Source of the DNA: an uncultured Porphyromonadaceae bacterium
GTDB lineage: Bacteria; Bacteroidota; Bacteroidia; Bacteroidales; UBA12481
Direction: 5' to 3'
Length of the DNA: 46,805 nucleotides
Assembly (NCBI GenBank): GCA_964444375.1
Contig: CAYUGX010000001.1
Span: 5,686-52,490 of the forward strand
The number at the start of each line of letters is the position of its first letter. The first letter of the stretch is position 1. A program made the position numbers and the translations under genes. This document shows, one piece after another, positions 1 through 46,805 of the stretch. Under the pieces are notes generated by a model that did not search any database, was not told the DNA's origin, and worked only from the letters and a program-made list of their open reading frames with translations.

Positions 1-498
1 ATCCCCCACTGTGGTACATCAGGCAGCAACAATGGTTGGGGTGCCGATTTGCTGGCTGCATCCGATTTATGGCAAAACCACCTGTTGTCATGCCTGGGCA
101 AAGTTGGTTGTGCCCCGTTTGTTGGCGGAACTTTCGAATCACTGGCATTTTCGCCCAGTATGGTAGTCTTATCAAATCAGGTGATTAAAGACAGTCGAAA
201 AATAATTGGGGGTTTCACCCTCAATGACCAAAGCGTCAATTTAGTAGACATTGCAACCGTCGGACCAGGTGGGAACTTTTTTACCTCAATACAAACCCTA
301 GAAACCATCACCATTAAACCCGAAAACCAACTTTGGCCTTCACTTAGCCTTGATCATTGGGTCAATCAAGACAAGCCCACTGCCCACAAGTACCTTCTTG
401 AAGAAACACAGTCGCGCTATGACATAGCGAGCCAGGCTAGCAAAAAAAACAAAGATATCATTGAGCAAGGGGAATATATAATCTCAAAACTCTCTTAA
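1..498 (+). CDS. MttB-superfamily (trimethylamine/quaternary-amine methyltransferase) protein, C-terminal fragment; the 5' end lies outside the window
   Basis: Frame 1 is open from base 1 (IPHCGTSGSNNGWGAD precedes the TTG listed at 49) to the stop at 496-498. The motif VGPGGNFFTS resembles the GPGGHFL motif near the C-terminus of MttB-family proteins. Family call is from memory of that motif only. Confidence 0.55.
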   Translation: MPHCGTSGSNNGWGADLLAASDLWQNHLLSCLGKVGCAPFVGGTFESLAFSPSMVVLSNQVIKDSRKIIGGFTLNDQSVNLVDIATVGPGGNFFTSIQTLETITIKPENQLWPSLSLDHWVNQDKPTAHKYLLEETQSRYDIASQASKKNKDIIEQGEYIISKLS

Positions 499-516
499 TT
501 TTCTCAAGACCATTAT

Positions 517-1845
517 ATGAGTAGCCAACATCCCAAATCATCGCCAAAAAGAAAAATAGGATTTTGGCTCAGTACTTCCTTGGTCATCGGAAACATGACC
601 GGTTCAGGCATCTTTCTTCTACCGGCTGCTTTAGCGGTTTACGGCGGAATCAGCCTGTTTGGCTGGTTGTTTACGACCCTTGGTGCTTTCTTACTGGCTA
701 TTGTGTTTTCTAGACTCAGTCGCAAGATCACCAAAGCAGGAGGGCCATATGCGTTTGCCCAGGTGGCTTTTGGTGATTTTGCTGGTTTCATTGTAACCTG
801 GGGCTATTGGGTATCGATTTGGTGCGGCAATGCCGCCATTGCGGTGGCCGGCGTAGGTTACCTGTCGTACTTCTTTCCAGTGCTTAAATCAGAACCTGTT
901 TTATCTGCTTTGCTCTCCATTGCTTTTGTATGGCTATTCACCCTGGTAAATACCTATCCCATCCGAAAGGTTGGTATGGTACAATTGATTACCACCATCT
1001 TCAAACTGATTCCCCTGTTGTTACTGGGGACACTAGGTTTTCTCTACTTCACCCCCGAGCACTTTAGTCCGCTGAATATCAGCGGATCAGGAAATTTCAA
1101 AGCAATTACAGCAACTGCAGCTTTAACCCTGTGGGCCTTTATGGGTCTCGAATCGGCCACCGTACCATCAGACAAGGTGATTAATCCAACGAAAACCATA
1201 CCCCGGGCCACACTGACAGGAATAGCTGTAGCAGCACTAATCTTTATTGCCAGCACCATGGGTGTCATGGGTATTATTGATCCTCATTCACTACAGAATT
1301 CATCAGCACCTTTTGCCGATGCAGCGAATCAGGCATGGGGGCAATGGGGTGGTTATCTTGTCGCAGCCGGTGCTGCCATCGCCTGTTTTGGTGCCCTGAA
1401 TGGATGGATCCTGATCCAGGGACAATTACCACTGGCTGCAGCCAGAGACAAGCTGTTTCCAGCCACTTTCCGCAAAGTCTCAAAGAAGGGAATTCCTGTG
1501 GTGGGCCTGGTTATCTCCAGCATCCTGTCTACCCTGTTGGTGGGCATGAATTACACCCGAGGGCTTGTGGATATGTTTGCCTTCATGATCATGCTGGCTA
1601 CGCTGACCTGCTTGTTGCCCTATCTGCTGGCTACACTGGCTGAGCTGGCACTGTACCTGAAGAAGAAACAGACCTATTCTCGGTCTCAATTGTGGAAGGT
1701 ACTCCTGATTTCAATACCGGCACTTGCCTTTTCAACATGGGCAGTCGTAGGACTAGGGTGGACAGTCAACGCCTGGGGATTTATACTATTGCTACTCGGT
1801 GTGCCGCTATTCCTGAACCTAAAATCGAAGCGAAAGGCAACTTAA
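517..1845 (+). CDS. APC-superfamily amino acid permease (basic amino acid/polyamine antiporter-like, AdiC/ArcD-like)
   Basis: 442 aa with about 12 hydrophobic segments. The N-terminal motif GNMTGSGIFLLPAALA resembles GNIMGSGVFLLPANLA of AdiC-type antiporters. It starts 19 nt after the preceding stop. Confidence 0.85.
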   Translation: MSSQHPKSSPKRKIGFWLSTSLVIGNMTGSGIFLLPAALAVYGGISLFGWLFTTLGAFLLAIVFSRLSRKITKAGGPYAFAQVAFGDFAGFIVTWGYWVSIWCGNAAIAVAGVGYLSYFFPVLKSEPVLSALLSIAFVWLFTLVNTYPIRKVGMVQLITTIFKLIPLLLLGTLGFLYFTPEHFSPLNISGSGNFKAITATAALTLWAFMGLESATVPSDKVINPTKTIPRATLTGIAVAALIFIASTMGVMGIIDPHSLQNSSAPFADAANQAWGQWGGYLVAAGAAIACFGALNGWILIQGQLPLAAARDKLFPATFRKVSKKGIPVVGLVISSILSTLLVGMNYTRGLVDMFAFMIMLATLTCLLPYLLATLAELALYLKKKQTYSRSQLWKVLLISIPALAFSTWAVVGLGWTVNAWGFILLLLGVPLFLNLKSKRKAT

Positions 1846-2580
1846 ACCACCATCCAGCTTTCGAAATTCTGATACATCTACTTCAATCGTTTGGCAACCT
1901 GCATCTTGAACCATCACAATGGTCTCTGGAAAACCATGCGGAATGATCACATGACCATTCACCCAGATGCAATTGGCCGCGTAGGCCTCTTCGTGGGGTA
2001 CTATTAGTTTTCGAAAAGCCGCAAAGGATGGATGGGTGGTTAACTCACCGGTAACGACAACCGTATCGTTTTCAATATACGATATACCGGTTTTCAGATG
2101 CAGCAAATCGTTCAATTCAATCATTGAGCCATTCATCCCTCGCTTATTGAGCTCCATGATGATCTGCTCTGCTCCGGCTTGATTCGTCCGTTCCGACAAG
2201 CCAATATAGAAATGCTTTCCCACCATCATGATATCTCCTGCCTCTATCGTTCCCGGATCGACAATCTCTACAATATCATCGTAATACATTTCTATAACCG
2301 GCCTGATTCCCTCAACTTCTCCCTGCCTCGAAAGTGCACCAGGACGTGTAATGAAGGCACAGACAGGAGTCAGCAGTGCCACATCTTCGACAAAACACGA
2401 ATCAGGATGCTGCTCATCCGCCTCCAGTTCCACAACTTCAAGTTGGCAGAATTTCAGCGCTTCCACATAGTTCTGGTGTTGTTTCAGGGCAAGTGAATAG
2501 TCAGGAGGACCAAGATTCGCTGTGGTCAACCCTTGGATCAGGCTTTTACCGGGTTTTCTTACGATGGCATGGCTAAACAT
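1819..2580 (-). CDS. N(G),N(G)-dimethylarginine dimethylaminohydrolase (DDAH; amidinotransferase fold)
   Basis: It is collinear with my recollection of Pseudomonas aeruginosa DDAH: MFSHAIVRKPGKSLIQGLT..., EAGDIMMVGKHFYIG, AYAANCIWVN, and the C-terminal DGGLSCLSLRF carrying the catalytic Cys. The longest ORF starts at 2595 (MNPTSMF...). The ATG at 2580 matches the homolog N-terminus. Its 3' end overlaps the permease by 27 nt (convergent). Confidence 0.9.
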   Translation of the reverse strand: MFSHAIVRKPGKSLIQGLTTANLGPPDYSLALKQHQNYVEALKFCQLEVVELEADEQHPDSCFVEDVALLTPVCAFITRPGALSRQGEVEGIRPVIEMYYDDIVEIVDPGTIEAGDIMMVGKHFYIGLSERTNQAGAEQIIMELNKRGMNGSMIELNDLLHLKTGISYIENDTVVVTGELTTHPSFAAFRKLIVPHEEAYAANCIWVNGHVIIPHGFPETIVMVQDAGCQTIEVDVSEFRKLDGGLSCLSLRF

Positions 2581-2621
2581 AGATGTCGGATTCAATCAAG
2601 GTTAAAAATAAAAGAAAAATG

Positions 2622-2652
2622 TTGCACAATGTGTTATATATTTCTAACTTTG
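2622..2652 (+). promoter_or_regulatory. Bacteroidota-type promoter (-33 TTG, -7 TAACTTTG) for the membrane-protein/XRE pair
   Basis: TAACTTTG at 2645-2652 matches TAnnTTTG. TTG at 2622-2624 lies 20 nt upstream. The ATG at 2680 is 27 nt downstream of the -7 box. Confidence 0.45.
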
Positions 2653-2679
2653 TGTTAGAATTAACTAACATATAATTAG

Positions 2680-3084
2680 ATGAAAATTAAAACAACCCTA
2701 TTTTTTGCCTTCCTCATGGTTCTTGCTATTGCCGCTCTAATCGTTTGGTTAACTGAATACAAAACAGATGTCGATACCAAAATCATTGTAATCATCGTAA
2801 TCGGAATAATTTCCCTGGTGATATCATTCTTGAGATGGCGAAAAAGAAAATCAGCCCAAAATAAGCAGCGGGTACATGATGACGAATTCGTGAAATGGGC
2901 CCGCCTTTATGGAGGCAATCAGGCCTTTTATTATTCCATGGCTCTTTGGCTCATCCTGTTTGCTTTTAATAGTCAAATTTCTGATCCGAAAACACTTCTA
3001 GGAATTGGTATTCTAGGATCAGCCGCTATGTATGGTATCTGTCAATGGTATTTTACTACAACAGCAGACTTTGATGAAAAATAG
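2680..3084 (+). CDS. small integral membrane protein (4 predicted TM segments), partner of the downstream XRE regulator
   Basis: 134 aa with hydrophobic stretches [49 protein letters not shown] and [15 protein letters not shown]. Its end overlaps the regulator start by 11 nt. Confidence 0.6.
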
Positions 3085-3262
3085 AATCAAAGAGCTCAGG
3101 GCAAAGCACCAATTAACACAGCAAGATTTGGCTGATCGTGTTGGTGTCAGAAGGGAAACAATCGTCTTTCTTGAAAAATCGAAGTACAACCCCTCTTTGC
3201 AACTGGCCTATGACATTGCCCAGGTGTTTGGACTGTCGATTGAAGAGGTGTTTGTTCTTTGA
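3074..3262 (+). CDS. XRE-family helix-turn-helix transcriptional regulator (62 aa)
   Basis: [60 protein letters not shown] is a canonical HTH_3 layout. I take the internal ATG at 3074 rather than the track start at 3032, which lies inside the upstream gene. Confidence 0.85.
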
Positions 3263-3301
3263 ATTAATTACATAATAAATTATGTAATTAATTATGTAAT
3301 T
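3262..3301. repeat. perfect 15-bp inverted repeat with a 2-nt spacer, plus a tandem extra copy of the right half-site
   Basis: aattaattacataat (3262-3276), aa, then attatgtaattaatt (3279-3293) are exact reverse complements. attatgtaatt recurs at 3291-3301. The repeat starts on the last base of the XRE stop codon and lies about 50-80 nt upstream of the -7 box of the next gene. Confidence 0.8.
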
Positions 3302-3319
3302 CATGCGATAAGATGTCGT

Positions 3320-3350
3320 TTTGCTACCCACGATATTATCCATAACTTTG
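3320..3350 (+). promoter_or_regulatory. Bacteroidota-type promoter (-33 TTTG, -7 TAACTTTG) for the 3376 gene
   Basis: TAACTTTG is at 3343-3350. TTTG at 3320-3323 leaves a 19-nt spacer. The ATG at 3376 is 25 nt downstream. Confidence 0.55.
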
Positions 3351-3375
3351 ATTATCATCAGCAAAAACCTTCATC

Positions 3376-4029
3376 ATGAAAACAACAGTAATTATAGTGA
3401 TAAGTCTGCTTTTGGGCGCTTTGGCATCTGCCCAGAACTATGCACAAAATGAACTCATATGTCCCTGTATGTTAGAATATGAATTTCCTAAAAGTATCCA
3501 AGACGGGAAGAACATTTTGCAAGCTTTCGGAGGCGTGCCGGTACTGCGCCTATCAAATGCCAAAATTGAGGGCAATAAATTGATCTGCCAATACGATACT
3601 GAGTTTGCCAAATATGTATTTGATGGTTTTGGTTTTGTCAAAGGTGGTGGTTCGATGGACGATATGACTGACATACCCTATGAATTAAACCTTACTTTAA
3701 AGGACGTGCATCTTCACAATTGGATAGTCTCGAGATCGACTGTCAAACTTCCGGCTTATCACCGTGGTTGTGTGGTGTATACACTTGACGCCTGTATGGA
3801 TGAACTTCACAATGCCTACAAAGGAGGCTTCTACAAATCTAAATACAAAGGAAAACGAATCGTGCTGTACCAAGCCTATACTGGTGAGGCCAGAATCAAT
3901 CAAAGCGGAACGGGGTTCATCTTGGCAAAAACCAAAACCGGCTTATATACACCAGCTAAAAACACGCAATCAATAAGCAATCCAACCGGTAAAAAGACTG
4001 GTCGCAAAGCAATCAAAAGGAAGAAATAG
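3376..4029 (+). CDS. secreted hypothetical protein with a Lys/Arg-rich C-terminal tail
   Basis: It has a signal peptide (MKTTVIIVISLLLGALASAQ), several Cys residues, and the tail NPTGKKTGRKAIKRKK. I recognise no family. Confidence 0.6.
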   Translation: MKTTVIIVISLLLGALASAQNYAQNELICPCMLEYEFPKSIQDGKNILQAFGGVPVLRLSNAKIEGNKLICQYDTEFAKYVFDGFGFVKGGGSMDDMTDIPYELNLTLKDVHLHNWIVSRSTVKLPAYHRGCVVYTLDACMDELHNAYKGGFYKSKYKGKRIVLYQAYTGEARINQSGTGFILAKTKTGLYTPAKNTQSISNPTGKKTGRKAIKRKK

Positions 4030-4122
4030 CCGTCGCTTCTGTGATAATCTCCTCAAAATGGCACTTTCTTCGAAAGCGACATCATTTTTCGAGAAGACAA
4101 TCACCTTCAATCACTTTTTCGT

Positions 4123-4188
4123 CTTCCCGATAAATCGGGATCTTCGCTTCGCTCTGACTCGCCTATCGCCTTTTGTCTTTCGTCTCTC
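4123..4188. repeat. direct repeat copy 1 (66 bp including a 7-bp insertion), containing the 14-nt palindrome cccgataaatcggg
   Basis: cttcccgataaatcgggatcttcgcttcgctctgactcgcc[tatcgcc]ttttgtctttcgtctctc. By my count 55 of 59 aligned positions are identical to 6086-6144. It abuts and overlaps the sulfatase stop codon (4187-4189). Confidence 0.85.
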
Positions 4189-6019
4189 ATCTTTCCGCAA
4201 AGTGTTCCACCATCCGGTTGACATACTCCGAATCGATTCGCCCTCCCACTGCTTTAATGTCTGGCAGCAGTTTTAGTTTATCGGTTTCGTCAAAATATTC
4301 TAGCATGTTGAAGGCCAACAGAACGACTTTTGGGTTGGTGTTTCTCAATCCTTCTTGGATGGCTTTCACCCCAAGGGATTGATTTCCGAATCTGTATAGT
4401 GCTTCTCCTGCAGCCAGTCGAACTTCGGGATCATCATCGCTTAAGCAGGTAGTGAGGGGCTCCATCAATGGGTTTTTTCCTCCCGGATACAGCTGACATG
4501 ATGTGGCAGCCCAGTATCTGATTAGAGCATGGGGATGAGTGAGTGCGTTGACGAGGGCATTCAAGTGTGTTTCATCTTCATCCAGGCGGCTATCCATGAG
4601 GGACAGAAAATCCGGAAGGGGATAATCATCCTGGTGGCTATAGGTATATACCGGTTGTTCTGCATTGATGTCGACCAGTTTTCCCTCGGGAATGAAACCG
4701 GCGTCATGCAGTTCAAGTATTCGATTATTCAGTTTGGCATGCATCGATTCAGCCCGGTCGAGGTAGTTTGGGTCACCGATGAGGTTCATAACCTCCCAGG
4801 GGTCTTTCTCCATATCATAAAGTTCAACCAGAGGCTTTTCGGTCCAAAAAGCACTTTGCACCGCATCCAATTCACCATTCAACCAGGCTTCTTCCCAGGT
4901 TTGCATACCGGTAGCCCGCCACAGATAACCAATGTGCTGCCCATAGGGTCGGTGTGGATAATAATTTACCTGATAGCGATAGCGCCCATCGGTTATCGCC
5001 CGCATGCAATCAATTCGCTCATCCATCCGGTTCCGAAACAGGTAAATCTCTTCCTGAGGCGCTTCAGCATACTCCCCCATAAACGCGCGCCCTTCCATGT
5101 ACTTAGGGGGCTCAATTCCAGCAATACTCAAAACGGTTGGTGCCAAATCAACAAAAGAAACCAAACGACCAGAGACCTGTTCTTTCCCGAATCCACCATT
5201 CCACCAATCCACCATTGCCTCAGGAACTTTGATGATGAGCGGTACCTGAGTCCCGCTGCGATGTATAAACCGCTTCGACCTCGGATAAACACCCCCATGA
5301 TCGCTGTAGTAAAAGACGATGGTACTGTCGTTCAAACCAAGATCATCCAGCTCGGCTAATACCTTTCCCACTTTACTGTCCATGTCAGTTATATTATCAT
5401 AGAGTTTGGCCATATCCTCCCGGATGCTTGGGTGATCAGGTACATAGGATGGCAACACCATTTTACCCGGATCATGGATCAACTCATCAGGATTATACTT
5501 GTGGACCTTGCTCTCATGGGTATCTGTGAAATTGAATATTGCAAAGAAAGGTTGACCAGGCTTCCTGTTTTTATAATGAGCCAGGCGAGAAGATTCATCC
5601 CATACTTGCCAGTCACCGTCAAAATTATAATCGGTTTTAGAGTTATTTGTGCAATAATATCCGGTTTCACGAAGAAAAACCGGATACGCTTTCCACTCTT
5701 CCGGAACCCGATATCGGCTTCTCATATTCATGGTTCCGGCCGATGAAGCATGCACACCATGCAAAATTGTAAAGCGGGCTGGTGCGCAAACAGGTGCATT
5801 CGCAAAAAACGAGGTAAAGCGTACCCCTTCTTTCGCGAGCTTGTCCAAATGCGGAGTGGTTGCCAGCGAATCCCCATAACAACCAATAAATGGAGAAATA
5901 TCTTCACAGGTAATCCAGAGAATGTTGGGGGGAAAGGATGTTTGTTTGGAATCCCCGCATGAGGCAAGCAATAATATAGAAATGAGACATAGGGTTGTTT
6001 TAATGGTCATAGTTTCCAA
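4187..6019 (-). CDS. sulfatase (formylglycine-dependent arylsulfatase family) lipoprotein with a C-terminal HEAT-like repeat tail
   Basis: It has a lipoprotein signal (ILLLASCGDS), the sulfatase signature CAPARFTILHG (C-x-P-x-R), and YYSDHGG. The last ~126 aa (PEVRLAAGEALYRFG, NPKVVLLAFNMLEYF) look like HEAT/PBS-lyase repeats. Confidence 0.9.
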   Translation of the reverse strand: METMTIKTTLCLISILLLASCGDSKQTSFPPNILWITCEDISPFIGCYGDSLATTPHLDKLAKEGVRFTSFFANAPVCAPARFTILHGVHASSAGTMNMRSRYRVPEEWKAYPVFLRETGYYCTNNSKTDYNFDGDWQVWDESSRLAHYKNRKPGQPFFAIFNFTDTHESKVHKYNPDELIHDPGKMVLPSYVPDHPSIREDMAKLYDNITDMDSKVGKVLAELDDLGLNDSTIVFYYSDHGGVYPRSKRFIHRSGTQVPLIIKVPEAMVDWWNGGFGKEQVSGRLVSFVDLAPTVLSIAGIEPPKYMEGRAFMGEYAEAPQEEIYLFRNRMDERIDCMRAITDGRYRYQVNYYPHRPYGQHIGYLWRATGMQTWEEAWLNGELDAVQSAFWTEKPLVELYDMEKDPWEVMNLIGDPNYLDRAESMHAKLNNRILELHDAGFIPEGKLVDINAEQPVYTYSHQDDYPLPDFLSLMDSRLDEDETHLNALVNALTHPHALIRYWAATSCQLYPGGKNPLMEPLTTCLSDDDPEVRLAAGEALYRFGNQSLGVKAIQEGLRNTNPKVVLLAFNMLEYFDETDKLKLLPDIKAVGGRIDSEYVNRMVEHFAER

Positions 6020-6065
6020 GTTGTCGGGCTGCTATGCTAGCGGCCTGGTTATCCGGTTATCCAGT

Positions 6066-6073
6066 TAAAGATA
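6066..6073 (-). promoter_or_regulatory. candidate -7 box (TATCTTTA on the minus strand) for the sulfatase
   Basis: Plus-strand TAAAGATA is the reverse complement of TATCTTTA, which is TAnnTTTG with a final A. It lies 47 nt upstream of the start at 6019. The same gttaaagataaa string occurs upstream of the 29221 gene. Confidence 0.3.
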
Positions 6074-6085
6074 AAAGAAATTCGA

Positions 6086-6144
6086 CTTCCCGATAAATCG
6101 GGATCTCCGCTTCGCTCCGACTCGCCTTTTGTTTCTCGTCTCTC
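6086..6144. repeat. direct repeat copy 2 (59 bp)
   Basis: cttcccgataaatcgggatctccgcttcgctccgactcgccttttgtttctcgtctctc has the same orientation as 4123-4188. It lies upstream of the sulfatase start and its candidate -7 box. Confidence 0.85.
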
Positions 6145-6216
6145 GTCTTTTGCCTCTCGCCTCTCCATTAACACGTCATTAACCAAGTATTAACTCAAGC
6201 TCACACAGTTAGACTG

Positions 6217-6224
6217 TATTTTTG
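6217..6224 (+). promoter_or_regulatory. candidate -7 box TATTTTTG for the 6251 gene
   Basis: It is a perfect TAnnTTTG, 26 nt upstream of the ATG at 6251. I found no clear -33 TTG. Confidence 0.4.
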
Positions 6225-6250
6225 ACCCAGTAACCAATACTCATAATTAA

Positions 6251-7228
6251 ATGAAGACAAGAATATTTATTCCCTTACTGATGTTGGCCTTTCTGGTTGC
6301 CGTTCCACAAGCTGAAGCACAGAACCGGAAAGAGCGCAAATTAAAGCGGGAAATGCGCAAGCTGGAGAAGCAGATGAAAAAGGTACAAGAGCTCAAAAGT
6401 GAAGAATTTGAGTTCATGAAGCAGTTTGAACTTAAAGAGTTGCACGAAGAACTTGAGCGAGCCCACGAGTTAAGCGAACTGGCAGAAGTCAGGGCTTTGC
6501 GTGAGCACGAACAGGCGATCAGAGAAGTTGAGCGAATTCATTCAAAAGAGCATCGAAAAGTTTTCGAAGAAGCCAGAAAAGCCCAGCAACTGGCCAGGGT
6601 TCATCAACGCGAAGCCATTGAGAAGGCCCGAAAAAGTCAGCGGAAGGCCATGGAACAGGCCAGGAAGCAAATTGAAAAACAGCGGGAGCACTTTGAAAAA
6701 TACCGTGAAGAATACCCCGATGAATTCGAATTTCCAGAATTTGATTTGCCTGAATTTGACTTTGAATTTGATTTTGAATTCCCAGAAATTGACCTGCCTG
6801 AACTTGAGCTGCACGAATTTTCCTTTCCGGAAATCGCAATTCCAGAGTACCATTTTGAATTTCCCGATGTATATAGTAAACTCGGAGATGTATATGAAGA
6901 TGCCAGAAATGAAAATACCCTGTTGATCAATAAAAAACTCGACAGTGAAAACATGGCCAAAGACTACACCTATACCGTTGCTGATGATGCCAATCAATTT
7001 GAGGTTAGTGTTAATGGATCTCTCGAAAAAGGAGAAGTCAAGGTAAGCATCGTCGGGCCTGATGGCACCGAATTTCAAGACATTGAATTGAGTCCGGCAG
7101 CCGACGTAAAGTGGAGCCACCGAGTGAAAATCGATGGAGAAGAAGCTGGTTTCACTGGAAAATGGACAATTAGCATGACGGCTGAAAATGCACTAGGACA
7201 TTGCAACGTACGCATGCGATCAAAATAA
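6251..7228 (+). CDS. secreted protein: charged coiled-coil region, acidic/aromatic FE-DF-P repeat, and a C-terminal beta-rich domain
   Basis: It has a signal peptide (LMLAFLVAVPQAEAQ). About 130 aa are E/K/R/Q-rich heptad-like sequence. Then comes DEFEFPEFDLPEFDFEFDFEFPEIDLPELELHEFSFPEIAIPEYHFEFP, followed by ~110 aa of mixed sequence. A strong terminator follows the gene. Confidence 0.7.
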   Translation: MKTRIFIPLLMLAFLVAVPQAEAQNRKERKLKREMRKLEKQMKKVQELKSEEFEFMKQFELKELHEELERAHELSELAEVRALREHEQAIREVERIHSKEHRKVFEEARKAQQLARVHQREAIEKARKSQRKAMEQARKQIEKQREHFEKYREEYPDEFEFPEFDLPEFDFEFDFEFPEIDLPELELHEFSFPEIAIPEYHFEFPDVYSKLGDVYEDARNENTLLINKKLDSENMAKDYTYTVADDANQFEVSVNGSLEKGEVKVSIVGPDGTEFQDIELSPAADVKWSHRVKIDGEEAGFTGKWTISMTAENALGHCNVRMRSK

Positions 7229-7258
7229 CAATCTCAATTACAAGCGTTTTTCTTCTTT

Positions 7259-7293
7259 AGAGCCGTAGTACATCGGATACTGCGGCTCTTTTA
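7259..7293 (+). terminator. rho-independent terminator
   Basis: agagccgtag (7259-7268) pairs with ctgcggctct (7280-7289), giving 10 bp with one G-U pair. The loop is 11 nt and TTTT follows. It lies 31 nt after the stop of the 6251 gene. Confidence 0.65.
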
Positions 7294-7333
7294 CGTACAA
7301 GCACGCTGTATTTTTTTGTAATATTGTTTTTCA

Positions 7334-7954
7334 ATGATATGGATTCGAAAAACCATCTTGGGTGTAAGCCTATTCTGTTGCTTTGCCCTTACCGGCCAGG
7401 CCCAGAATTTTACTTTTACGCTCAACCAACCATCTTCATTGATCGTTGATGCTGGCCCCGACACTACCATTCTGAAGGGAAATAGCATCCGCTTGGGTGG
7501 AAATCCGACTGCCCTTGAAGGATACGGCAGCTATGTATATTCCTGGTCGCCTGTCACAGGCTTAGATGATCCCACAGCTGCCAATCCTATTGCCACTCCT
7601 CTTGAAGAAACGACTTATATTTTGACCGTGATTGATGATAATAATTGTCAACAGCAGGACGAAATCACTGTAGGGGTTGACGCAAGCGGAATTATTGAAT
7701 GGGATTTGGAAGAGTCGATCGCTATTTACCCAAATCCCAATCCTGGAATCCTCCACATCAGATTCATAAAGCCGGTACGATTACCTACTATTAAAATATA
7801 CTCGATGCTCGGTGAGCTTCTTTGGCAAAAGAAATTTCAAGGGCTTGGTTCAGGTCAGGTTGAAGTTGATTTGTCTGCTTATTCTACCGGACTGTACCTG
7901 ATTAGTGTCTCAGCAAATAACCAGCAAACCATTCGTAGAGTGTTATTGCTCTAA
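7334..7954 (+). CDS. T9SS C-terminal sorting domain-containing secreted protein
   Basis: It has a signal peptide (CCFALTGQAQ) and the motif VDAGPDTTILKGNSIRLGGNP...YSWSPVTGL...TYILTVIDDNNC, which is common in Bacteroidota surface proteins. The CTD reads IAIYPNPNPGILHIRF...GLYLISVSANNQQTIRRVLLL. Confidence 0.75.
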   Translation: MIWIRKTILGVSLFCCFALTGQAQNFTFTLNQPSSLIVDAGPDTTILKGNSIRLGGNPTALEGYGSYVYSWSPVTGLDDPTAANPIATPLEETTYILTVIDDNNCQQQDEITVGVDASGIIEWDLEESIAIYPNPNPGILHIRFIKPVRLPTIKIYSMLGELLWQKKFQGLGSGQVEVDLSAYSTGLYLISVSANNQQTIRRVLLL

Positions 7955-7960
7955 ACCACA

Positions 7961-10711
7961 ATGATCAAATTCAACAGACATCCATATCGAATTTGTTTGC
8001 TATGCAGTTTGCTACTGTTTATGGCCCTCGGCCTTCAGGCACAAGACCAGCGCTTGAAACAATATGGTAACAGCATAAAGGTTGTGGCCAACACTGCAGT
8101 TACCTTATACGCTGGTGATTACCGGGGCACATTGATGTGGCAAGAGTCGTACAACGGCCAATCCTGGGTAGAGATTAGTGGTCAAAACCGCGACAGTCTT
8201 CAAACAACTATTATTACTCAGGTCTTTTATCGAGTGGGTGTCAAAGAAGTAAACTGCGATTGGCTATTTGCCCCAGCAATTGAATATGAGTTGATCATAT
8301 TGCCAACCGTATTAACCAATTCTCCTGAGAATATCAGTAGTCGTTCGATTGAAATCAGAGGTCAGGTTACAGATCCAGGTAATGGATCGATCAGTAGTAG
8401 AGGATTCTGTTTAGATAGCCTGGTCAATCCTGACACCAGCAAGCAGCGAATCAATCTGGGATCCGGATCAGGTCACTTTAGTTCAGTTATTGGTTCACTT
8501 GAGCCGGGTACCGACTATTTTGTACGCGCCTTTGCCCAAAATGAGGCCGGATTGAGTTATGGGATCAGTCAAGCATTCACCACACTGGTTGAAGTTCCCC
8601 AACTTGAAACCCTCGATCCAGTTGCCATTAGCGATACGGTTATTCAAATTGGTGGCCAGATACACTCGAACGGAGGTGATCAAATAACAAGTAAGGGGAT
8701 TTGCTGGGCAAGCTCTCAAAATCCGGATACCAGCCAACAATACACTGCTGAAGGGGCTGGATCAAATTCTTTTATTTCAACGATTACGGGCTTATCACCG
8801 AATACACGGTATTATTTCAGGGCCTATGCCATCAATTCAGCCGGGATCAGCTATGGCAATTCGATCCAGGCCATCACGCAGATCGGATTGGCCAAGGTGA
8901 ACACACTTACCCCAACTGACCAAAGCACTAGCACCGTGATGGCAGGTGGCGAAATTACGCATACGGGCGGCGGATACATCAATGACAAAGGCTTATGCTG
9001 GGGGATTAGTTCTGATCCCACTTTGAGCGATTCAACAGCATCTCTGGGTCAGGGTAATGCTCCTTTTACTCTTCAAATTGAACACCTGGTACCCAACACT
9101 GAATATTTCATCCGAGCTTATGCCACCAATCAGGCAGGAGTGGCGTATGGACAAAATCAATCATTCACTACACGGGTTGATTTAGCCACAATACAAACTC
9201 TGGCTGCGACTGATGTTGGCCAGGATAGTGCAAAATTACATGCCTCTGTTGATTACGATGGATATGGTACACTCCTATTCAATGGATTCTGTTGGGATAC
9301 GGTAAGCAATCCGGATACGACAAAACAACACATTAAACTGGCTGGTCAATTAGGTCAATATAGCCAGGTCATTAGAGGATTATCAGCAAATACAAATTAT
9401 TTCTTCAGATCATTTACGGCCAATGAAGCCGGGCTGGTATATGGTGGTCAACAAAGTTTTACCACTTTGCCTGGCCCTCCTGTGTTAGGAGCAATTGACA
9501 GTCTCCACCTGACTGACCACAGCGTCATAATCCAATCAAGCGTAGTAAATACCAGTGGTTTAGTGGTTGATACAGCCGGATTTTGTTGGGCCCTGACCCC
9601 CATGCCTGATACCAGTGATCACCTATTCTTTGCATCATTGAATGCTGAGTTGCAATTCGAAGGGCTGTTAGATACCTTAAGTGCTAATACAAGCTATTAC
9701 ATCCGGGCCTTCGCAACAAACGCCGGTGGCATCAACTATTCTGAAGATTTTTCCATCACCACAAAAGAAACTGGATATCATGTTCTGCAAGCCAGTCTGG
9801 GCTGGCATGTTCGAAACAATTTCAGAGGTTGGAAAAATGTATTTCCACTTCATGGCAATTTGGGTAATGGGTATTCTGGAATAACCCTAAACTGGGACGA
9901 AGACATACTATATATTGTCGGGAATAATGCAAAAGCCGTATGGGCCGTTCATGCTCCGGGCAGTGACGAGTGGGATGAAACCAATCTGAATAGCAACCAC
10001 ATCAAGACCATCCCCTTAAATGGATACGTTGATCCAGAAGGTATTAACTATTTGGGAAATGGCTGGTTCATGTTGGCCGATGAGGGATTAAGAGAGGTCT
10101 CATTTGTTCAAATAACCTCAGAAACCACCCAGATAAACAAAAATGACGAAGGCCTGATTGTGGATCCTACCCCGCTGTTTCCCAGTTCTCATGGAGCTAA
10201 TTCAAATAGGCGATTGGAGGGTATAGCCTATGATTTCCACCACCAGTATATCTATGGGATTTGTGAAAAAGGAGTTGATGATCATCCCAGGTTGTACCGA
10301 TGGAAATGGAAATTCGATGAACAGGTAATCGATCCCACCTCTGGTGAAGAAGTCACCGATATATTTAATGGCCTTAGTGATCAATGGATTGAAGGCAGTG
10401 ACCTCTTTTATCACCCTTTATTGCAAAGATTGTATGTATTGAGTGGGTTCGACGATAAAATGGCTGAGTACTATTGTCCACATCCAGATACTACCGGCTA
10501 TGGACAATTTATCAGCCAACGACAACTACCCCGGAGCAACGGAACCACAGGGGACGTATTGGGCGATTGCGAAGGCATTTGTCTGTCACCTGACGGATTG
10601 ACCTTGTACCTGGTTTACGAGGACCGAAGCTTTGGATATGGTCCAGTTCCTTTCATCTGGTATTATCCAGAAAATAACCTGCCGGCCACATTGTTTCCGT
10701 TCTCGAGGTAA
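7961..10711 (+). CDS. large secreted protein: N-terminal Ig-like region, five 98-aa FN3-like repeats, and a C-terminal SdiA-regulated/YjiK-like beta-propeller-type domain
   Basis: It has a signal peptide (LLLFMALGLQAQ). The repeats carry G[FIL]CW...NPDTS...Y[FY][FI]RA[FY]A.N.AG..YG....FTT. The C-terminal region has RLEGIAYD and CEGICLSPDGLTLYLV, which I recall from the SdiA-regulated family. It starts 6 nt after the upstream gene, so co-transcription is likely. Confidence 0.8.
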   Translation: MIKFNRHPYRICLLCSLLLFMALGLQAQDQRLKQYGNSIKVVANTAVTLYAGDYRGTLMWQESYNGQSWVEISGQNRDSLQTTIITQVFYRVGVKEVNCDWLFAPAIEYELIILPTVLTNSPENISSRSIEIRGQVTDPGNGSISSRGFCLDSLVNPDTSKQRINLGSGSGHFSSVIGSLEPGTDYFVRAFAQNEAGLSYGISQAFTTLVEVPQLETLDPVAISDTVIQIGGQIHSNGGDQITSKGICWASSQNPDTSQQYTAEGAGSNSFISTITGLSPNTRYYFRAYAINSAGISYGNSIQAITQIGLAKVNTLTPTDQSTSTVMAGGEITHTGGGYINDKGLCWGISSDPTLSDSTASLGQGNAPFTLQIEHLVPNTEYFIRAYATNQAGVAYGQNQSFTTRVDLATIQTLAATDVGQDSAKLHASVDYDGYGTLLFNGFCWDTVSNPDTTKQHIKLAGQLGQYSQVIRGLSANTNYFFRSFTANEAGLVYGGQQSFTTLPGPPVLGAIDSLHLTDHSVIIQSSVVNTSGLVVDTAGFCWALTPMPDTSDHLFFASLNAELQFEGLLDTLSANTSYYIRAFATNAGGINYSEDFSITTKETGYHVLQASLGWHVRNNFRGWKNVFPLHGNLGNGYSGITLNWDEDILYIVGNNAKAVWAVHAPGSDEWDETNLNSNHIKTIPLNGYVDPEGINYLGNGWFMLADEGLREVSFVQITSETTQINKNDEGLIVDPTPLFPSSHGANSNRRLEGIAYDFHHQYIYGICEKGVDDHPRLYRWKWKFDEQVIDPTSGEEVTDIFNGLSDQWIEGSDLFYHPLLQRLYVLSGFDDKMAEYYCPHPDTTGYGQFISQRQLPRSNGTTGDVLGDCEGICLSPDGLTLYLVYEDRSFGYGPVPFIWYYPENNLPATLFPFSR
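8303..9766 (+). repeat. five tandem coding repeats with an exact 98-aa (294-nt) period
   Basis: The conserved Cys of the G-x-C-W motif falls at residues 150, 248, 346, 444 and 542 by manual count, which is exactly 98 aa apart each time. Confidence 0.85.
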
Positions 10712-10729
10712 GCACTAGTTATTGCCGAT

Positions 10730-10762
10730 GTACAATTCACCCCGTTGAACGTACAGTTCACC
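10730..10762 (+). promoter_or_regulatory. candidate LytTR-regulator binding site: two 12-bp direct repeats with a 21-bp period
   Basis: gtacaattcacc (10730-10741) and gtacagttcacc (10751-10762) are identical at 11 of 12 positions. The core 9-mers ACAATTCAC and ACAGTTCAC are separated by exactly 12 bp. ACAGTTCAC fits 8 of 9 positions of the LytTR consensus [TA][AC][CA]GTTN[AG][TG] as I recall it. Confidence 0.45.
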
Positions 10763-10794
10763 AGATTTCTCTTTTCACCCCTATTACCTGGGCA

Positions 10795-10802
10795 TACATT
10801 TG
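10795..10802 (+). promoter_or_regulatory. -7 box TACATTTG for the 10819-15585 operon, with no recognisable -33 element
   Basis: It is a perfect TAnnTTTG, 16 nt upstream of the ATG at 10819. The region where a -33 TTG is expected (about 10770-10777) reads tcttttca. Confidence 0.45.
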
Positions 10803-10818
10803 AACCAAAATTAGAATA

Positions 10819-11469
10819 ATGGTTCATCCGATAATGCTTTCGATACTTAGTTTCTTCTCGATATTCTCATTGCCATCAGATAGATCAACAAAGTGGGAGA
10901 CGGTTTTCATCCGGGAGGAGATTATCATCAAGGAGAGGTGGATTACAAATCTTACAGGTGAAAAGACTCGTGAGCGAAGAGCTGAGTTTTTGGTTGAAGC
11001 AAAGGCCAAAGTAGTCACAGAACTACTCAGGCAAGATCACTTTAACAAGTGCTGGATGGGAAATGTTGACCGATTTCATTCCTTTGGGAAATCATCACCC
11101 AACCAGTGGATCAGCTACACCGTATACGCCATTCCATGGCCGTTTAAGAAACAAGATTTGCTGTCTGAATACACCCTTAGCCAGGATCAATATGAGAAAA
11201 ACTACTACATCCAGGTCAAAGGACTTGACCAAACTCCAGCTCAATTACGGGCTCTCATTGGTGTGAATAGGAAATACAAGCGATTGAGTAATTATCGGGC
11301 AGAATGGCACATCAAAGAAACAGAGCAAGGCCGCTCACGAGTTGTATTTACCGCCAGTTCAACTGATCCTCCACCTTTTCCCCGCTGGATGATGGATCCA
11401 GTTTTGGTTCGCCTGTTTGCTGACAATTTCTCACGATTTAAGAATGAAATTGAAGGTCTGCAACCATGA
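10819..11469 (+). CDS. START/SRPBCC-like lipid-binding domain protein
   Basis: 216 aa. The segment ISYTVYAIPWPFKKQDLL resembles the START-domain PWP(v/l)s.RD segment. The N-terminus is hydrophobic. The stop overlaps the next start (ATGA). The family call is moderate. Confidence 0.6.
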   Translation: MVHPIMLSILSFFSIFSLPSDRSTKWETVFIREEIIIKERWITNLTGEKTRERRAEFLVEAKAKVVTELLRQDHFNKCWMGNVDRFHSFGKSSPNQWISYTVYAIPWPFKKQDLLSEYTLSQDQYEKNYYIQVKGLDQTPAQLRALIGVNRKYKRLSNYRAEWHIKETEQGRSRVVFTASSTDPPPFPRWMMDPVLVRLFADNFSRFKNEIEGLQP

Positions 11470-11927
11470 AAAAGATAATGACTTTTATAGCCAAACCGTA
11501 TCGCAAACTGTTGCAGGTAGAAGCTGATCCCAGGAAGGTTGCCGGTGGATTTGCCCTCGGTTCATTTATCGGGATGACTCCCTTTGTGGGCATGCAGATA
11601 TTGATTTCTGTCAGCATTGCAAGCCTGGCTAAATGGAATAAAATTGCCGCCGGCCTTGGGGTGTTCAATACTAACATGGCTACCGGTTTATTTGTATTCG
11701 GATTCAACTACTATCTGGGTAGTAAAATACTGGGGATTCAAAATGATTTCACGCTACCTGAGAAACTGAATATTAGTTTTATAGGACAGGTATTCGAGGC
11801 TGGTTTTGAAGTATTTGCCGCTTTACTTATTGGTGGAATTATTACAGGGATTCCCTTTGCACTCACCGTTTATTACTTACTATATCGCCTTTTAAAAAAC
11901 AGAAATCTCAAAAGAAATGAAGCATAA
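11466..11927 (+). CDS. DUF2062-family membrane protein
   Basis: PRKVAGGFALGSFIGMTPFVGMQILISV is the characteristic DUF2062 opening. Further TM segments follow. It overlaps both neighbours. Confidence 0.7.
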   Translation: MKKIMTFIAKPYRKLLQVEADPRKVAGGFALGSFIGMTPFVGMQILISVSIASLAKWNKIAAGLGVFNTNMATGLFVFGFNYYLGSKILGIQNDFTLPEKLNISFIGQVFEAGFEVFAALLIGGIITGIPFALTVYYLLYRLLKNRNLKRNEA

Positions 11928-12729
11928 GCATTCATTCGCGCTCATCACTGGTGCCAGCCAGGGATTGGGAAAAGCCTTCTCAAAAGAGCTGGCCGAACAG
12001 GGGTATAATCTTTTGTTATCAGCTTTACCAGGCGAGGGATTGGAAGCCTGGGCACGCTTACTTTGCGAACAATACCAGATTACGGCGCTGTTGCATGAAA
12101 CAGATCTGGCTCAAAGCTCGGCTCAGATTGATCTGGCTAACTGGGCATCGGCTTACCCTGTTCAGGTCGTGATCAATAATGCCGGAATTGGAGGAACTAT
12201 GCCTTATGAATCGGCCACTACAGACTACTTGAATCGCATTATTCAGGTCAATGTGACTGCTCCGGCAATTTTGATCAACCGATTGTTGCCTGTTTTGAAA
12301 GAGCATGAACAGGCCTACGTGCTTAATGTATCGAGCATGGCAGCTTTTAGTCCGATGGCCTACAAAACAGTATATCCAGCCTCAAAAGCTTTCGTTTGGT
12401 CTTTCAGCCGGGGTTTGTATCAGGAATTGCGGGAGCAAGGAATTTTTGTTGGAGTCGTTCATCCCGGACCCATCAAGACGAATCCGGACGTTTGCCGACG
12501 AATTGAAAAACAAAAACTATTCGGGAGACTAGGTCTGGTCAGTCCAGACCGACTGGCAAAGGTGGCTATCCGTCAGTTGTTCAATCAGGATCCCTTGCTA
12601 ATACCTGGAATTCTCAACAAGGTCAATTGGGCGATGATGAAGATAGTGCCGATCTGGATTCGGATGGGAGTATTGGCCAAAGTGGTTCAACGAGAGATTG
12701 ACGAACCAAAAGAATACATTTTATCTTAA
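11917..12729 (+). CDS. classical short-chain dehydrogenase/reductase (SDR)
   Basis: ALITGASQGLGKAF is the TGxxxGxG motif, NNAG is present, and YPASK is the catalytic YxxxK. Confidence 0.85.
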   Translation: MKHKHSFALITGASQGLGKAFSKELAEQGYNLLLSALPGEGLEAWARLLCEQYQITALLHETDLAQSSAQIDLANWASAYPVQVVINNAGIGGTMPYESATTDYLNRIIQVNVTAPAILINRLLPVLKEHEQAYVLNVSSMAAFSPMAYKTVYPASKAFVWSFSRGLYQELREQGIFVGVVHPGPIKTNPDVCRRIEKQKLFGRLGLVSPDRLAKVAIRQLFNQDPLLIPGILNKVNWAMMKIVPIWIRMGVLAKVVQREIDEPKEYILS

Positions 12730-12739
12730 AAAACACAGT

Positions 12740-13756
12740 ATGAAAGTACTTGTCACAGGTGCCAATGGATTTTTGGGTGCCAATATAGTTGCCATGTTGA
12801 ACCAACATGGTGTTTCAGTTCGGGCATTCATGCGATCCTCTGCCAATCAACTGGGACTAACAGGATGTACTTTTGAGCCCTGTTATGGTGACATTACAAA
12901 GGTTGAGGATGTGAATAAAGCGCTTGTTGGATGTGACTATGTGATCCACGCTGCAGCTTGTACCGGACCCAGCCCAAATGATTATAATCACTACTTCCCT
13001 GTGAATGTAATGGGAACTCGCCACCTTCTAGCAGCTTGTCAACAGGCATCATGCAAACGCCTTGTGTTCATCAGCTCGGCCAACACCATTGGTTTTGGCA
13101 ATCTGCTGCATCCCGGTCATGAAGAATTACCATTGAGTGAACCCTTTCGGTCATCCGGTTATGCTTTGACCAAATTAGAGGCCGAATTTAACATCCAGGC
13201 GGCAGTTGATCGAGGTCAGCTGGATGCGGTTATTCTCAATCCCGCCTTTATGATTGGTTCACGTGATCACAAGCCTAGCTCAGGTCGATTGCTGCTTTCG
13301 ATGGCCAGGTCAAATCCAGTTCTCCTTCCCCCTGGTGGAAAAAGCTTTGTCCACGTCAACGATGTGGCATTAGCCAGTTTATCTGCCTTGCATCGGGGAG
13401 AAGCTGGGAAGTGCTATTTGTTGGCTAACCAAAATCTGAGTTATCACGATTTCTTCAACCAGGTGTATCAAATTCGTGGTAAGTCTCGTCAGGCTTGGAT
13501 ACTCTCTGAAGGATTCACAAAAATGCTGGGTGCCCTGGGATCCGGATTTGAGCATTTAGGCTTCAAACAAGACTTGAACTCAATTAATGCCAATCTTCTA
13601 TGTATTAAAAATTATTATTCAGGTCAACTGGCGAGTTCTACATTCGGATTTCAATATACACCAATCAGTCAAGCGATTGAGGAAGCTATAGCATGGTTTT
13701 CAAATAATGGATACCTTAACAGTCAAAAAACACCTCAACATCTTCGTTATGCCTAA
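12740..13756 (+). CDS. extended-SDR NAD(P)-dependent reductase/epimerase (3-beta-HSD / dihydroflavonol-reductase-like)
   Basis: MKVLVTGANGFLGANIV is the Rossmann motif and YALTK is YxxxK. I start at the ATG at 12740 rather than the track start at 12698, which overlaps the SDR gene. Confidence 0.85.
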   Translation: MKVLVTGANGFLGANIVAMLNQHGVSVRAFMRSSANQLGLTGCTFEPCYGDITKVEDVNKALVGCDYVIHAAACTGPSPNDYNHYFPVNVMGTRHLLAACQQASCKRLVFISSANTIGFGNLLHPGHEELPLSEPFRSSGYALTKLEAEFNIQAAVDRGQLDAVILNPAFMIGSRDHKPSSGRLLLSMARSNPVLLPPGGKSFVHVNDVALASLSALHRGEAGKCYLLANQNLSYHDFFNQVYQIRGKSRQAWILSEGFTKMLGALGSGFEHLGFKQDLNSINANLLCIKNYYSGQLASSTFGFQYTPISQAIEEAIAWFSNNGYLNSQKTPQHLRYA

Positions 13757-14855
13757 GCGAAATTACTTCTTTGTTAGACTGTTGGTTGTTTTTGTGGTTC
13801 ATCTGATTTTCAAGGTCGTTGATTTGTCATTTACCTCTGCTTTGGAACCCAGTCTTCGTTCTCTTGGGTTTTCAATATTCTTTATGATCTATTGGATGGG
13901 AGTATGGGAAGTGGCCAGATGGATCTATCGTAAACAGATGGGAAATTGGATTGGTAAACCCAAACAATATGGAAAACTGACCCTCGTATCTACCGTCATA
14001 TTGATTTTTGCCGTTCTCACCATTCTGATTTACAATTATTGGTACCTCCTATCTGATTATTTCATTTTCGGTAATACCTGGAATGATATTGCAGTGCTCA
14101 ATCCAGAGATCATGGGTGATTTCACCATCTTAAAGAGTTTGCGGATCAATCCTGAATTGTTTTACGGTCTGTTTTTGTTCATTATCCTGGCTTATGGAGT
14201 GATAATTTTCATTGAATTGTTCAATCATGTGAAAGAAATGGAGGTCAGCACGGCTCTTTTGCAACACGAAAACACCCATGCCAAATATCAGGCTTTGAAG
14301 AATCAGATTGATCCACATTTTTTTTTCAATAGTCTGAGTGTATTATCATCCTTAGTTCATGAAGATCCTGGCTTATCCTCTACCTACATCAGTCACTTAT
14401 CAAAACTGTATCGCAACATACTTGAAAGCGATACCGATCGATTGATTACCCTGCAAGAAGAACTGGCCATCCTTGAATCATACACTTTTCTGCTTCGAAT
14501 CCGTTTCCATGAAGCTTTTCAATTACACATTGAATTGAGTGAGGCCAGTAAAAATCAAGTAAGGGTTGTTCCACATGTGATGCAAATGCTCATTGAAAAT
14601 GCCCTGAAGCACAATTCCTTTTCAGCTGATGAACCCATCGATATTTACATCACTGAAAACTCTGATTCACTGATTGTTCGAAACGCACTGCGTGCAAAAC
14701 GCCTTCTGCAGCGAAGCACTCATGTGGGATTGAGTAACATTAAGAACCGCTACGCAATTGCCAGCGAATCTGAAGTTGAGGTAAGCACAGAAAATGGAGA
14801 ATTTATCGTTAAACTGCCTAAAATTACCCATGAATATTCTGATAATAGAAGATGA
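13749..14855 (+). CDS. LytS/YehU-type membrane sensor histidine kinase
   Basis: It has four N-terminal TM segments. NQIDPHFFFNSLSVLSSLV is the His_kinase domain phospho-acceptor region and MLIENALKHN is the N-box. The ATG at 13749 overlaps the previous stop by 8 nt. An alternative start is at 13707. Confidence 0.85.
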   Translation: MPKRNYFFVRLLVVFVVHLIFKVVDLSFTSALEPSLRSLGFSIFFMIYWMGVWEVARWIYRKQMGNWIGKPKQYGKLTLVSTVILIFAVLTILIYNYWYLLSDYFIFGNTWNDIAVLNPEIMGDFTILKSLRINPELFYGLFLFIILAYGVIIFIELFNHVKEMEVSTALLQHENTHAKYQALKNQIDPHFFFNSLSVLSSLVHEDPGLSSTYISHLSKLYRNILESDTDRLITLQEELAILESYTFLLRIRFHEAFQLHIELSEASKNQVRVVPHVMQMLIENALKHNSFSADEPIDIYITENSDSLIVRNALRAKRLLQRSTHVGLSNIKNRYAIASESEVEVSTENGEFIVKLPKITHEYSDNRR

Positions 14856-15585
14856 AAAGCGAACAGCTGATCAATTAAAAAGGTTGGTTATTCAGTTTGA
14901 TCCTCAATTCAAAGTGTTTGGACCTCTTGATTCTGTTGCGCGCGCAAAAGAATGGTTTACATCCCCTCCTGAGCTTATTGACTTGATCTTCTTAGATATT
15001 ATGCTGGCTGATGGTACATCATTCGAACTATTCGAAAGTATTAGCATTCAAATACCGGTCATTTTCATTACCGCGTACGATGAATATGCACTCCAGGCCT
15101 TCAAAGTTAATGCCGTCGATTACCTGCTGAAACCGGTTGACTACGAAGAGCTATCGCAAGCACTTAACAAGCTTGACCAAATGAAGCGCACACTTGGGCA
15201 TCACAATCATCATTGGATCAAATCATTACTCCATGGCAATGCACCTCTATATAAGAAAAGATTCCTGGTCAAATCAGGCGATTTGATTCAGTATATACTG
15301 GTGGATGACATTGGGTATTTCGAATACGACGAAGGATTGGTCTTTGCACATCTGCTGGATGGCAAACGTGTAATTATTGAGCACAGCCTGGATGATTTAG
15401 GTGAGCTCTTGGATCCGGCTCATTTTTTCAGAATAAACCGTAAAACAATTGTACACATAAAAGCCATCCGTAAAATACACCCCTATTTCAACCGCAGGCT
15501 ATCCGTCTACCTTGAGCCGGCCAATTACAATGCCACAGTAAGCCGTGAACGAGTGCAGCACTTCAAAGAATGGCTGGATCAGTAA
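14830..15585 (+). CDS. LytTR-family response regulator
   Basis: The receiver domain reads MNILIIEDE...LIFLDIMLADG...ITAYDEYALQAF. The C-terminal LytTR domain reads FFRINRKTIVHIKAIRKI. It overlaps the kinase gene by 26 nt. Confidence 0.9.
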   Translation: MNILIIEDEKRTADQLKRLVIQFDPQFKVFGPLDSVARAKEWFTSPPELIDLIFLDIMLADGTSFELFESISIQIPVIFITAYDEYALQAFKVNAVDYLLKPVDYEELSQALNKLDQMKRTLGHHNHHWIKSLLHGNAPLYKKRFLVKSGDLIQYILVDDIGYFEYDEGLVFAHLLDGKRVIIEHSLDDLGELLDPAHFFRINRKTIVHIKAIRKIHPYFNRRLSVYLEPANYNATVSRERVQHFKEWLDQ

Positions 15586-15674
15586 AGCCCTAGTTTTCTG
15601 CAAACAGTGAACAGAAAGCAGCCCAAGATGTGTTTCGTGACTTGTGATTCAACTGATAACTGATAACTGATAAC

Positions 15675-18290
15675 TTATAAGAGTAATCCATTAAACAACA
15701 ACTTAAAGTTAGCGGTTGTGGAGGCTCTGAATTGTGGATTAAAACCAAAGAGCACGACCTGGCCTTTCCCTTTTTTAAGCCAAACTAAAGCCGGTTTGCC
15801 CGCTAATTTCTCAACCTTTTCTGCATAGCCACTGACCAGGATATCTCGCTCGACATATGTGCCAAGTACTCTACGGTCGATGTCGAAATACGGTATACTC
15901 GTTTCAAAAACCGGCTTTCCACGGCTGAACACATTGAGTTTATCTGGCATGCCATAACACAAAGGATAATTTGTATTCAGATCAAGTTTAAGCAATGAAC
16001 CCGGAATTCTCAGTCCGTTCTTAGCCAGAGAAGAGCCAATATCTTTTACTGGAAATTGGAATTCCTCATTCTCATCTTTGCTTTTTTGGATGCTTTGGTT
16101 ACCCATGAACAAGGCTGTTGATTTTCCCCACGACAATACCACACCTCCCTTGTCAATGAATTCCATTAGGTCAGACTGACCTTTTTTACCCATCCCTTTC
16201 AGCAATTTTGGATCATAGTTGGGGATGGAATAGGTACCGCCTTCTCTTTTCGATTTGGCTTCAACAAGGAGATCTTTATTGACATCCGGAAGGATGAGGA
16301 CATCAAAATCAGCCAGCATTTTTTTGGTGATTTCCTTTGGCTGAATCACTGTAAACGGAATGTGATAGGAGTCGAGCACATAGCGTGTCCAACCGGCATC
16401 CATATCATGAAAAATCGTTTCTACTAACGCAATGGCAGGAAGTGTCACGGTTTTAGTTGGCCCAGAAAATGGTTCTTTCAACCATTCGAGTTGACCAGCT
16501 AATGGGCTAAATATGCCCGCGAGTTTTTCTTTCTCAACATCCTGCAAAGAGATGATAAAATCCCCTGCCGACCACAAAGTTCCGGCTTGGGTAGCCCGCT
16601 CAACCTGTCTTCCATCTTTCAGTGCATCAAAGACGACCTGATAACTCCGGTTCCAGGCTGCGGGCAGGATCACCGAATGATAGGAATCGGGTATTTGCGG
16701 TTCGAATGAAACAGGGAAAGTGAGTTTCTTAAGGGCTGAACCAATCTGCTTATCTACCTGGTTTATTTCAATGGATTGCACGCCCCGGTGAAGCGGTAGC
16801 GACCAGGAGGTGATGTCGTACGGGGGTATGAGTTCACCGCCTGGTGTATAGTGCCTGGCTGGAAAAATCTGTTTTTCCAGCACTTCTTTTATAAATGCCC
16901 TGAACGGCTGGGCTAGTGGAACAACATAATCACCCTCACGAAGTAGCTTTGAATCATGGTCAATGGTCTTCTCAAGCTGGTATACTTCGACACCATGCTC
17001 ATCAAGCAGGTTAAGTAACTCCTGTAATTCCCCGGGATCATCTTGCCGGGCTGGAAAAACATAATGGTAGGGAGCCTCTGTTTTACCTTTTTCCGTTTCT
17101 TTCTTCGCGATGTCATTTCGAAACTGAAGAAGCTCTTTCTTATGATAGGCAGCAGTTTTCAGTATTGACCAGGTGGTGGCTAACTCATATTCAATGATAT
17201 CCGATAAGCGCCACCAGCCTCCTTCCCAGGGTAGAGGCAGGTTGATGCTCTTTTTGTATTCACCCAGGCCCTTACCGCGAGCCTTTAATTCGTTCTTTTC
17301 AACAAAAATTGGCGTAGCAAATTGCACACTGGCCGCCTCTGTCAGCATGCCTATAACATTTTTCCAGATGGCCGTTTCTGTTGAGCCGGGCCAATAATCA
17401 TCAAACAAATAATGCTGTGAAACGCCTGCCAGTCCTTTATTCGACATGTCCTTGCTCATGTTTGATCCAAAGATCCAGGTCCAGTTCCAAATTTGCTCAT
17501 CGACGTTTTCTGCAATTGGATCATGCATCGGGGGTACAAAATACCTGGGACCGGTCGAGCCCATCTGGTGTTTTTCTACCATCACCTGAGGCAACCAGGT
17601 CTTGCTGTATGCTCGTGCAATGGCTTTGTTATCGGATTGCGTCAGTGTCACAAAATCTCGATTGTTATCGTGTCCGACATACTTGTGGTATACCTGAGGC
17701 ATTGATCCTCCCTCGTATTTAGTCCCCTTGTAGGCATTGTAATGATCCACTACCATATCCATACCGTCTGGATTATGGCAAGGAATCATCATATATACCA
17801 CATCTTCAAGCCAACCGAGCAATTCTGGATCTGCAGTGGTGGCCACTTCGTAGGCCACTAATGGGGCTGATTGTGAAGGTCCCACCTCTCCTGAATGCAT
17901 TGACAAAGCTCCCATAACAAATACTTTCCCATCAGCAACAGCTTCTTGCACTTCGCTCTCAGAGAGCTTCACATTCAGGGCCAGATCTTGATTAATCTTT
18001 TTCAACTGTGAGAGCTTGGCTATATTATCTTCTGTAGACAGAAAGGTGGCATATATTTTCTTTCCGTTGGGTGATATGCCTATTTCAGTCATTAAAATTC
18101 TTGGTGACTGTTCAGCCAACACCCCCAAATAATCGATCAGCGGTTGGTAATTAAACAAAAAACGATCAGTTCCGGGTTGCTCACCAAAAAACGCTTTGGG
18201 TGTCGGTATAGTCTGATCAGCCTCTTGTGCCTGGGCAACAAAAAAACACGCAACTGCGAGAACGAAAGTTAGAACGTAATTTTTACTCAT
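15675..18290 (-). CDS. M14-family zinc carboxypeptidase, large form with a long C-terminal extension
   Basis: It has a signal peptide (MSKNYVLTFVLAVACFFVAQAQ), the zinc motif HSGEVG (HxxE), CHNPDGMD, and a later His in VEKHQMG. I use the ATG at 18290 because it gives the signal peptide. Confidence 0.85.
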   Translation of the reverse strand: MSKNYVLTFVLAVACFFVAQAQEADQTIPTPKAFFGEQPGTDRFLFNYQPLIDYLGVLAEQSPRILMTEIGISPNGKKIYATFLSTEDNIAKLSQLKKINQDLALNVKLSESEVQEAVADGKVFVMGALSMHSGEVGPSQSAPLVAYEVATTADPELLGWLEDVVYMMIPCHNPDGMDMVVDHYNAYKGTKYEGGSMPQVYHKYVGHDNNRDFVTLTQSDNKAIARAYSKTWLPQVMVEKHQMGSTGPRYFVPPMHDPIAENVDEQIWNWTWIFGSNMSKDMSNKGLAGVSQHYLFDDYWPGSTETAIWKNVIGMLTEAASVQFATPIFVEKNELKARGKGLGEYKKSINLPLPWEGGWWRLSDIIEYELATTWSILKTAAYHKKELLQFRNDIAKKETEKGKTEAPYHYVFPARQDDPGELQELLNLLDEHGVEVYQLEKTIDHDSKLLREGDYVVPLAQPFRAFIKEVLEKQIFPARHYTPGGELIPPYDITSWSLPLHRGVQSIEINQVDKQIGSALKKLTFPVSFEPQIPDSYHSVILPAAWNRSYQVVFDALKDGRQVERATQAGTLWSAGDFIISLQDVEKEKLAGIFSPLAGQLEWLKEPFSGPTKTVTLPAIALVETIFHDMDAGWTRYVLDSYHIPFTVIQPKEITKKMLADFDVLILPDVNKDLLVEAKSKREGGTYSIPNYDPKLLKGMGKKGQSDLMEFIDKGGVVLSWGKSTALFMGNQSIQKSKDENEEFQFPVKDIGSSLAKNGLRIPGSLLKLDLNTNYPLCYGMPDKLNVFSRGKPVFETSIPYFDIDRRVLGTYVERDILVSGYAEKVEKLAGKPALVWLKKGKGQVVLFGFNPQFRASTTANFKLLFNGLLL

Positions 18291-18425
18291 GATTATCAGT
18301 TTAGGATGGCACATATAAAGCGCTCGGTTTCAATAGTAAACTTACAAAAATTGCAAAGCTTTGTTTAACAAGAACAGGTTAGGCAAGATTCTTTTATCTT
18401 CGTAAACAAATCACGTGAAACACCA

Positions 18426-19856
18426 ATGGAATCTACTGAATTTACTGCGGCCTGGCTTAAAAACTATCAAACTGCACCTTCGCAACTTAGCAAAATATCG
18501 AATGTAAATGGCTTAATATCTGCCTTCAACGCGAATATTGATGCTGTTATCAAGGTATCCGGCAGCATGATAGAATCGTTGATTGCTGAACACAATCTCT
18601 CTGTTGACGCCATCCTTTCTCCTGGAGAACGCAAAATCGAATCTTCAGAAGATGCCATCCGCGGTTTAGTTCATTGCTTCTCCGGTGGGATTGCTGAAGA
18701 ATGGTTAATCAGAGACAGGTTGGTATTTGAATGGTTACATACCCATGTGGGTTATGACAAACTCCAAATGGGTGGTCAGGGCGGCATTGTGGCCAACGTG
18801 ATGGCTGTCTGCGGCGTTCAATCTGTATATGTGCATTGTGCAGCTATACCCAAAGAGCAAGCCGGGCTCTTCCTGGATCTAGAGAATCTCAAAACCACTG
18901 ACCATGAAGGACATTTGGGTAAAGCCCACACTACACATCGCGAAGATGATATCCCCCTGATACACTGGATTATCGAGTTTGATAAAGGCGATCAGATAAG
19001 GTTGGCTGACCAGGTGATAAAATGCCCCAAGTCAAATCGTTTTATTGCCACCTACGATCCTTTGAATTTCAGATTGGCCATTGATCCCTATTTTGCCCAT
19101 GAGATGGCAAAACCAGAAGTCAAACTGGATTATGTTGTATTATCTGGTTTTCAGATGTTGCAAGAAACCCTGGCGGATGGTGAAACTGGTGCTGAACGAA
19201 TAGACCGAGCCATTCGTGTGATCAACCGCTGGAAAGAATGCCATCCTGATGCCATCCTGCATCTTGAGATGGCCTCAACCCAAGACCAGGCAATGCGGAA
19301 ATACTTGCTTGATACTCTGGCACAGAAGGTTGACAGCCTGGGTTTTAACGAGAGAGAATTGATTGATCTGCTCGAAGTAATGGGTGAGACAGAACTCGCC
19401 GAAGCCTGTGATGCATCGACAGATGCCGTTCACCTTTTCCAGGGTATGCAGAAGCTGAGAGCCTATACCCGTTGCCCGAGGGTACAGTTACACATGTTTG
19501 GCCTGTACCTGACTCTGCAAGACACAGATTTTGTTATTACTGCCGAACAAAACAGAAATGGGATGCAATTGGCGGCGGTTATTGCTGCTGCCAAAGCCGG
19601 AACGGGCTCAATTCATGATAAAGCCGTTTTACTTTGGGCGAAAGACCGTGCTGTTTCCAAACAAGGACTAAACGAAATGGTTGCATTGGATACCCTCCTG
19701 GGTGGTTCTGGTGGAGGTGATTTTCTTAGCACCGGGATTGCCCAGATTGAGGCAACCACGGTCATTGCCGTGCCCAGCATTCTCATTGATCAACCCGTAA
19801 CTTTGGTGGGCATGGGCGACACCATTTCATCAATTTCCCTGGTTGGTGCTCAATAA
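18426..19856 (+). CDS. ADP-dependent sugar kinase family protein (archaeal ADP-glucokinase/ADP-phosphofructokinase type, ribokinase superfamily)
   Basis: All family signatures I remember are present in the correct order: AFNANIDAV (NxNxD), QMGGQGGIVANVMA, HLEMAS (HxE), GFNERELIDL (NExE) and the C-terminal VGMGDTISS (GxGDxxS). There is no signal peptide. Confidence 0.8.
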   Translation: MESTEFTAAWLKNYQTAPSQLSKISNVNGLISAFNANIDAVIKVSGSMIESLIAEHNLSVDAILSPGERKIESSEDAIRGLVHCFSGGIAEEWLIRDRLVFEWLHTHVGYDKLQMGGQGGIVANVMAVCGVQSVYVHCAAIPKEQAGLFLDLENLKTTDHEGHLGKAHTTHREDDIPLIHWIIEFDKGDQIRLADQVIKCPKSNRFIATYDPLNFRLAIDPYFAHEMAKPEVKLDYVVLSGFQMLQETLADGETGAERIDRAIRVINRWKECHPDAILHLEMASTQDQAMRKYLLDTLAQKVDSLGFNERELIDLLEVMGETELAEACDASTDAVHLFQGMQKLRAYTRCPRVQLHMFGLYLTLQDTDFVITAEQNRNGMQLAAVIAAAKAGTGSIHDKAVLLWAKDRAVSKQGLNEMVALDTLLGGSGGGDFLSTGIAQIEATTVIAVPSILIDQPVTLVGMGDTISSISLVGAQ

Positions 19857-19928
19857 CAGGTCTGCACCCAGACATAATCACTAACTTGCCCGTTGACCAG
19901 GGGTCAAGTTTAATACATCCTTTTGATT

Positions 19929-21548
19929 ATGAAAAAAACTGCTGCACTTACACTGCTGTGTCTGCTTACTGCATGGGCAATGGCACAGCAAACCGGCTAT
20001 CCAGACGCTCTATTTTCCAGGGCTGAAAAAACCAATTTTGAAGAAACATCACTAAGTATTGATGTGAGAAATTTTGTCAACGAACTCGATAAACGCTCAG
20101 CACTGGTTCATGTGGAAACTTTCGGGCAATCGCTTTCGGGGCAAGCCCTCCAATTAGTAGTTATGGCAAAACCGGCTATTACCACACCTGAGGAGGCAAA
20201 AGCCAGTGGTAAACCTGTGATTTATGTGCAAGGCAATATCCACGCCGGAGAGGTCGAAGGCAAGGAAGCTACAATAACCTTAATGCGAGAAATTGCTTTC
20301 GAAAACAAGCAGTATTTGCTGGATAATCAAATCCTGCTGTTCTGTCCTAATTATAATCCGGATGGGAATGATAAACTTTCAGAAACCAATCGTCGAAGTC
20401 AGGAAGGTAGTCCGAAATTAGCTGGAGAACGCGCATCGGGAGAAGGATTCGATTTAAATCGTGAAGGGATGAAGCTCGAAGCCCTCGAAGCTAAAGCGCT
20501 GGTTAAAAATGTTTTCAATCGTTGGGACCCGGCTCTGTTTGTTGACCTTCATACCGATAATGGATCATGGCATGGATATGCTTTAAATTATGCCCCTTCA
20601 TTCCATTCTGTTGGAGATCTTGCACCTACTTCTCTCACCAAACATGAGTTATTGCCCTGGGTGAAGGAGGATGTGTCGGAACGCACTGGAGTGCCGCTCT
20701 GGTGGCATGGTTATCTAAGAATGAGACCCGGACAACCTGGCATGTACACGGCGTATTCTCACCTGCCACGTTATATGGTCAACTACGTAGGCCTGAGAAA
20801 CAGGATGGGCATACTGAGTGAAACTTTCGCGCATCAATTATTTGAAAAGCGTACCCTGGCAACCTATTTGTTAGTAGAATCCATTCTACGCTATACCAAT
20901 GACCATGCCGCTGACATTCAGAATTGTATTACCCAGGCAGATCAACGAACCATCACCCAAATCATTGCGGAGGCAGGAAAACTAACAAAAGGTGTGCGTT
21001 TTCAGCGGATCTCAGATCCTGAGTTGGTTGAAATTCTGGTCAGGGAAACAGAAACGTATGAAGACAGTAACGGACGCAGACGAATGCGTCAAACCGGAAA
21101 GATCAGATGGGCCGACAGCATTAGTCATTATAACGCTTTCGAAGCTACTTTGGAAAGCACCGTTCCCAGGTATTACTATTTCAAGGCCAAGCACCAGTCA
21201 ATAGCCAAGAAATTGATGGAACATGGCATTTCAGTTGACCAGGTCACCAAAAAAGAACGCCTTGAGGCCAGTGTATTTGTAGTAGAATCCTTTAAAAAGA
21301 ATGAACGATCAAGATATCCGGGGCACAAACCGGTTCAATTGGATGGTTATTTTGAAACAAAAAAAATGACCTTCAAACCAGGTGATTTCAAAATTGATCT
21401 GGCTCAACCCCTGGCCTGGCTTATCTTTTACTTACTCGAACCACAAGCCGACGATGGTTTGGTCTACTGGAATTACTTTGATGAGTTTCTCGAAGCCAAT
21501 AAGGCCGGTGAGAAAGCCGTGGCTTTTCCCGTCGTGAAGTCGTGGTAG
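19929..21548 (+). CDS. M14-family zinc carboxypeptidase
   Basis: It has a signal peptide (MKKTAALTLLCLLTAWAMAQ), VQGNIHAGEVEG (HxxE), NYNPDGND and DLHTDNG. The track start at 19923 is a TTG, so I use the ATG at 19929. Confidence 0.85.
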   Translation: MKKTAALTLLCLLTAWAMAQQTGYPDALFSRAEKTNFEETSLSIDVRNFVNELDKRSALVHVETFGQSLSGQALQLVVMAKPAITTPEEAKASGKPVIYVQGNIHAGEVEGKEATITLMREIAFENKQYLLDNQILLFCPNYNPDGNDKLSETNRRSQEGSPKLAGERASGEGFDLNREGMKLEALEAKALVKNVFNRWDPALFVDLHTDNGSWHGYALNYAPSFHSVGDLAPTSLTKHELLPWVKEDVSERTGVPLWWHGYLRMRPGQPGMYTAYSHLPRYMVNYVGLRNRMGILSETFAHQLFEKRTLATYLLVESILRYTNDHAADIQNCITQADQRTITQIIAEAGKLTKGVRFQRISDPELVEILVRETETYEDSNGRRRMRQTGKIRWADSISHYNAFEATLESTVPRYYYFKAKHQSIAKKLMEHGISVDQVTKKERLEASVFVVESFKKNERSRYPGHKPVQLDGYFETKKMTFKPGDFKIDLAQPLAWLIFYLLEPQADDGLVYWNYFDEFLEANKAGEKAVAFPVVKSW

Positions 21549-21550
21549 CG

Positions 21551-24500
21551 CTATCTGGCTACGATCAACTTTTGTCGGGATAACAAACCGAATTCGTCTT
21601 CAAGTAGCAGGTAATAAATACCCGGGTTGATCTGGCTCAGATTGATGTGCTGGTTGCCCTGGTGTGATTCCAGTATTGTATTAAACACTAAACGGCCTTG
21701 ATTATTGAATAAGCGCGCTTGGATAGAATTGATTTGGGTAGTAATGCCAGACACATACAGCACATCGTTCACTGGATTTGGAAAGACCTGTATCTCCATA
21801 TCATGCTGGTGCAGACTAGTAACTGCACTGCTTTGGTAATCACCCAATACGACTCTATCTAAGAGGAATTCGCCCCAATCTGTACCCGCTTGATGCTGGC
21901 CTTGACTTGAGAAGGCTAATCCCTCAAGTGAAATTTTGTCGTCTCTAAATTCCCACTGCTGATTCAAGACCAGTTTTTCACCACAATACATGAAGATTCG
22001 ACGATTCCTGGCCATAATCCTGATGGAGAACTCAATCCATTCGTCACCTGGATAGGCAAAGCTTGATTTAATCGATTCATCGAATCGAATACTTCCCTCT
22101 CCAGATTGCAAACGCACATTGACATTGGCACCTGCCAGATTAATCAAGCTAATAGATGCCCCTTTGTTGTTCAGGGTCTTTAAAAAAAAACGTATTTTGA
22201 GAACGGGCAGATCGATGTGTGTCAGATCCAGCATAATATTGGATTCGTCATGTAGATGAAGTGATTTCGATCCTTCAAAAGGATCCTGAGTCCTTACTTC
22301 AGCATCCTGGTAGGTATCGGCACCTCCCCGAGACAAGCTCCAGAAAGATGATTCACGGGTCACCTGAGTATTGGCATCGTAGTCTTCAAAACCATCAACA
22401 AACGGCAATTCCAATTTTTCACAGGTGCTGATCTTGCGCTTTCCTGAATAATATTCGGTATCCGGATAATTTGCTCGAACTTGCCAGTAGTACACCTGGC
22501 CTTTGGTCGGATAAAAGGTATAACTTGAGTCTTGTAAACCGATGCTAACCGGAGAAAGAAGCTCATCTGAACCCAGCAAAAAATCAAAAGAGGCAGCCGA
22601 TTGAGATCCCGGAACTGACCAGGAACAGGTGAGCTTACGGGTAACGATTTGATTCTCCGGGGCTGGGCGCAAAAAACAAGGACTGCGGTCTTCGTAAAGT
22701 GAATCGACCTTAACCACAGGTATCGACAATACGACATCCGGTAGGTAAAGGGTATAACTTTCCTTGGACAAAGGCATATTTTGAAGGTCCAAAAATGTAA
22801 TTTGCTGATCATAATCGGCCGACCAAAAGGGATACAGATCGCTTATGAGATTACTCGCAAGCGACAGATGGTCAAGATTCCCATAATGCTTGAAAGAGGG
22901 CATGGTCGTGAGCCTGTTATTTGCCAGATCAAACACTCGTAGCGATCTGCTTGCTGTTTTCGGCAAGGCAGCCAATTGATTCTGACTCAGGTTTAGACTC
23001 TTCAAATTGGGCATGGAGCGAAAGACCGAAGGAAACTGGCTGAAATGGTTTTGATCAAGAATTAATTCAGCCATATGATTCAGATCAAATGCTACAGTAA
23101 GTGCATTGAGCTGATTTTCGCCAGCATCCAGTCTAATCAGATGAGGTAGTGAATGATGAATCCTCAGTTTGCTTAACTGATTGCCTCTCAGATTTATGAG
23201 CAAAACATTGGGAACACTGGCCATAAATGTGCTATTGGTAATCTTGTTTCTTGACAGGTCAAGATTTTGTAAAAACGGCAATGGCTTGGCCAAATTCAAC
23301 GACTCCATGGGAGTTTCAGAAATGCTTAAACACACCAGATTCTCGAGGTGCTTCAACCAAGGTGAGGTATCCATTGGTACTCTTGCTATCTCCAGGTGCA
23401 GCAGGTGATGGGCTAAATCAGCCGCAATCCCATTAGTGATGACGACCTGATCAAGCTGTAAAACAAGTAATTTCAAGTCATCAGGCAATTCAGGAAACCG
23501 CAACAAGGTATCGGCTGACAGATTGAGCTGCACCAATTTATCCGGTAGGTCAATAGAGGTAAAGAAAGCTGGATTGGGATTATGAAGGCGCAAAATCTGT
23601 AAATGTGGAAGTTCAGAAATGAATTGAAGGTCTACCTGATCATTTGCATCAAACACAAGTTCAAGCTCGTGCAGGCCCAAGCATTTATTCAGAAGGGGAG
23701 CTGATATCATCGATGTGTTTACCGTTAGGGTGGTCAGCTGTGCTAATTCTCCTTCAAGAATTGCCTGCTCTGATCTTGTCTCAGGCAAATTCAGTTGATT
23801 CTGAATATAGCTATAGAGGGCTGTACTTTCAAATTGAACCGGATTACCTGAATAGTAGACCCAAAGTGGCCCGATCTTCAGTGACTCACCTGACTGGTAA
23901 ACAGCTGCAATCCGCACGGGATTCCAGCCCGGGGCTAATAGGTTGGCAGATATATGTAGTTGTTCCGTTTCAATGAATTCATAATCTGAGTAATAGACCC
24001 GGTATAATTCGGGCATTTCCGATCCTTTCGGTTCTTTCCAGTGAATAATATGGCCTTCATCACCTAGCTCAACACTCAGATCGGTTGGTTCTTCGTAGAG
24101 ATTATCGGGCTGGATATTGACAATCGCTTCCTGAACCGAAAACCCGTGAATCATGTTGGCGGCATAGTATCCGTCTCCAATACCACCCCAACCCAGATTG
24201 AAATGCAAATAACCGTTCTCATCGATTCCATCACAAACAAAGGCATGTCCTCCTCCTGCCATAAAAACAGGGTTATACGACAACAAATTATTTAGAATAA
24301 GCTCTTCCCAGTCTTCTCGCCCATATTCATTTCGGCGTGCTCGATAACTCTCTGTATAGCCCCAGGCTTGGAAAGTTTTTAATGCCATGCCCGTTGAGGC
24401 CGATGATCCCTGATACCCATAGTTCATTCGTAAATCCTGGCCAATATCTGCCAGTAATTTTGATATCGTCAGGTCGTAGCACACTGGTCGATCAATCATT

Positions 24501-25060
24501 TGCTCCCACAGGTATTTGGGTAATCGAGCAGTGTCGTTGTCGTAACCGTGGTGCCTGATAATCTGGCCCATGGCTACTGCAATACAACCTGCCCAAGCCT
24601 TTCTTTCAGGTCCTAGCATTTGAATCGGACAATAGCGATTAAACCATTTCCCCTGAGACCATGTTGTATTTAAAAGAGGCCCTACCGGATGGTCTATCAA
24701 GGTGGTGGTTTTCAGTAGACGAAAGGGAGTTTTTTCCATTTCGTTCATCCAGTTTTGGATAAACTGTGGATCGACGGTGCTATTGGAGAAGCAATTTTGA
24801 GTGGAGTAGCTGATCACCCTGTGATCATTTCCTTTTATTTTATAGGCGATAAAACAGGGGGGATCAATGGATTCTAGAATATACATATTGCCCTGCCGGA
24901 TTGGGCTGAACGTAATAGCCTGTTTTGATAAAGTACCCGACGGGTCTTGCGCTCGCAAGAACTCAACGCTTTGTTCATTTAGCTCCTGAGCCAAACACGG
25001 GAAGCTGGCTGCCCAAAAACCAAAAAAACAACAGATCGCGAGTTTTAGCCAAAGTCTCAT
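21551..25060 (-). CDS. C10 (streptopain/SpeB-like) cysteine protease fused to an FN3-like domain, about 13 leucine-rich repeats, a beta-sandwich region and a T9SS C-terminal sorting domain
   Basis: It has a signal peptide (MRLWLKLAICCFFGFWAASFPCLAQ) and a propeptide-like FSPIRQGNMYILES. The catalytic Cys context is TTWSQGKWFNRYCP...AGCIAVAMGQII and the His context is GGGHAFVCDG...FNLGWGG. LRRs (LxxLxLxxNxL) lie at roughly 22763-23740. The CTD reads IQVFPNPVNDVLYVSG...GIYYLLLEDEFGLLSRQKLIVAR. The start at 25060 is chosen for the signal peptide. The track start at 25192 would leave no room for a promoter after the upstream terminator. Confidence 0.85.
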   Translation of the reverse strand: MRLWLKLAICCFFGFWAASFPCLAQELNEQSVEFLRAQDPSGTLSKQAITFSPIRQGNMYILESIDPPCFIAYKIKGNDHRVISYSTQNCFSNSTVDPQFIQNWMNEMEKTPFRLLKTTTLIDHPVGPLLNTTWSQGKWFNRYCPIQMLGPERKAWAGCIAVAMGQIIRHHGYDNDTARLPKYLWEQMIDRPVCYDLTISKLLADIGQDLRMNYGYQGSSASTGMALKTFQAWGYTESYRARRNEYGREDWEELILNNLLSYNPVFMAGGGHAFVCDGIDENGYLHFNLGWGGIGDGYYAANMIHGFSVQEAIVNIQPDNLYEEPTDLSVELGDEGHIIHWKEPKGSEMPELYRVYYSDYEFIETEQLHISANLLAPGWNPVRIAAVYQSGESLKIGPLWVYYSGNPVQFESTALYSYIQNQLNLPETRSEQAILEGELAQLTTLTVNTSMISAPLLNKCLGLHELELVFDANDQVDLQFISELPHLQILRLHNPNPAFFTSIDLPDKLVQLNLSADTLLRFPELPDDLKLLVLQLDQVVITNGIAADLAHHLLHLEIARVPMDTSPWLKHLENLVCLSISETPMESLNLAKPLPFLQNLDLSRNKITNSTFMASVPNVLLINLRGNQLSKLRIHHSLPHLIRLDAGENQLNALTVAFDLNHMAELILDQNHFSQFPSVFRSMPNLKSLNLSQNQLAALPKTASRSLRVFDLANNRLTTMPSFKHYGNLDHLSLASNLISDLYPFWSADYDQQITFLDLQNMPLSKESYTLYLPDVVLSIPVVKVDSLYEDRSPCFLRPAPENQIVTRKLTCSWSVPGSQSAASFDFLLGSDELLSPVSIGLQDSSYTFYPTKGQVYYWQVRANYPDTEYYSGKRKISTCEKLELPFVDGFEDYDANTQVTRESSFWSLSRGGADTYQDAEVRTQDPFEGSKSLHLHDESNIMLDLTHIDLPVLKIRFFLKTLNNKGASISLINLAGANVNVRLQSGEGSIRFDESIKSSFAYPGDEWIEFSIRIMARNRRIFMYCGEKLVLNQQWEFRDDKISLEGLAFSSQGQHQAGTDWGEFLLDRVVLGDYQSSAVTSLHQHDMEIQVFPNPVNDVLYVSGITTQINSIQARLFNNQGRLVFNTILESHQGNQHINLSQINPGIYYLLLEDEFGLLSRQKLIVAR

Positions 25061-25212
25061 AACTGTACGCTTAGTAAGCTGGATGAGACAAGGGTGCTTT
25101 GCTCTGAACAAGTTACAACAGAAAGACGACACAAAAACACCAACATTACAGCCTGGTGCCAGTTGTTTGAGAGGTGATGCATTCTTTTTCATAAGTGTGG
25201 GATTACACTCAC

Positions 25213-25244
25213 AAAAAAAGAGGCCCCCACAATGTGGAGGCCCC
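25213..25244 (-). terminator. rho-independent terminator of the 25269 gene
   Basis: The minus strand reads ggggcctccac-att-gtgggggcc followed by a T-run (tctttttttgt). The stem is 9 bp with one C-A mismatch. It lies 25 nt after the stop. Confidence 0.7.
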
Positions 25245-25268
25245 TGGTTAATACTAAACAGTTATCTA

Positions 25269-27188
25269 CTATTTCGAAACAATCATTCTTTTCGTTTCTG
25301 TGAATTGTCCGGCCGTCAAGGTATAAAAGTAAATTCCGGCTTCCAATTCATCGGCATGCAGCGTACAGGTGTGCTGACCCGCTGGCTTTCTGCCTTCATC
25401 AATCAACATCACTTTACGTCCGGTCATGTCTGTGACCTCGATAGAAACCTCCTGAGCAGATCCCAATTGATAAGTAATATCAGTAGTTTTTCTAAAGGGA
25501 TTTGGATAATTCTGATCCAAACTTGAAACCGATTTCAAGAGATCGACATCATCAATGATGTTACTGTGATCATTGATGAATAGTTTTATCAAAGGGTTCC
25601 GGTCTGAAACGAAACTTCCGGTGTACCAGCCTGCTTCGTCCCAGCCTATTGACCGGTTGTCTTTGTATCCGGTAGTCATGTCTACCCCGATGGTTAGATT
25701 ATTGTTCCGTCTGTCCCACTTGCTGTAATGGAAATTATTGTATTGTATTCCCGCGTACACTATATCCCCTTCAAACAGGAATTCTGATTCTCCGTCTTTC
25801 TCGAAGGGCAAATAAATCCAGGAGTTAAACATACTTGAATCCAATACCAATGTTTCTGTGGTTAGCCATTCCAGAGCACCCATACCGTCTGGATCCTCGT
25901 CAGGAGGAGGTAACCAGAACAAGGTGTATCTGAAATCAATTGAATCATCGGCCAATCCGCCCATAATGTAAACGGATACCCCATCGACTTCACAGTCTCC
26001 ATAAATAGGGAAGATTGATCCCACAAAGTGATCGAGATTCCAAAAATCTTCTCCAAAACCATCCCGATAACGTTCAAATCCATAAGCCCAGGCCAGCTCT
26101 ACTGTTTCGTCAGCCCGGCTGTACACTGAATCGGTGACATGAAAAAAGATGGTTTGTTCATTGTCTTCGGGCGTACTTTCTTCCTCTGCCTGGTTCCACT
26201 TGAAAGTGATCCCATAATGACCATAATCCTCAGGAGTAAACGCCTCTTCAAGCCTCACCGTATCTATCCACAATGGATTCAGCCAGGTTGGTTCACTGGT
26301 GCTATTGAATATACTCTGGCTATTCTTTTTCACATCTACTTCAAGGAACATGTCATTCTGCTCAAATTCACCAAAATTCAGCACACTGGATTCCCAGGCG
26401 AAAAATGAACCACCCAGTTGGGAGTATGGCATTTGGTAAAAGGTACTCTCAGCTGTTTCCTCATCGCCATCGTCCCATTCGAAGCTAAAGTGCTGCATCT
26501 GCAGGTCATTGTCCCAGGCTTCGAGTACTTCGAAATCATCAACCAGCCAAAAATACATCCCTGTTCCACGCCATGTGAGTCTTATTACGACCTCTGACAT
26601 TCCGGCGGCAACTTCTGAAATATTGGCCTGAAAAACTGTTGCTTCTCCGGGAGCGATATCATTGGGGCGATCTTTATGCCCGCAATCGAATCGAGCATCA
26701 AATGCTGCCCAGTGTACTCCTGCGTCATTGGATACTTCAAGAAACATTTCCCAACCTCCTGAATAGCCCATGAAGTTAGTCAGGTAACGTACAATAACCG
26801 AACTGTGGTCAGAGCAGTCGAGTGTTGGAAACACTACCGAGTTATTCACCGGGATCAAATCACCAAGCGCTGTATAGTTGTTATACAGGTTAGCAAACAG
26901 ACAGAGATGGCCATCATCTTTGGTTAGCGATTGAAATGGTGGTTCAAAGGTCCATTCAGCACGCAGGCTGTCGTTTGGCCACCAATGCCAGTTGAATCCA
27001 TTTCCATCTGGATCTTCCATGTAGAAACCTTCGGGAGCTGTCCATCCCTTTTCATCATCAGGGTTACCCCAGTCAAAGGTTTCGGAAAAAAAGACTTCAC
27101 CGTCTCCCTTGAGTCCTTGTGCAGCTGCATTGGATAGAAGGAGACCCATGAATAAAAGTGTAAATAATAGCGTAAAGGTTTTTTTCAT
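25269..27188 (-). CDS. T9SS-sorted secreted protein, tandem paralog 1 (choice-of-anchor-J/MAM-like N-terminal region)
   Basis: It has a signal peptide (MKKTFTLLFTLLFMGLLLSNAAAQ). The N-terminal FSETFDWGNPDDEKGWTAPEGF resembles choice-of-anchor J openings. The CTD reads LDQNYPNPFRKTTDITYQL...GIYFYTLTAGQFTETKRMIVSK. The track start at 27269 runs through the upstream terminator and is rejected. Confidence 0.8.
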   Translation of the reverse strand: MKKTFTLLFTLLFMGLLLSNAAAQGLKGDGEVFFSETFDWGNPDDEKGWTAPEGFYMEDPDGNGFNWHWWPNDSLRAEWTFEPPFQSLTKDDGHLCLFANLYNNYTALGDLIPVNNSVVFPTLDCSDHSSVIVRYLTNFMGYSGGWEMFLEVSNDAGVHWAAFDARFDCGHKDRPNDIAPGEATVFQANISEVAAGMSEVVIRLTWRGTGMYFWLVDDFEVLEAWDNDLQMQHFSFEWDDGDEETAESTFYQMPYSQLGGSFFAWESSVLNFGEFEQNDMFLEVDVKKNSQSIFNSTSEPTWLNPLWIDTVRLEEAFTPEDYGHYGITFKWNQAEEESTPEDNEQTIFFHVTDSVYSRADETVELAWAYGFERYRDGFGEDFWNLDHFVGSIFPIYGDCEVDGVSVYIMGGLADDSIDFRYTLFWLPPPDEDPDGMGALEWLTTETLVLDSSMFNSWIYLPFEKDGESEFLFEGDIVYAGIQYNNFHYSKWDRRNNNLTIGVDMTTGYKDNRSIGWDEAGWYTGSFVSDRNPLIKLFINDHSNIIDDVDLLKSVSSLDQNYPNPFRKTTDITYQLGSAQEVSIEVTDMTGRKVMLIDEGRKPAGQHTCTLHADELEAGIYFYTLTAGQFTETKRMIVSK

Positions 27189-27229
27189 CGTATTGATTTT
27201 ATGGTTAAAACTTTTCAGACCAGGGCGAT

Positions 27230-27237
27230 TAAAGGTA
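27230..27237 (-). promoter_or_regulatory. candidate -7 box (TACCTTTA on the minus strand) for paralog 1
   Basis: Plus-strand TAAAGGTA lies 42 nt upstream of the ATG at 27188. The match is imperfect, with a final A instead of G. Confidence 0.3.
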
Positions 27238-27253
27238 CAAATCACAATGAAAT

Positions 27254-27285
27254 AAAAAAAGGCCCCCACTTTGTGGAGGCCTTTT
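27254..27285 (-). terminator. rho-independent terminator of the 27308 gene (T-runs on both strands)
   Basis: ggcccccac-ttt-gtggaggcc (27261-27281) is flanked by aaaaaaa and tttt. The stem and the C-A mismatch position are the same as in the 25213-25244 terminator, and only the loop differs. Confidence 0.7.
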
Positions 27286-27307
27286 GGTTTAGGTCAAGGG
27301 ACTTTTC

Positions 27308-29221
27308 CTATTTGGAAACAATCATTCTTTTTGTTTCGGTAAATTGTCCGGCAGTCAGGGTGTAGAAATAAATTCCAGCATCCAGTTCATCTGCATTCAG
27401 GGTGTAGCTGTGCTGACCAGCAGGCTTAGAGCCTTCGTCGATCATCATCACTTTACGTCCTGTCATGTCAGTTACCTCGATGCTAACATCCTGAGCTGAT
27501 CCCAGCTGATAGCTGATATCTGTGGTCATTCTGAATGGATTCGGATAGTTCTGATCCAAACTTGAAGCCGCAGCAACCAGATCAACATCATCAATCACAT
27601 TACTGTGGTCGTTGATGAAAAGTTTAATCAGCAGGTTCCGCTTACCAATAAAGGAACCGGTATCCCAACCCACCTGTGGAGTCCAACCGATGGAACGAGG
27701 ATCATGTCTTGGTGAAGTTTTATCCGCACCAACAACAAGGTTTTTGTTCCTTCTGGTTAACTCATGATAGTGCATGTTAGTATACTGAATTCCAGCATAT
27801 ATCATGTCACCTTCAAACAAGAATTCTGATTCACCATCTTTGTCAAATGGTATGTATACCCATGTATTAAACATAGATGAGTCCAGTACATATTGCTCGG
27901 TGGTTAACCACTCAATAGCACCTTCACCATCGGGATCTTCCTCTGCAGGAGGTTCCCAGAACAGGGTGTAGCGGAAGTCAATGGAGTCATCGGCCAAACC
28001 ACCCATGATATACACAGAAACACCGTCAACTTCGCAGTCGCCATAGATAGGGAAGCGCATACCGGCAAAGTGGTCAATGTTCCAGAATTCCTCACCATAA
28101 CCGTAGGTATAGCGCTCGAAACCATATGACCAGGCTAATTCTGGTGTTTCATCAGCACGGCTATATACCGAGTCGGTTACATGGAAGAATACGGATGCAG
28201 AGTTGTTCTCTGGTACCTGGTCTTCTTGAGCCTGCTTCCAGGTCCACTTGATTTCATAATGACCATATTCTTCAGGTGGAGCAAAAGAACCTTCGAGTTT
28301 GGCCGTGTCAATCCACAGTGGACTCAACCAGGTTGGCTCTGACGTTTCATTATAAACACTTGTTCCAGCCTTTGAAATGTCAACCTCTAAGAACATGTCA
28401 TCCTGATCTTTTTCACCAAAGTTCAGAACGCTTGACTCAAACAGGTGGAAAGAGTTACCGCCTAATTGTGACAAAGGCATGTAAGTTGTTGTACTTTCCA
28501 TGGTGTTCTCATCACCGTCATCCCATCCAAGGGAGAAGTGCTGCATCTGGAGGTCATTGTCCCAGGCTTCAGCCAGCTCGAAGTCATCAATCAACCAGTA
28601 GTACATGGACGTTTCGGCCCATCTGATTTTAATGATCACCTCGGCCATACCAGCTGCTACTTCAGAGATATTGGCCTGGAAAATCACAGGCTGACCCGAA
28701 GCCGCGTCGTTCGGACGGTCTTTGTGACCGGTACCAAATCCGCAATCATAAGCTGCCCAGTGTACACCAGCATCATTTGAAATCAAAATTTGCTGCAAAC
28801 CACTTGAGTAGTTCATGAAGTTGGTTTCATAGCGAAGAATCACTGAGCTTCTGTCACTGAAGTCAAAAGCCGGGAACACGATGGAGTTGTCTAATCCAAT
28901 CCTGGGATCCAGATAGTTGTTGTACAGGTTTGAAAATAGACAAAGGTGTCCGTCTTCTTTTGAGGTCGACTGGAACGGAGGCTCCTTGGTCCACTGAGCG
29001 TCAAGACTATCATTTGGCCACCAGTGCCAGTTGTACCCGTTGTCAGTTGGATCCTCAAAATAAAAACCATCAGGCAACGACCAGCCCCGCTCATCATCGG
29101 GATTTTCCCAACCAAAAGTATTGGTGTAGAAAACCTCGCCATTACCTTTTAAACTTTGCGCCTGGGATACAGTGTAGCCAACAAGTGCAAAGAATGCAAG
29201 CAGAAGAGTAAATTTTTTCAT
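27308..29221 (-). CDS. T9SS-sorted secreted protein, tandem paralog 2
   Basis: It has a signal peptide (MKKFTLLLAFFALVGYTVSQAQ) and is collinear with paralog 1 over its full length with an identical CTD ending. The track start at 29227 is a TTG, so I use the ATG at 29221. Confidence 0.8.
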   Translation of the reverse strand: MKKFTLLLAFFALVGYTVSQAQSLKGNGEVFYTNTFGWENPDDERGWSLPDGFYFEDPTDNGYNWHWWPNDSLDAQWTKEPPFQSTSKEDGHLCLFSNLYNNYLDPRIGLDNSIVFPAFDFSDRSSVILRYETNFMNYSSGLQQILISNDAGVHWAAYDCGFGTGHKDRPNDAASGQPVIFQANISEVAAGMAEVIIKIRWAETSMYYWLIDDFELAEAWDNDLQMQHFSLGWDDGDENTMESTTTYMPLSQLGGNSFHLFESSVLNFGEKDQDDMFLEVDISKAGTSVYNETSEPTWLSPLWIDTAKLEGSFAPPEEYGHYEIKWTWKQAQEDQVPENNSASVFFHVTDSVYSRADETPELAWSYGFERYTYGYGEEFWNIDHFAGMRFPIYGDCEVDGVSVYIMGGLADDSIDFRYTLFWEPPAEEDPDGEGAIEWLTTEQYVLDSSMFNTWVYIPFDKDGESEFLFEGDMIYAGIQYTNMHYHELTRRNKNLVVGADKTSPRHDPRSIGWTPQVGWDTGSFIGKRNLLIKLFINDHSNVIDDVDLVAAASSLDQNYPNPFRMTTDISYQLGSAQDVSIEVTDMTGRKVMMIDEGSKPAGQHSYTLNADELDAGIYFYTLTAGQFTETKRMIVSK

Positions 29222-29285
29222 ACGCAAACAGATTAAAGAAATATTAAATTACAATTGAACAATCTCGTTTTTTCCTCGGCAGCGT

Positions 29286-29293
29286 TAAAGATA
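29286..29293 (-). promoter_or_regulatory. candidate -7 box (TATCTTTA on the minus strand) for paralog 2
   Basis: Plus-strand TAAAGATA sits within gttaaagataaa, the same string found upstream of the sulfatase. It lies 65 nt upstream of the ATG at 29221. Confidence 0.3.
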
Positions 29294-29384
29294 AACAGAG
29301 AATCGAATAATCCAAAACCCTGCGCCCACTTATGGAGCAGAACTACCCAATTATTTCAAAAAATAACTCGTCTAAGCGATTATT

Positions 29385-31790
29385 TCACCTCACAATCCAC
29401 TCCTGGATACCGGTTGAGTACTCTTCATGAAGCTGCATTTCGAGTCTAAGTGCAGTCGTTTTGATCGGACTGAAAGTGATCTTATTGAACTGATCTCGTT
29501 CATTTGGATACCCCAATTGAGGGCTTAGGGTTTGCCAGGCATTCCCATCTTTGTAAAATAGGGTATACGACGCTGGCACTCGACATCCAGCATTGAGGTC
29601 TTCATCATCGAACCAAAAAATTTCGATTTCGGATATGGTCTCTTGGGCCTCAAACGTCATTTCAACCCATTCCTGGGTTCCAAAGTTTGGCCACCAGTGG
29701 ATATGACCAAATTCTTTACTGCTTGATTTGGTGGGTACCAATTGATCATGAATCGTACTTAATGATCCTTTGGTGGGAGAAGAAGTCAGAGTTGCTAATG
29801 AGGCAATGGTCGGAGCGGGCAAGGGGTTGGCAGATTCAACCATTTCAGGGATCCACACGGTCATTTCCCCTCTGCCGCGATTTGCCCATGAATAGTAGGG
29901 AATTGCAGTTAGTACTTCGTCTCTTTGATCTACTCCTTCATCCAGCCTTTTGGTCAGAGAATACCCACTGGTTTGAATAATCCCTACACCATTCAGCATT
30001 TCAGGTTTATAGTTGTAGGAGAAATCAGGATTCTCAGCCAGGGCCATATGCAATACTTTTTGCTCTTCCTGATCGGGCCATTCGAGGCAATAGACTAATG
30101 GTCCTCGTTGAATCGCAACCTGACCACGATCTGCCTCCACCAGTTCATGAGCGCGAATGCGTTTTATATCCATAGGGAAATTCAATTCAACCACATCTCC
30201 GGGTTCCCAATTGCGGTTAATTACAGCATAGCCGTCTTCCATACGCAAGCCAGCTTTCTTGCCATTGATCTTCAATTCAATGTCTCCAGATGGCTGATCA
30301 AGGAATTCATACAAATCGCTTGGGACCACCTCATCCCGGGCCCAGCCGGGGATTCTCAAATACAAGGCGAATTTCTGTTTTTGAGCAGGTTTCAGTTCCA
30401 GTTTGACCTGACCCTCCCAGGGATAGTCGGTAGACTGTTTGAGGACCAGCTCCTGATCATTCACCGTCAGGTTAGCTGAACTGCTCGCATACAGGTTGAC
30501 AAATACTTTTGATTGTTTAATGCCATATAGGTAACCGGGTATCGATGCCAAGAAACGAGTCATGTTACTTGGGCAGCAAGCGCATCCAAACCAGGCACTC
30601 CGCTCATGTTGCCCCCTGGATTTCAGTGGATTCGGGTAGAAAAACCGATCGCCGCTCAGGCCCAAACCGCTGATAACACCGTTGTACAGGCTTCTCTCCA
30701 GTACATCCATGTATTTGGCTTCTCCTTTCATCAGAAACATGCGGTGATTCCAGAAAACATTGGCAATGGCAGCACAAGTCTCACAATAGGCGCTCATATT
30801 TGGCAATTCATAGTTGTCTCCATAGGCTTCGCCGTGCCCAGAGGCACCCACTCCCCCTGTAATGTATAACTTCTTTGTCACAACATTATCCCAGATGCGG
30901 TCAATGGCCTGCATGTAATCCTGATTGCCTGTCAAAGCGGCAATATCGGCCATTCCGGTGTACATATAGTTGGCCCGAACAGCATGCCCTACGGCCTCTT
31001 CCTGATCGGTTACTTTCTGGTGCGATTGCGAATACTCACTCCCGCCTTCCCTGACATCCAGGAAAAATTTAGCCAGATCGAGATATTCTTCCTTTCCTGT
31101 TACCCGGTACAGTTTTGCCAGACCAATCTCAATCTCCTGGTGTCCGGGATAATTCTCCTCCTTACCCCATCCAAAATCCCTGACGAGAAGATCGGCGCTT
31201 TTGGTGCAAATATCAAGAAAGGTCGTTTTACCAGTCGCCAGGTAATGCGCAACTCCGGCCTCATACATGTGCCCCAGGTTATACAATTCATGGCTCAAAT
31301 CATGGGTCAGTTCCCATCGCCGGCTTCCTGCCCAGGGGTGGGCACTGTCGCCCATAATAGTTCGATTGGTGTACAAATACCCATCGGCTTCCTGAGCAGC
31401 GGCTATCTTAACGAGCAAATTGTCTACATAGGCGTCCAGCTTTGGATCCGGAAACATTTGCATCGAATAGGCTGCTCCTTCAATGATTTTAAACACATCA
31501 GAATCATCAAAAGGGTAGATTGAACAAAACGATCCTTCTTCCCAACCTGCTGCAATTTCAAAATTCTTCACGCGGCCTGTTTTTTCGGATTGATCAAAAG
31601 CATAAGGAATCGTGAGTTCGTGGTTCAACTTAATGCGGGGTGACCAAAATTGATCATGCAGGGATACTTGATTAAAGGCCACGGGTTGAATCGGATAATC
31701 ACCCGTAATGTCTGTCTTTGTTTGGCAAGCAGTGAAGATCACTGCGATTATAAACAGACTACTAAATGAAGTAAATGAGTGCTTTTTCAT
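29385..31790 (-). CDS. glycoside hydrolase family 127 (DUF1680; beta-L-arabinofuranosidase-like) with a C-terminal discoidin-like domain
   Basis: It has a lipoprotein-type signal (AVIFTACQ). The Cys-rich GH127 motifs are CETCA and WFGCACCPSNMTRF. The C-terminal ~130 aa (HIHWWPNFGTQEWVEMTF...ALRLEMQL) resembles an F5/8 type C domain. Confidence 0.85.
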   Translation of the reverse strand: MKKHSFTSFSSLFIIAVIFTACQTKTDITGDYPIQPVAFNQVSLHDQFWSPRIKLNHELTIPYAFDQSEKTGRVKNFEIAAGWEEGSFCSIYPFDDSDVFKIIEGAAYSMQMFPDPKLDAYVDNLLVKIAAAQEADGYLYTNRTIMGDSAHPWAGSRRWELTHDLSHELYNLGHMYEAGVAHYLATGKTTFLDICTKSADLLVRDFGWGKEENYPGHQEIEIGLAKLYRVTGKEEYLDLAKFFLDVREGGSEYSQSHQKVTDQEEAVGHAVRANYMYTGMADIAALTGNQDYMQAIDRIWDNVVTKKLYITGGVGASGHGEAYGDNYELPNMSAYCETCAAIANVFWNHRMFLMKGEAKYMDVLERSLYNGVISGLGLSGDRFFYPNPLKSRGQHERSAWFGCACCPSNMTRFLASIPGYLYGIKQSKVFVNLYASSSANLTVNDQELVLKQSTDYPWEGQVKLELKPAQKQKFALYLRIPGWARDEVVPSDLYEFLDQPSGDIELKINGKKAGLRMEDGYAVINRNWEPGDVVELNFPMDIKRIRAHELVEADRGQVAIQRGPLVYCLEWPDQEEQKVLHMALAENPDFSYNYKPEMLNGVGIIQTSGYSLTKRLDEGVDQRDEVLTAIPYYSWANRGRGEMTVWIPEMVESANPLPAPTIASLATLTSSPTKGSLSTIHDQLVPTKSSSKEFGHIHWWPNFGTQEWVEMTFEAQETISEIEIFWFDDEDLNAGCRVPASYTLFYKDGNAWQTLSPQLGYPNERDQFNKITFSPIKTTALRLEMQLHEEYSTGIQEWIVR

Positions 31791-31799
31791 GTTAGCAAA

Positions 31800-32492
31800 T
31801 TAAGTATTGGATTTTTGTCCATAATATGCATTCGGTCCGTGCTTTCTCGAATAGTGCTTATCCAGTAAGGTTTTCTGTATAGGATTCTGATTGCCCAAGA
31901 CATGAGTTTGGTAAGCCATTTTGGCAACTTCTTCGAGTATGGTGGCGTGTTTAACCGCATCCTCGACAGTTGATCCCCAGGTAAAAGGTCCGTGCTCAGC
32001 AACCAATACGCCTGGTATGGCCAGGGGGTTCAGATTTTTAAATCGTTCAGCGATCACTACACCCGTGTTCAATTCATACCCATCCTGAATTTCATCTGGA
32101 GTAAGTTTTCTACTTAGGGGCACAGGTCCATAAAAATGGTCGGCATGAGTAGTACCCTGACAGGGTATCTCACGACAAGCCTGAGCCCAAGAAGTGGCCC
32201 AGGATGAATGGGTGTGTACGATTCCTCCTATGGATGGAAAGGTGCGGTACAGGGATAAATGAGTATCAGTATCTGATGAAGGCTTCAATGATCCCAGACA
32301 TTTTCCTGTGTCTAATTCAACGGGGACCATATCGCCGGCCCTCATTCTATCATAATCAATTCCACTGGGCTTGATGTAAACTATCCCCTGCTGTCTGTCA
32401 ATAGCACTTGCATTACCCCAAGTGAGTTTGACCAATCCTTTATTGACCAACTCCAGATTGGCGCTTAATACTAACTCTTGTAACTCGTTCAT
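31800..32492 (-). CDS. araD: L-ribulose-5-phosphate 4-epimerase
   Basis: MNELQELVLSANLELVNKGLVKLTWGNASAIDRQQGIVYIKPSG parallels the E. coli AraD N-terminus, and HTHS is among the zinc ligands. I use the ATG at 32492. The track start at 32498 is a GTG. Confidence 0.9.
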   Translation of the reverse strand: MNELQELVLSANLELVNKGLVKLTWGNASAIDRQQGIVYIKPSGIDYDRMRAGDMVPVELDTGKCLGSLKPSSDTDTHLSLYRTFPSIGGIVHTHSSWATSWAQACREIPCQGTTHADHFYGPVPLSRKLTPDEIQDGYELNTGVVIAERFKNLNPLAIPGVLVAEHGPFTWGSTVEDAVKHATILEEVAKMAYQTHVLGNQNPIQKTLLDKHYSRKHGPNAYYGQKSNT

Positions 32493-32506
32493 AAACACTG
32501 CAGTTT

Positions 32507-33202
32507 TTACACATCCAAACTGAAATAGTATCCCTTAGCTGTCAATTCATCGTATTTTGCTTGCTCAAATCGGTACAAAAAGGCCCCTTTCTTCGAGCTG
32601 CTTTTGTCTTTTTCGTTCAACTTTTCTAATAAATCAAGTGAAAGAATCTTCTTCCTGAAATTGCGCTTGTCCAATTCTTTCTGATAGATGGCTTCATAGA
32701 GGCTTTGCAGCTGAGGCAGGGTAAATTTATCGGGGAGTAGCTCAAAGCCAATGGGCTGGATTTTGGCTTTCCTCCGCAAGCGTCTTAAAGCCTTCGCCAC
32801 CATGTCACCATGGTCAAATATCATTTCAGGTACCTCATCGATTGTCAACCATTGGGCGGCATTTTCTTCAACAAGCGCCTGATCCAGTTCGCTGACTTCT
32901 ATGAGAGCATAGTAGGCGACTGAAACAACACGTTCACCCGGATCCCGATCAATCTGACCGTAAGTCTGAAGTTGCTCCAGATACACATCACCCAAGCCTG
33001 TGAGATCCAATAATATTCGCTCTGCAGCATCTATAAGGTTTTCATCTTTCTTCAAAAACCCTCCGGCAAGCGACCACTTCCCCTTGGCTGGCTCAAAATT
33101 CCGTTTCAACAGTAATAGTTTGAGCTGTCCTTTGTCAAAAACAAAAATGATGCAGTCAACAGCAATTAACTGGCGATCTTGATGGGGGTAATATTGGTTC
33201 AT
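32507..33202 (-). CDS. NrtR-family (Nudix-related) transcriptional regulator, candidate arabinose regulator
   Basis: The N-terminal Nudix fold has a degenerate box (GGFLKKDENLIDAAERILLDLTG). The C-terminal winged HTH reads FTLPQLQSLYEAIYQKELDKRNFRKKILS. It sits directly upstream of araD-GH127, as the Nudix-type AraR does in Bacteroides. Confidence 0.8.
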   Translation of the reverse strand: MNQYYPHQDRQLIAVDCIIFVFDKGQLKLLLLKRNFEPAKGKWSLAGGFLKKDENLIDAAERILLDLTGLGDVYLEQLQTYGQIDRDPGERVVSVAYYALIEVSELDQALVEENAAQWLTIDEVPEMIFDHGDMVAKALRRLRRKAKIQPIGFELLPDKFTLPQLQSLYEAIYQKELDKRNFRKKILSLDLLEKLNEKDKSSSKKGAFLYRFEQAKYDELTAKGYYFSLDV

Positions 33203-33214
33203 GCCATAGTATTT

Positions 33215-33257
33215 AAGTGTTAAAATTACACTTTCTTGGGCTATTTTACAAATGTAA
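33215..33257. promoter_or_regulatory. two short inverted repeats in the divergent regulator/S9 intergenic region, one containing a minus-strand -7 box
   Basis: aagtgt-taaaatt-acactt lies at 33215-33233 and ttaca-aa-tgtaa at 33246-33257. Plus-strand CAAATGTA (33249-33256) is the reverse complement of TACATTTG, a perfect -7 box 47 nt upstream of the regulator start. Confidence 0.35.
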
Positions 33258-33306
33258 TATTAGACATCATTTTCCTAACTTCGGGATTTACAAAAATGAC
33301 AGCATC

Positions 33307-35715
33307 ATGACAGCATCCGGCAAACTCTCCGTTATTATCAGCTTGAGCCTCCTTATTATTACGTTCAATTCGCAGGCTCAGGTTCCAAATCGATCCACTC
33401 TAGACATTCAAGAATTCATGGCTAGAGACTACATTGGCCAGGCACCCAGAATTACACAGTGGTCGTCTGATAGCAAGTATTTGTATTTCAACTGGAAGGA
33501 AGCTCATGCTGAAAGTGATTCATCTTTCCGAATCAGTACTAAAAATCTGAATCCTGAGCGGATAGATGCAAAAGATTTGCGAATTGATCGGCCCCGCCGT
33601 GGAAATTTCAACCGGGATAAAAGCATGGAGCTAATAAGCGATCAACAAGGTTTGGCGATTGTTTACCCCAAGAAAGGCGATACCATCTGGTTTTATACGG
33701 CCAATGACCAGGTTAGTGGTTTATCTTTTTCATTTGATGAATCAAGGGTTGTTTTCACTATCGACAGAGATTTATTCAGCTGGGATATCCAAAATGGGGG
33801 CTTTAGACAGTTGACCAATTTTCAGCAAGACAAGGAGAAAACGGATTCGAAACCGCCTGCAGCCAAAACCGAACGGAATGCGCAGGATGATTGGCTGTAT
33901 CAGGATCAAAAAAAGCTATTTCCTAAGCTCAAAGAACGAGGAAACCGGTCTGGTAGTCGATTTTACGGCTATCGAAATCAGCGCGGAGGAGGCCAATCAG
34001 CAGGTGGCCCGAGTCAGATTGATCTGAAAGGATTCAACATGTACGGAGCCAAGCTGTCTCCGGATAATCGCTTTGTGACCTACTCTCTCTATAAGCCTGC
34101 TCCACAAGTACAGGGAACTGAAATGCCTGATTATGTAACCATTTCGGGATACACACAGATGCGATCTACTCGCTCAAAAGTGGGTAGTCTTCCAAGTAAA
34201 TCAAAACTCGGAATCTTTGATATTGAAAGAGATACAGCCTATTACCTTGACTTGTCGAGCCTGCCAGGTATATTTGATGCCCCTGAGTATTATGCAGACT
34301 ATCCGGATCGCAAATTAACCTACGATAAACCCAAAGCGGTTAATATCAATGGTCCATTTTGGTCTGGAGATGGTCAATACGGAGTCATGGTTGCCCGTTC
34401 GTTTGATAATAAAGACCGATGGATATTTTTAGTTGATCTTGAATCGGGAACAGTTAAAAACCTGGACCATCAGCATGATCCGGCCTGGATTGGTGGCCCA
34501 GGTATTGGCTATGGAGGATCTGTAAACTGGTTGACAGATGATGAAACCCTCTATTTTCAATCTGAAGAAACAGGATACTCTCACCTGTACACCCTCAATG
34601 TTAAAACAGGAGAAAAAAAAGCGCTGACTTCCGGTGATTTTGAGGTGTCTCAGCCCTTTTTATCCAAGAATAAGAAACATTGGTATTTCCATTCAAACGA
34701 AGTTCACCCCGGAGAAAAGCATTTTTACAAAATGGCTCTTGAGGGTGGAGAAAGGATACAGTTGACCAGCCTATGTGGGAGCAACGCCGTCAGATTATCT
34801 CCAGATGAGAAGCACATGGCCATCACTTTCTCATTTGCCAATAAACCGCCTGAGATTTATTATCAGGCCTGCAAACCCGGTTCAGAACCTGTTCAACTAA
34901 CAGATTCAAGGTCAACCGCATTTAAAGAATACAATTGGCGAGTACCTGAGTTTATCACCTTCCCGGCCGAAGATGGCGCTTCGGTTCATGCCCGTTTGTA
35001 TCAACCTGATGATAGTAAAAAGAATCAGGCAGCGGTAATCTTTGTTCATGGTGCGGGTTATTTGCAAAATGCCCACAAGTGGTGGTCAACCTACTACCAT
35101 GAATACATGTTCCACAATCTTTTAGCAGATAATGGCTATACTGTTTTGGATATTGATTATCGGGGCAGTGCCGGATATGGCAGAGACTGGCGAACCGGTA
35201 TTTACCGCTGGATGGGTGGGAAAGACCTGTCAGACCAGGTTGATGGCGCAAAATTCCTGGTTAAAGAATGTAATATTGATTCTAATAAGGTTGGACTCTA
35301 TGGTGGATCATATGGTGGTTTCATAACCCTCATGGCCCTATTCAATGAGCCCGATGTTTTTGCTGCAGGAGCTGCCTTGCGATCGGTAACCGATTGGGCA
35401 CACTATAATCATGGGTATACTGCCAACATTCTAAACACACCGGTGCTGGATAGCCTGGCATATGCAAAAAGTTCACCCATTTATTTTGCTGAAGGCTTGC
35501 AGGGGCATTTGCTTATGTGTCATGGAATGCTTGACTCAAATGTGCACTTCCAGGATATTGTTAGGCTTAGTCAACGCCTGATTGACCTGGGCAAAGAAAA
35601 CTGGGAATTAGCTGTGTACCCTTTCGAAGCACACTCTTTTAGTGATCCAGATGCCTGGACAGATGAATACAGGCGAATATTTAAGTTGTTTCAAAGCACC
35701 ATTGGCAAGCAATAG
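33307..35715 (+). CDS. S9-family serine peptidase (prolyl oligopeptidase/dipeptidyl aminopeptidase type, beta-propeller plus alpha/beta hydrolase)
   Basis: It has a signal peptide (MTASGKLSVIISLSLLIITFNSQAQ) and the nucleophile elbow GGSYGGF. Downstream Asp and His contexts are MCHGMLDSNV and FEAHSF. The start at 33307 gives the signal peptide. The track start at 33217 is rejected. Confidence 0.85.
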   Translation: MTASGKLSVIISLSLLIITFNSQAQVPNRSTLDIQEFMARDYIGQAPRITQWSSDSKYLYFNWKEAHAESDSSFRISTKNLNPERIDAKDLRIDRPRRGNFNRDKSMELISDQQGLAIVYPKKGDTIWFYTANDQVSGLSFSFDESRVVFTIDRDLFSWDIQNGGFRQLTNFQQDKEKTDSKPPAAKTERNAQDDWLYQDQKKLFPKLKERGNRSGSRFYGYRNQRGGGQSAGGPSQIDLKGFNMYGAKLSPDNRFVTYSLYKPAPQVQGTEMPDYVTISGYTQMRSTRSKVGSLPSKSKLGIFDIERDTAYYLDLSSLPGIFDAPEYYADYPDRKLTYDKPKAVNINGPFWSGDGQYGVMVARSFDNKDRWIFLVDLESGTVKNLDHQHDPAWIGGPGIGYGGSVNWLTDDETLYFQSEETGYSHLYTLNVKTGEKKALTSGDFEVSQPFLSKNKKHWYFHSNEVHPGEKHFYKMALEGGERIQLTSLCGSNAVRLSPDEKHMAITFSFANKPPEIYYQACKPGSEPVQLTDSRSTAFKEYNWRVPEFITFPAEDGASVHARLYQPDDSKKNQAAVIFVHGAGYLQNAHKWWSTYYHEYMFHNLLADNGYTVLDIDYRGSAGYGRDWRTGIYRWMGGKDLSDQVDGAKFLVKECNIDSNKVGLYGGSYGGFITLMALFNEPDVFAAGAALRSVTDWAHYNHGYTANILNTPVLDSLAYAKSSPIYFAEGLQGHLLMCHGMLDSNVHFQDIVRLSQRLIDLGKENWELAVYPFEAHSFSDPDAWTDEYRRIFKLFQSTIGKQ

Positions 35716-35718
35716 CCC

Positions 35719-37059
35719 ATGCATATCAAGCCTATTCTTCTGTATATTTTTATCGCAGCGACCACGATGCTCCATGGTCAGGAACAATGGACACTTGATC
35801 GTTGCATTAATCATGCCATGGCTAATAATATTCAGCTGAAGCAACAGGAGTTGCGTATTCAGGTATCGCAAAACCGATTTGCTGCATCACAATGGTCTCT
35901 ACTTCCAACGATTAGAGGACTGGCCGGACAAACATTTCGCTTTGGTCGATCAGTTGATCCACTGACCTATGAGTTCAGTACAGAGAATACACTGGGCAGC
36001 TCATTCACCCTATCTTCTGATCTTGACGTGTTCAAGGGCTGGCAAAAGCAGAACCTCGTTAAAAAGCACAAGCTTGAACTTAATCAAAGTATGAGTGATC
36101 TTGAGTGGGCTAAAAATGATCTTTCTTTATCCATTACTCGCTATTTTCTGGTGGTTATGTTCAACCGGGAGCTGGTGACCATGGCCCAAAATCGTTTAGA
36201 GATAACAGCACAACAAGTGGCCCAAACAAAAACTCTGGTAGACGCCGGATCACTACCCAGGGGTGATTACCTGGAAATTCAGGCTCAACTGGCCAGTGAT
36301 GAACTAAGCCTGGTAACTGCAGAAAATGAACATCAATTATCCCTTCTCGATCTGGCACAATTGCTTGATCTCGAAGACCCTGATGATTTTATTATAAAAC
36401 CACCGAGTTTAACCCACTTTGATGGCTTTGTGACCGATGACAACCATATAAGCATTTACAACACAGCTCTAGCTTTGTTGCCCAGGATTCAAAGTGCTGA
36501 GATCGCTCTCCAACTTGCCCAAAAAGACCTGGCCATCAGCAAGGGCAAACTCTTGCCCAGTCTGGGCATGCATTCATACCTAGGGACCGGATATTCTGAT
36601 CAAATTCACGACCTTCAAACAGGTAATATCATGCCTTTCACCAATCAGCTATCCTATGCAGGTACAAGCAGCCTCCAGTTTATCCTTCGTATTCCAGTTT
36701 TTGATGGATTGGCCAGTCAGACCGAAATAAAAAATGCCGAACTAGGGGTACTGCATGCCAACTATGAATTAGAGCGGATAAAAAGCACTTTGCGAAAAGA
36801 GATTCATCAAGCTCATGCTGATGCACGAGCCGCGTGGAAAAAATATCAAGCTACCTTGAAAACAGTTAACGCTCTTCAAGAGGCCTTTCGCAACACAACT
36901 GAAAAGTTTAATCTGGGTATACTCACTTCATTAGACTACAACCTGGCTAAAAACAACCTCGATCAGGCACAGTCAGACTTGCTCCAGGCCAAATATCAGT
37001 ACCTGTTTAATCAAAAAATTTTAGATTTTTACCGTGGATTACCGCTCAAAATGAGATGA
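35719..37059 (+). CDS. TolC-family outer membrane efflux protein
   Basis: It has a signal peptide and two repeated halves with long coiled-coil-prone helices. WTLDRCINHAMANNIQLKQ is a typical OEP N-terminus. It starts 3 nt after the S9 peptidase stop. Confidence 0.85.
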   Translation: MHIKPILLYIFIAATTMLHGQEQWTLDRCINHAMANNIQLKQQELRIQVSQNRFAASQWSLLPTIRGLAGQTFRFGRSVDPLTYEFSTENTLGSSFTLSSDLDVFKGWQKQNLVKKHKLELNQSMSDLEWAKNDLSLSITRYFLVVMFNRELVTMAQNRLEITAQQVAQTKTLVDAGSLPRGDYLEIQAQLASDELSLVTAENEHQLSLLDLAQLLDLEDPDDFIIKPPSLTHFDGFVTDDNHISIYNTALALLPRIQSAEIALQLAQKDLAISKGKLLPSLGMHSYLGTGYSDQIHDLQTGNIMPFTNQLSYAGTSSLQFILRIPVFDGLASQTEIKNAELGVLHANYELERIKSTLRKEIHQAHADARAAWKKYQATLKTVNALQEAFRNTTEKFNLGILTSLDYNLAKNNLDQAQSDLLQAKYQYLFNQKILDFYRGLPLKMR

Positions 37060-37060
37060 T

Positions 37061-37771
37061 ATGAAAATACTACATATTGAAACAGCCACCCACGTATGCT
37101 CGGTATGTATTAGTGATGATGAACAGGTACTTGGACTGAAAGAAAGTTTTGAGCCCAACATGCATTCTACTCAGCTCGGGGTATTCATCGATACACTTCT
37201 ATCAGACACACAGCTTCAGGTAGCTGAATTGGATGCCATTGCGGTGAGTTTGGGGCCAGGTTCGTATACCGGACTCAGAATCGGTGTATCAACTGCCAAA
37301 GGCTTGGCCTATGGGGCAAATATTCCCATAATAGGTATCGACACCCTACAAATCATCGCCAATGCTTACCTGAACAATCCAGGCCTTCAGGCTCATCACC
37401 TACCGGATGAAAACATCGTCTTGTGTCCGATGATCGATGCCCGCCGAATGGAAGTATATACGGCCCAATATGATCTGTCACTCAAACCCCTGACCCAGGT
37501 TGAAGCAGTCATAGTCAATCACGAATCATTCCAGACCGAGCTGGGCCGGAATACCCTGTTATTCTTTGGAAATGGCAGTTCAAAATGCCGCACCGTTATT
37601 GATCATCCTCAGGCCCATATTATTGAGGGTGTTCATCCCTCATCTAAGTATATGGTTTCCATCGCTATGGCCCACTATCGTGCCTCAGAATTTGTCGATA
37701 CCGCCTATTTCGAACCCTTCTACCTGAAAGATTTTATTGCGACGATCCCCAAGAAAAAGGTCATCCCGTAG
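37061..37771 (+). CDS. tsaB: tRNA N6-threonylcarbamoyladenosine biosynthesis protein TsaB
   Basis: MKILHIETATHVCSVCI...LDAIAVSLGPGSYTGLRIGVSTAKGLAYG is the YeaZ/TsaB signature. Confidence 0.9.
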   Translation: MKILHIETATHVCSVCISDDEQVLGLKESFEPNMHSTQLGVFIDTLLSDTQLQVAELDAIAVSLGPGSYTGLRIGVSTAKGLAYGANIPIIGIDTLQIIANAYLNNPGLQAHHLPDENIVLCPMIDARRMEVYTAQYDLSLKPLTQVEAVIVNHESFQTELGRNTLLFFGNGSSKCRTVIDHPQAHIIEGVHPSSKYMVSIAMAHYRASEFVDTAYFEPFYLKDFIATIPKKKVIP

Positions 37772-37801
37772 ATGAGTAAAGGCCCAGGGAGGTGATAATC
37801 G

Positions 37802-37831
37802 TTGCATATTGCGGCTTTTCAACTATTTTTG
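37802..37831 (+). promoter_or_regulatory. Bacteroidota-type promoter for efp (-33 TTG, -7 TATTTTTG)
   Basis: TATTTTTG is at 37824-37831. TTG at 37802-37804 leaves a 19-nt spacer. The ATG at 37852 is 20 nt downstream. Confidence 0.55.
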
Positions 37832-37851
37832 TGGCAAAACTAGAAAACAGT

Positions 37852-38418
37852 ATGGCAACAACATCAGATATCAGGAACGGGATGTGCATTGAGCACAACG
37901 GGCAGCTTTTTACCATTGTTTCTTTCCAACATGTTAAGCCCGGTAAGGGTCCGGCATTTGTGCGCACAAAATTGAAAAACATAACAACCGGAAGGGTTAT
38001 TGAAAACACATTCTCTGCTGGTCATAAAATCAATGAAACCCGCGTTGAACGTCGGCCATACCAATTTTTATATAAGGATGATATGGGCTATAACCTGATG
38101 CACTTGGAGACCTATGAGCAAATCATTCTTCAAGGGGAATTAATTAATAATATTGATTTGTTGAAAGATGGAGAGCAGGTAGAGGTAGTTGTACACGCCG
38201 ATACAGAAACAGCTTTGTATGCTGAACTCCCTGTCAATGTTGTTATGGAAGTCACTTACACTGAGCCTGGTGTACGCGGAGACACCTCCTCATCAAGTTC
38301 GCTTAAACAGGCTACCATTGAAACCGGTAACACGATCATGGTTCCCTTATTTGTAAATACCGGTGATAAAATCCGGATTGACACCCGCGACAATAGCTAT
38401 ATGGAAAGAGTCAAGTAG
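37852..38418 (+). CDS. efp: elongation factor P
   Basis: [47 protein letters not shown] is the canonical EF-P N-terminus, and the protein is 188 aa. The track start at 37792 precedes the promoter and is rejected. Confidence 0.95.
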
Positions 38419-38423
38419 AGGTG

Positions 38424-39905
38424 CTACTCTGCTTTTGATTGCCTGGTCTGGGCAACATCCAGTGCAACCAGGACACCCAGGGAACCCCAAACTAGCGCTG
38501 AAGCTTTATCGGTATCCAGGAAGTTGTTCATTATACCGTGAAGAAAGTAGGTAACCAAACCAATGGTTAGGGCAATCGCCACCATTTTGTATTCAGGCTG
38601 TTTTTCGGTTTTATACACTTTAATGCCTGTCTTCAGGGCATAAAACACGAGAATGAGCATGAATAAGGCCCCCAAAATACCCGATTCACTGAGCGGACCC
38701 AGAAACTCAGAATGGGCGTTACCTCCATCAGCTGCATTTGTACTGATAATGGTTTTCTGAGATTCTTTTTGATAGGGCGCATACTGGAACATGTAGGTTC
38801 CAGGACCGAACCCAAAAACCGGTTTGTCCACCCACATACGCAATGCACATGACCATCGGTTTAATCGTTCAAGGTTCGATGCATCGGTTGTGATATTAGA
38901 TATGGATTGAACGTGTTCGGTGAGGTTGTCAGAAGAATCCTGGTCATTCCGCTCCATTTGCATCAACAGTGTCTTCCCAAATAGTAGAAACAACACGACT
39001 AAGGCTCCAGTAGCCAGCAAAACTGTCCTTCCTTTAATCTTGAAAAGAAGAATAAGATAAATCCCAATACCTCCCAGTAAACTCACCCAGGCCGCCCTAC
39101 TGTAAGAAAACAATAAGCCAGTGAACAACAAGGCTAGCACCAGTAATGCGACTATCCTTTGCCACCAGTTGAAATTTGACCTGACCAAATAGCCAAAGGC
39201 TACTGGAATCATCATTGCCATAATAGCCCCATACAATGTGTGATCGTTAAAAAATGGATCAACGGCTGGGTTAGACGCTTTCTGATCAAATAATCCTAAA
39301 CCAGCATGCTTTAAAGTTATTTTGATGATCATCAATCCCAAAGGAAACAGATACACCCACAAGTACTTGCGTATATTTTGAGGATTTTTAAATAGTTGGG
39401 TCGCTATAAAATAAAAAATTGTAACGAACCACAGCCTCGATAAGAAAAACTTAAACGATACCGCAACCATTGTACTGGTTAGTGCTGTAATGAATAACCA
39501 AAGAAGTTGCAACAGGATGATCTGCGTAATGGGATGACTCAATATCGCCCGGTCGAACCCTTTATCTACAACAAGTTTCAAAATGAAAACCACCAGCAAT
39601 CCAGCCAGCAGCGGCTCGGTTGGCAGAAACATATTAAACCCAAGTGAAGGGGCCAATTCCTTCAGTGGGAAAGAAAGTGGAACAGAAAACAATACGAGCC
39701 AATACAACCATTGCATCCGATAAATGGCCAGGGCAAGTATCAATAATCCGATAGGGATGGCCACTAAATGATACTTATCCTTTATCAGAAAATAGGCCAA
39801 TCCAGCCACGTACAAAACCGCGACCAGATAAACCAGTGCTATTCTAACTGCTTTATTTTCCAGGTACTTACCTGGATTGAGAATATTTTCTATTTTCGAT
39901 AACAC
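38424..39905 (-). CDS. O-antigen ligase/polymerase family (Wzy_C-type) membrane protein
   Basis: It is polytopic with about 11 TM segments and has YSRAAWVSLLGG in the large-loop region typical of the O-antigen ligase family. Confidence 0.8.
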   Translation of the reverse strand: MLSKIENILNPGKYLENKAVRIALVYLVAVLYVAGLAYFLIKDKYHLVAIPIGLLILALAIYRMQWLYWLVLFSVPLSFPLKELAPSLGFNMFLPTEPLLAGLLVVFILKLVVDKGFDRAILSHPITQIILLQLLWLFITALTSTMVAVSFKFFLSRLWFVTIFYFIATQLFKNPQNIRKYLWVYLFPLGLMIIKITLKHAGLGLFDQKASNPAVDPFFNDHTLYGAIMAMMIPVAFGYLVRSNFNWWQRIVALLVLALLFTGLLFSYSRAAWVSLLGGIGIYLILLFKIKGRTVLLATGALVVLFLLFGKTLLMQMERNDQDSSDNLTEHVQSISNITTDASNLERLNRWSCALRMWVDKPVFGFGPGTYMFQYAPYQKESQKTIISTNAADGGNAHSEFLGPLSESGILGALFMLILVFYALKTGIKVYKTEKQPEYKMVAIALTIGLVTYFLHGIMNNFLDTDKASALVWGSLGVLVALDVAQTRQSKAE

Positions 39906-40809
39906 CGATAACGATTAGGGCCAGGAGAAGTGTTAATACAACCGACATGAGCACAATGACTGACCGTTTGGGCCAGAATTTCTTGTCTGCCACAAATGGT
40001 GGAGTGACGATAGAGGAGTATGAGATTTCTTTGTTGAGCTCACGGTATGCGTCATTGTATTTCAGATAAGTTGCATTGTATGACTCTAAGAAAGGCTCCA
40101 GCATTGAACCGAGCTTTAGAAACTCCGGACCGTATTTCCCGATGTTCTTCATGAAAGCTTTCATATTTTGTCCATTGGGGGCATAACTACCGCCGCTAAA
40201 CATTCCTTCAGCCTGTGCCACCACATCAATGATCCCAAATTCCTCTCCAAGTTCGCTCATGCGATTGACCAGACTATCGATGAAGACTTTCTGGCGTTTC
40301 ATTTCTTTAACCCGAACCTCCAGCTCCTCCTGATACTTTTCGTTGTGCATCAGGCGTACCTTGCTGTGATAAGCCTCAATAATTCCACCCACCATCTCAG
40401 CAGCAATCACCGGATCAGTATCCAGGACCTCAATTCTAACTGCCTCATTTTCTGTCTTCCTGAAGCTTACATTGTCTGCGTATTTTCCATGTATGGCTGT
40501 GAGGTAGTACTTATATTCCTTATCTATTTTGTAATGAACATCCAAGGTAAACTGATCAATTATGGCGTCACGAATATCACCTGAATTTAGTAACTCAAGC
40601 ATTTGCTCTGTTTCACTTTCTTCAGAATATTCACCCAGATTTACCGGATAAACAATGGCAGATGATTTAAATTTCGGCTTGATGAAAGTAGATGAGGAGA
40701 ACACCACCGAGGCTATACCTGCAATCAGGGCGATGATAAACAAATGAACCTTCCATTTCAGGACCAGGTCGAGCAGGTTTTTGTTGTTAAAATAGTTTTC
40801 CATGGTCAA
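39868..40809 (-). CDS. Wzz-like polysaccharide chain-length determinant protein
   Basis: It has an N-terminal TM (VHLFIIALIAGIASVVF), a long coiled periplasmic region, and a C-terminal TM (VIVLMSVVLTLLLALIVIGVI). It overlaps the downstream ligase gene by 38 nt. Confidence 0.7.
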   Translation of the reverse strand: MTMENYFNNKNLLDLVLKWKVHLFIIALIAGIASVVFSSSTFIKPKFKSSAIVYPVNLGEYSEESETEQMLELLNSGDIRDAIIDQFTLDVHYKIDKEYKYYLTAIHGKYADNVSFRKTENEAVRIEVLDTDPVIAAEMVGGIIEAYHSKVRLMHNEKYQEELEVRVKEMKRQKVFIDSLVNRMSELGEEFGIIDVVAQAEGMFSGGSYAPNGQNMKAFMKNIGKYGPEFLKLGSMLEPFLESYNATYLKYNDAYRELNKEISYSSIVTPPFVADKKFWPKRSVIVLMSVVLTLLLALIVIGVIENRKYSQSR

Positions 40810-40814
40810 GAGGC

Positions 40815-42095
40815 TTATTTAACTGTAATAAGGTAATAATTCTTTTTGCCCTTCTGGGCCAGAAGGTATTTATTATTGATGAGTATGTCTGTATGAATTA
40901 CCATTTCAGCATCGCTTACTTTCTCTTTATTGATGCTCACACCTCCCCCTTTGATCAAACGTCTTAATTCTCCTTTGGAGGGGAAAATCGAAGTGACTTC
41001 TGCCAACAAATCCAAAACGGGTATTCCATTGCTGATCATAGCATGGGCTAGTTCAAATTGCGGGACACCTTCAAAAACAGACAAGAAAGTCTCTTCATCC
41101 ATTTTGATCAATGAATCGCGGGTTCCCTTTCCAAATAAGATTCCGGATGCTTCAACAGCCGCTTCATAATCAGTTTTCGAGTGCACCAGGGTAGTGACCT
41201 CCTGGGCCAGTCTCTTCTGAAGAAGACGCAAATGGGGAGCAGTAAGGTGTTCAGCGATCAATGCATCGATTTCATCCTTCTCAAGCAAGGTAAAGATTTT
41301 TATGTAGCTCTCAGCATCTGCATCAGCCACATTCAACCAGAATTGATAGAACTTATAGGGAGAGGTTTTTTTTGAATCTAACCATACGGTTCCTGATTCA
41401 GTTTTTCCGAATTTACCCCCATCGGCCTTTTTAATTAGCGGACAAGTCAGGGCAAACGCTTCACCTCCGGCCTTGCGCCTGATCAGCTCAGATCCCGTGG
41501 TGATATTCCCCCATTGATCTGACCCACCCATCTGCAATTTCACACCAGCTTCCTGATACAGATGGTAGAAGTCGTAGCCTTGCACCAATTGATAACTGAA
41601 TTCAGTGAATGACATGCCGGTATCCAGTCGGTTTTTTACTGAATCTTTAGCCAGCATGTAATTAATGGTTATGTGTTTACCAATATCGCGGATGAACTCA
41701 AGAAATGAGAAATCTTTCATCCAATCGTAGTTATTTACCATTACCGCCACATTTTCTTCTACGGTATTGAAATCCAGAAATTTGGCCAGTTGCTGCTTGA
41801 TGCATTCCTGATTATGCCGGAGTGTGTTTTCATCGAGCAGGTTTCTCTCCTGCGACTTTCCAGATGGGTCTCCAATCATACCGGTGGCACCTCCCACCAA
41901 GGCATAGGGCTTATGGCCGGCTAGCTGCAATTGTTTTAATATCATAATACTCACCAGATTACCAATATGAAGGGAATCTGATGAAGGATCAAAACCCACG
42001 TAGGCCGAAACCATTTCACTCTGCAATAATTCATCGGTTCCGGGCATCATGTCGTGGATCATGCCACGCCACTTTAACTCCTCAGCAAAACTCAT
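40815..42095 (-). CDS. tyrS: tyrosine--tRNA ligase
   Basis: It has the class I motifs HIGNL (HIGH) and KFGKT (KMSKS), plus a C-terminal S4-like domain. Confidence 0.95.
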
Positions 42096-42111
42096 TTCAG
42101 AAAATTTTGTG

Positions 42112-42119
42112 CAAAGATA
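42112..42119 (-). promoter_or_regulatory. candidate -7 box (TATCTTTG on the minus strand) for tyrS
   Basis: Plus-strand CAAAGATA is a perfect TAnnTTTG on the minus strand, 16 nt upstream of the ATG at 42095. Confidence 0.45.
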
Positions 42120-42134
42120 ACGATAACAATAGAA

Positions 42135-42668
42135 TCAGGGTAATAAACTGAATTCATCTCCCGTATTCGACCGCGAAATACCCTCAAGTTCTTCAAGAGG
42201 CAGGAAAGGCAACAATGAAGGTACCAAATTAACCATGGGTTCATAAAGCAGGGAATTCTCCTTGATCTCTTCATTCATGAGTTTGTTTTGATCATCGACA
42301 CTGTCGAGTACCAATAACAAAACACTCAAAATCAATACTGATTTCAATATACCCACAACAATACCGGCCAGTCGGTTCACAAAGCCCAGAGCCAAACTTT
42401 CAAGTGTTTTATTTAAAAACTTGGCCAAGACCTGAATCAGTATAACAATGACTATAAATGTAACGACAAAGGCTATGATGTGCATGTATTGACTTTGAAT
42501 ACCCAGATCGGTCAACTGCTGACCGGTCCAGCCTGAGAATTTTACCGCACCCCAAATCCCAAACACCAGTGCCGCCAAAGAAGCAATCTCACCAATCAAT
42601 CCGTTCTTAAAACCAGAGACCACACCTCCGGCCATCAGTAATAGTAAAATGATATCCAACCAGTTCAT
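42135..42668 (-). CDS. cvpA: CvpA-family membrane protein
   Basis: MNWLDIILLLLMAGGVVSGFKNGLI is the typical CvpA N-terminus. The protein has four TM segments. The track start at 42689 is a TTG that overlaps the -7 box, so I use the ATG at 42668. Confidence 0.85.
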   Translation of the reverse strand: MNWLDIILLLLMAGGVVSGFKNGLIGEIASLAALVFGIWGAVKFSGWTGQQLTDLGIQSQYMHIIAFVVTFIVIVILIQVLAKFLNKTLESLALGFVNRLAGIVVGILKSVLILSVLLLVLDSVDDQNKLMNEEIKENSLLYEPMVNLVPSLLPFLPLEELEGISRSNTGDEFSLLP

Positions 42669-42686
42669 ACGGTCTAGAATTTGATC

Positions 42687-42694
42687 CAAAAGTA
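42687..42694 (-). promoter_or_regulatory. candidate -7 box (TACTTTTG on the minus strand) for cvpA
   Basis: Plus-strand CAAAAGTA is a perfect match on the minus strand, 18 nt upstream of the ATG at 42668. Confidence 0.45.
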
Positions 42695-42709
42695 GGTATA
42701 TTTTTTTTG

Positions 42710-42717
42710 TAATTTTG
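42710..42717 (+). promoter_or_regulatory. candidate -7 box TAATTTTG for the GH3-family gene
   Basis: It is a perfect TAnnTTTG, 19 nt upstream of the ATG at 42737, and is divergent from the cvpA promoter. Confidence 0.45.
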
Positions 42718-42736
42718 ACTTCTCTAACAGACAGCT

Positions 42737-44251
42737 ATGGCATTCATCAACTCCATAATATCCTGGGTAATCACGAAACGTTTATACCAGATTGATTTCT
42801 TTAAGAAGTACCCTATTGAAGTTCAGCATGAAAGCCTTGACAAGATGCTTCTGCGTGCTCGAGACACAGCATTTGGGAAGGATCATGGATTCAAAGACAT
42901 CCATAACTACTCGAGTTTTACTGCCCAGGTTCCTGTGCGCAATTACATGGGACTTAAACCCTATATCCAACAGGTATTAGATGGACGGGCTGATATTTTG
43001 TATCCAGGGGAGGTGAAATGGTTTGCCAAATCATCAGGGACAACCAGCGACAAAAGCAAATTCATTCCGGTGACTAAAGAATTCATGGAGGATTGTCATT
43101 TCAGGGGAGGTAAAGATGTGGTGGCACTCCACTACCGAAATTATCCCGAATCAGTCTTGTTCAAGGGCAAGGGTTTGGTCATCGGGGGAAGTCACCAAAT
43201 TTCTAGTTTTAACTCAGACTCCTATTTTGGTGACCTGTCGGCTGTATTGCTACAGAACATGCCGACCTGGGGACATATTTTCAGAACACCCGACCTATCC
43301 ATTGCCCTGATGGATGAATGGGAAGAGAAAATTGAGAAAATGGCTCAGGTCACCAGCCGTCAGAATGTTACCAATATATCGGGTGTTCCATCCTGGACCC
43401 TGGTTTTGTTGAACCGCATCATGGAGATGACGGGTACAGCTGACATCCGGGAGGTGTGGCCAAAATTGGAAATATTCATGCATGGAGGCGTTAGTTTCGA
43501 ACCCTATCGAGCACAATTCAAGAAGATTATTTCTGACCCCATGGTGTATATGGAAACCTATAATGCTTCTGAGGGCTTTTTCGGTATTCAGGATGATCAA
43601 AGCTCAAAAGACCTCTTGTTGATGCTGGATTATGGAGTCTTTTATGAATTCATTCCCATCAATCAGATTGATGACGAATATCCTCAGACTGTACCACTTG
43701 AGGAGGTTGAAAAGGATAAAAACTATGCCATGGTAATCTCAACACCTGGTGGTCTGTGGCGTTACCTGATCGGAGACACAGTTTCCTTTACCTCAACCTG
43801 GCCCTTCAAGATAAAAATAACCGGTCGAACTAGGCATTTCATGAACGCATTTGGTGAAGAGATCATTATCAACAATGCCGAAACTGCCCTTAAAAAAGCC
43901 TGTACCCAAACAGGGGCCGAGATCACCGAATATACAGCAGCACCTGTATTCATGGACGGTCGCAAAGCCGGACGCCATCAATGGATAATTGAGTTTTCAA
44001 AGCCCCCAGAAAACCTGGATTTCTTTGGAGAGTTGCTTGATAATGCCCTGAAAGCCACCAATTCTGACTATGAAGCCAAGCGTTATAAAAGTATAGCATT
44101 ACATGCCCCTGAGATTATTGAAGCACCCTCTGGTAGTTTTTACCACTGGATGAAGAAAAAAGGAAAATTGGGGGGTCAGCATAAAGTGCCCCGCCTATCA
44201 AATAACCGGACATTCGTCGAAGAGATTCTCGAACTGATTGACAAAAAATGA
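42737..44251 (+). CDS. bacterial GH3-family (auxin-responsive GH3-like, adenylate-forming) protein
   Basis: The N-terminus MAFINSIISWVITKRLYQIDFFKKYPIEVQ, and SSGTTSDKSKFIPVT, are typical of the Bacteroidota GH3 family. Confidence 0.85.
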   Translation: MAFINSIISWVITKRLYQIDFFKKYPIEVQHESLDKMLLRARDTAFGKDHGFKDIHNYSSFTAQVPVRNYMGLKPYIQQVLDGRADILYPGEVKWFAKSSGTTSDKSKFIPVTKEFMEDCHFRGGKDVVALHYRNYPESVLFKGKGLVIGGSHQISSFNSDSYFGDLSAVLLQNMPTWGHIFRTPDLSIALMDEWEEKIEKMAQVTSRQNVTNISGVPSWTLVLLNRIMEMTGTADIREVWPKLEIFMHGGVSFEPYRAQFKKIISDPMVYMETYNASEGFFGIQDDQSSKDLLLMLDYGVFYEFIPINQIDDEYPQTVPLEEVEKDKNYAMVISTPGGLWRYLIGDTVSFTSTWPFKIKITGRTRHFMNAFGEEIIINNAETALKKACTQTGAEITEYTAAPVFMDGRKAGRHQWIIEFSKPPENLDFFGELLDNALKATNSDYEAKRYKSIALHAPEIIEAPSGSFYHWMKKKGKLGGQHKVPRLSNNRTFVEEILELIDKK

Positions 44252-44862
44252 GAAGCCTGTTTTACATAACGCTATTGCTTTTGTTTTGTTCAGACCTCAT
44301 GTCTCAGGAAATCAAACGTGATGTATTGGGAAATCAGTACGTTCTTTCCCATCTGGAGCTTCAAAAACTGGCAGAGGATGGATCGGTGAAATACCGCTAT
44401 ACCAATCTTCTTTATGGAGATATCCATTGGGTTGATTACAGTGATCCCTTTCGTTTGCTGATATACCATGCTGATCTCAACCAGCTTGTGTTTTTGACTA
44501 ATCGGCTATCACCGATTGGAGAAGGCATTGATTTAGACCTGCTGACATACAACCAGCCCGCTGGATTGTGCCTGTCAAAAAATGGCGGATTCTGGCTTTT
44601 GGATAAAACAAAACAGCAACTGGTATTGGTTAACAAGCAAAACCAACAGGAATTAGCCGTTCCCGTTCGCCTATTTAATTGGGCAGATGGTAAGACCTGG
44701 TTTCACTTGCTCGAATGGAAAAATAATCTGTACATTTTGCAACCGGGTGAGCGTTTTTATGTCTTTGATCTGTATGGTCAGCAAATAAAAAAAAGCGACA
44801 CAGACGCCATCGCTTTGCAGCTTGCAGAATCAGGGATAAATCTCATTTCGGAGAAGAAATAA
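44248..44862 (+). CDS. secreted hypothetical protein, translationally coupled to the GH3-family gene
   Basis: It has a signal peptide (MRSLFYITLLLLFCSDLMSQ) and an ATGA start/stop overlap with the upstream gene. I recognise no family. Confidence 0.6.
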   Translation: MRSLFYITLLLLFCSDLMSQEIKRDVLGNQYVLSHLELQKLAEDGSVKYRYTNLLYGDIHWVDYSDPFRLLIYHADLNQLVFLTNRLSPIGEGIDLDLLTYNQPAGLCLSKNGGFWLLDKTKQQLVLVNKQNQQELAVPVRLFNWADGKTWFHLLEWKNNLYILQPGERFYVFDLYGQQIKKSDTDAIALQLAESGINLISEKK

Positions 44863-44917
44863 TTAATGAAATTATTCGTACTTTCGAATTGGTCTGAATC
44901 AATTAAACAATTAGGGT

Positions 44918-45532
44918 ATGCATATTGCTGTTGCTGGGAACATCGGTTCCGGAAAAACCACACTCACTCGAATTTTAGGTAAACAATTCAACTGGGATAC
45001 ACATTTTGAAGACGTGGATGACAATCCGTATCTTAATGATTTCTACGGAGATATGCAGCGTTGGTCTTTCAACCTTCAGATCTATTTCTTAAATTCCAGA
45101 TTTAACCAAATACTGGAGATTCATAAAAACCCTAAAACCGTTATTCAAGACCGGACCATATACGAGGATGCCTATATTTTCGCCCCTAACCTTCATTCGA
45201 TGGGCCTGATGAGTACACGTGATTTTGAAAACTACTATACCCTGTTCAACCTCATGGTTTCGCTGGTAAAACCCCCAGACCTCATCATTTATTTACGGGC
45301 TTCGGTTCCAACACTGGTGAACCAGATTCAACGCCGGGGTAGAAAGTATGAAAACTCCATCAGGCTCGATTATTTGAAACGTCTGAATGAACGCTACGAG
45401 AGCTGGATCGAAACCTATAAAGATGGTAAATTGCTCATCATTGATGCCGATTCAATGGACTTCCTCGGCAATCCAGAAGATGTTAGTTTGATTATTGATA
45501 AAATCAATGCTGAACTCCACGGACTTTTTTAA
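44918..45532 (+). CDS. deoxynucleoside kinase
   Basis: It has the P-loop AGNIGSGKTTL, plus DRTIYED and the RRGRKYE LID region typical of the dNK/dGK family. Confidence 0.9.
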   Translation: MHIAVAGNIGSGKTTLTRILGKQFNWDTHFEDVDDNPYLNDFYGDMQRWSFNLQIYFLNSRFNQILEIHKNPKTVIQDRTIYEDAYIFAPNLHSMGLMSTRDFENYYTLFNLMVSLVKPPDLIIYLRASVPTLVNQIQRRGRKYENSIRLDYLKRLNERYESWIETYKDGKLLIIDADSMDFLGNPEDVSLIIDKINAELHGLF

Positions 45533-46805
45533 TCGGCAGTGTGAGCCAGTCCTGTTCAAGAGCCCCTTTCATCATATTCTCAACCAGTAGATTCCATCCA
45601 ACAAATCCCGTGAAAACACCGTCTAGTGACTGTTCGGCAGTTGGGGCCAGTGGTTCTCCTGTTTCAGCATGATAGTTTTCATGCATGGATCCATAGGCAT
45701 AAATATCTTTTATCAACAATGCACCCATGTGGGCTGCCAGTTGACCAGCCTCCTCTACAAATCCATAATTGACCAAGGCGATCGAATAGATGAAGTTGGC
45801 AATTGGCCAAATTGGCCCTTGCCAATTAGAGAAGGGTACAATAATATTTTTGTTGTTGTACTCTTCATCTTGTTTGGATAGGGTGCGTAATCCATAGGGT
45901 GCCAAAAGGTGATCTTCATTCCACAGGTAGCGAGTAATCATCGTTTTACCCTGGTCGGCTGTGATAAACGACTCAAGCAGGGGAACAAAGTTTGAAAAGC
46001 TGATCCGGCGCACAACCTGCTGACTTTCGCGTTCAATATTGTAAAAACTCTGGTCTTCTTCATCCCACAAATGGGCGATGATCTGATTTCTGAGGCTATT
46101 GGCCTTGGCCGTATAGAGTAAAACGTCATTTTCAGCTCCCAGTTCCTGGGCAATCACAGCCATAGCCAGATACTCTCGATATTGCCAGGTATTCATGTCA
46201 CAGGCCAGAAACTGCCGCTCGTCATCCTGATAATAATTTAAAACAGGATTATTGTCTGCTCCGGATTGCATGGCAATTTCCCAGAAAAATAAACCAGTCT
46301 CTTTGTCTTTCTGATAATTTTCTCTGTATTCCTGGGCCCGTTGCAATTCTTCGTACTGCGACCTGATCCATTCGTAATCATCCAGTTTCTCTGCAGCAAA
46401 ATAGCAACCCTGTGCCAAAAAAGGCTTCATAGCAAAACGGCCAAAAATAGGTCTGGGACCTTCGGTAGTAATACATCCAGCTATGTAACCCGTGCTATCA
46501 ATCGCGTGAAGAAAGTTCAGCGCCCAATATTTCAGGTATTTGCCATTTTCAGGATCCAGACTGGCCAGGTGATTACCAATAAAGAAACCATCCCAGTCCC
46601 ACATTTGCTTGTAGAAACCTGCTGGAATCATGTATGGGTTTTGTAGATATCCATCAGCCGGCATGATAACCTGAGGCCTCAGTTTCGCCAATTCCCGGCT
46701 CAATTCCTCATAAACAATCCCCAACGAAGCAGTCGTAGGAGGCAATGTCACCGGTGGCTTTGAGCTAGAATCCCGATTACACCCACCAGAAACACCCACG
46801 ACAAC
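45504..46805 (-). CDS. (alpha/alpha)6-barrel glycoside hydrolase, GH63/GH37-like (MGH1/trehalase-like), N-terminally truncated by the window edge
   Basis: The motifs are MWDWDGFF, SGADNNP, NWQGPIWPIANF and HENYHAETGEP. The reading frame is open to the window end. The lipoprotein-like ...VSGGCNRDSS suggests the real start lies just beyond 46805. Its 3' end overlaps the kinase gene by 29 nt. Confidence 0.7.
   Translation of the reverse strand, partial: VVVGVSGGCNRDSSSKPPVTLPPTTASLGIVYEELSRELAKLRPQVIMPADGYLQNPYMIPAGFYKQMWDWDGFFIGNHLASLDPENGKYLKYWALNFLHAIDSTGYIAGCITTEGPRPIFGRFAMKPFLAQGCYFAAEKLDDYEWIRSQYEELQRAQEYRENYQKDKETGLFFWEIAMQSGADNNPVLNYYQDDERQFLACDMNTWQYREYLAMAVIAQELGAENDVLLYTAKANSLRNQIIAHLWDEEDQSFYNIERESQQVVRRISFSNFVPLLESFITADQGKTMITRYLWNEDHLLAPYGLRTLSKQDEEYNNKNIIVPFSNWQGPIWPIANFIYSIALVNYGFVEEAGQLAAHMGALLIKDIYAYGSMHENYHAETGEPLAPTAEQSLDGVFTGFVGWNLLVENMMKGALEQDWLTLPIKKVRGVQH

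Follow-up and report, generated by a model that had tools for sequence, protein, structure and literature searches.

A conserved direct repeat upstream of a START-fold/DUF2062 operon in Bacteroidota as a probable autoregulatory LytTR operator

Introduction

Characterised LytTR operators consist of two 9-bp direct repeats separated by a 12-bp (11-13 bp) spacer, and the -35 element follows them at a distance of 4-11 bp, usually 10 bp (PMC6193735). They mediate positive autoregulation; their repeat sequences diverge, whereas repeat length, spacing and position are conserved (PMC6193735). At suboptimal promoters, a dimer of AgrA binds two imperfect 9-bp repeats with a 12-13-bp spacer, and one of these promoters drives the operon of the regulator and its kinase (PMC4227749). 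The ComE boxes of Streptococcus pneumoniae (comCDE and comAB) are likewise tandem 9-bp repeats, and their regulator is of the receiver-LytTR (REC-LytTR) type with tandem LytTR domains (PMC4005675). In Bacteroidota, the consensus elements of promoters are -33 TTTG and -7 TAnnTTTG (PMC7366714, PMC6847099).

Few classes of response regulator in Bacteroidota are as numerous as the LytTR type. In the literature that we searched, no LytTR regulon of this phylum with a defined binding site was found, which describes that literature and is not proof that none exists. The window analysed here is a 46.8-kb stretch of DNA from an uncultured marine member of Bacteroidota, in which a direct repeat precedes an operon that encodes its own histidine kinase and LytTR regulator. 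An initial annotation of the window proposed that the regulator controls the whole operon, itself included, from this repeat. Here, we report the sequence, conservation and genomic context of the repeat and weigh this proposal against other explanations.

Results

The repeat lies upstream of six plus-strand genes (10819-15585) that are tightly packed or overlapping and would be transcribed as a single six-gene unit. Its distal copy, GTACAATTCACC (10730-10741, + strand), and its proximal copy, GTACAGTTCACC (10751-10762, + strand), agree at 11 of 12 positions, and their starts lie 21 bp, or two helical turns, apart; recomputation returned the coordinates and letters given in the initial annotation. 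Within the two copies, the 9-bp cores ACAATTCAC (10732-10740) and ACAGTTCAC (10753-10761) match at 8/9 positions and are separated by exactly the 12 bp claimed (10741-10752, + strand). Relative to the predicted transcription start, the distal core would span about -75 to -67 and the proximal core about -54 to -46. Four traits of LytTR operators are found together at this locus: at least two imperfect direct repeats of ~9 bp, a 12-bp spacer, a location 9 bp upstream of the -33 region, and a LytTR protein encoded in the operon.

Profile searches bore out the annotated gene content, a six-gene operon whose last two genes encode a PF06580 histidine kinase and a regulator with Response_reg and LytTR domains. 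Gene 1 (10819-11469, + strand) encodes a protein of 216 aa with a hydrophobic N-terminus, which we assign to the START / SRPBCC lipid-binding fold on the basis of its predicted structure. The START label of the initial annotation held for the fold and not for the profiles. Pfam and NCBIfam gave no match at E<=0.001, the sole weak one being Polyketide_cyc2 at 19 bits (cut-off 27.4), whereas the AlphaFold model (pLDDT 76, pTM 0.74) has a helix-grip fold with a long C-terminal helix and matched many START domains in Foldseek with a probability of 1.0 (TM 0.55-0.74; 3qsz, TMt 0.73). Gene 2 (11466-11927, + strand), which adjoins gene 1 in every related locus, encodes a DUF2062 membrane protein (Pfam PF09835, 107 bits; hydrophobic segments). 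Gene 3 (11917-12729, + strand) encodes a classical short-chain dehydrogenase/reductase (SDR; Pfam adh_short, 132 bits), for which all NCBIfam matches fell under the equivalog cut-offs. The product of gene 4 (12698-13756, + strand; likely start ATG 12740) is an extended SDR, an NAD-dependent epimerase/dehydratase or 3-beta-HSD-like reductase similar to HpnA/SdmB (Pfam Epimerase and 3Beta_HSD); the NCBIfam models TIGR03466 (HpnA, 197 bits) and NF052578 (157 bits) both scored below cut-off.

Gene 5 (13707-14855, + strand; alternative start 13749) encodes a membrane histidine kinase whose N-terminal part shows 3-4 TM segments by hydropathy, and in which PF06580 (His_kinase, 79 bits) was the only Pfam domain detected even at E<=1. 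Gene 6 (14830-15585, + strand), the proposed binder of the repeats and the only LytTR gene within the window, encodes a receiver + LytTR response regulator (Pfam LytTR, 70 bits with a cut-off of 22.6; Response_reg, 54 bits). A sequence search of the PDB matched receiver domains alone, and it was the fold that confirmed the LytTR domain. In Foldseek, the model of the protein (pLDDT 87) matched full-length ComE (4cbv) best, and also the LytTR domain 3d6w (TMt 0.87) and the AgrA-DNA complexes 4xqj and 3bs1 (TMt 0.72-0.76). Across 21 homologues, the acidic pocket (E7, D8 and D56) and K101 do not vary. Gene 6 encodes a bona fide REC-LytTR protein.

The locus shares features with several described systems and differs from each. 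Its LytTR domain superposes on AgrA in the DNA complexes mentioned above. Compared to the agr P2/P3 system of S. aureus, however, the host is a member of Bacteroidota with a -33/-7 promoter in place of -35/-10, the kinase is of the PF06580 type and not AgrC (HPK10), and the locus has no peptide pheromone, AgrB or AgrD. The likeness to ComE lies in the tandem repeats, in the positive autoregulation proposed for the operon and in 4cbv as the best structural match of the regulator. We also take the ComE box, aCAnTTcaG, to resemble ACAATTCAC, ACAACTCAG and ACAATACAG. In contrast to the ComE system, no competence pheromone is found here, and the promoter type, the kinase family and the regulated genes (a lipid-binding/oxidoreductase cassette) are different. 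The 12-bp spacer and a proximal repeat ending 9 bp before the -33 region recall the HdrRM/BrsRM systems (LRS) of S. mutans. LRS regulators lack a receiver and are controlled by a co-transcribed membrane inhibitor protein, whereas the regulator here has a complete receiver and is preceded by a histidine kinase; the likeness to LRS appears to extend only to the autoregulatory operator.

LytS/LytR, BtsS/BtsR (YehU/YehT) and YpdA/YpdB have the same PF06580 phosphoacceptor domain and a REC-LytTR partner. The receiver of the gene 6 product is closest to that of S. aureus LytR (6m8o), and its best NCBIfam models are LytR and BtsR (NF010684, 87.5 bits with a cut-off of 375; NF008677, 76.5 bits with a cut-off of 246). 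Unlike the kinases of these systems, the gene 5 product has neither a 5TMR-LYT nor a GAF domain; the name LytS in the initial annotation was too specific, and the kinase is not a LytS orthologue. Nor are the putative targets holin-like or pyruvate-transporter genes, and they share the operon of the regulator instead of forming a separate one.

A 12-mer pair with at least 11/12 matches at a spacing of 21 occurs only once in the window; first-order Markov shuffles gave an expectation of 0.12 such pairs per window (~47 kb) per spacing. A repeat search of the window reported the pair as family D1. Taken alone, the pair is only moderately unusual, because a multi-megabase genome would contain some such pairs by chance. 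The degenerate motif MCAAHHCM-N13-MCAAHHCM (1 mismatch) occurred 4 times in the window with 2.1 occurrences expected; being at chance frequency, this pattern is not specific and is therefore unusable alone as a genome-wide probe. On these counts, the repeat could be a functionless intergenic sequence, duplicated by chance or produced by short tandem slippage. The decisive evidence on this point came from orthologous loci.

The full cassette is made up of genes for the START-fold protein, the DUF2062 protein, the SDR, the HpnA-like reductase, the PF06580 kinase and the REC-LytTR regulator. Six other metagenomic or MAG promoters precede intact cassettes (L001, L002, L003, L004, L019 and L017), and the seven promoters, including that of the window, represent about five independent lineages. 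Identity to the window is 29-46% for the START protein and 40-67% for the regulator; a gene 1 with 46% identity is present in one GTDB representative, the MAG 'Bacteroidetes bacterium SI037_bin1'. The seven promoters were aligned without gaps, anchored on the -7 box alone. In 7/7 promoters, the -7 box follows the start of the proximal 9-mer at a distance of exactly 42 bp, and the second 9-mer starts at -63 (-62 in L017), 20-21 bp ahead of the proximal one in every case. The initial annotation had proposed looking for the repeat upstream of orthologous operons, and 6/6 intact-cassette promoters indeed carry in-phase 9-bp repeats with an 11-12-bp spacer. L001, L004, L019 and L017 have a third repeat at -83 or -84 from the -7 box. 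The consensus of the repeat in the clade is MCARYTCMN (9 bp). In a five-promoter alignment, mean pairwise identity was 0.76 for the distal and 0.73 for the proximal repeat; it was 0.39 in the unconserved spacer, 0.28 upstream and 0.31 in the -20 to -1 region. Outside the sites, most promoter pairs were at random-level identity (0.18-0.42), and two pairs were related.

A window-derived probe (ACARTTCAC twice, 21 bp apart) scored 13-14/18 in L001-L004, where the background per 130-bp window was 0.017 for scores of at least 13 and 0.0055 for at least 14. The same probe scored 14/18 in L019 and 15/18 in the distant L017 (background 0.0068 and 0.0015, respectively). The joint probability of these scores is far below 1e-6. 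With leave-one-locus-out matrices, the promoter site ranked 1st in L001, L002 and L003; it was 2nd in L004, behind an overlapping third-repeat pair, and the matrix built without the window placed the site in the window 2nd of 280,656 positions. A matrix from the first five loci put the L019 promoter on top with 22.8 bits, compared to 12.6 for the best unrelated match. The background frequency that the initial annotation had suggested measuring was scored within loci: high-scoring dimers are not widespread, and the promoter site is 1st or 2nd everywhere. One other position in the window (37225-37253, - strand, spacing 20) had a matrix score equal to or better than that of the operator. This match, located within a tsaB-like gene and antisense to it, was taken as due to chance. 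The remaining matches in a full-matrix scan of the window reached at most 14.6 bits.

The explanation by chance is effectively refuted by these comparative data. Sequence, the 20-21-bp phase and the exact distance to the -7 box are kept in six other promoters in which the surrounding bases are randomised, and both the joint probability of the probe scores and the leave-one-out ranks speak against it. The site is clearly beyond chance because its sequence, phase and position are conserved upstream of orthologous operons.

The initial annotation had also pointed to an AgrA-type consensus, [TA][AC][CA]GTTN[AG][TG], which ACAGTTCAC does match at 8/9 positions and ACAATTCAC at 7/9. The repeats of L017 match it at 8, 9 and 8 of 9 positions, those of L001-L004 and L019 at 3-7/9, with many orthologous sites at 3-6/9. 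Unlike in the AgrA sites, A is commoner than G at position 4 of the clade consensus, the 3' end is rich in C, three repeats occur in several orthologues, and the proximal repeat is centred at about -50 and not about -60. The 8/9 match in the window appears to be partly fortuitous, the architecture being, as far as the aligned promoters indicate, the conserved trait.

The genes flanking the cassette vary from locus to locus: Fn3/SdiA-regulated (window and L004), polymerase IV (L001), LysE (L002), Peptidase_C10 (L019) and AraC (L017). The repeats travel with the cassette between these settings. Among the loci compared, they co-occur with the kinase/regulator pair, and START-DUF2062 pairs in which the kinase and regulator are missing (L023 and L024; probe 10/18) do not have them. 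The motif is also absent from the TetR-DUF2062 loci L014-L016 (probe 11/18 in L014), whose contigs stop after DUF2062, and from L009, where a 52%-identical regulator lies in an unrelated context. In the Prolixibacteraceae-type loci L010-L012, the repeats were undetected by matrix, probe or self-repeat scan; in L010, the regulator is 51% identical, and the SDR and reductase genes that follow it are 44% identical. The motif appears to be specific to START-DUF2062 cassettes. L019 lacks the reductase, and L022 lacks both enzymes; given these variants, the core START-DUF2062-kinase-regulator module can do without the enzymes. The cassette of L022 has four genes, with a frameshifted regulator, and lies on an 8x long-read contig. 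This low-coverage contig showed a single GTACAATCCAG at -83 (probe 12/18) and no significant repeat pair. For the DUF2062 homologue of Sinomicrobium (P0147), the locus was not found, and no cultured model organism was confirmed.

The same distribution bears on the identity of the binder. A conserved operator could be bound by a different protein, either another LytTR regulator or an unrelated factor that recognises direct repeats, with the operon's own regulator acting elsewhere. LytTR regulators are extremely numerous in Bacteroidota: of 8,000 candidates that were scored, at least 7,793 homologues reached E<=1e-30. Cross-regulation by a LytTR paralogue may occur in such a background, and L017 has a second pair, a 7TMR-DISM kinase with a LytTR regulator, 4 kb upstream of its cassette. 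Against a foreign binder, the repeats move with the cassette and are missing where START-DUF2062 stands without the kinase and regulator, and the 46.8-kb window holds no second LytTR gene. The 9+12+9 geometry, moreover, is that of LytTR domains and not of OmpR- or NarL-type regulators (PMC6193735). We consider it unlikely that another protein is the principal binder; the cognate regulator is the probable one.

Downstream of the repeats, TACATTTG (10795-10802, + strand) is a perfect match to the -7 element of the Bacteroidota primary sigma factor (TAnnTTTG / TAHHTTTG). As annotated, it starts 33 nt after the end of the second 12-mer, and the first ATG is at 10819. The -7 element spans T-12 to G-5 (PMC6847099). 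From the positions of this element in F. johnsoniae, transcription is predicted to start at 10807 +/- a few nt (+ strand), leaving a leader of ~12 nt. By promoter alignment, a degenerate -33 region, CTTTTC (10771-10776, + strand), begins 9 bp past the proximal core. The lack of a -33 TTG reported for the window was seen again, 10771-10774 reading CTTT (CTTT/TTTC). At the equivalent positions, 5/6 orthologues have ATTG or GTTG, and L017 has a TTG 3 bp upstream; the absent TTG is a peculiarity of the window and not of its orthologues. The -33 motif is weak even among F. johnsoniae promoters (PMC6847099). In the alignment, the -7 box is kept as TA..TTT[GA] in 7/7 promoters. All orthologues but L003 (5/6) have within it a disfavoured G, which is almost never found at those positions in F. 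johnsoniae promoters (PMC6847099). With no -33 TTG in the window and a G in the -7 box of the orthologues, the promoters of the cassette look like activator-dependent ones.

These promoter features also bear on the direction of control. The cognate regulator might bind the repeats and yet repress or merely modulate the promoter. PlnD is described as a repressor acting at Pln promoters on repeats that it shares with PlnC (PMC2714321), and with its perfect -7 box the promoter in the window could have appreciable basal activity. However, the sites lie wholly upstream of the -33 region and end 9 bp short of it, so that they do not overlap the promoter core. Activators at LRS, Agr and Com promoters occupy this position (PMC6193735, PMC4227749), and suboptimal elements (the missing -33 TTG in the window and the disfavoured G in most orthologues) are at odds with repression. 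Negative autoregulation is in our judgement quite improbable, and activation by the cognate regulator is the reading followed below.

The region between the stop codon of the upstream 916-aa gene (10711) and ATG 10819 could in principle hold an RNA element (a leader or riboswitch) or the terminator of that gene, and a hairpin is possible across the start codon (10801-10826). No Rfam match was obtained for the region at E<=1, its folding energy was no different from that of shuffled sequences (z = -0.81), and no terminator-like site was found in 10712-10818. The repeats, in addition, are direct and not inverted, they lie upstream of the predicted transcription start, and the upstream neighbours differ between loci. 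All of this speaks for a DNA operator, and we give an RNA element or terminator hardly any credence. Because no terminator was found between the upstream gene and the site, part of the expression of the operon may come from read-through. Sequence of the window was present in no RNA run and in four marine metagenome DNA runs.

Discussion

The best explanation of the repeats, and one that we hold to be probable, is that they form an operator at which the regulator encoded at 14830-15585 drives positive autoregulation of its own operon. Autoregulation from this site, as put forward in the initial annotation, gains support from the conservation in orthologues and from the dimer scans; the binding and the activation are read from the arrangement of the locus. 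Points that count against the explanation are the L010 system, which goes without the repeats, the single repeat of L022, the chance-level frequency of the degenerate motif and the one equally good match inside a gene. In this mechanism, the membrane kinase (13707-14855) would phosphorylate the REC-LytTR regulator (14830-15585), which would then dimerise. Two LytTR domains would sit head-to-tail on ACAATTCAC and ACAGTTCAC, on the same helical face, with the cores centred near -71 and -50. From this place, 9 bp ahead of the weak -33 region, the regulator would help RNA polymerase with the primary sigma factor to use TACATTTG. Transcription of all six genes would rise, that of the regulator gene included, and positive autoregulation would be coupled to induction of the START-fold, DUF2062, SDR and reductase genes.

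The locus offers a phylogenetically footprinted LytTR operator in Bacteroidota: MCARYTCMN in 2-3 copies with a 20-21-bp phase, the proximal copy lying 42 bp before the -7 box. The -33/-7 promoters of Bacteroidota are unusual, and the classical geometry of LytTR activators would thereby carry over to them. As judged from the sequence comparisons, the operator is a well-supported but unsurprising fresh example of a known design. The regulatory design is textbook, and the gain is therefore an entry point and not a new principle. Five independent lineages were available for the comparison. Contact of a LytTR dimer with primary-sigma RNA polymerase, the signal of a sensor-less PF06580 kinase, and the role of the START-fold/DUF2062 pair have now become testable.

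From the START fold and the HpnA/3-beta-HSD-like reductase, it is a reasonable guess that the ligand or substrate of the cassette is hydrophobic or lipid-like. A much bolder idea, to which we attach very little weight, is that the cassette is a self-contained lipid-signal loop, a counterpart in Bacteroidota of the LytTR quorum sensing of Gram-positive bacteria with a lipid replacing the peptide. The SDR and the HpnA/3-beta-HSD-like reductase would then make or modify the compound, and a secreted START-fold protein together with the DUF2062 membrane protein would carry or export it. The sensor-less, intramembrane-type kinase would detect the compound, and the LytTR regulator would close a positive feedback via the repeats. 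The lack of the reductase in L019 and of both enzymes in L022 counts against this idea, but the autoregulatory design of the operon, a kinase without an extracytoplasmic domain and the binding of lipids by START domains are all in line with such a loop.

Direct repeats and a predicted promoter upstream of the operon

Two 12-mers on the + strand, GTACAATTCACC (10730-10741, distal) and GTACAGTTCACC (10751-10762, proximal), are identical at 11/12 positions with a start-to-start distance of 21 bp, and a 12-bp spacer separates their 9-bp cores, ACAATTCAC (distal) and ACAGTTCAC (proximal). They sit inside a 107-bp intergenic region, downstream of the stop codon (10711) of a gene for a 916-aa Fn3/SdiA-regulated-domain protein, and are followed by the -7 box TACATTTG (10795-10802, + strand) and the first ATG at 10819. 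The initial annotation had proposed the repeats as a LytTR operator through which the response regulator of the operon's own LytS/LytTR pair autoregulates the six genes. Read from the sequence and recomputed, the repeats, spacing, spacer, -7 box and start codon were exactly as it described, and the lack of a TTG at the -33 position was confirmed, the window having CTTT there.

Since the -7 element of F. johnsoniae spans T-12 to G-5 (PMC6847099), transcription is predicted to start near 10807, with a leader of about 12 nt. Relative to this putative start the cores lie at -75 to -67 and -54 to -46, and the proximal core ends 9 bp from the -33 position. The promoter pair is the only pair of 12-mers in the whole window with at least 11/12 matches at spacing 21 (0.12 expected per window per spacing, first-order Markov shuffles); a degenerate motif with one mismatch allowed occurred 4 times versus 2.1 expected. 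Taken alone, the single-window rarity of the 12-mer pair is suggestive, not compelling.

That the region instead holds an RNA element or a terminator is hardly credible, as there was no Rfam match, no significant fold and no terminator. The whole intergenic region folded no better than shuffles, and no terminator-like site was found between the 916-aa gene and the repeats. An inverted repeat, TGAACCAAAATT / AATAATGGTTCA (10801-10826), can form a hairpin whose 3' arm includes the ATG at 10819; it would fall in the predicted 12-nt leader and the first codons, and has no obvious counterpart in the A-rich leaders of the orthologues. TTCACCCC, also found at 10736-10743, has a third copy at 10774-10781, 17 bp past the proximal core, out of phase and just 3' of the -33 position. 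This copy may be either a weak half-site or a coincidence; in its place orthologues carry TTCATTG about 6 bp further upstream.

Genes of the operon and distribution of the cassette

The six + strand genes (10819-15585) overlap except at one 10-bp gap, no terminator-like sites were reported at their junctions, and they are presumably co-transcribed; a convergent M14 peptidase gene follows. The 216-aa product of gene 1 has a hydrophobic N-terminus and, in a homologue search, few close relatives. Its START label held by fold (model pLDDT 76; Foldseek probability 1.0, 3qsz TMt 0.73) and not by sequence profiles, searches of Pfam and NCBIfam giving nothing above threshold. Genes 2 and 3 encode a DUF2062 membrane protein and a classical SDR, and gene 4 an extended SDR of the epimerase/3-beta-HSD type, with likeness to HpnA and SdmB at scores below both cut-offs. 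The membrane histidine kinase encoded by gene 5 has 3-4 TM segments, and PF06580 is its sole recognisable domain. The product of gene 6 (14830-15585) is a REC-LytTR response regulator. Structural matches to its model (pLDDT 87) were full-length ComE, AgrA-DNA complexes and, at TMt 0.87, the LytTR domain 3d6w; the regulator's phosphoacceptor pocket (E7, D8, D56 and K101) is invariant in 21 homologues.

Employing contig look-ups and collection scans, we gathered related loci from metagenome contigs and MAGs (L001-L024). Orthologues of the regulator fall into eight clusters at 64-67% identity, after which identity drops to 52%. The six-gene order is kept in L001 (= L007), L002 (= L008), L004 (= L005; MAG 'Bacteroidetes bacterium SI037_bin1') and the distant L017/L018 (regulator 40% and START protein 29% identical to those of the window). 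The HpnA-like reductase is missing from L019-L021 and both oxidoreductases from L022, an 8x long-read contig with a frameshifted regulator gene, while L023/L024 have START-DUF2062 only; L003, a short contig, covers the promoter and gene 1. Flanking genes vary across lineages, except for an upstream neighbour common to the window and L004. The cassette, previously undescribed, is modular, with a conserved START-DUF2062-kinase-regulator core and two optional oxidoreductases.

Some loci had further peculiarities. In L001, gene calling joins gene 1 and the DUF2062 gene into a single 344-aa fusion protein (P0003), and the START-DUF2062 pair of L023/L024 adjoins an RND efflux operon. In L017 (532-3315) and L018, the cassette is preceded at a distance of about 4 kb by a second LytTR system, composed of a 7TMR-DISM kinase and a LytTR regulator, with an SDR gene and an AraC regulator gene in between in L017 (6.7-Mb genome); this second system is a possible source of cross-talk. 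L010-L012 (Prolixibacteraceae MAG DAONHV010000049 and relatives) carry a kinase/LytTR pair whose regulator is 51% identical to that of the window; downstream of the pair, in a different order, come SDR and reductase genes sharing 44% identity with their window counterparts, then DUF2279 and a second SDR. This arrangement indicates that the link between the regulator family and the enzymes predates the six-gene order. A GC-rich hairpin but no phased repeats were seen in the 160-bp regulator-SDR spacer.

Conservation of the repeats in orthologous promoters

Seven upstream regions were aligned without gaps, with the first base of the TAnnTTT[GA] box as the sole anchor. In-phase 9-mers were present in all of them, bearing out the expectation in the initial annotation that the repeat would recur upstream of orthologous operons. 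The proximal 9-mer starts at -42 in 7/7 promoters and the second at -63 (-62 in L017); a third starts at -83 or -84 in L001, L004, L019 and L017. From distal to proximal, the sites are ACAATTCAC and ACAGTTCAC in the window; ACAACTCAG and CCAACTCCC in L002; ACAATACAG and CCAACTCCC in L003; ACAGGTCAA, CCAATTCAA and CCAAACCCC in L004; ACAATCAAA, CCAATTCAA and CCAATTCCC in L001; CCGAATCAA, CCAATTCAA and CCAGTTCCC in L019; and ACAGTTCAA, TCAGTTCAT and ACAGCTCAT in L017 (consensus MCARYTCMN). In a five-promoter alignment, mean pairwise identity was 0.76 and 0.73 for the 9-mers and 0.76 for the -7 box, versus 0.39 for the spacer, 0.28 upstream and 0.31 from -20 to -1. Outside the sites, identity was at random level for most promoter pairs; the related pairs L002/L003 and L001/L019 reduce the independent lineages to about 5.

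The tests of significance did not depend on our own picking of sites: a probe made of the 9-mer of the initial annotation (ACARTTCAC twice, 21 bp apart; scored out of 18), leave-one-out matrices and out-of-sample loci. The probe scored 13-14/18 on orthologous upstream regions (background per 130-bp window 0.017 for at least 13 and 0.0055 for at least 14), and 14/18 in L019 and 15/18 in L017 (background 0.0068 and 0.0015). The negative controls gave 10/18 (START-DUF2062 without kinase/regulator, L023 and L024), 11/18 (TetR-DUF2062, L014) and 9/18 (SDR promoter of the L010 system); the 12/18 of L022 was not significant. With leave-one-locus-out matrices, the promoter site ranked first in L001, L002 and L003, second in L004, behind an overlapping third-repeat pair, and second of 280,656 positions and spacings in the window. 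The higher-scoring window dimer (37225-37253, - strand; CAAACTCAC + CCAATTCAG, spacing 20, 20 bits) was rejected as a further site: it lies antisense within a TsaD-family (tsaB-like) gene (37061-37771), and about one such match is expected by chance. A matrix from the first five loci placed the L019 promoter first (22.8 bits vs 12.6 for the best unrelated match) but did not rank the G-rich sites of L017. The repeats are very probably a functional conserved cis-element, and their origin by chance is a negligible prospect.

Comparison with LytTR operators and a model of regulation

Known LytTR operators consist of two 9-bp direct repeats with a 12-bp (11-13) spacer, lie 4-11 bp, typically 10 bp, upstream of -35 and serve positive autoregulation; repeat sequences diverge between systems, whereas length, spacing and position are kept (PMC6193735). 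The window element matches the characterised operators (AgrA, ComE, HdrR) in geometry, shares their architecture and probably works like them. With the AgrA-type consensus the agreement is partial, orthologous sites matching at 3-9 of 9 positions. The element is a probable, well-footprinted LytTR operator, adapted to a Bacteroidota -33/-7 promoter and placed before a START-fold/DUF2062 cassette. In the literature searched, no LytTR regulon of Bacteroidota had a defined operator, and an F. johnsoniae study stated the role of its mutated LytTR regulator as unknown. The locus offers a good experimental entry point and no new principle.

The supposed LytS/LytTR pair proved to be of the PF06580/LytTR class, not an orthologue of LytS/LytR or BtsS/BtsR: it misses the NCBIfam equivalog cut-offs of both by a wide margin, and the kinase has no 5TMR-LYT or GAF domain. 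Nor is the system an LRS, given the kinase and the receiver domain of the regulator.

The phosphorylated cognate regulator probably binds the repeats and activates its own operon. It would bind the two repeats as a head-to-tail dimer, and as a trimer at promoters with three; the tandem arrangement of ComE LytTR domains fits two direct repeats (PMC4005675). Once bound, it would activate the operon encoding it. TTG is found at -33 in 5/6 orthologues, and G occupies variable -7 positions in 5/6 (L003 excepted), where F. johnsoniae promoters avoid it. From this G and the lack of a -33 TTG in the window, the promoters look activator-dependent. Repression by the same regulator appears quite improbable, as the sites lie clear of the core promoter. 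Binding by another regulator is somewhat less remote, though still unlikely: LytTR paralogues are abundant and L017 carries a second LytTR pair nearby, whereas the site moves with the cassette and vanishes where the kinase/regulator pair is absent. The window holds no second LytTR regulator or similar kinase. That activation by the cognate regulator forms part of a lipid-signal positive-feedback (quorum-like) circuit is very doubtful.

Neighbouring genes

The 916-aa upstream neighbour (7961-10711) has a series of Fn3-like modules and, at the C-terminus, an SdiA-regulated/phytase-like beta-propeller domain; its 1110-aa counterpart in L004 (2483-5815), directly upstream of the cassette, has nearly identical C-terminal residues. 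A 325-aa protein (6251-7228) with no Pfam match combines a signal-like N-terminus with a long helical stretch rich in Lys, Glu and Arg and an unusual acidic-aromatic repeat (EFEFPEFDLPEFDFEFDFEFPEIDLPELELHEF). The product of the gene at 18426-19856 is homologous over its full length to ADP-specific phosphofructokinase/glucokinase (PF04587, 246 bits), a family best known from archaea and, to our knowledge, uncommon in a marine Bacteroidota chromosome. A type IX secretion cargo cluster with Por_Secre_tail domains (21551-29227, - strand, and 7334-7954) includes a 1213-aa Peptidase_C10/LRR protein, and in L019 a Peptidase_C10 T9SS protein is encoded directly upstream of the cassette.

Follow-up and report, generated by a model that had tools for sequence, protein, structure and literature searches.

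What is the function of six tightly packed genes that join a START-like protein, a DUF2062 protein and two SDR enzymes to a membrane histidine kinase and a LytTR regulator, and on what kind of compound could they act? The question is raised by a window (the whole stretch of DNA analysed, 46,805 nucleotides long) from an uncultured Porphyromonadaceae bacterium, in which these genes occupy positions 10819-15585 of the + strand. The ORF coordinates reproduce exactly the six same-strand genes and the junctions claimed for them before, i.e., -4 (ATGA), -11, +10, -8 and -26 nt, and the largest internal gap of the cluster is 10 nt. The features of the locus and its upstream region are as follows:

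10730..10762, + strand: direct repeats GTACAATTCACC and GTACAGTTCACC, 12 nt each, with starts 21 bp apart; putative LytTR site
10795..10802, + strand: candidate -7 element TACATTTG, which fits TAnnTTTG; 32 nt past the second repeat and 16 nt ahead of the ATG at 10819
10819..11469, + strand: long nine-strand START-domain protein with signal peptide, 216 aa (211 aa from an alternative ATG at 10834); predicted lipid binder
11466..11927, + strand: DUF2062 small inner-membrane protein, 153 aa, assigned by Pfam match and hydrophobic segments
11917..12729, + strand: classical SDR, 270 aa; its C-terminal helix is hydrophobic
12740..13756, + strand: extended SDR, 338 aa, of the HpnA/SdmB/3-beta-HSD-like carbonyl-reductase type
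13749..14855, + strand: membrane histidine kinase, 368 aa; several helices joined by short loops form the N-terminal membrane domain, and a His_kinase (PF06580) core follows
14830..15585, + strand: response regulator, 251 aa; a receiver domain and a LytTR DNA-binding domain

The domain calls for the second to the sixth gene all lie above the Pfam cut-offs, as the earlier note had expected. Skeleton-building, lipid-building and transferase genes are absent from the operon. It is moderately probable that the operon is a regulated module for the redox modification of a hydrophobic substrate. The fuller reading, to which we give about an even chance, is that of an autoregulated, signal-inducible operon processing a neutral hydrophobic alcohol or ketone that is held in the membrane; this compound would most likely be of external origin and resemble a steroid or triterpenoid.

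The six genes form a conserved unit with their own two-component pair. About 16 loci whose flanks are unrelated carry the same gene set, and the operon-bearing loci of the genome sample span five GTDB families of Bacteroidales, their hosts being scattered environmental members of the order. The SDR, the extended SDR, the kinase and the LytTR regulator constitute a core that is present in every operon-bearing locus named and, with identities of 35-66%, retains one gene order across about 16 loci, thus bearing out the expected co-occurrence of both SDRs with the two-component pair. The full six-gene order is seen in seven loci, DUF2062 is missing from five and START from two. The view of the four enzyme or binding genes as one unit is therefore right for the two SDRs, which belong to the core, but START and DUF2062 are accessory, since each is missing in some lineages. 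An Lnt-like acyltransferase is located 385 nt downstream of the operon in one lineage. Within the order, seven of the 301 genomes searched carry the operon, including the genome of the window (G000), which is more in keeping with an optional response than with a part of core lipid synthesis. Could the two-component pair stand beside the enzyme genes by chance, without any functional relation to them? The genes for the SDR, the extended SDR, START and DUF2062 are arranged differently in one locus (L035), whose 8.7-kb contig lacks a two-component pair; however, the constant order of the core among unrelated flanks, the overlap of adjacent reading frames and the conservation of the operator make chance proximity extremely improbable. 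Fortuitous juxtaposition was rejected, because the same gene set recurs elsewhere with unrelated flanks. The literature search did not find a published description of such a system, in line with the earlier remark that no described system of this composition was known to its author.

The upstream repeats suggest how the operon may be controlled. Equivalent 21-bp-spaced repeats ([GT]TACAAT[TC]C-like) are present upstream of the START gene in seven other loci, of which two (L026 and L028) count as one lineage, and in the 4.76-Mb genome of the window the pair is the sole match when up to 3 mismatches are allowed. With its operator present once in the genome, the system looks self-contained and autoregulated; the term self-contained, used for this module before, is upheld by an upstream LytTR-type operator that is both conserved in orthologous operons and unique in the genome. 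The repeats at 10730-10762 are probably the binding site for the operon's own LytTR regulator. The octamer that follows them fits TAnnTTTG, which we take to be the consensus of the Bacteroidota sigma-A -7 promoter element.

The regulator matches Response_reg with 54 bits and LytTR with 70 bits (Pfam), and the kinase matches His_kinase (PF06580) with 78.7 bits against a cut-off of 25.2. The description of the latter as a LytS-type kinase stands for the kinase core but not for the sensor: residues 1-177, which include hydrophobic segments at 5-32, 74-102 and 133-162 (orthologues align across residues 25-360), gave no match in Pfam and NCBIfam, and a LytS-type 5TM sensor was not detected. Paralogues of the kinase (31-40% identity) adjoin a TonB-dependent-receptor-like gene instead, and this sensor family may thus read a general envelope cue, which speaks against the fuller reading. 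The arrangement resembles the autoinduced LytTR operons (AgrA at agr P2/P3, LytSR and BtsSR), which likewise combine a receiver and LytTR regulator with a PF06580-type kinase and in which the promoter of the regulator's own operon is closely preceded by paired direct repeats, separated by about two helical turns. However, the cargo of those systems consists of peptide-signal, holin or transporter genes, whereas here it consists of two reductases and lipid-handling proteins, and, unlike in LytSR-type systems, the sensor matches no described LytS or 5TMR-LYT domain.

The two enzymes are well defined as members of their superfamily. The classical SDR (adh_short, 132 bits in Pfam) shows TGxxxGxG, NNAG and the catalytic Asn-Ser-Tyr-Lys, with G12-x-x-x-G16-x-G18, N87-N88-A89-G90, N112, S140, Y153 and K157 invariant in 14 orthologues. 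In the extended SDR (Epimerase, 120 bits; 3Beta_HSD, 87.8 bits), an N-terminal GxxGxxG and the catalytic Ser-Tyr-Lys are accompanied by a C-terminal substrate domain roughly 100 residues long. The protein can be aligned with 3wj7 from end to end, and its G7, G10, R32, S112, Y141 and K145 are invariant in 14 orthologues; R32 is consistent with NADP(H) binding. Its best named relatives are HpnA (197 bits), SdmB (157 bits) and OleD (102 bits) vs. GalE with 48 bits, so that the closest named families work on triterpenoids or long-chain keto lipids and not on sugars, which argues for a hydrophobic substrate. The enzyme aligns over its full length with the models of HpnA (hopanoid-associated), SdmB (sterol C-4 demethylation) and OleD (2-alkyl-3-oxoalkanoate reductase) but does not reach their equivalog cut-offs (TIGR03466, 197/368 bits; NF052578, 157/600 bits; NF042422, 102/580 bits), and, unlike in the settings of these three proteins, the host has no cyclase and the operon no SdmA or OleABC partner. 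That every named-family match of both SDRs stays well under the curated cut-offs weighs against the fuller reading.

Assignment of the first gene to the START family required more than a single sequence. The protein alone reaches 19.1 bits on Polyketide_cyc2 against a Pfam cut-off of 27.4 and does not reach the START profile, whereas its family supports the call: of 90 sequences, 32 match START and 36 match Polyketide_cyc2, and the profile built from them retrieves from the PDB 3qsz (E 1.8e-33), STARD10 (8.7e-15), PCTP (5.5e-10) and CERT (8e-5), with StAR at just 0.059. By sequence the family is closer to these phospholipid and ceramide carriers (STARD10, PCTP, CERT) than to sterol carriers, which counts against the fuller reading. 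The structure prediction that the earlier note had proposed gave a long eukaryote-type START domain: the AlphaFold (AF2) model (pLDDT 90.8, pTM 0.84) has nine strands and a 25-residue C-terminal helix (189-213), arranged in the helix-grip fold, i.e., an antiparallel sheet around a long C-terminal helix, and its top Foldseek matches are all START domains (3qsz, CERT, STARD10, STARD4 and StAR, probability 1.00). The model thus supports the prediction of a real START-fold lipid binder; the START call stands on family profile and model, and not on Pfam with the single sequence. The helix-grip fold, the nine strands and the long C-terminal helix are common to this protein, the Xanthomonas axonopodis START protein (3QSZ) and mammalian STARD10, PCTP and CERT, but it differs from them in having an N-terminal signal peptide for export and a gene in one operon with reductases. 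A signal-peptide-like N-terminus is found in 125 of 130 family members, while neither SDR has a signal peptide; the START protein is accordingly predicted to be exported and the SDRs to be cytoplasmic. Bacterial START proteins are mostly short and cytosolic according to a 2026 review, from the text of which "Bacteroid" and "signal peptide" are absent, and long exported START domains are barely described among bacteria.

The DUF2062 protein is a full-length member of its family (PF09835, 106.9 bits vs. a cut-off of 27.4, profile positions 3-145 of 147) and is encoded by the only DUF2062 gene of the genome. In L032 it shares one reading frame with the SDR as a fusion protein, which puts the C-terminus of DUF2062 on the cytoplasmic side together with the SDR. 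The family occurs in Bacteroidota lipid and pigment clusters, including flexirubin clusters; among known DUF2062 proteins (Brucella BspA, flexirubin-cluster genes) there is no member with an established function, whereas here the protein appears as an optional partner of an SDR.

Which compound, then, could be processed? A search of six operon-bearing genomes with completeness of 94-99% (95.6% for that of the window) gave no squalene/oxidosqualene cyclase (PF13243), which makes an endogenous hopanoid or sterol unlikely; the suggestion of a hopanoid- or sterol-like envelope compound made by the cell itself is therefore disfavoured. The operon also has no skeleton-building enzyme, which counts for an external substrate, and we lean towards a substrate from outside the cell rather than an envelope molecule of its own. 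A lead to its nature comes from four sister loci, in which the same START and extended-SDR families stand beside a SRD5A-type steroid 5-alpha-reductase (216 bits vs. bacterial SRD5A, 7c83; 142 bits vs. human SRD5A2, 7bw1). In one of them, L038, the pair of SRD5A-type reductase and extended SDR and an orthologue of the window's extended SDR (44% identity) flank one START gene. By association alone, SRD5A in the sister loci points to exogenous steroid-like 3-hydroxy/3-oxo substrates. However, the operon of the window has no SRD5A gene, and the sole PF02544 match in its genome is a DUF1295-type protein on another contig, which weakens this lead. A steroid-like substrate in particular is proposed only tentatively and has well under an even chance.

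Within the same phylum, a 5AR/3-beta-HSDH bile-acid cluster is known from Parabacteroides merdae, Odoribacter and others (PMC10382948). It pairs a SRD5A-type reductase with a predicted 3-beta-HSD, as the four sister loci do, and the extended-SDR family is common to the sister loci and the operon of the window; this likeness to the published cluster is one of gene content. In contrast to the cluster, the operon has neither SRD5A nor a flavin 5-beta-reductase and adds the classical SDR, the exported START protein, DUF2062 and its own two-component system, and its hosts are environmental, whereas those of the cluster are gut bacteria. It is conceivable, albeit improbable, that the START/extended-SDR/SDR loci and the SRD5A sister loci together represent the sterol uptake and hydrogenation enzymes of anaerobic environmental Bacteroidales. 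The route would lead from a stenol through a 4-en-3-one and a 5-alpha-stanone to a 5-alpha-stanol, and the operon of the window would contribute the 3-hydroxyl/3-oxo steps together with a carrier for sterols in the periplasm and a switch that responds to them. The stenol-to-stanol conversion in anoxic sediments has long been used as a geochemical redox marker, while its microbial agents are poorly known.

Two other explanations are to be weighed. The operon might remodel an envelope lipid of its host on an envelope-stress signal, the reductases altering a keto or hydroxyl group and START and DUF2062 shuttling the lipid between inner and outer membranes; candidates would be a hydroxy-fatty-acyl lipid, a sphingolipid- or sulfonolipid-type base, a carotenoid or a pigment lipid. 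A PagL-family outer-membrane protein encoded between START and SDR in L039, a Lnt-like CN_hydrolase membrane protein downstream in L026, L028 and L132, and the listing of DUF2062 genes in flexirubin clusters hint at own envelope lipids and hence against an external substrate, and to these may be added the nearness of the START profile to two-tailed-lipid carriers, the mycolate reductase that is the best named relative of the classical SDR (132 bits), and a phytoene/squalene-synthase-like gene that adjoins a CrtI-like oxidase in G000. However, the PagL-like and Lnt-like neighbours are each confined to a single lineage, the search for SQS_PSY in the operon-bearing G416 gave no match, an operon so rare within its order would be unusual for core envelope chemistry, lipid-building and transferase genes are missing from it, and the cyclase search excludes hopanoids and sterols as endogenous substrates. 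We regard such remodelling as rather unlikely. By analogy with Agr- and Com-type LytTR systems and with hydroxyketone signalling, the operon might instead constitute a quorum-sensing-like circuit, in which the reductases would finish a hydrophobic signal, START would export or present it, the intramembrane kinase would sense it and the LytTR regulator would close a positive feedback. The autoregulation with an operator found nowhere else in the genome, the membrane-embedded sensor and the constant linkage of enzymes and sensor all suit this idea, but a synthase that could make the backbone of a signal is missing, the operator search gave no targets beyond the operon, so that the circuit would control nothing else, and we know of nothing comparable in Bacteroidota. 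A signalling role is very improbable.

For a module that takes up an external hydrophobic alcohol or ketone, the following course may be envisaged, in which all that concerns the ligand, the direction in which the reactions run and the parts assigned to START and DUF2062 is what we infer. The kinase, which has almost no extracytoplasmic loops, would perceive, inside the bilayer, either the compound or the change that it causes in the membrane, and would phosphorylate the LytTR regulator; the latter would bind the 21-bp-spaced repeats at 10730-10762 and raise transcription of all six genes, its own included. The exported START protein would ferry the compound through the periplasm, and the inner-membrane DUF2062 protein could hold or assist the classical SDR at the cytoplasmic face, where this enzyme and the HpnA/3-beta-HSD-like extended SDR would perform two NAD(P)(H)-dependent hydroxyl/keto conversions.

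What does such an operon offer? An exported START protein is found in a defined and regulated context with two enzymes, which gives a direct route to its ligand, and DUF2062 gains a testable partner in the form of a membrane-associated SDR. A Bacteroidota LytTR system with a putative operator and a small closed regulon is useful for learning the signals of a very large and mostly uncharacterised kinase family. Should the steroid lead prove true, genes for sterol transformation by environmental anaerobes would have been identified.

The six genes g1 to g6 lie head to tail on the forward strand at 10819-15585, and their positions, as well as the five junctions proposed from sequence reading, were confirmed by the open reading frame coordinates and by the junction sequences, which give in order -4 (ATGA), -11, +10, -8 and -26 nt.

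Features of the operon and of its upstream region (window coordinates)
10730-10741, 5' of g1: repeat 1, GTACAATTCACC
10751-10762: repeat 2, GTACAGTTCACC; the starts of repeats 1 and 2 are spaced by 21 bp
10795-10802: predicted promoter, which we take to be a TAnnTTTG-type -7 element
10819-11469, + strand: g1, START protein, 216 aa
11466-11927, + strand: g2, DUF2062 protein, 153 aa
11917-12729, + strand: g3, classical SDR, 270 aa
12740-13756, + strand: g4, extended SDR, 338 aa counted from the ATG opening MKVLVTGANG
13749-14855, + strand: g5, histidine kinase, 368 aa
14830-15585, + strand: g6, LytTR response regulator, 251 aa

The GC content of the region is uniform and both neighbors are unrelated to the operon: a 916-aa secreted FN3/SdiA-regulated-like protein at the 5' side and a convergent M14 peptidase at the 3' side. 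The search for an intrinsic terminator 3' of g6 gave none that was convincing (hairpin z-score +1.28). The last part of the 89-nt spacer that separates g6 from the peptidase gene is a short tandem repeat (AACTGAT three times, then AAC; 15651-15674). Translation of g1 could begin at either of two in-frame ATG codons, 10819 or 10834; the public protein entry (P0007) corresponds to the second and is 211 aa long.

The gene cluster is a unit. All six genes in the same order were found in G001, a genome of the same genus as the window's own genome G000 (47-76% identity), in the loci L019, L020 and L032, and in the genomes G416, G539 and G551; the flanks of L019 are unrelated to those of L020 and both are unrelated to those of the window, and the conserved gene order on which the reading of the earlier note depends was borne out. 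The same order without DUF2062 is present in L022, L024, L026, L028 and G585, and without START in G535 and G412. In L035 the SDR, extended SDR, START and DUF2062 genes follow a different order, and the short contig shows no two-component pair; in L039 a PagL-family outer-membrane protein replaces DUF2062. The latter, found in one Bacteroidota MAG, is a predicted outer-membrane protein of 382 aa (7625-8773) that scores 47 bits for the PagL (lipid A 3-O-deacylase) domain. This locus list is partly redundant, as some loci are of one lineage: upstream of the operon, L026 and L028 have the same sequence, and a downstream gene of G585 (L132) is 99% identical to its L026 counterpart. This lineage carries, 385 nt 3' of the LytTR gene and on the same strand, an Lnt-like gene whose 510-aa product has a CN_hydrolase domain as well as several membrane helices (L026 11661-13193; also L028 and L132). 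The operon was found in seven of 301 genomes searched in the order, G000 counted, and these carriers together with G001 belong to five GTDB families. From the gene sets of the variants, the two reductases (SDR and extended SDR) and the kinase-regulator pair form the invariant core, with START and DUF2062, each absent in some variants, as frequent accessories; co-occurrence with the two-component pair, which the earlier note proposed to check for all four enzyme or binding genes, is invariant for the reductases and frequent for the other two.

Two loci contain gene fusions. In L032 (7558-8865), DUF2062 and the classical SDR form one continuous 435-aa reading frame with both domains whole, and this natural fusion argues for the two being physical partners; it would also mean that the C-terminus of DUF2062 is cytoplasmic, like the SDR. 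A 344-aa START-DUF2062 "fusion" in L019 (P0009, 1439-2473) was rejected as evidence of linkage, since most of the START C-terminal (lid) helix and the first 10 DUF2062 residues are missing and the topology of DUF2062 would be inverted; it more likely arose by deletion or misassembly than as a functional fusion.

Five of the six assignments made from sequence were upheld by clear Pfam matches: DUF2062 for g2 (106.9 bits), adh_short for g3 (132 bits), Epimerase (120 bits) and 3Beta_HSD (87.8 bits) for g4, His_kinase PF06580 for g5 (78.7 bits), and Response_reg with LytTR for g6. Both reductases look catalytically competent, as judged from residues kept across 14 orthologues, i.e., G12/G16/G18, N87-G90, N112, S140, Y153 and K157 in g3, and G7, G10, R32, S112, Y141 and K145 in g4. 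No signal peptide was found in either, and g3 ends in a hydrophobic helix. The named families closest to g4, in end-to-end alignments, are HpnA (197 bits), SdmB (157) and OleD (102), all far under the curated cut-offs; matches to sugar-nucleotide enzymes are far weaker (e.g., GalE, 48 bits), and the closest solved relative is the uncharacterised oxidoreductase 3wj7. The g3 protein is a generic COG0300-like SDR, with mycolate reductase as the top named match (132 bits against a cut-off of 380). In g5 the PF06580 core is preceded by hydrophobic segments joined by short loops only, and the profile search recognised no sensor domain there. In L133, L134, L137 and L141, paralogous kinase-regulator pairs (31-48% identity) have no reductases beside them; their neighbor is instead a protein of about 790 aa that combines a CarboxypepD_reg domain with a TonB-dependent-receptor-like barrel.

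The START assignment needed a real test, since g1 alone gave only 19 bits in Pfam, on Polyketide_cyc2. HMMER, run in full over 1.8 billion representatives, returned 351 relatives (144 at E < 1e-10), 200-250 aa long in nearly every case; of the 90 family members aligned, Pfam assigns 32 to START and 36 to Polyketide_cyc2. The family profile matches the Xanthomonas START structure 3qsz at 1.8e-33, STARD10 at 8.7e-15, PCTP at 5.5e-10 and CERT at 8e-5. The AlphaFold model (pLDDT 90.8, pTM 0.84) has nine strands and a 25-residue C-terminal helix, and its top Foldseek matches are START domains throughout. By profile and model, which sustain the assignment where Pfam on g1 alone did not, g1 is predicted to be a long, eukaryote-type START domain. 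The family is presumably exported, because 125 of 130 full-length relatives have a signal-peptide-like N-terminus; a lipobox-like motif is present in only five. A 2026 review describes bacterial START proteins as mostly short, seven-stranded and cytosolic, and contains neither of the terms "Bacteroid" and "signal peptide." More distant START relatives, detected in 63 of 301 Bacteroidia genomes, lack this context: the 20 such loci with wide flanks have no SDR, DUF2062 or two-component neighbors and no neighbor in common, which suggests that the association is specific to one START subfamily.

Repeats like the putative LytTR-type pair of the window, again at 21-bp spacing, were found 5' of the START gene in L013, L019, L022, L024, L026/L028 and L032, and were absent upstream of variants without the two-component pair. 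In the 4.76-Mb G000 genome the pair has no second copy even with three mismatches permitted, thus the regulator g6 appears to control its own operon only. These sequence features fit a closed, positively autoregulated module. With the predicted -7 box, a transcript would have only about 11 nt ahead of the first g1 ATG (10819); a promoter scan with the sigma-70 consensus is uninformative for Bacteroidota.

As to the substrate, the sister operons of related Bacteroidales join members of the START and extended-SDR families found here to a protein of the steroid 5-alpha-reductase (SRD5A) type, which scores 216 bits against bacterial SRD5A (7c83), 142 against human SRD5A2 and only 53 against an enoyl-CoA reductase. 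In L038 the START gene lies between the extended-SDR/SRD5A pair and a g4 orthologue (44% identity). By this association, the contextual evidence points to a steroid-like compound as the candidate substrate. The sister operons, L015 (genome G019, 7812-10188) and likewise L038, L037 and L016, encode an HpnA/SdmB-like extended SDR, a true SRD5A-type protein and a predicted exported START; a MacB/FtsX-type ABC permease adjoins them in L015 and L038. True SRD5A is absent from G000, where the sole PF02544 match is a DUF1295-type protein. An endogenous hopanoid or sterol, among the candidates of the earlier note, was rejected, since a squalene or oxidosqualene cyclase (PF13243) was not found in G000 and five other operon-bearing genomes, 94-99% complete. 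We lean towards a substrate external to the cell, given the predicted exported START carrier, the dedicated inducible switch, the lack of a skeleton-building enzyme in the operon and its patchy distribution.

The rival view is that the operon acts on the cell's own envelope lipids. It is favored by the PagL-like gene within the operon of one lineage (L039), by the Lnt-like gene near that of another (L026, L028, L132), by the listing of DUF2062 genes in flexirubin clusters, and by the START family being nearer in sequence to phospholipid/ceramide carriers than to sterol carriers. Contig C136 of G000 (L144, 7417-10874) has, beside an AraC-type regulator, genes for a phytoene/squalene-synthase-like protein and a CrtI-like amine oxidase, so the organism may make a carotenoid- or squalene-type isoprenoid. 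A carotenoid as the substrate is unsupported: this pair is unlinked to the operon, and the synthase domain (SQS_PSY) was not found in G416.

The earlier picture of a self-contained, signal-inducible module for binding and redox modification of a hydrophobic molecule is upheld in outline, and is revised as to the core genes, the location of START and where the substrate probably comes from. The literature on DUF2062, bacterial START proteins and LytTR yielded no account of the operon, in agreement with the earlier note, which knew of no such system, and its gene composition is new to the literature searched. The operon is best classed with regulated lipid or steroid redox operons and with LytTR autoregulated operons.
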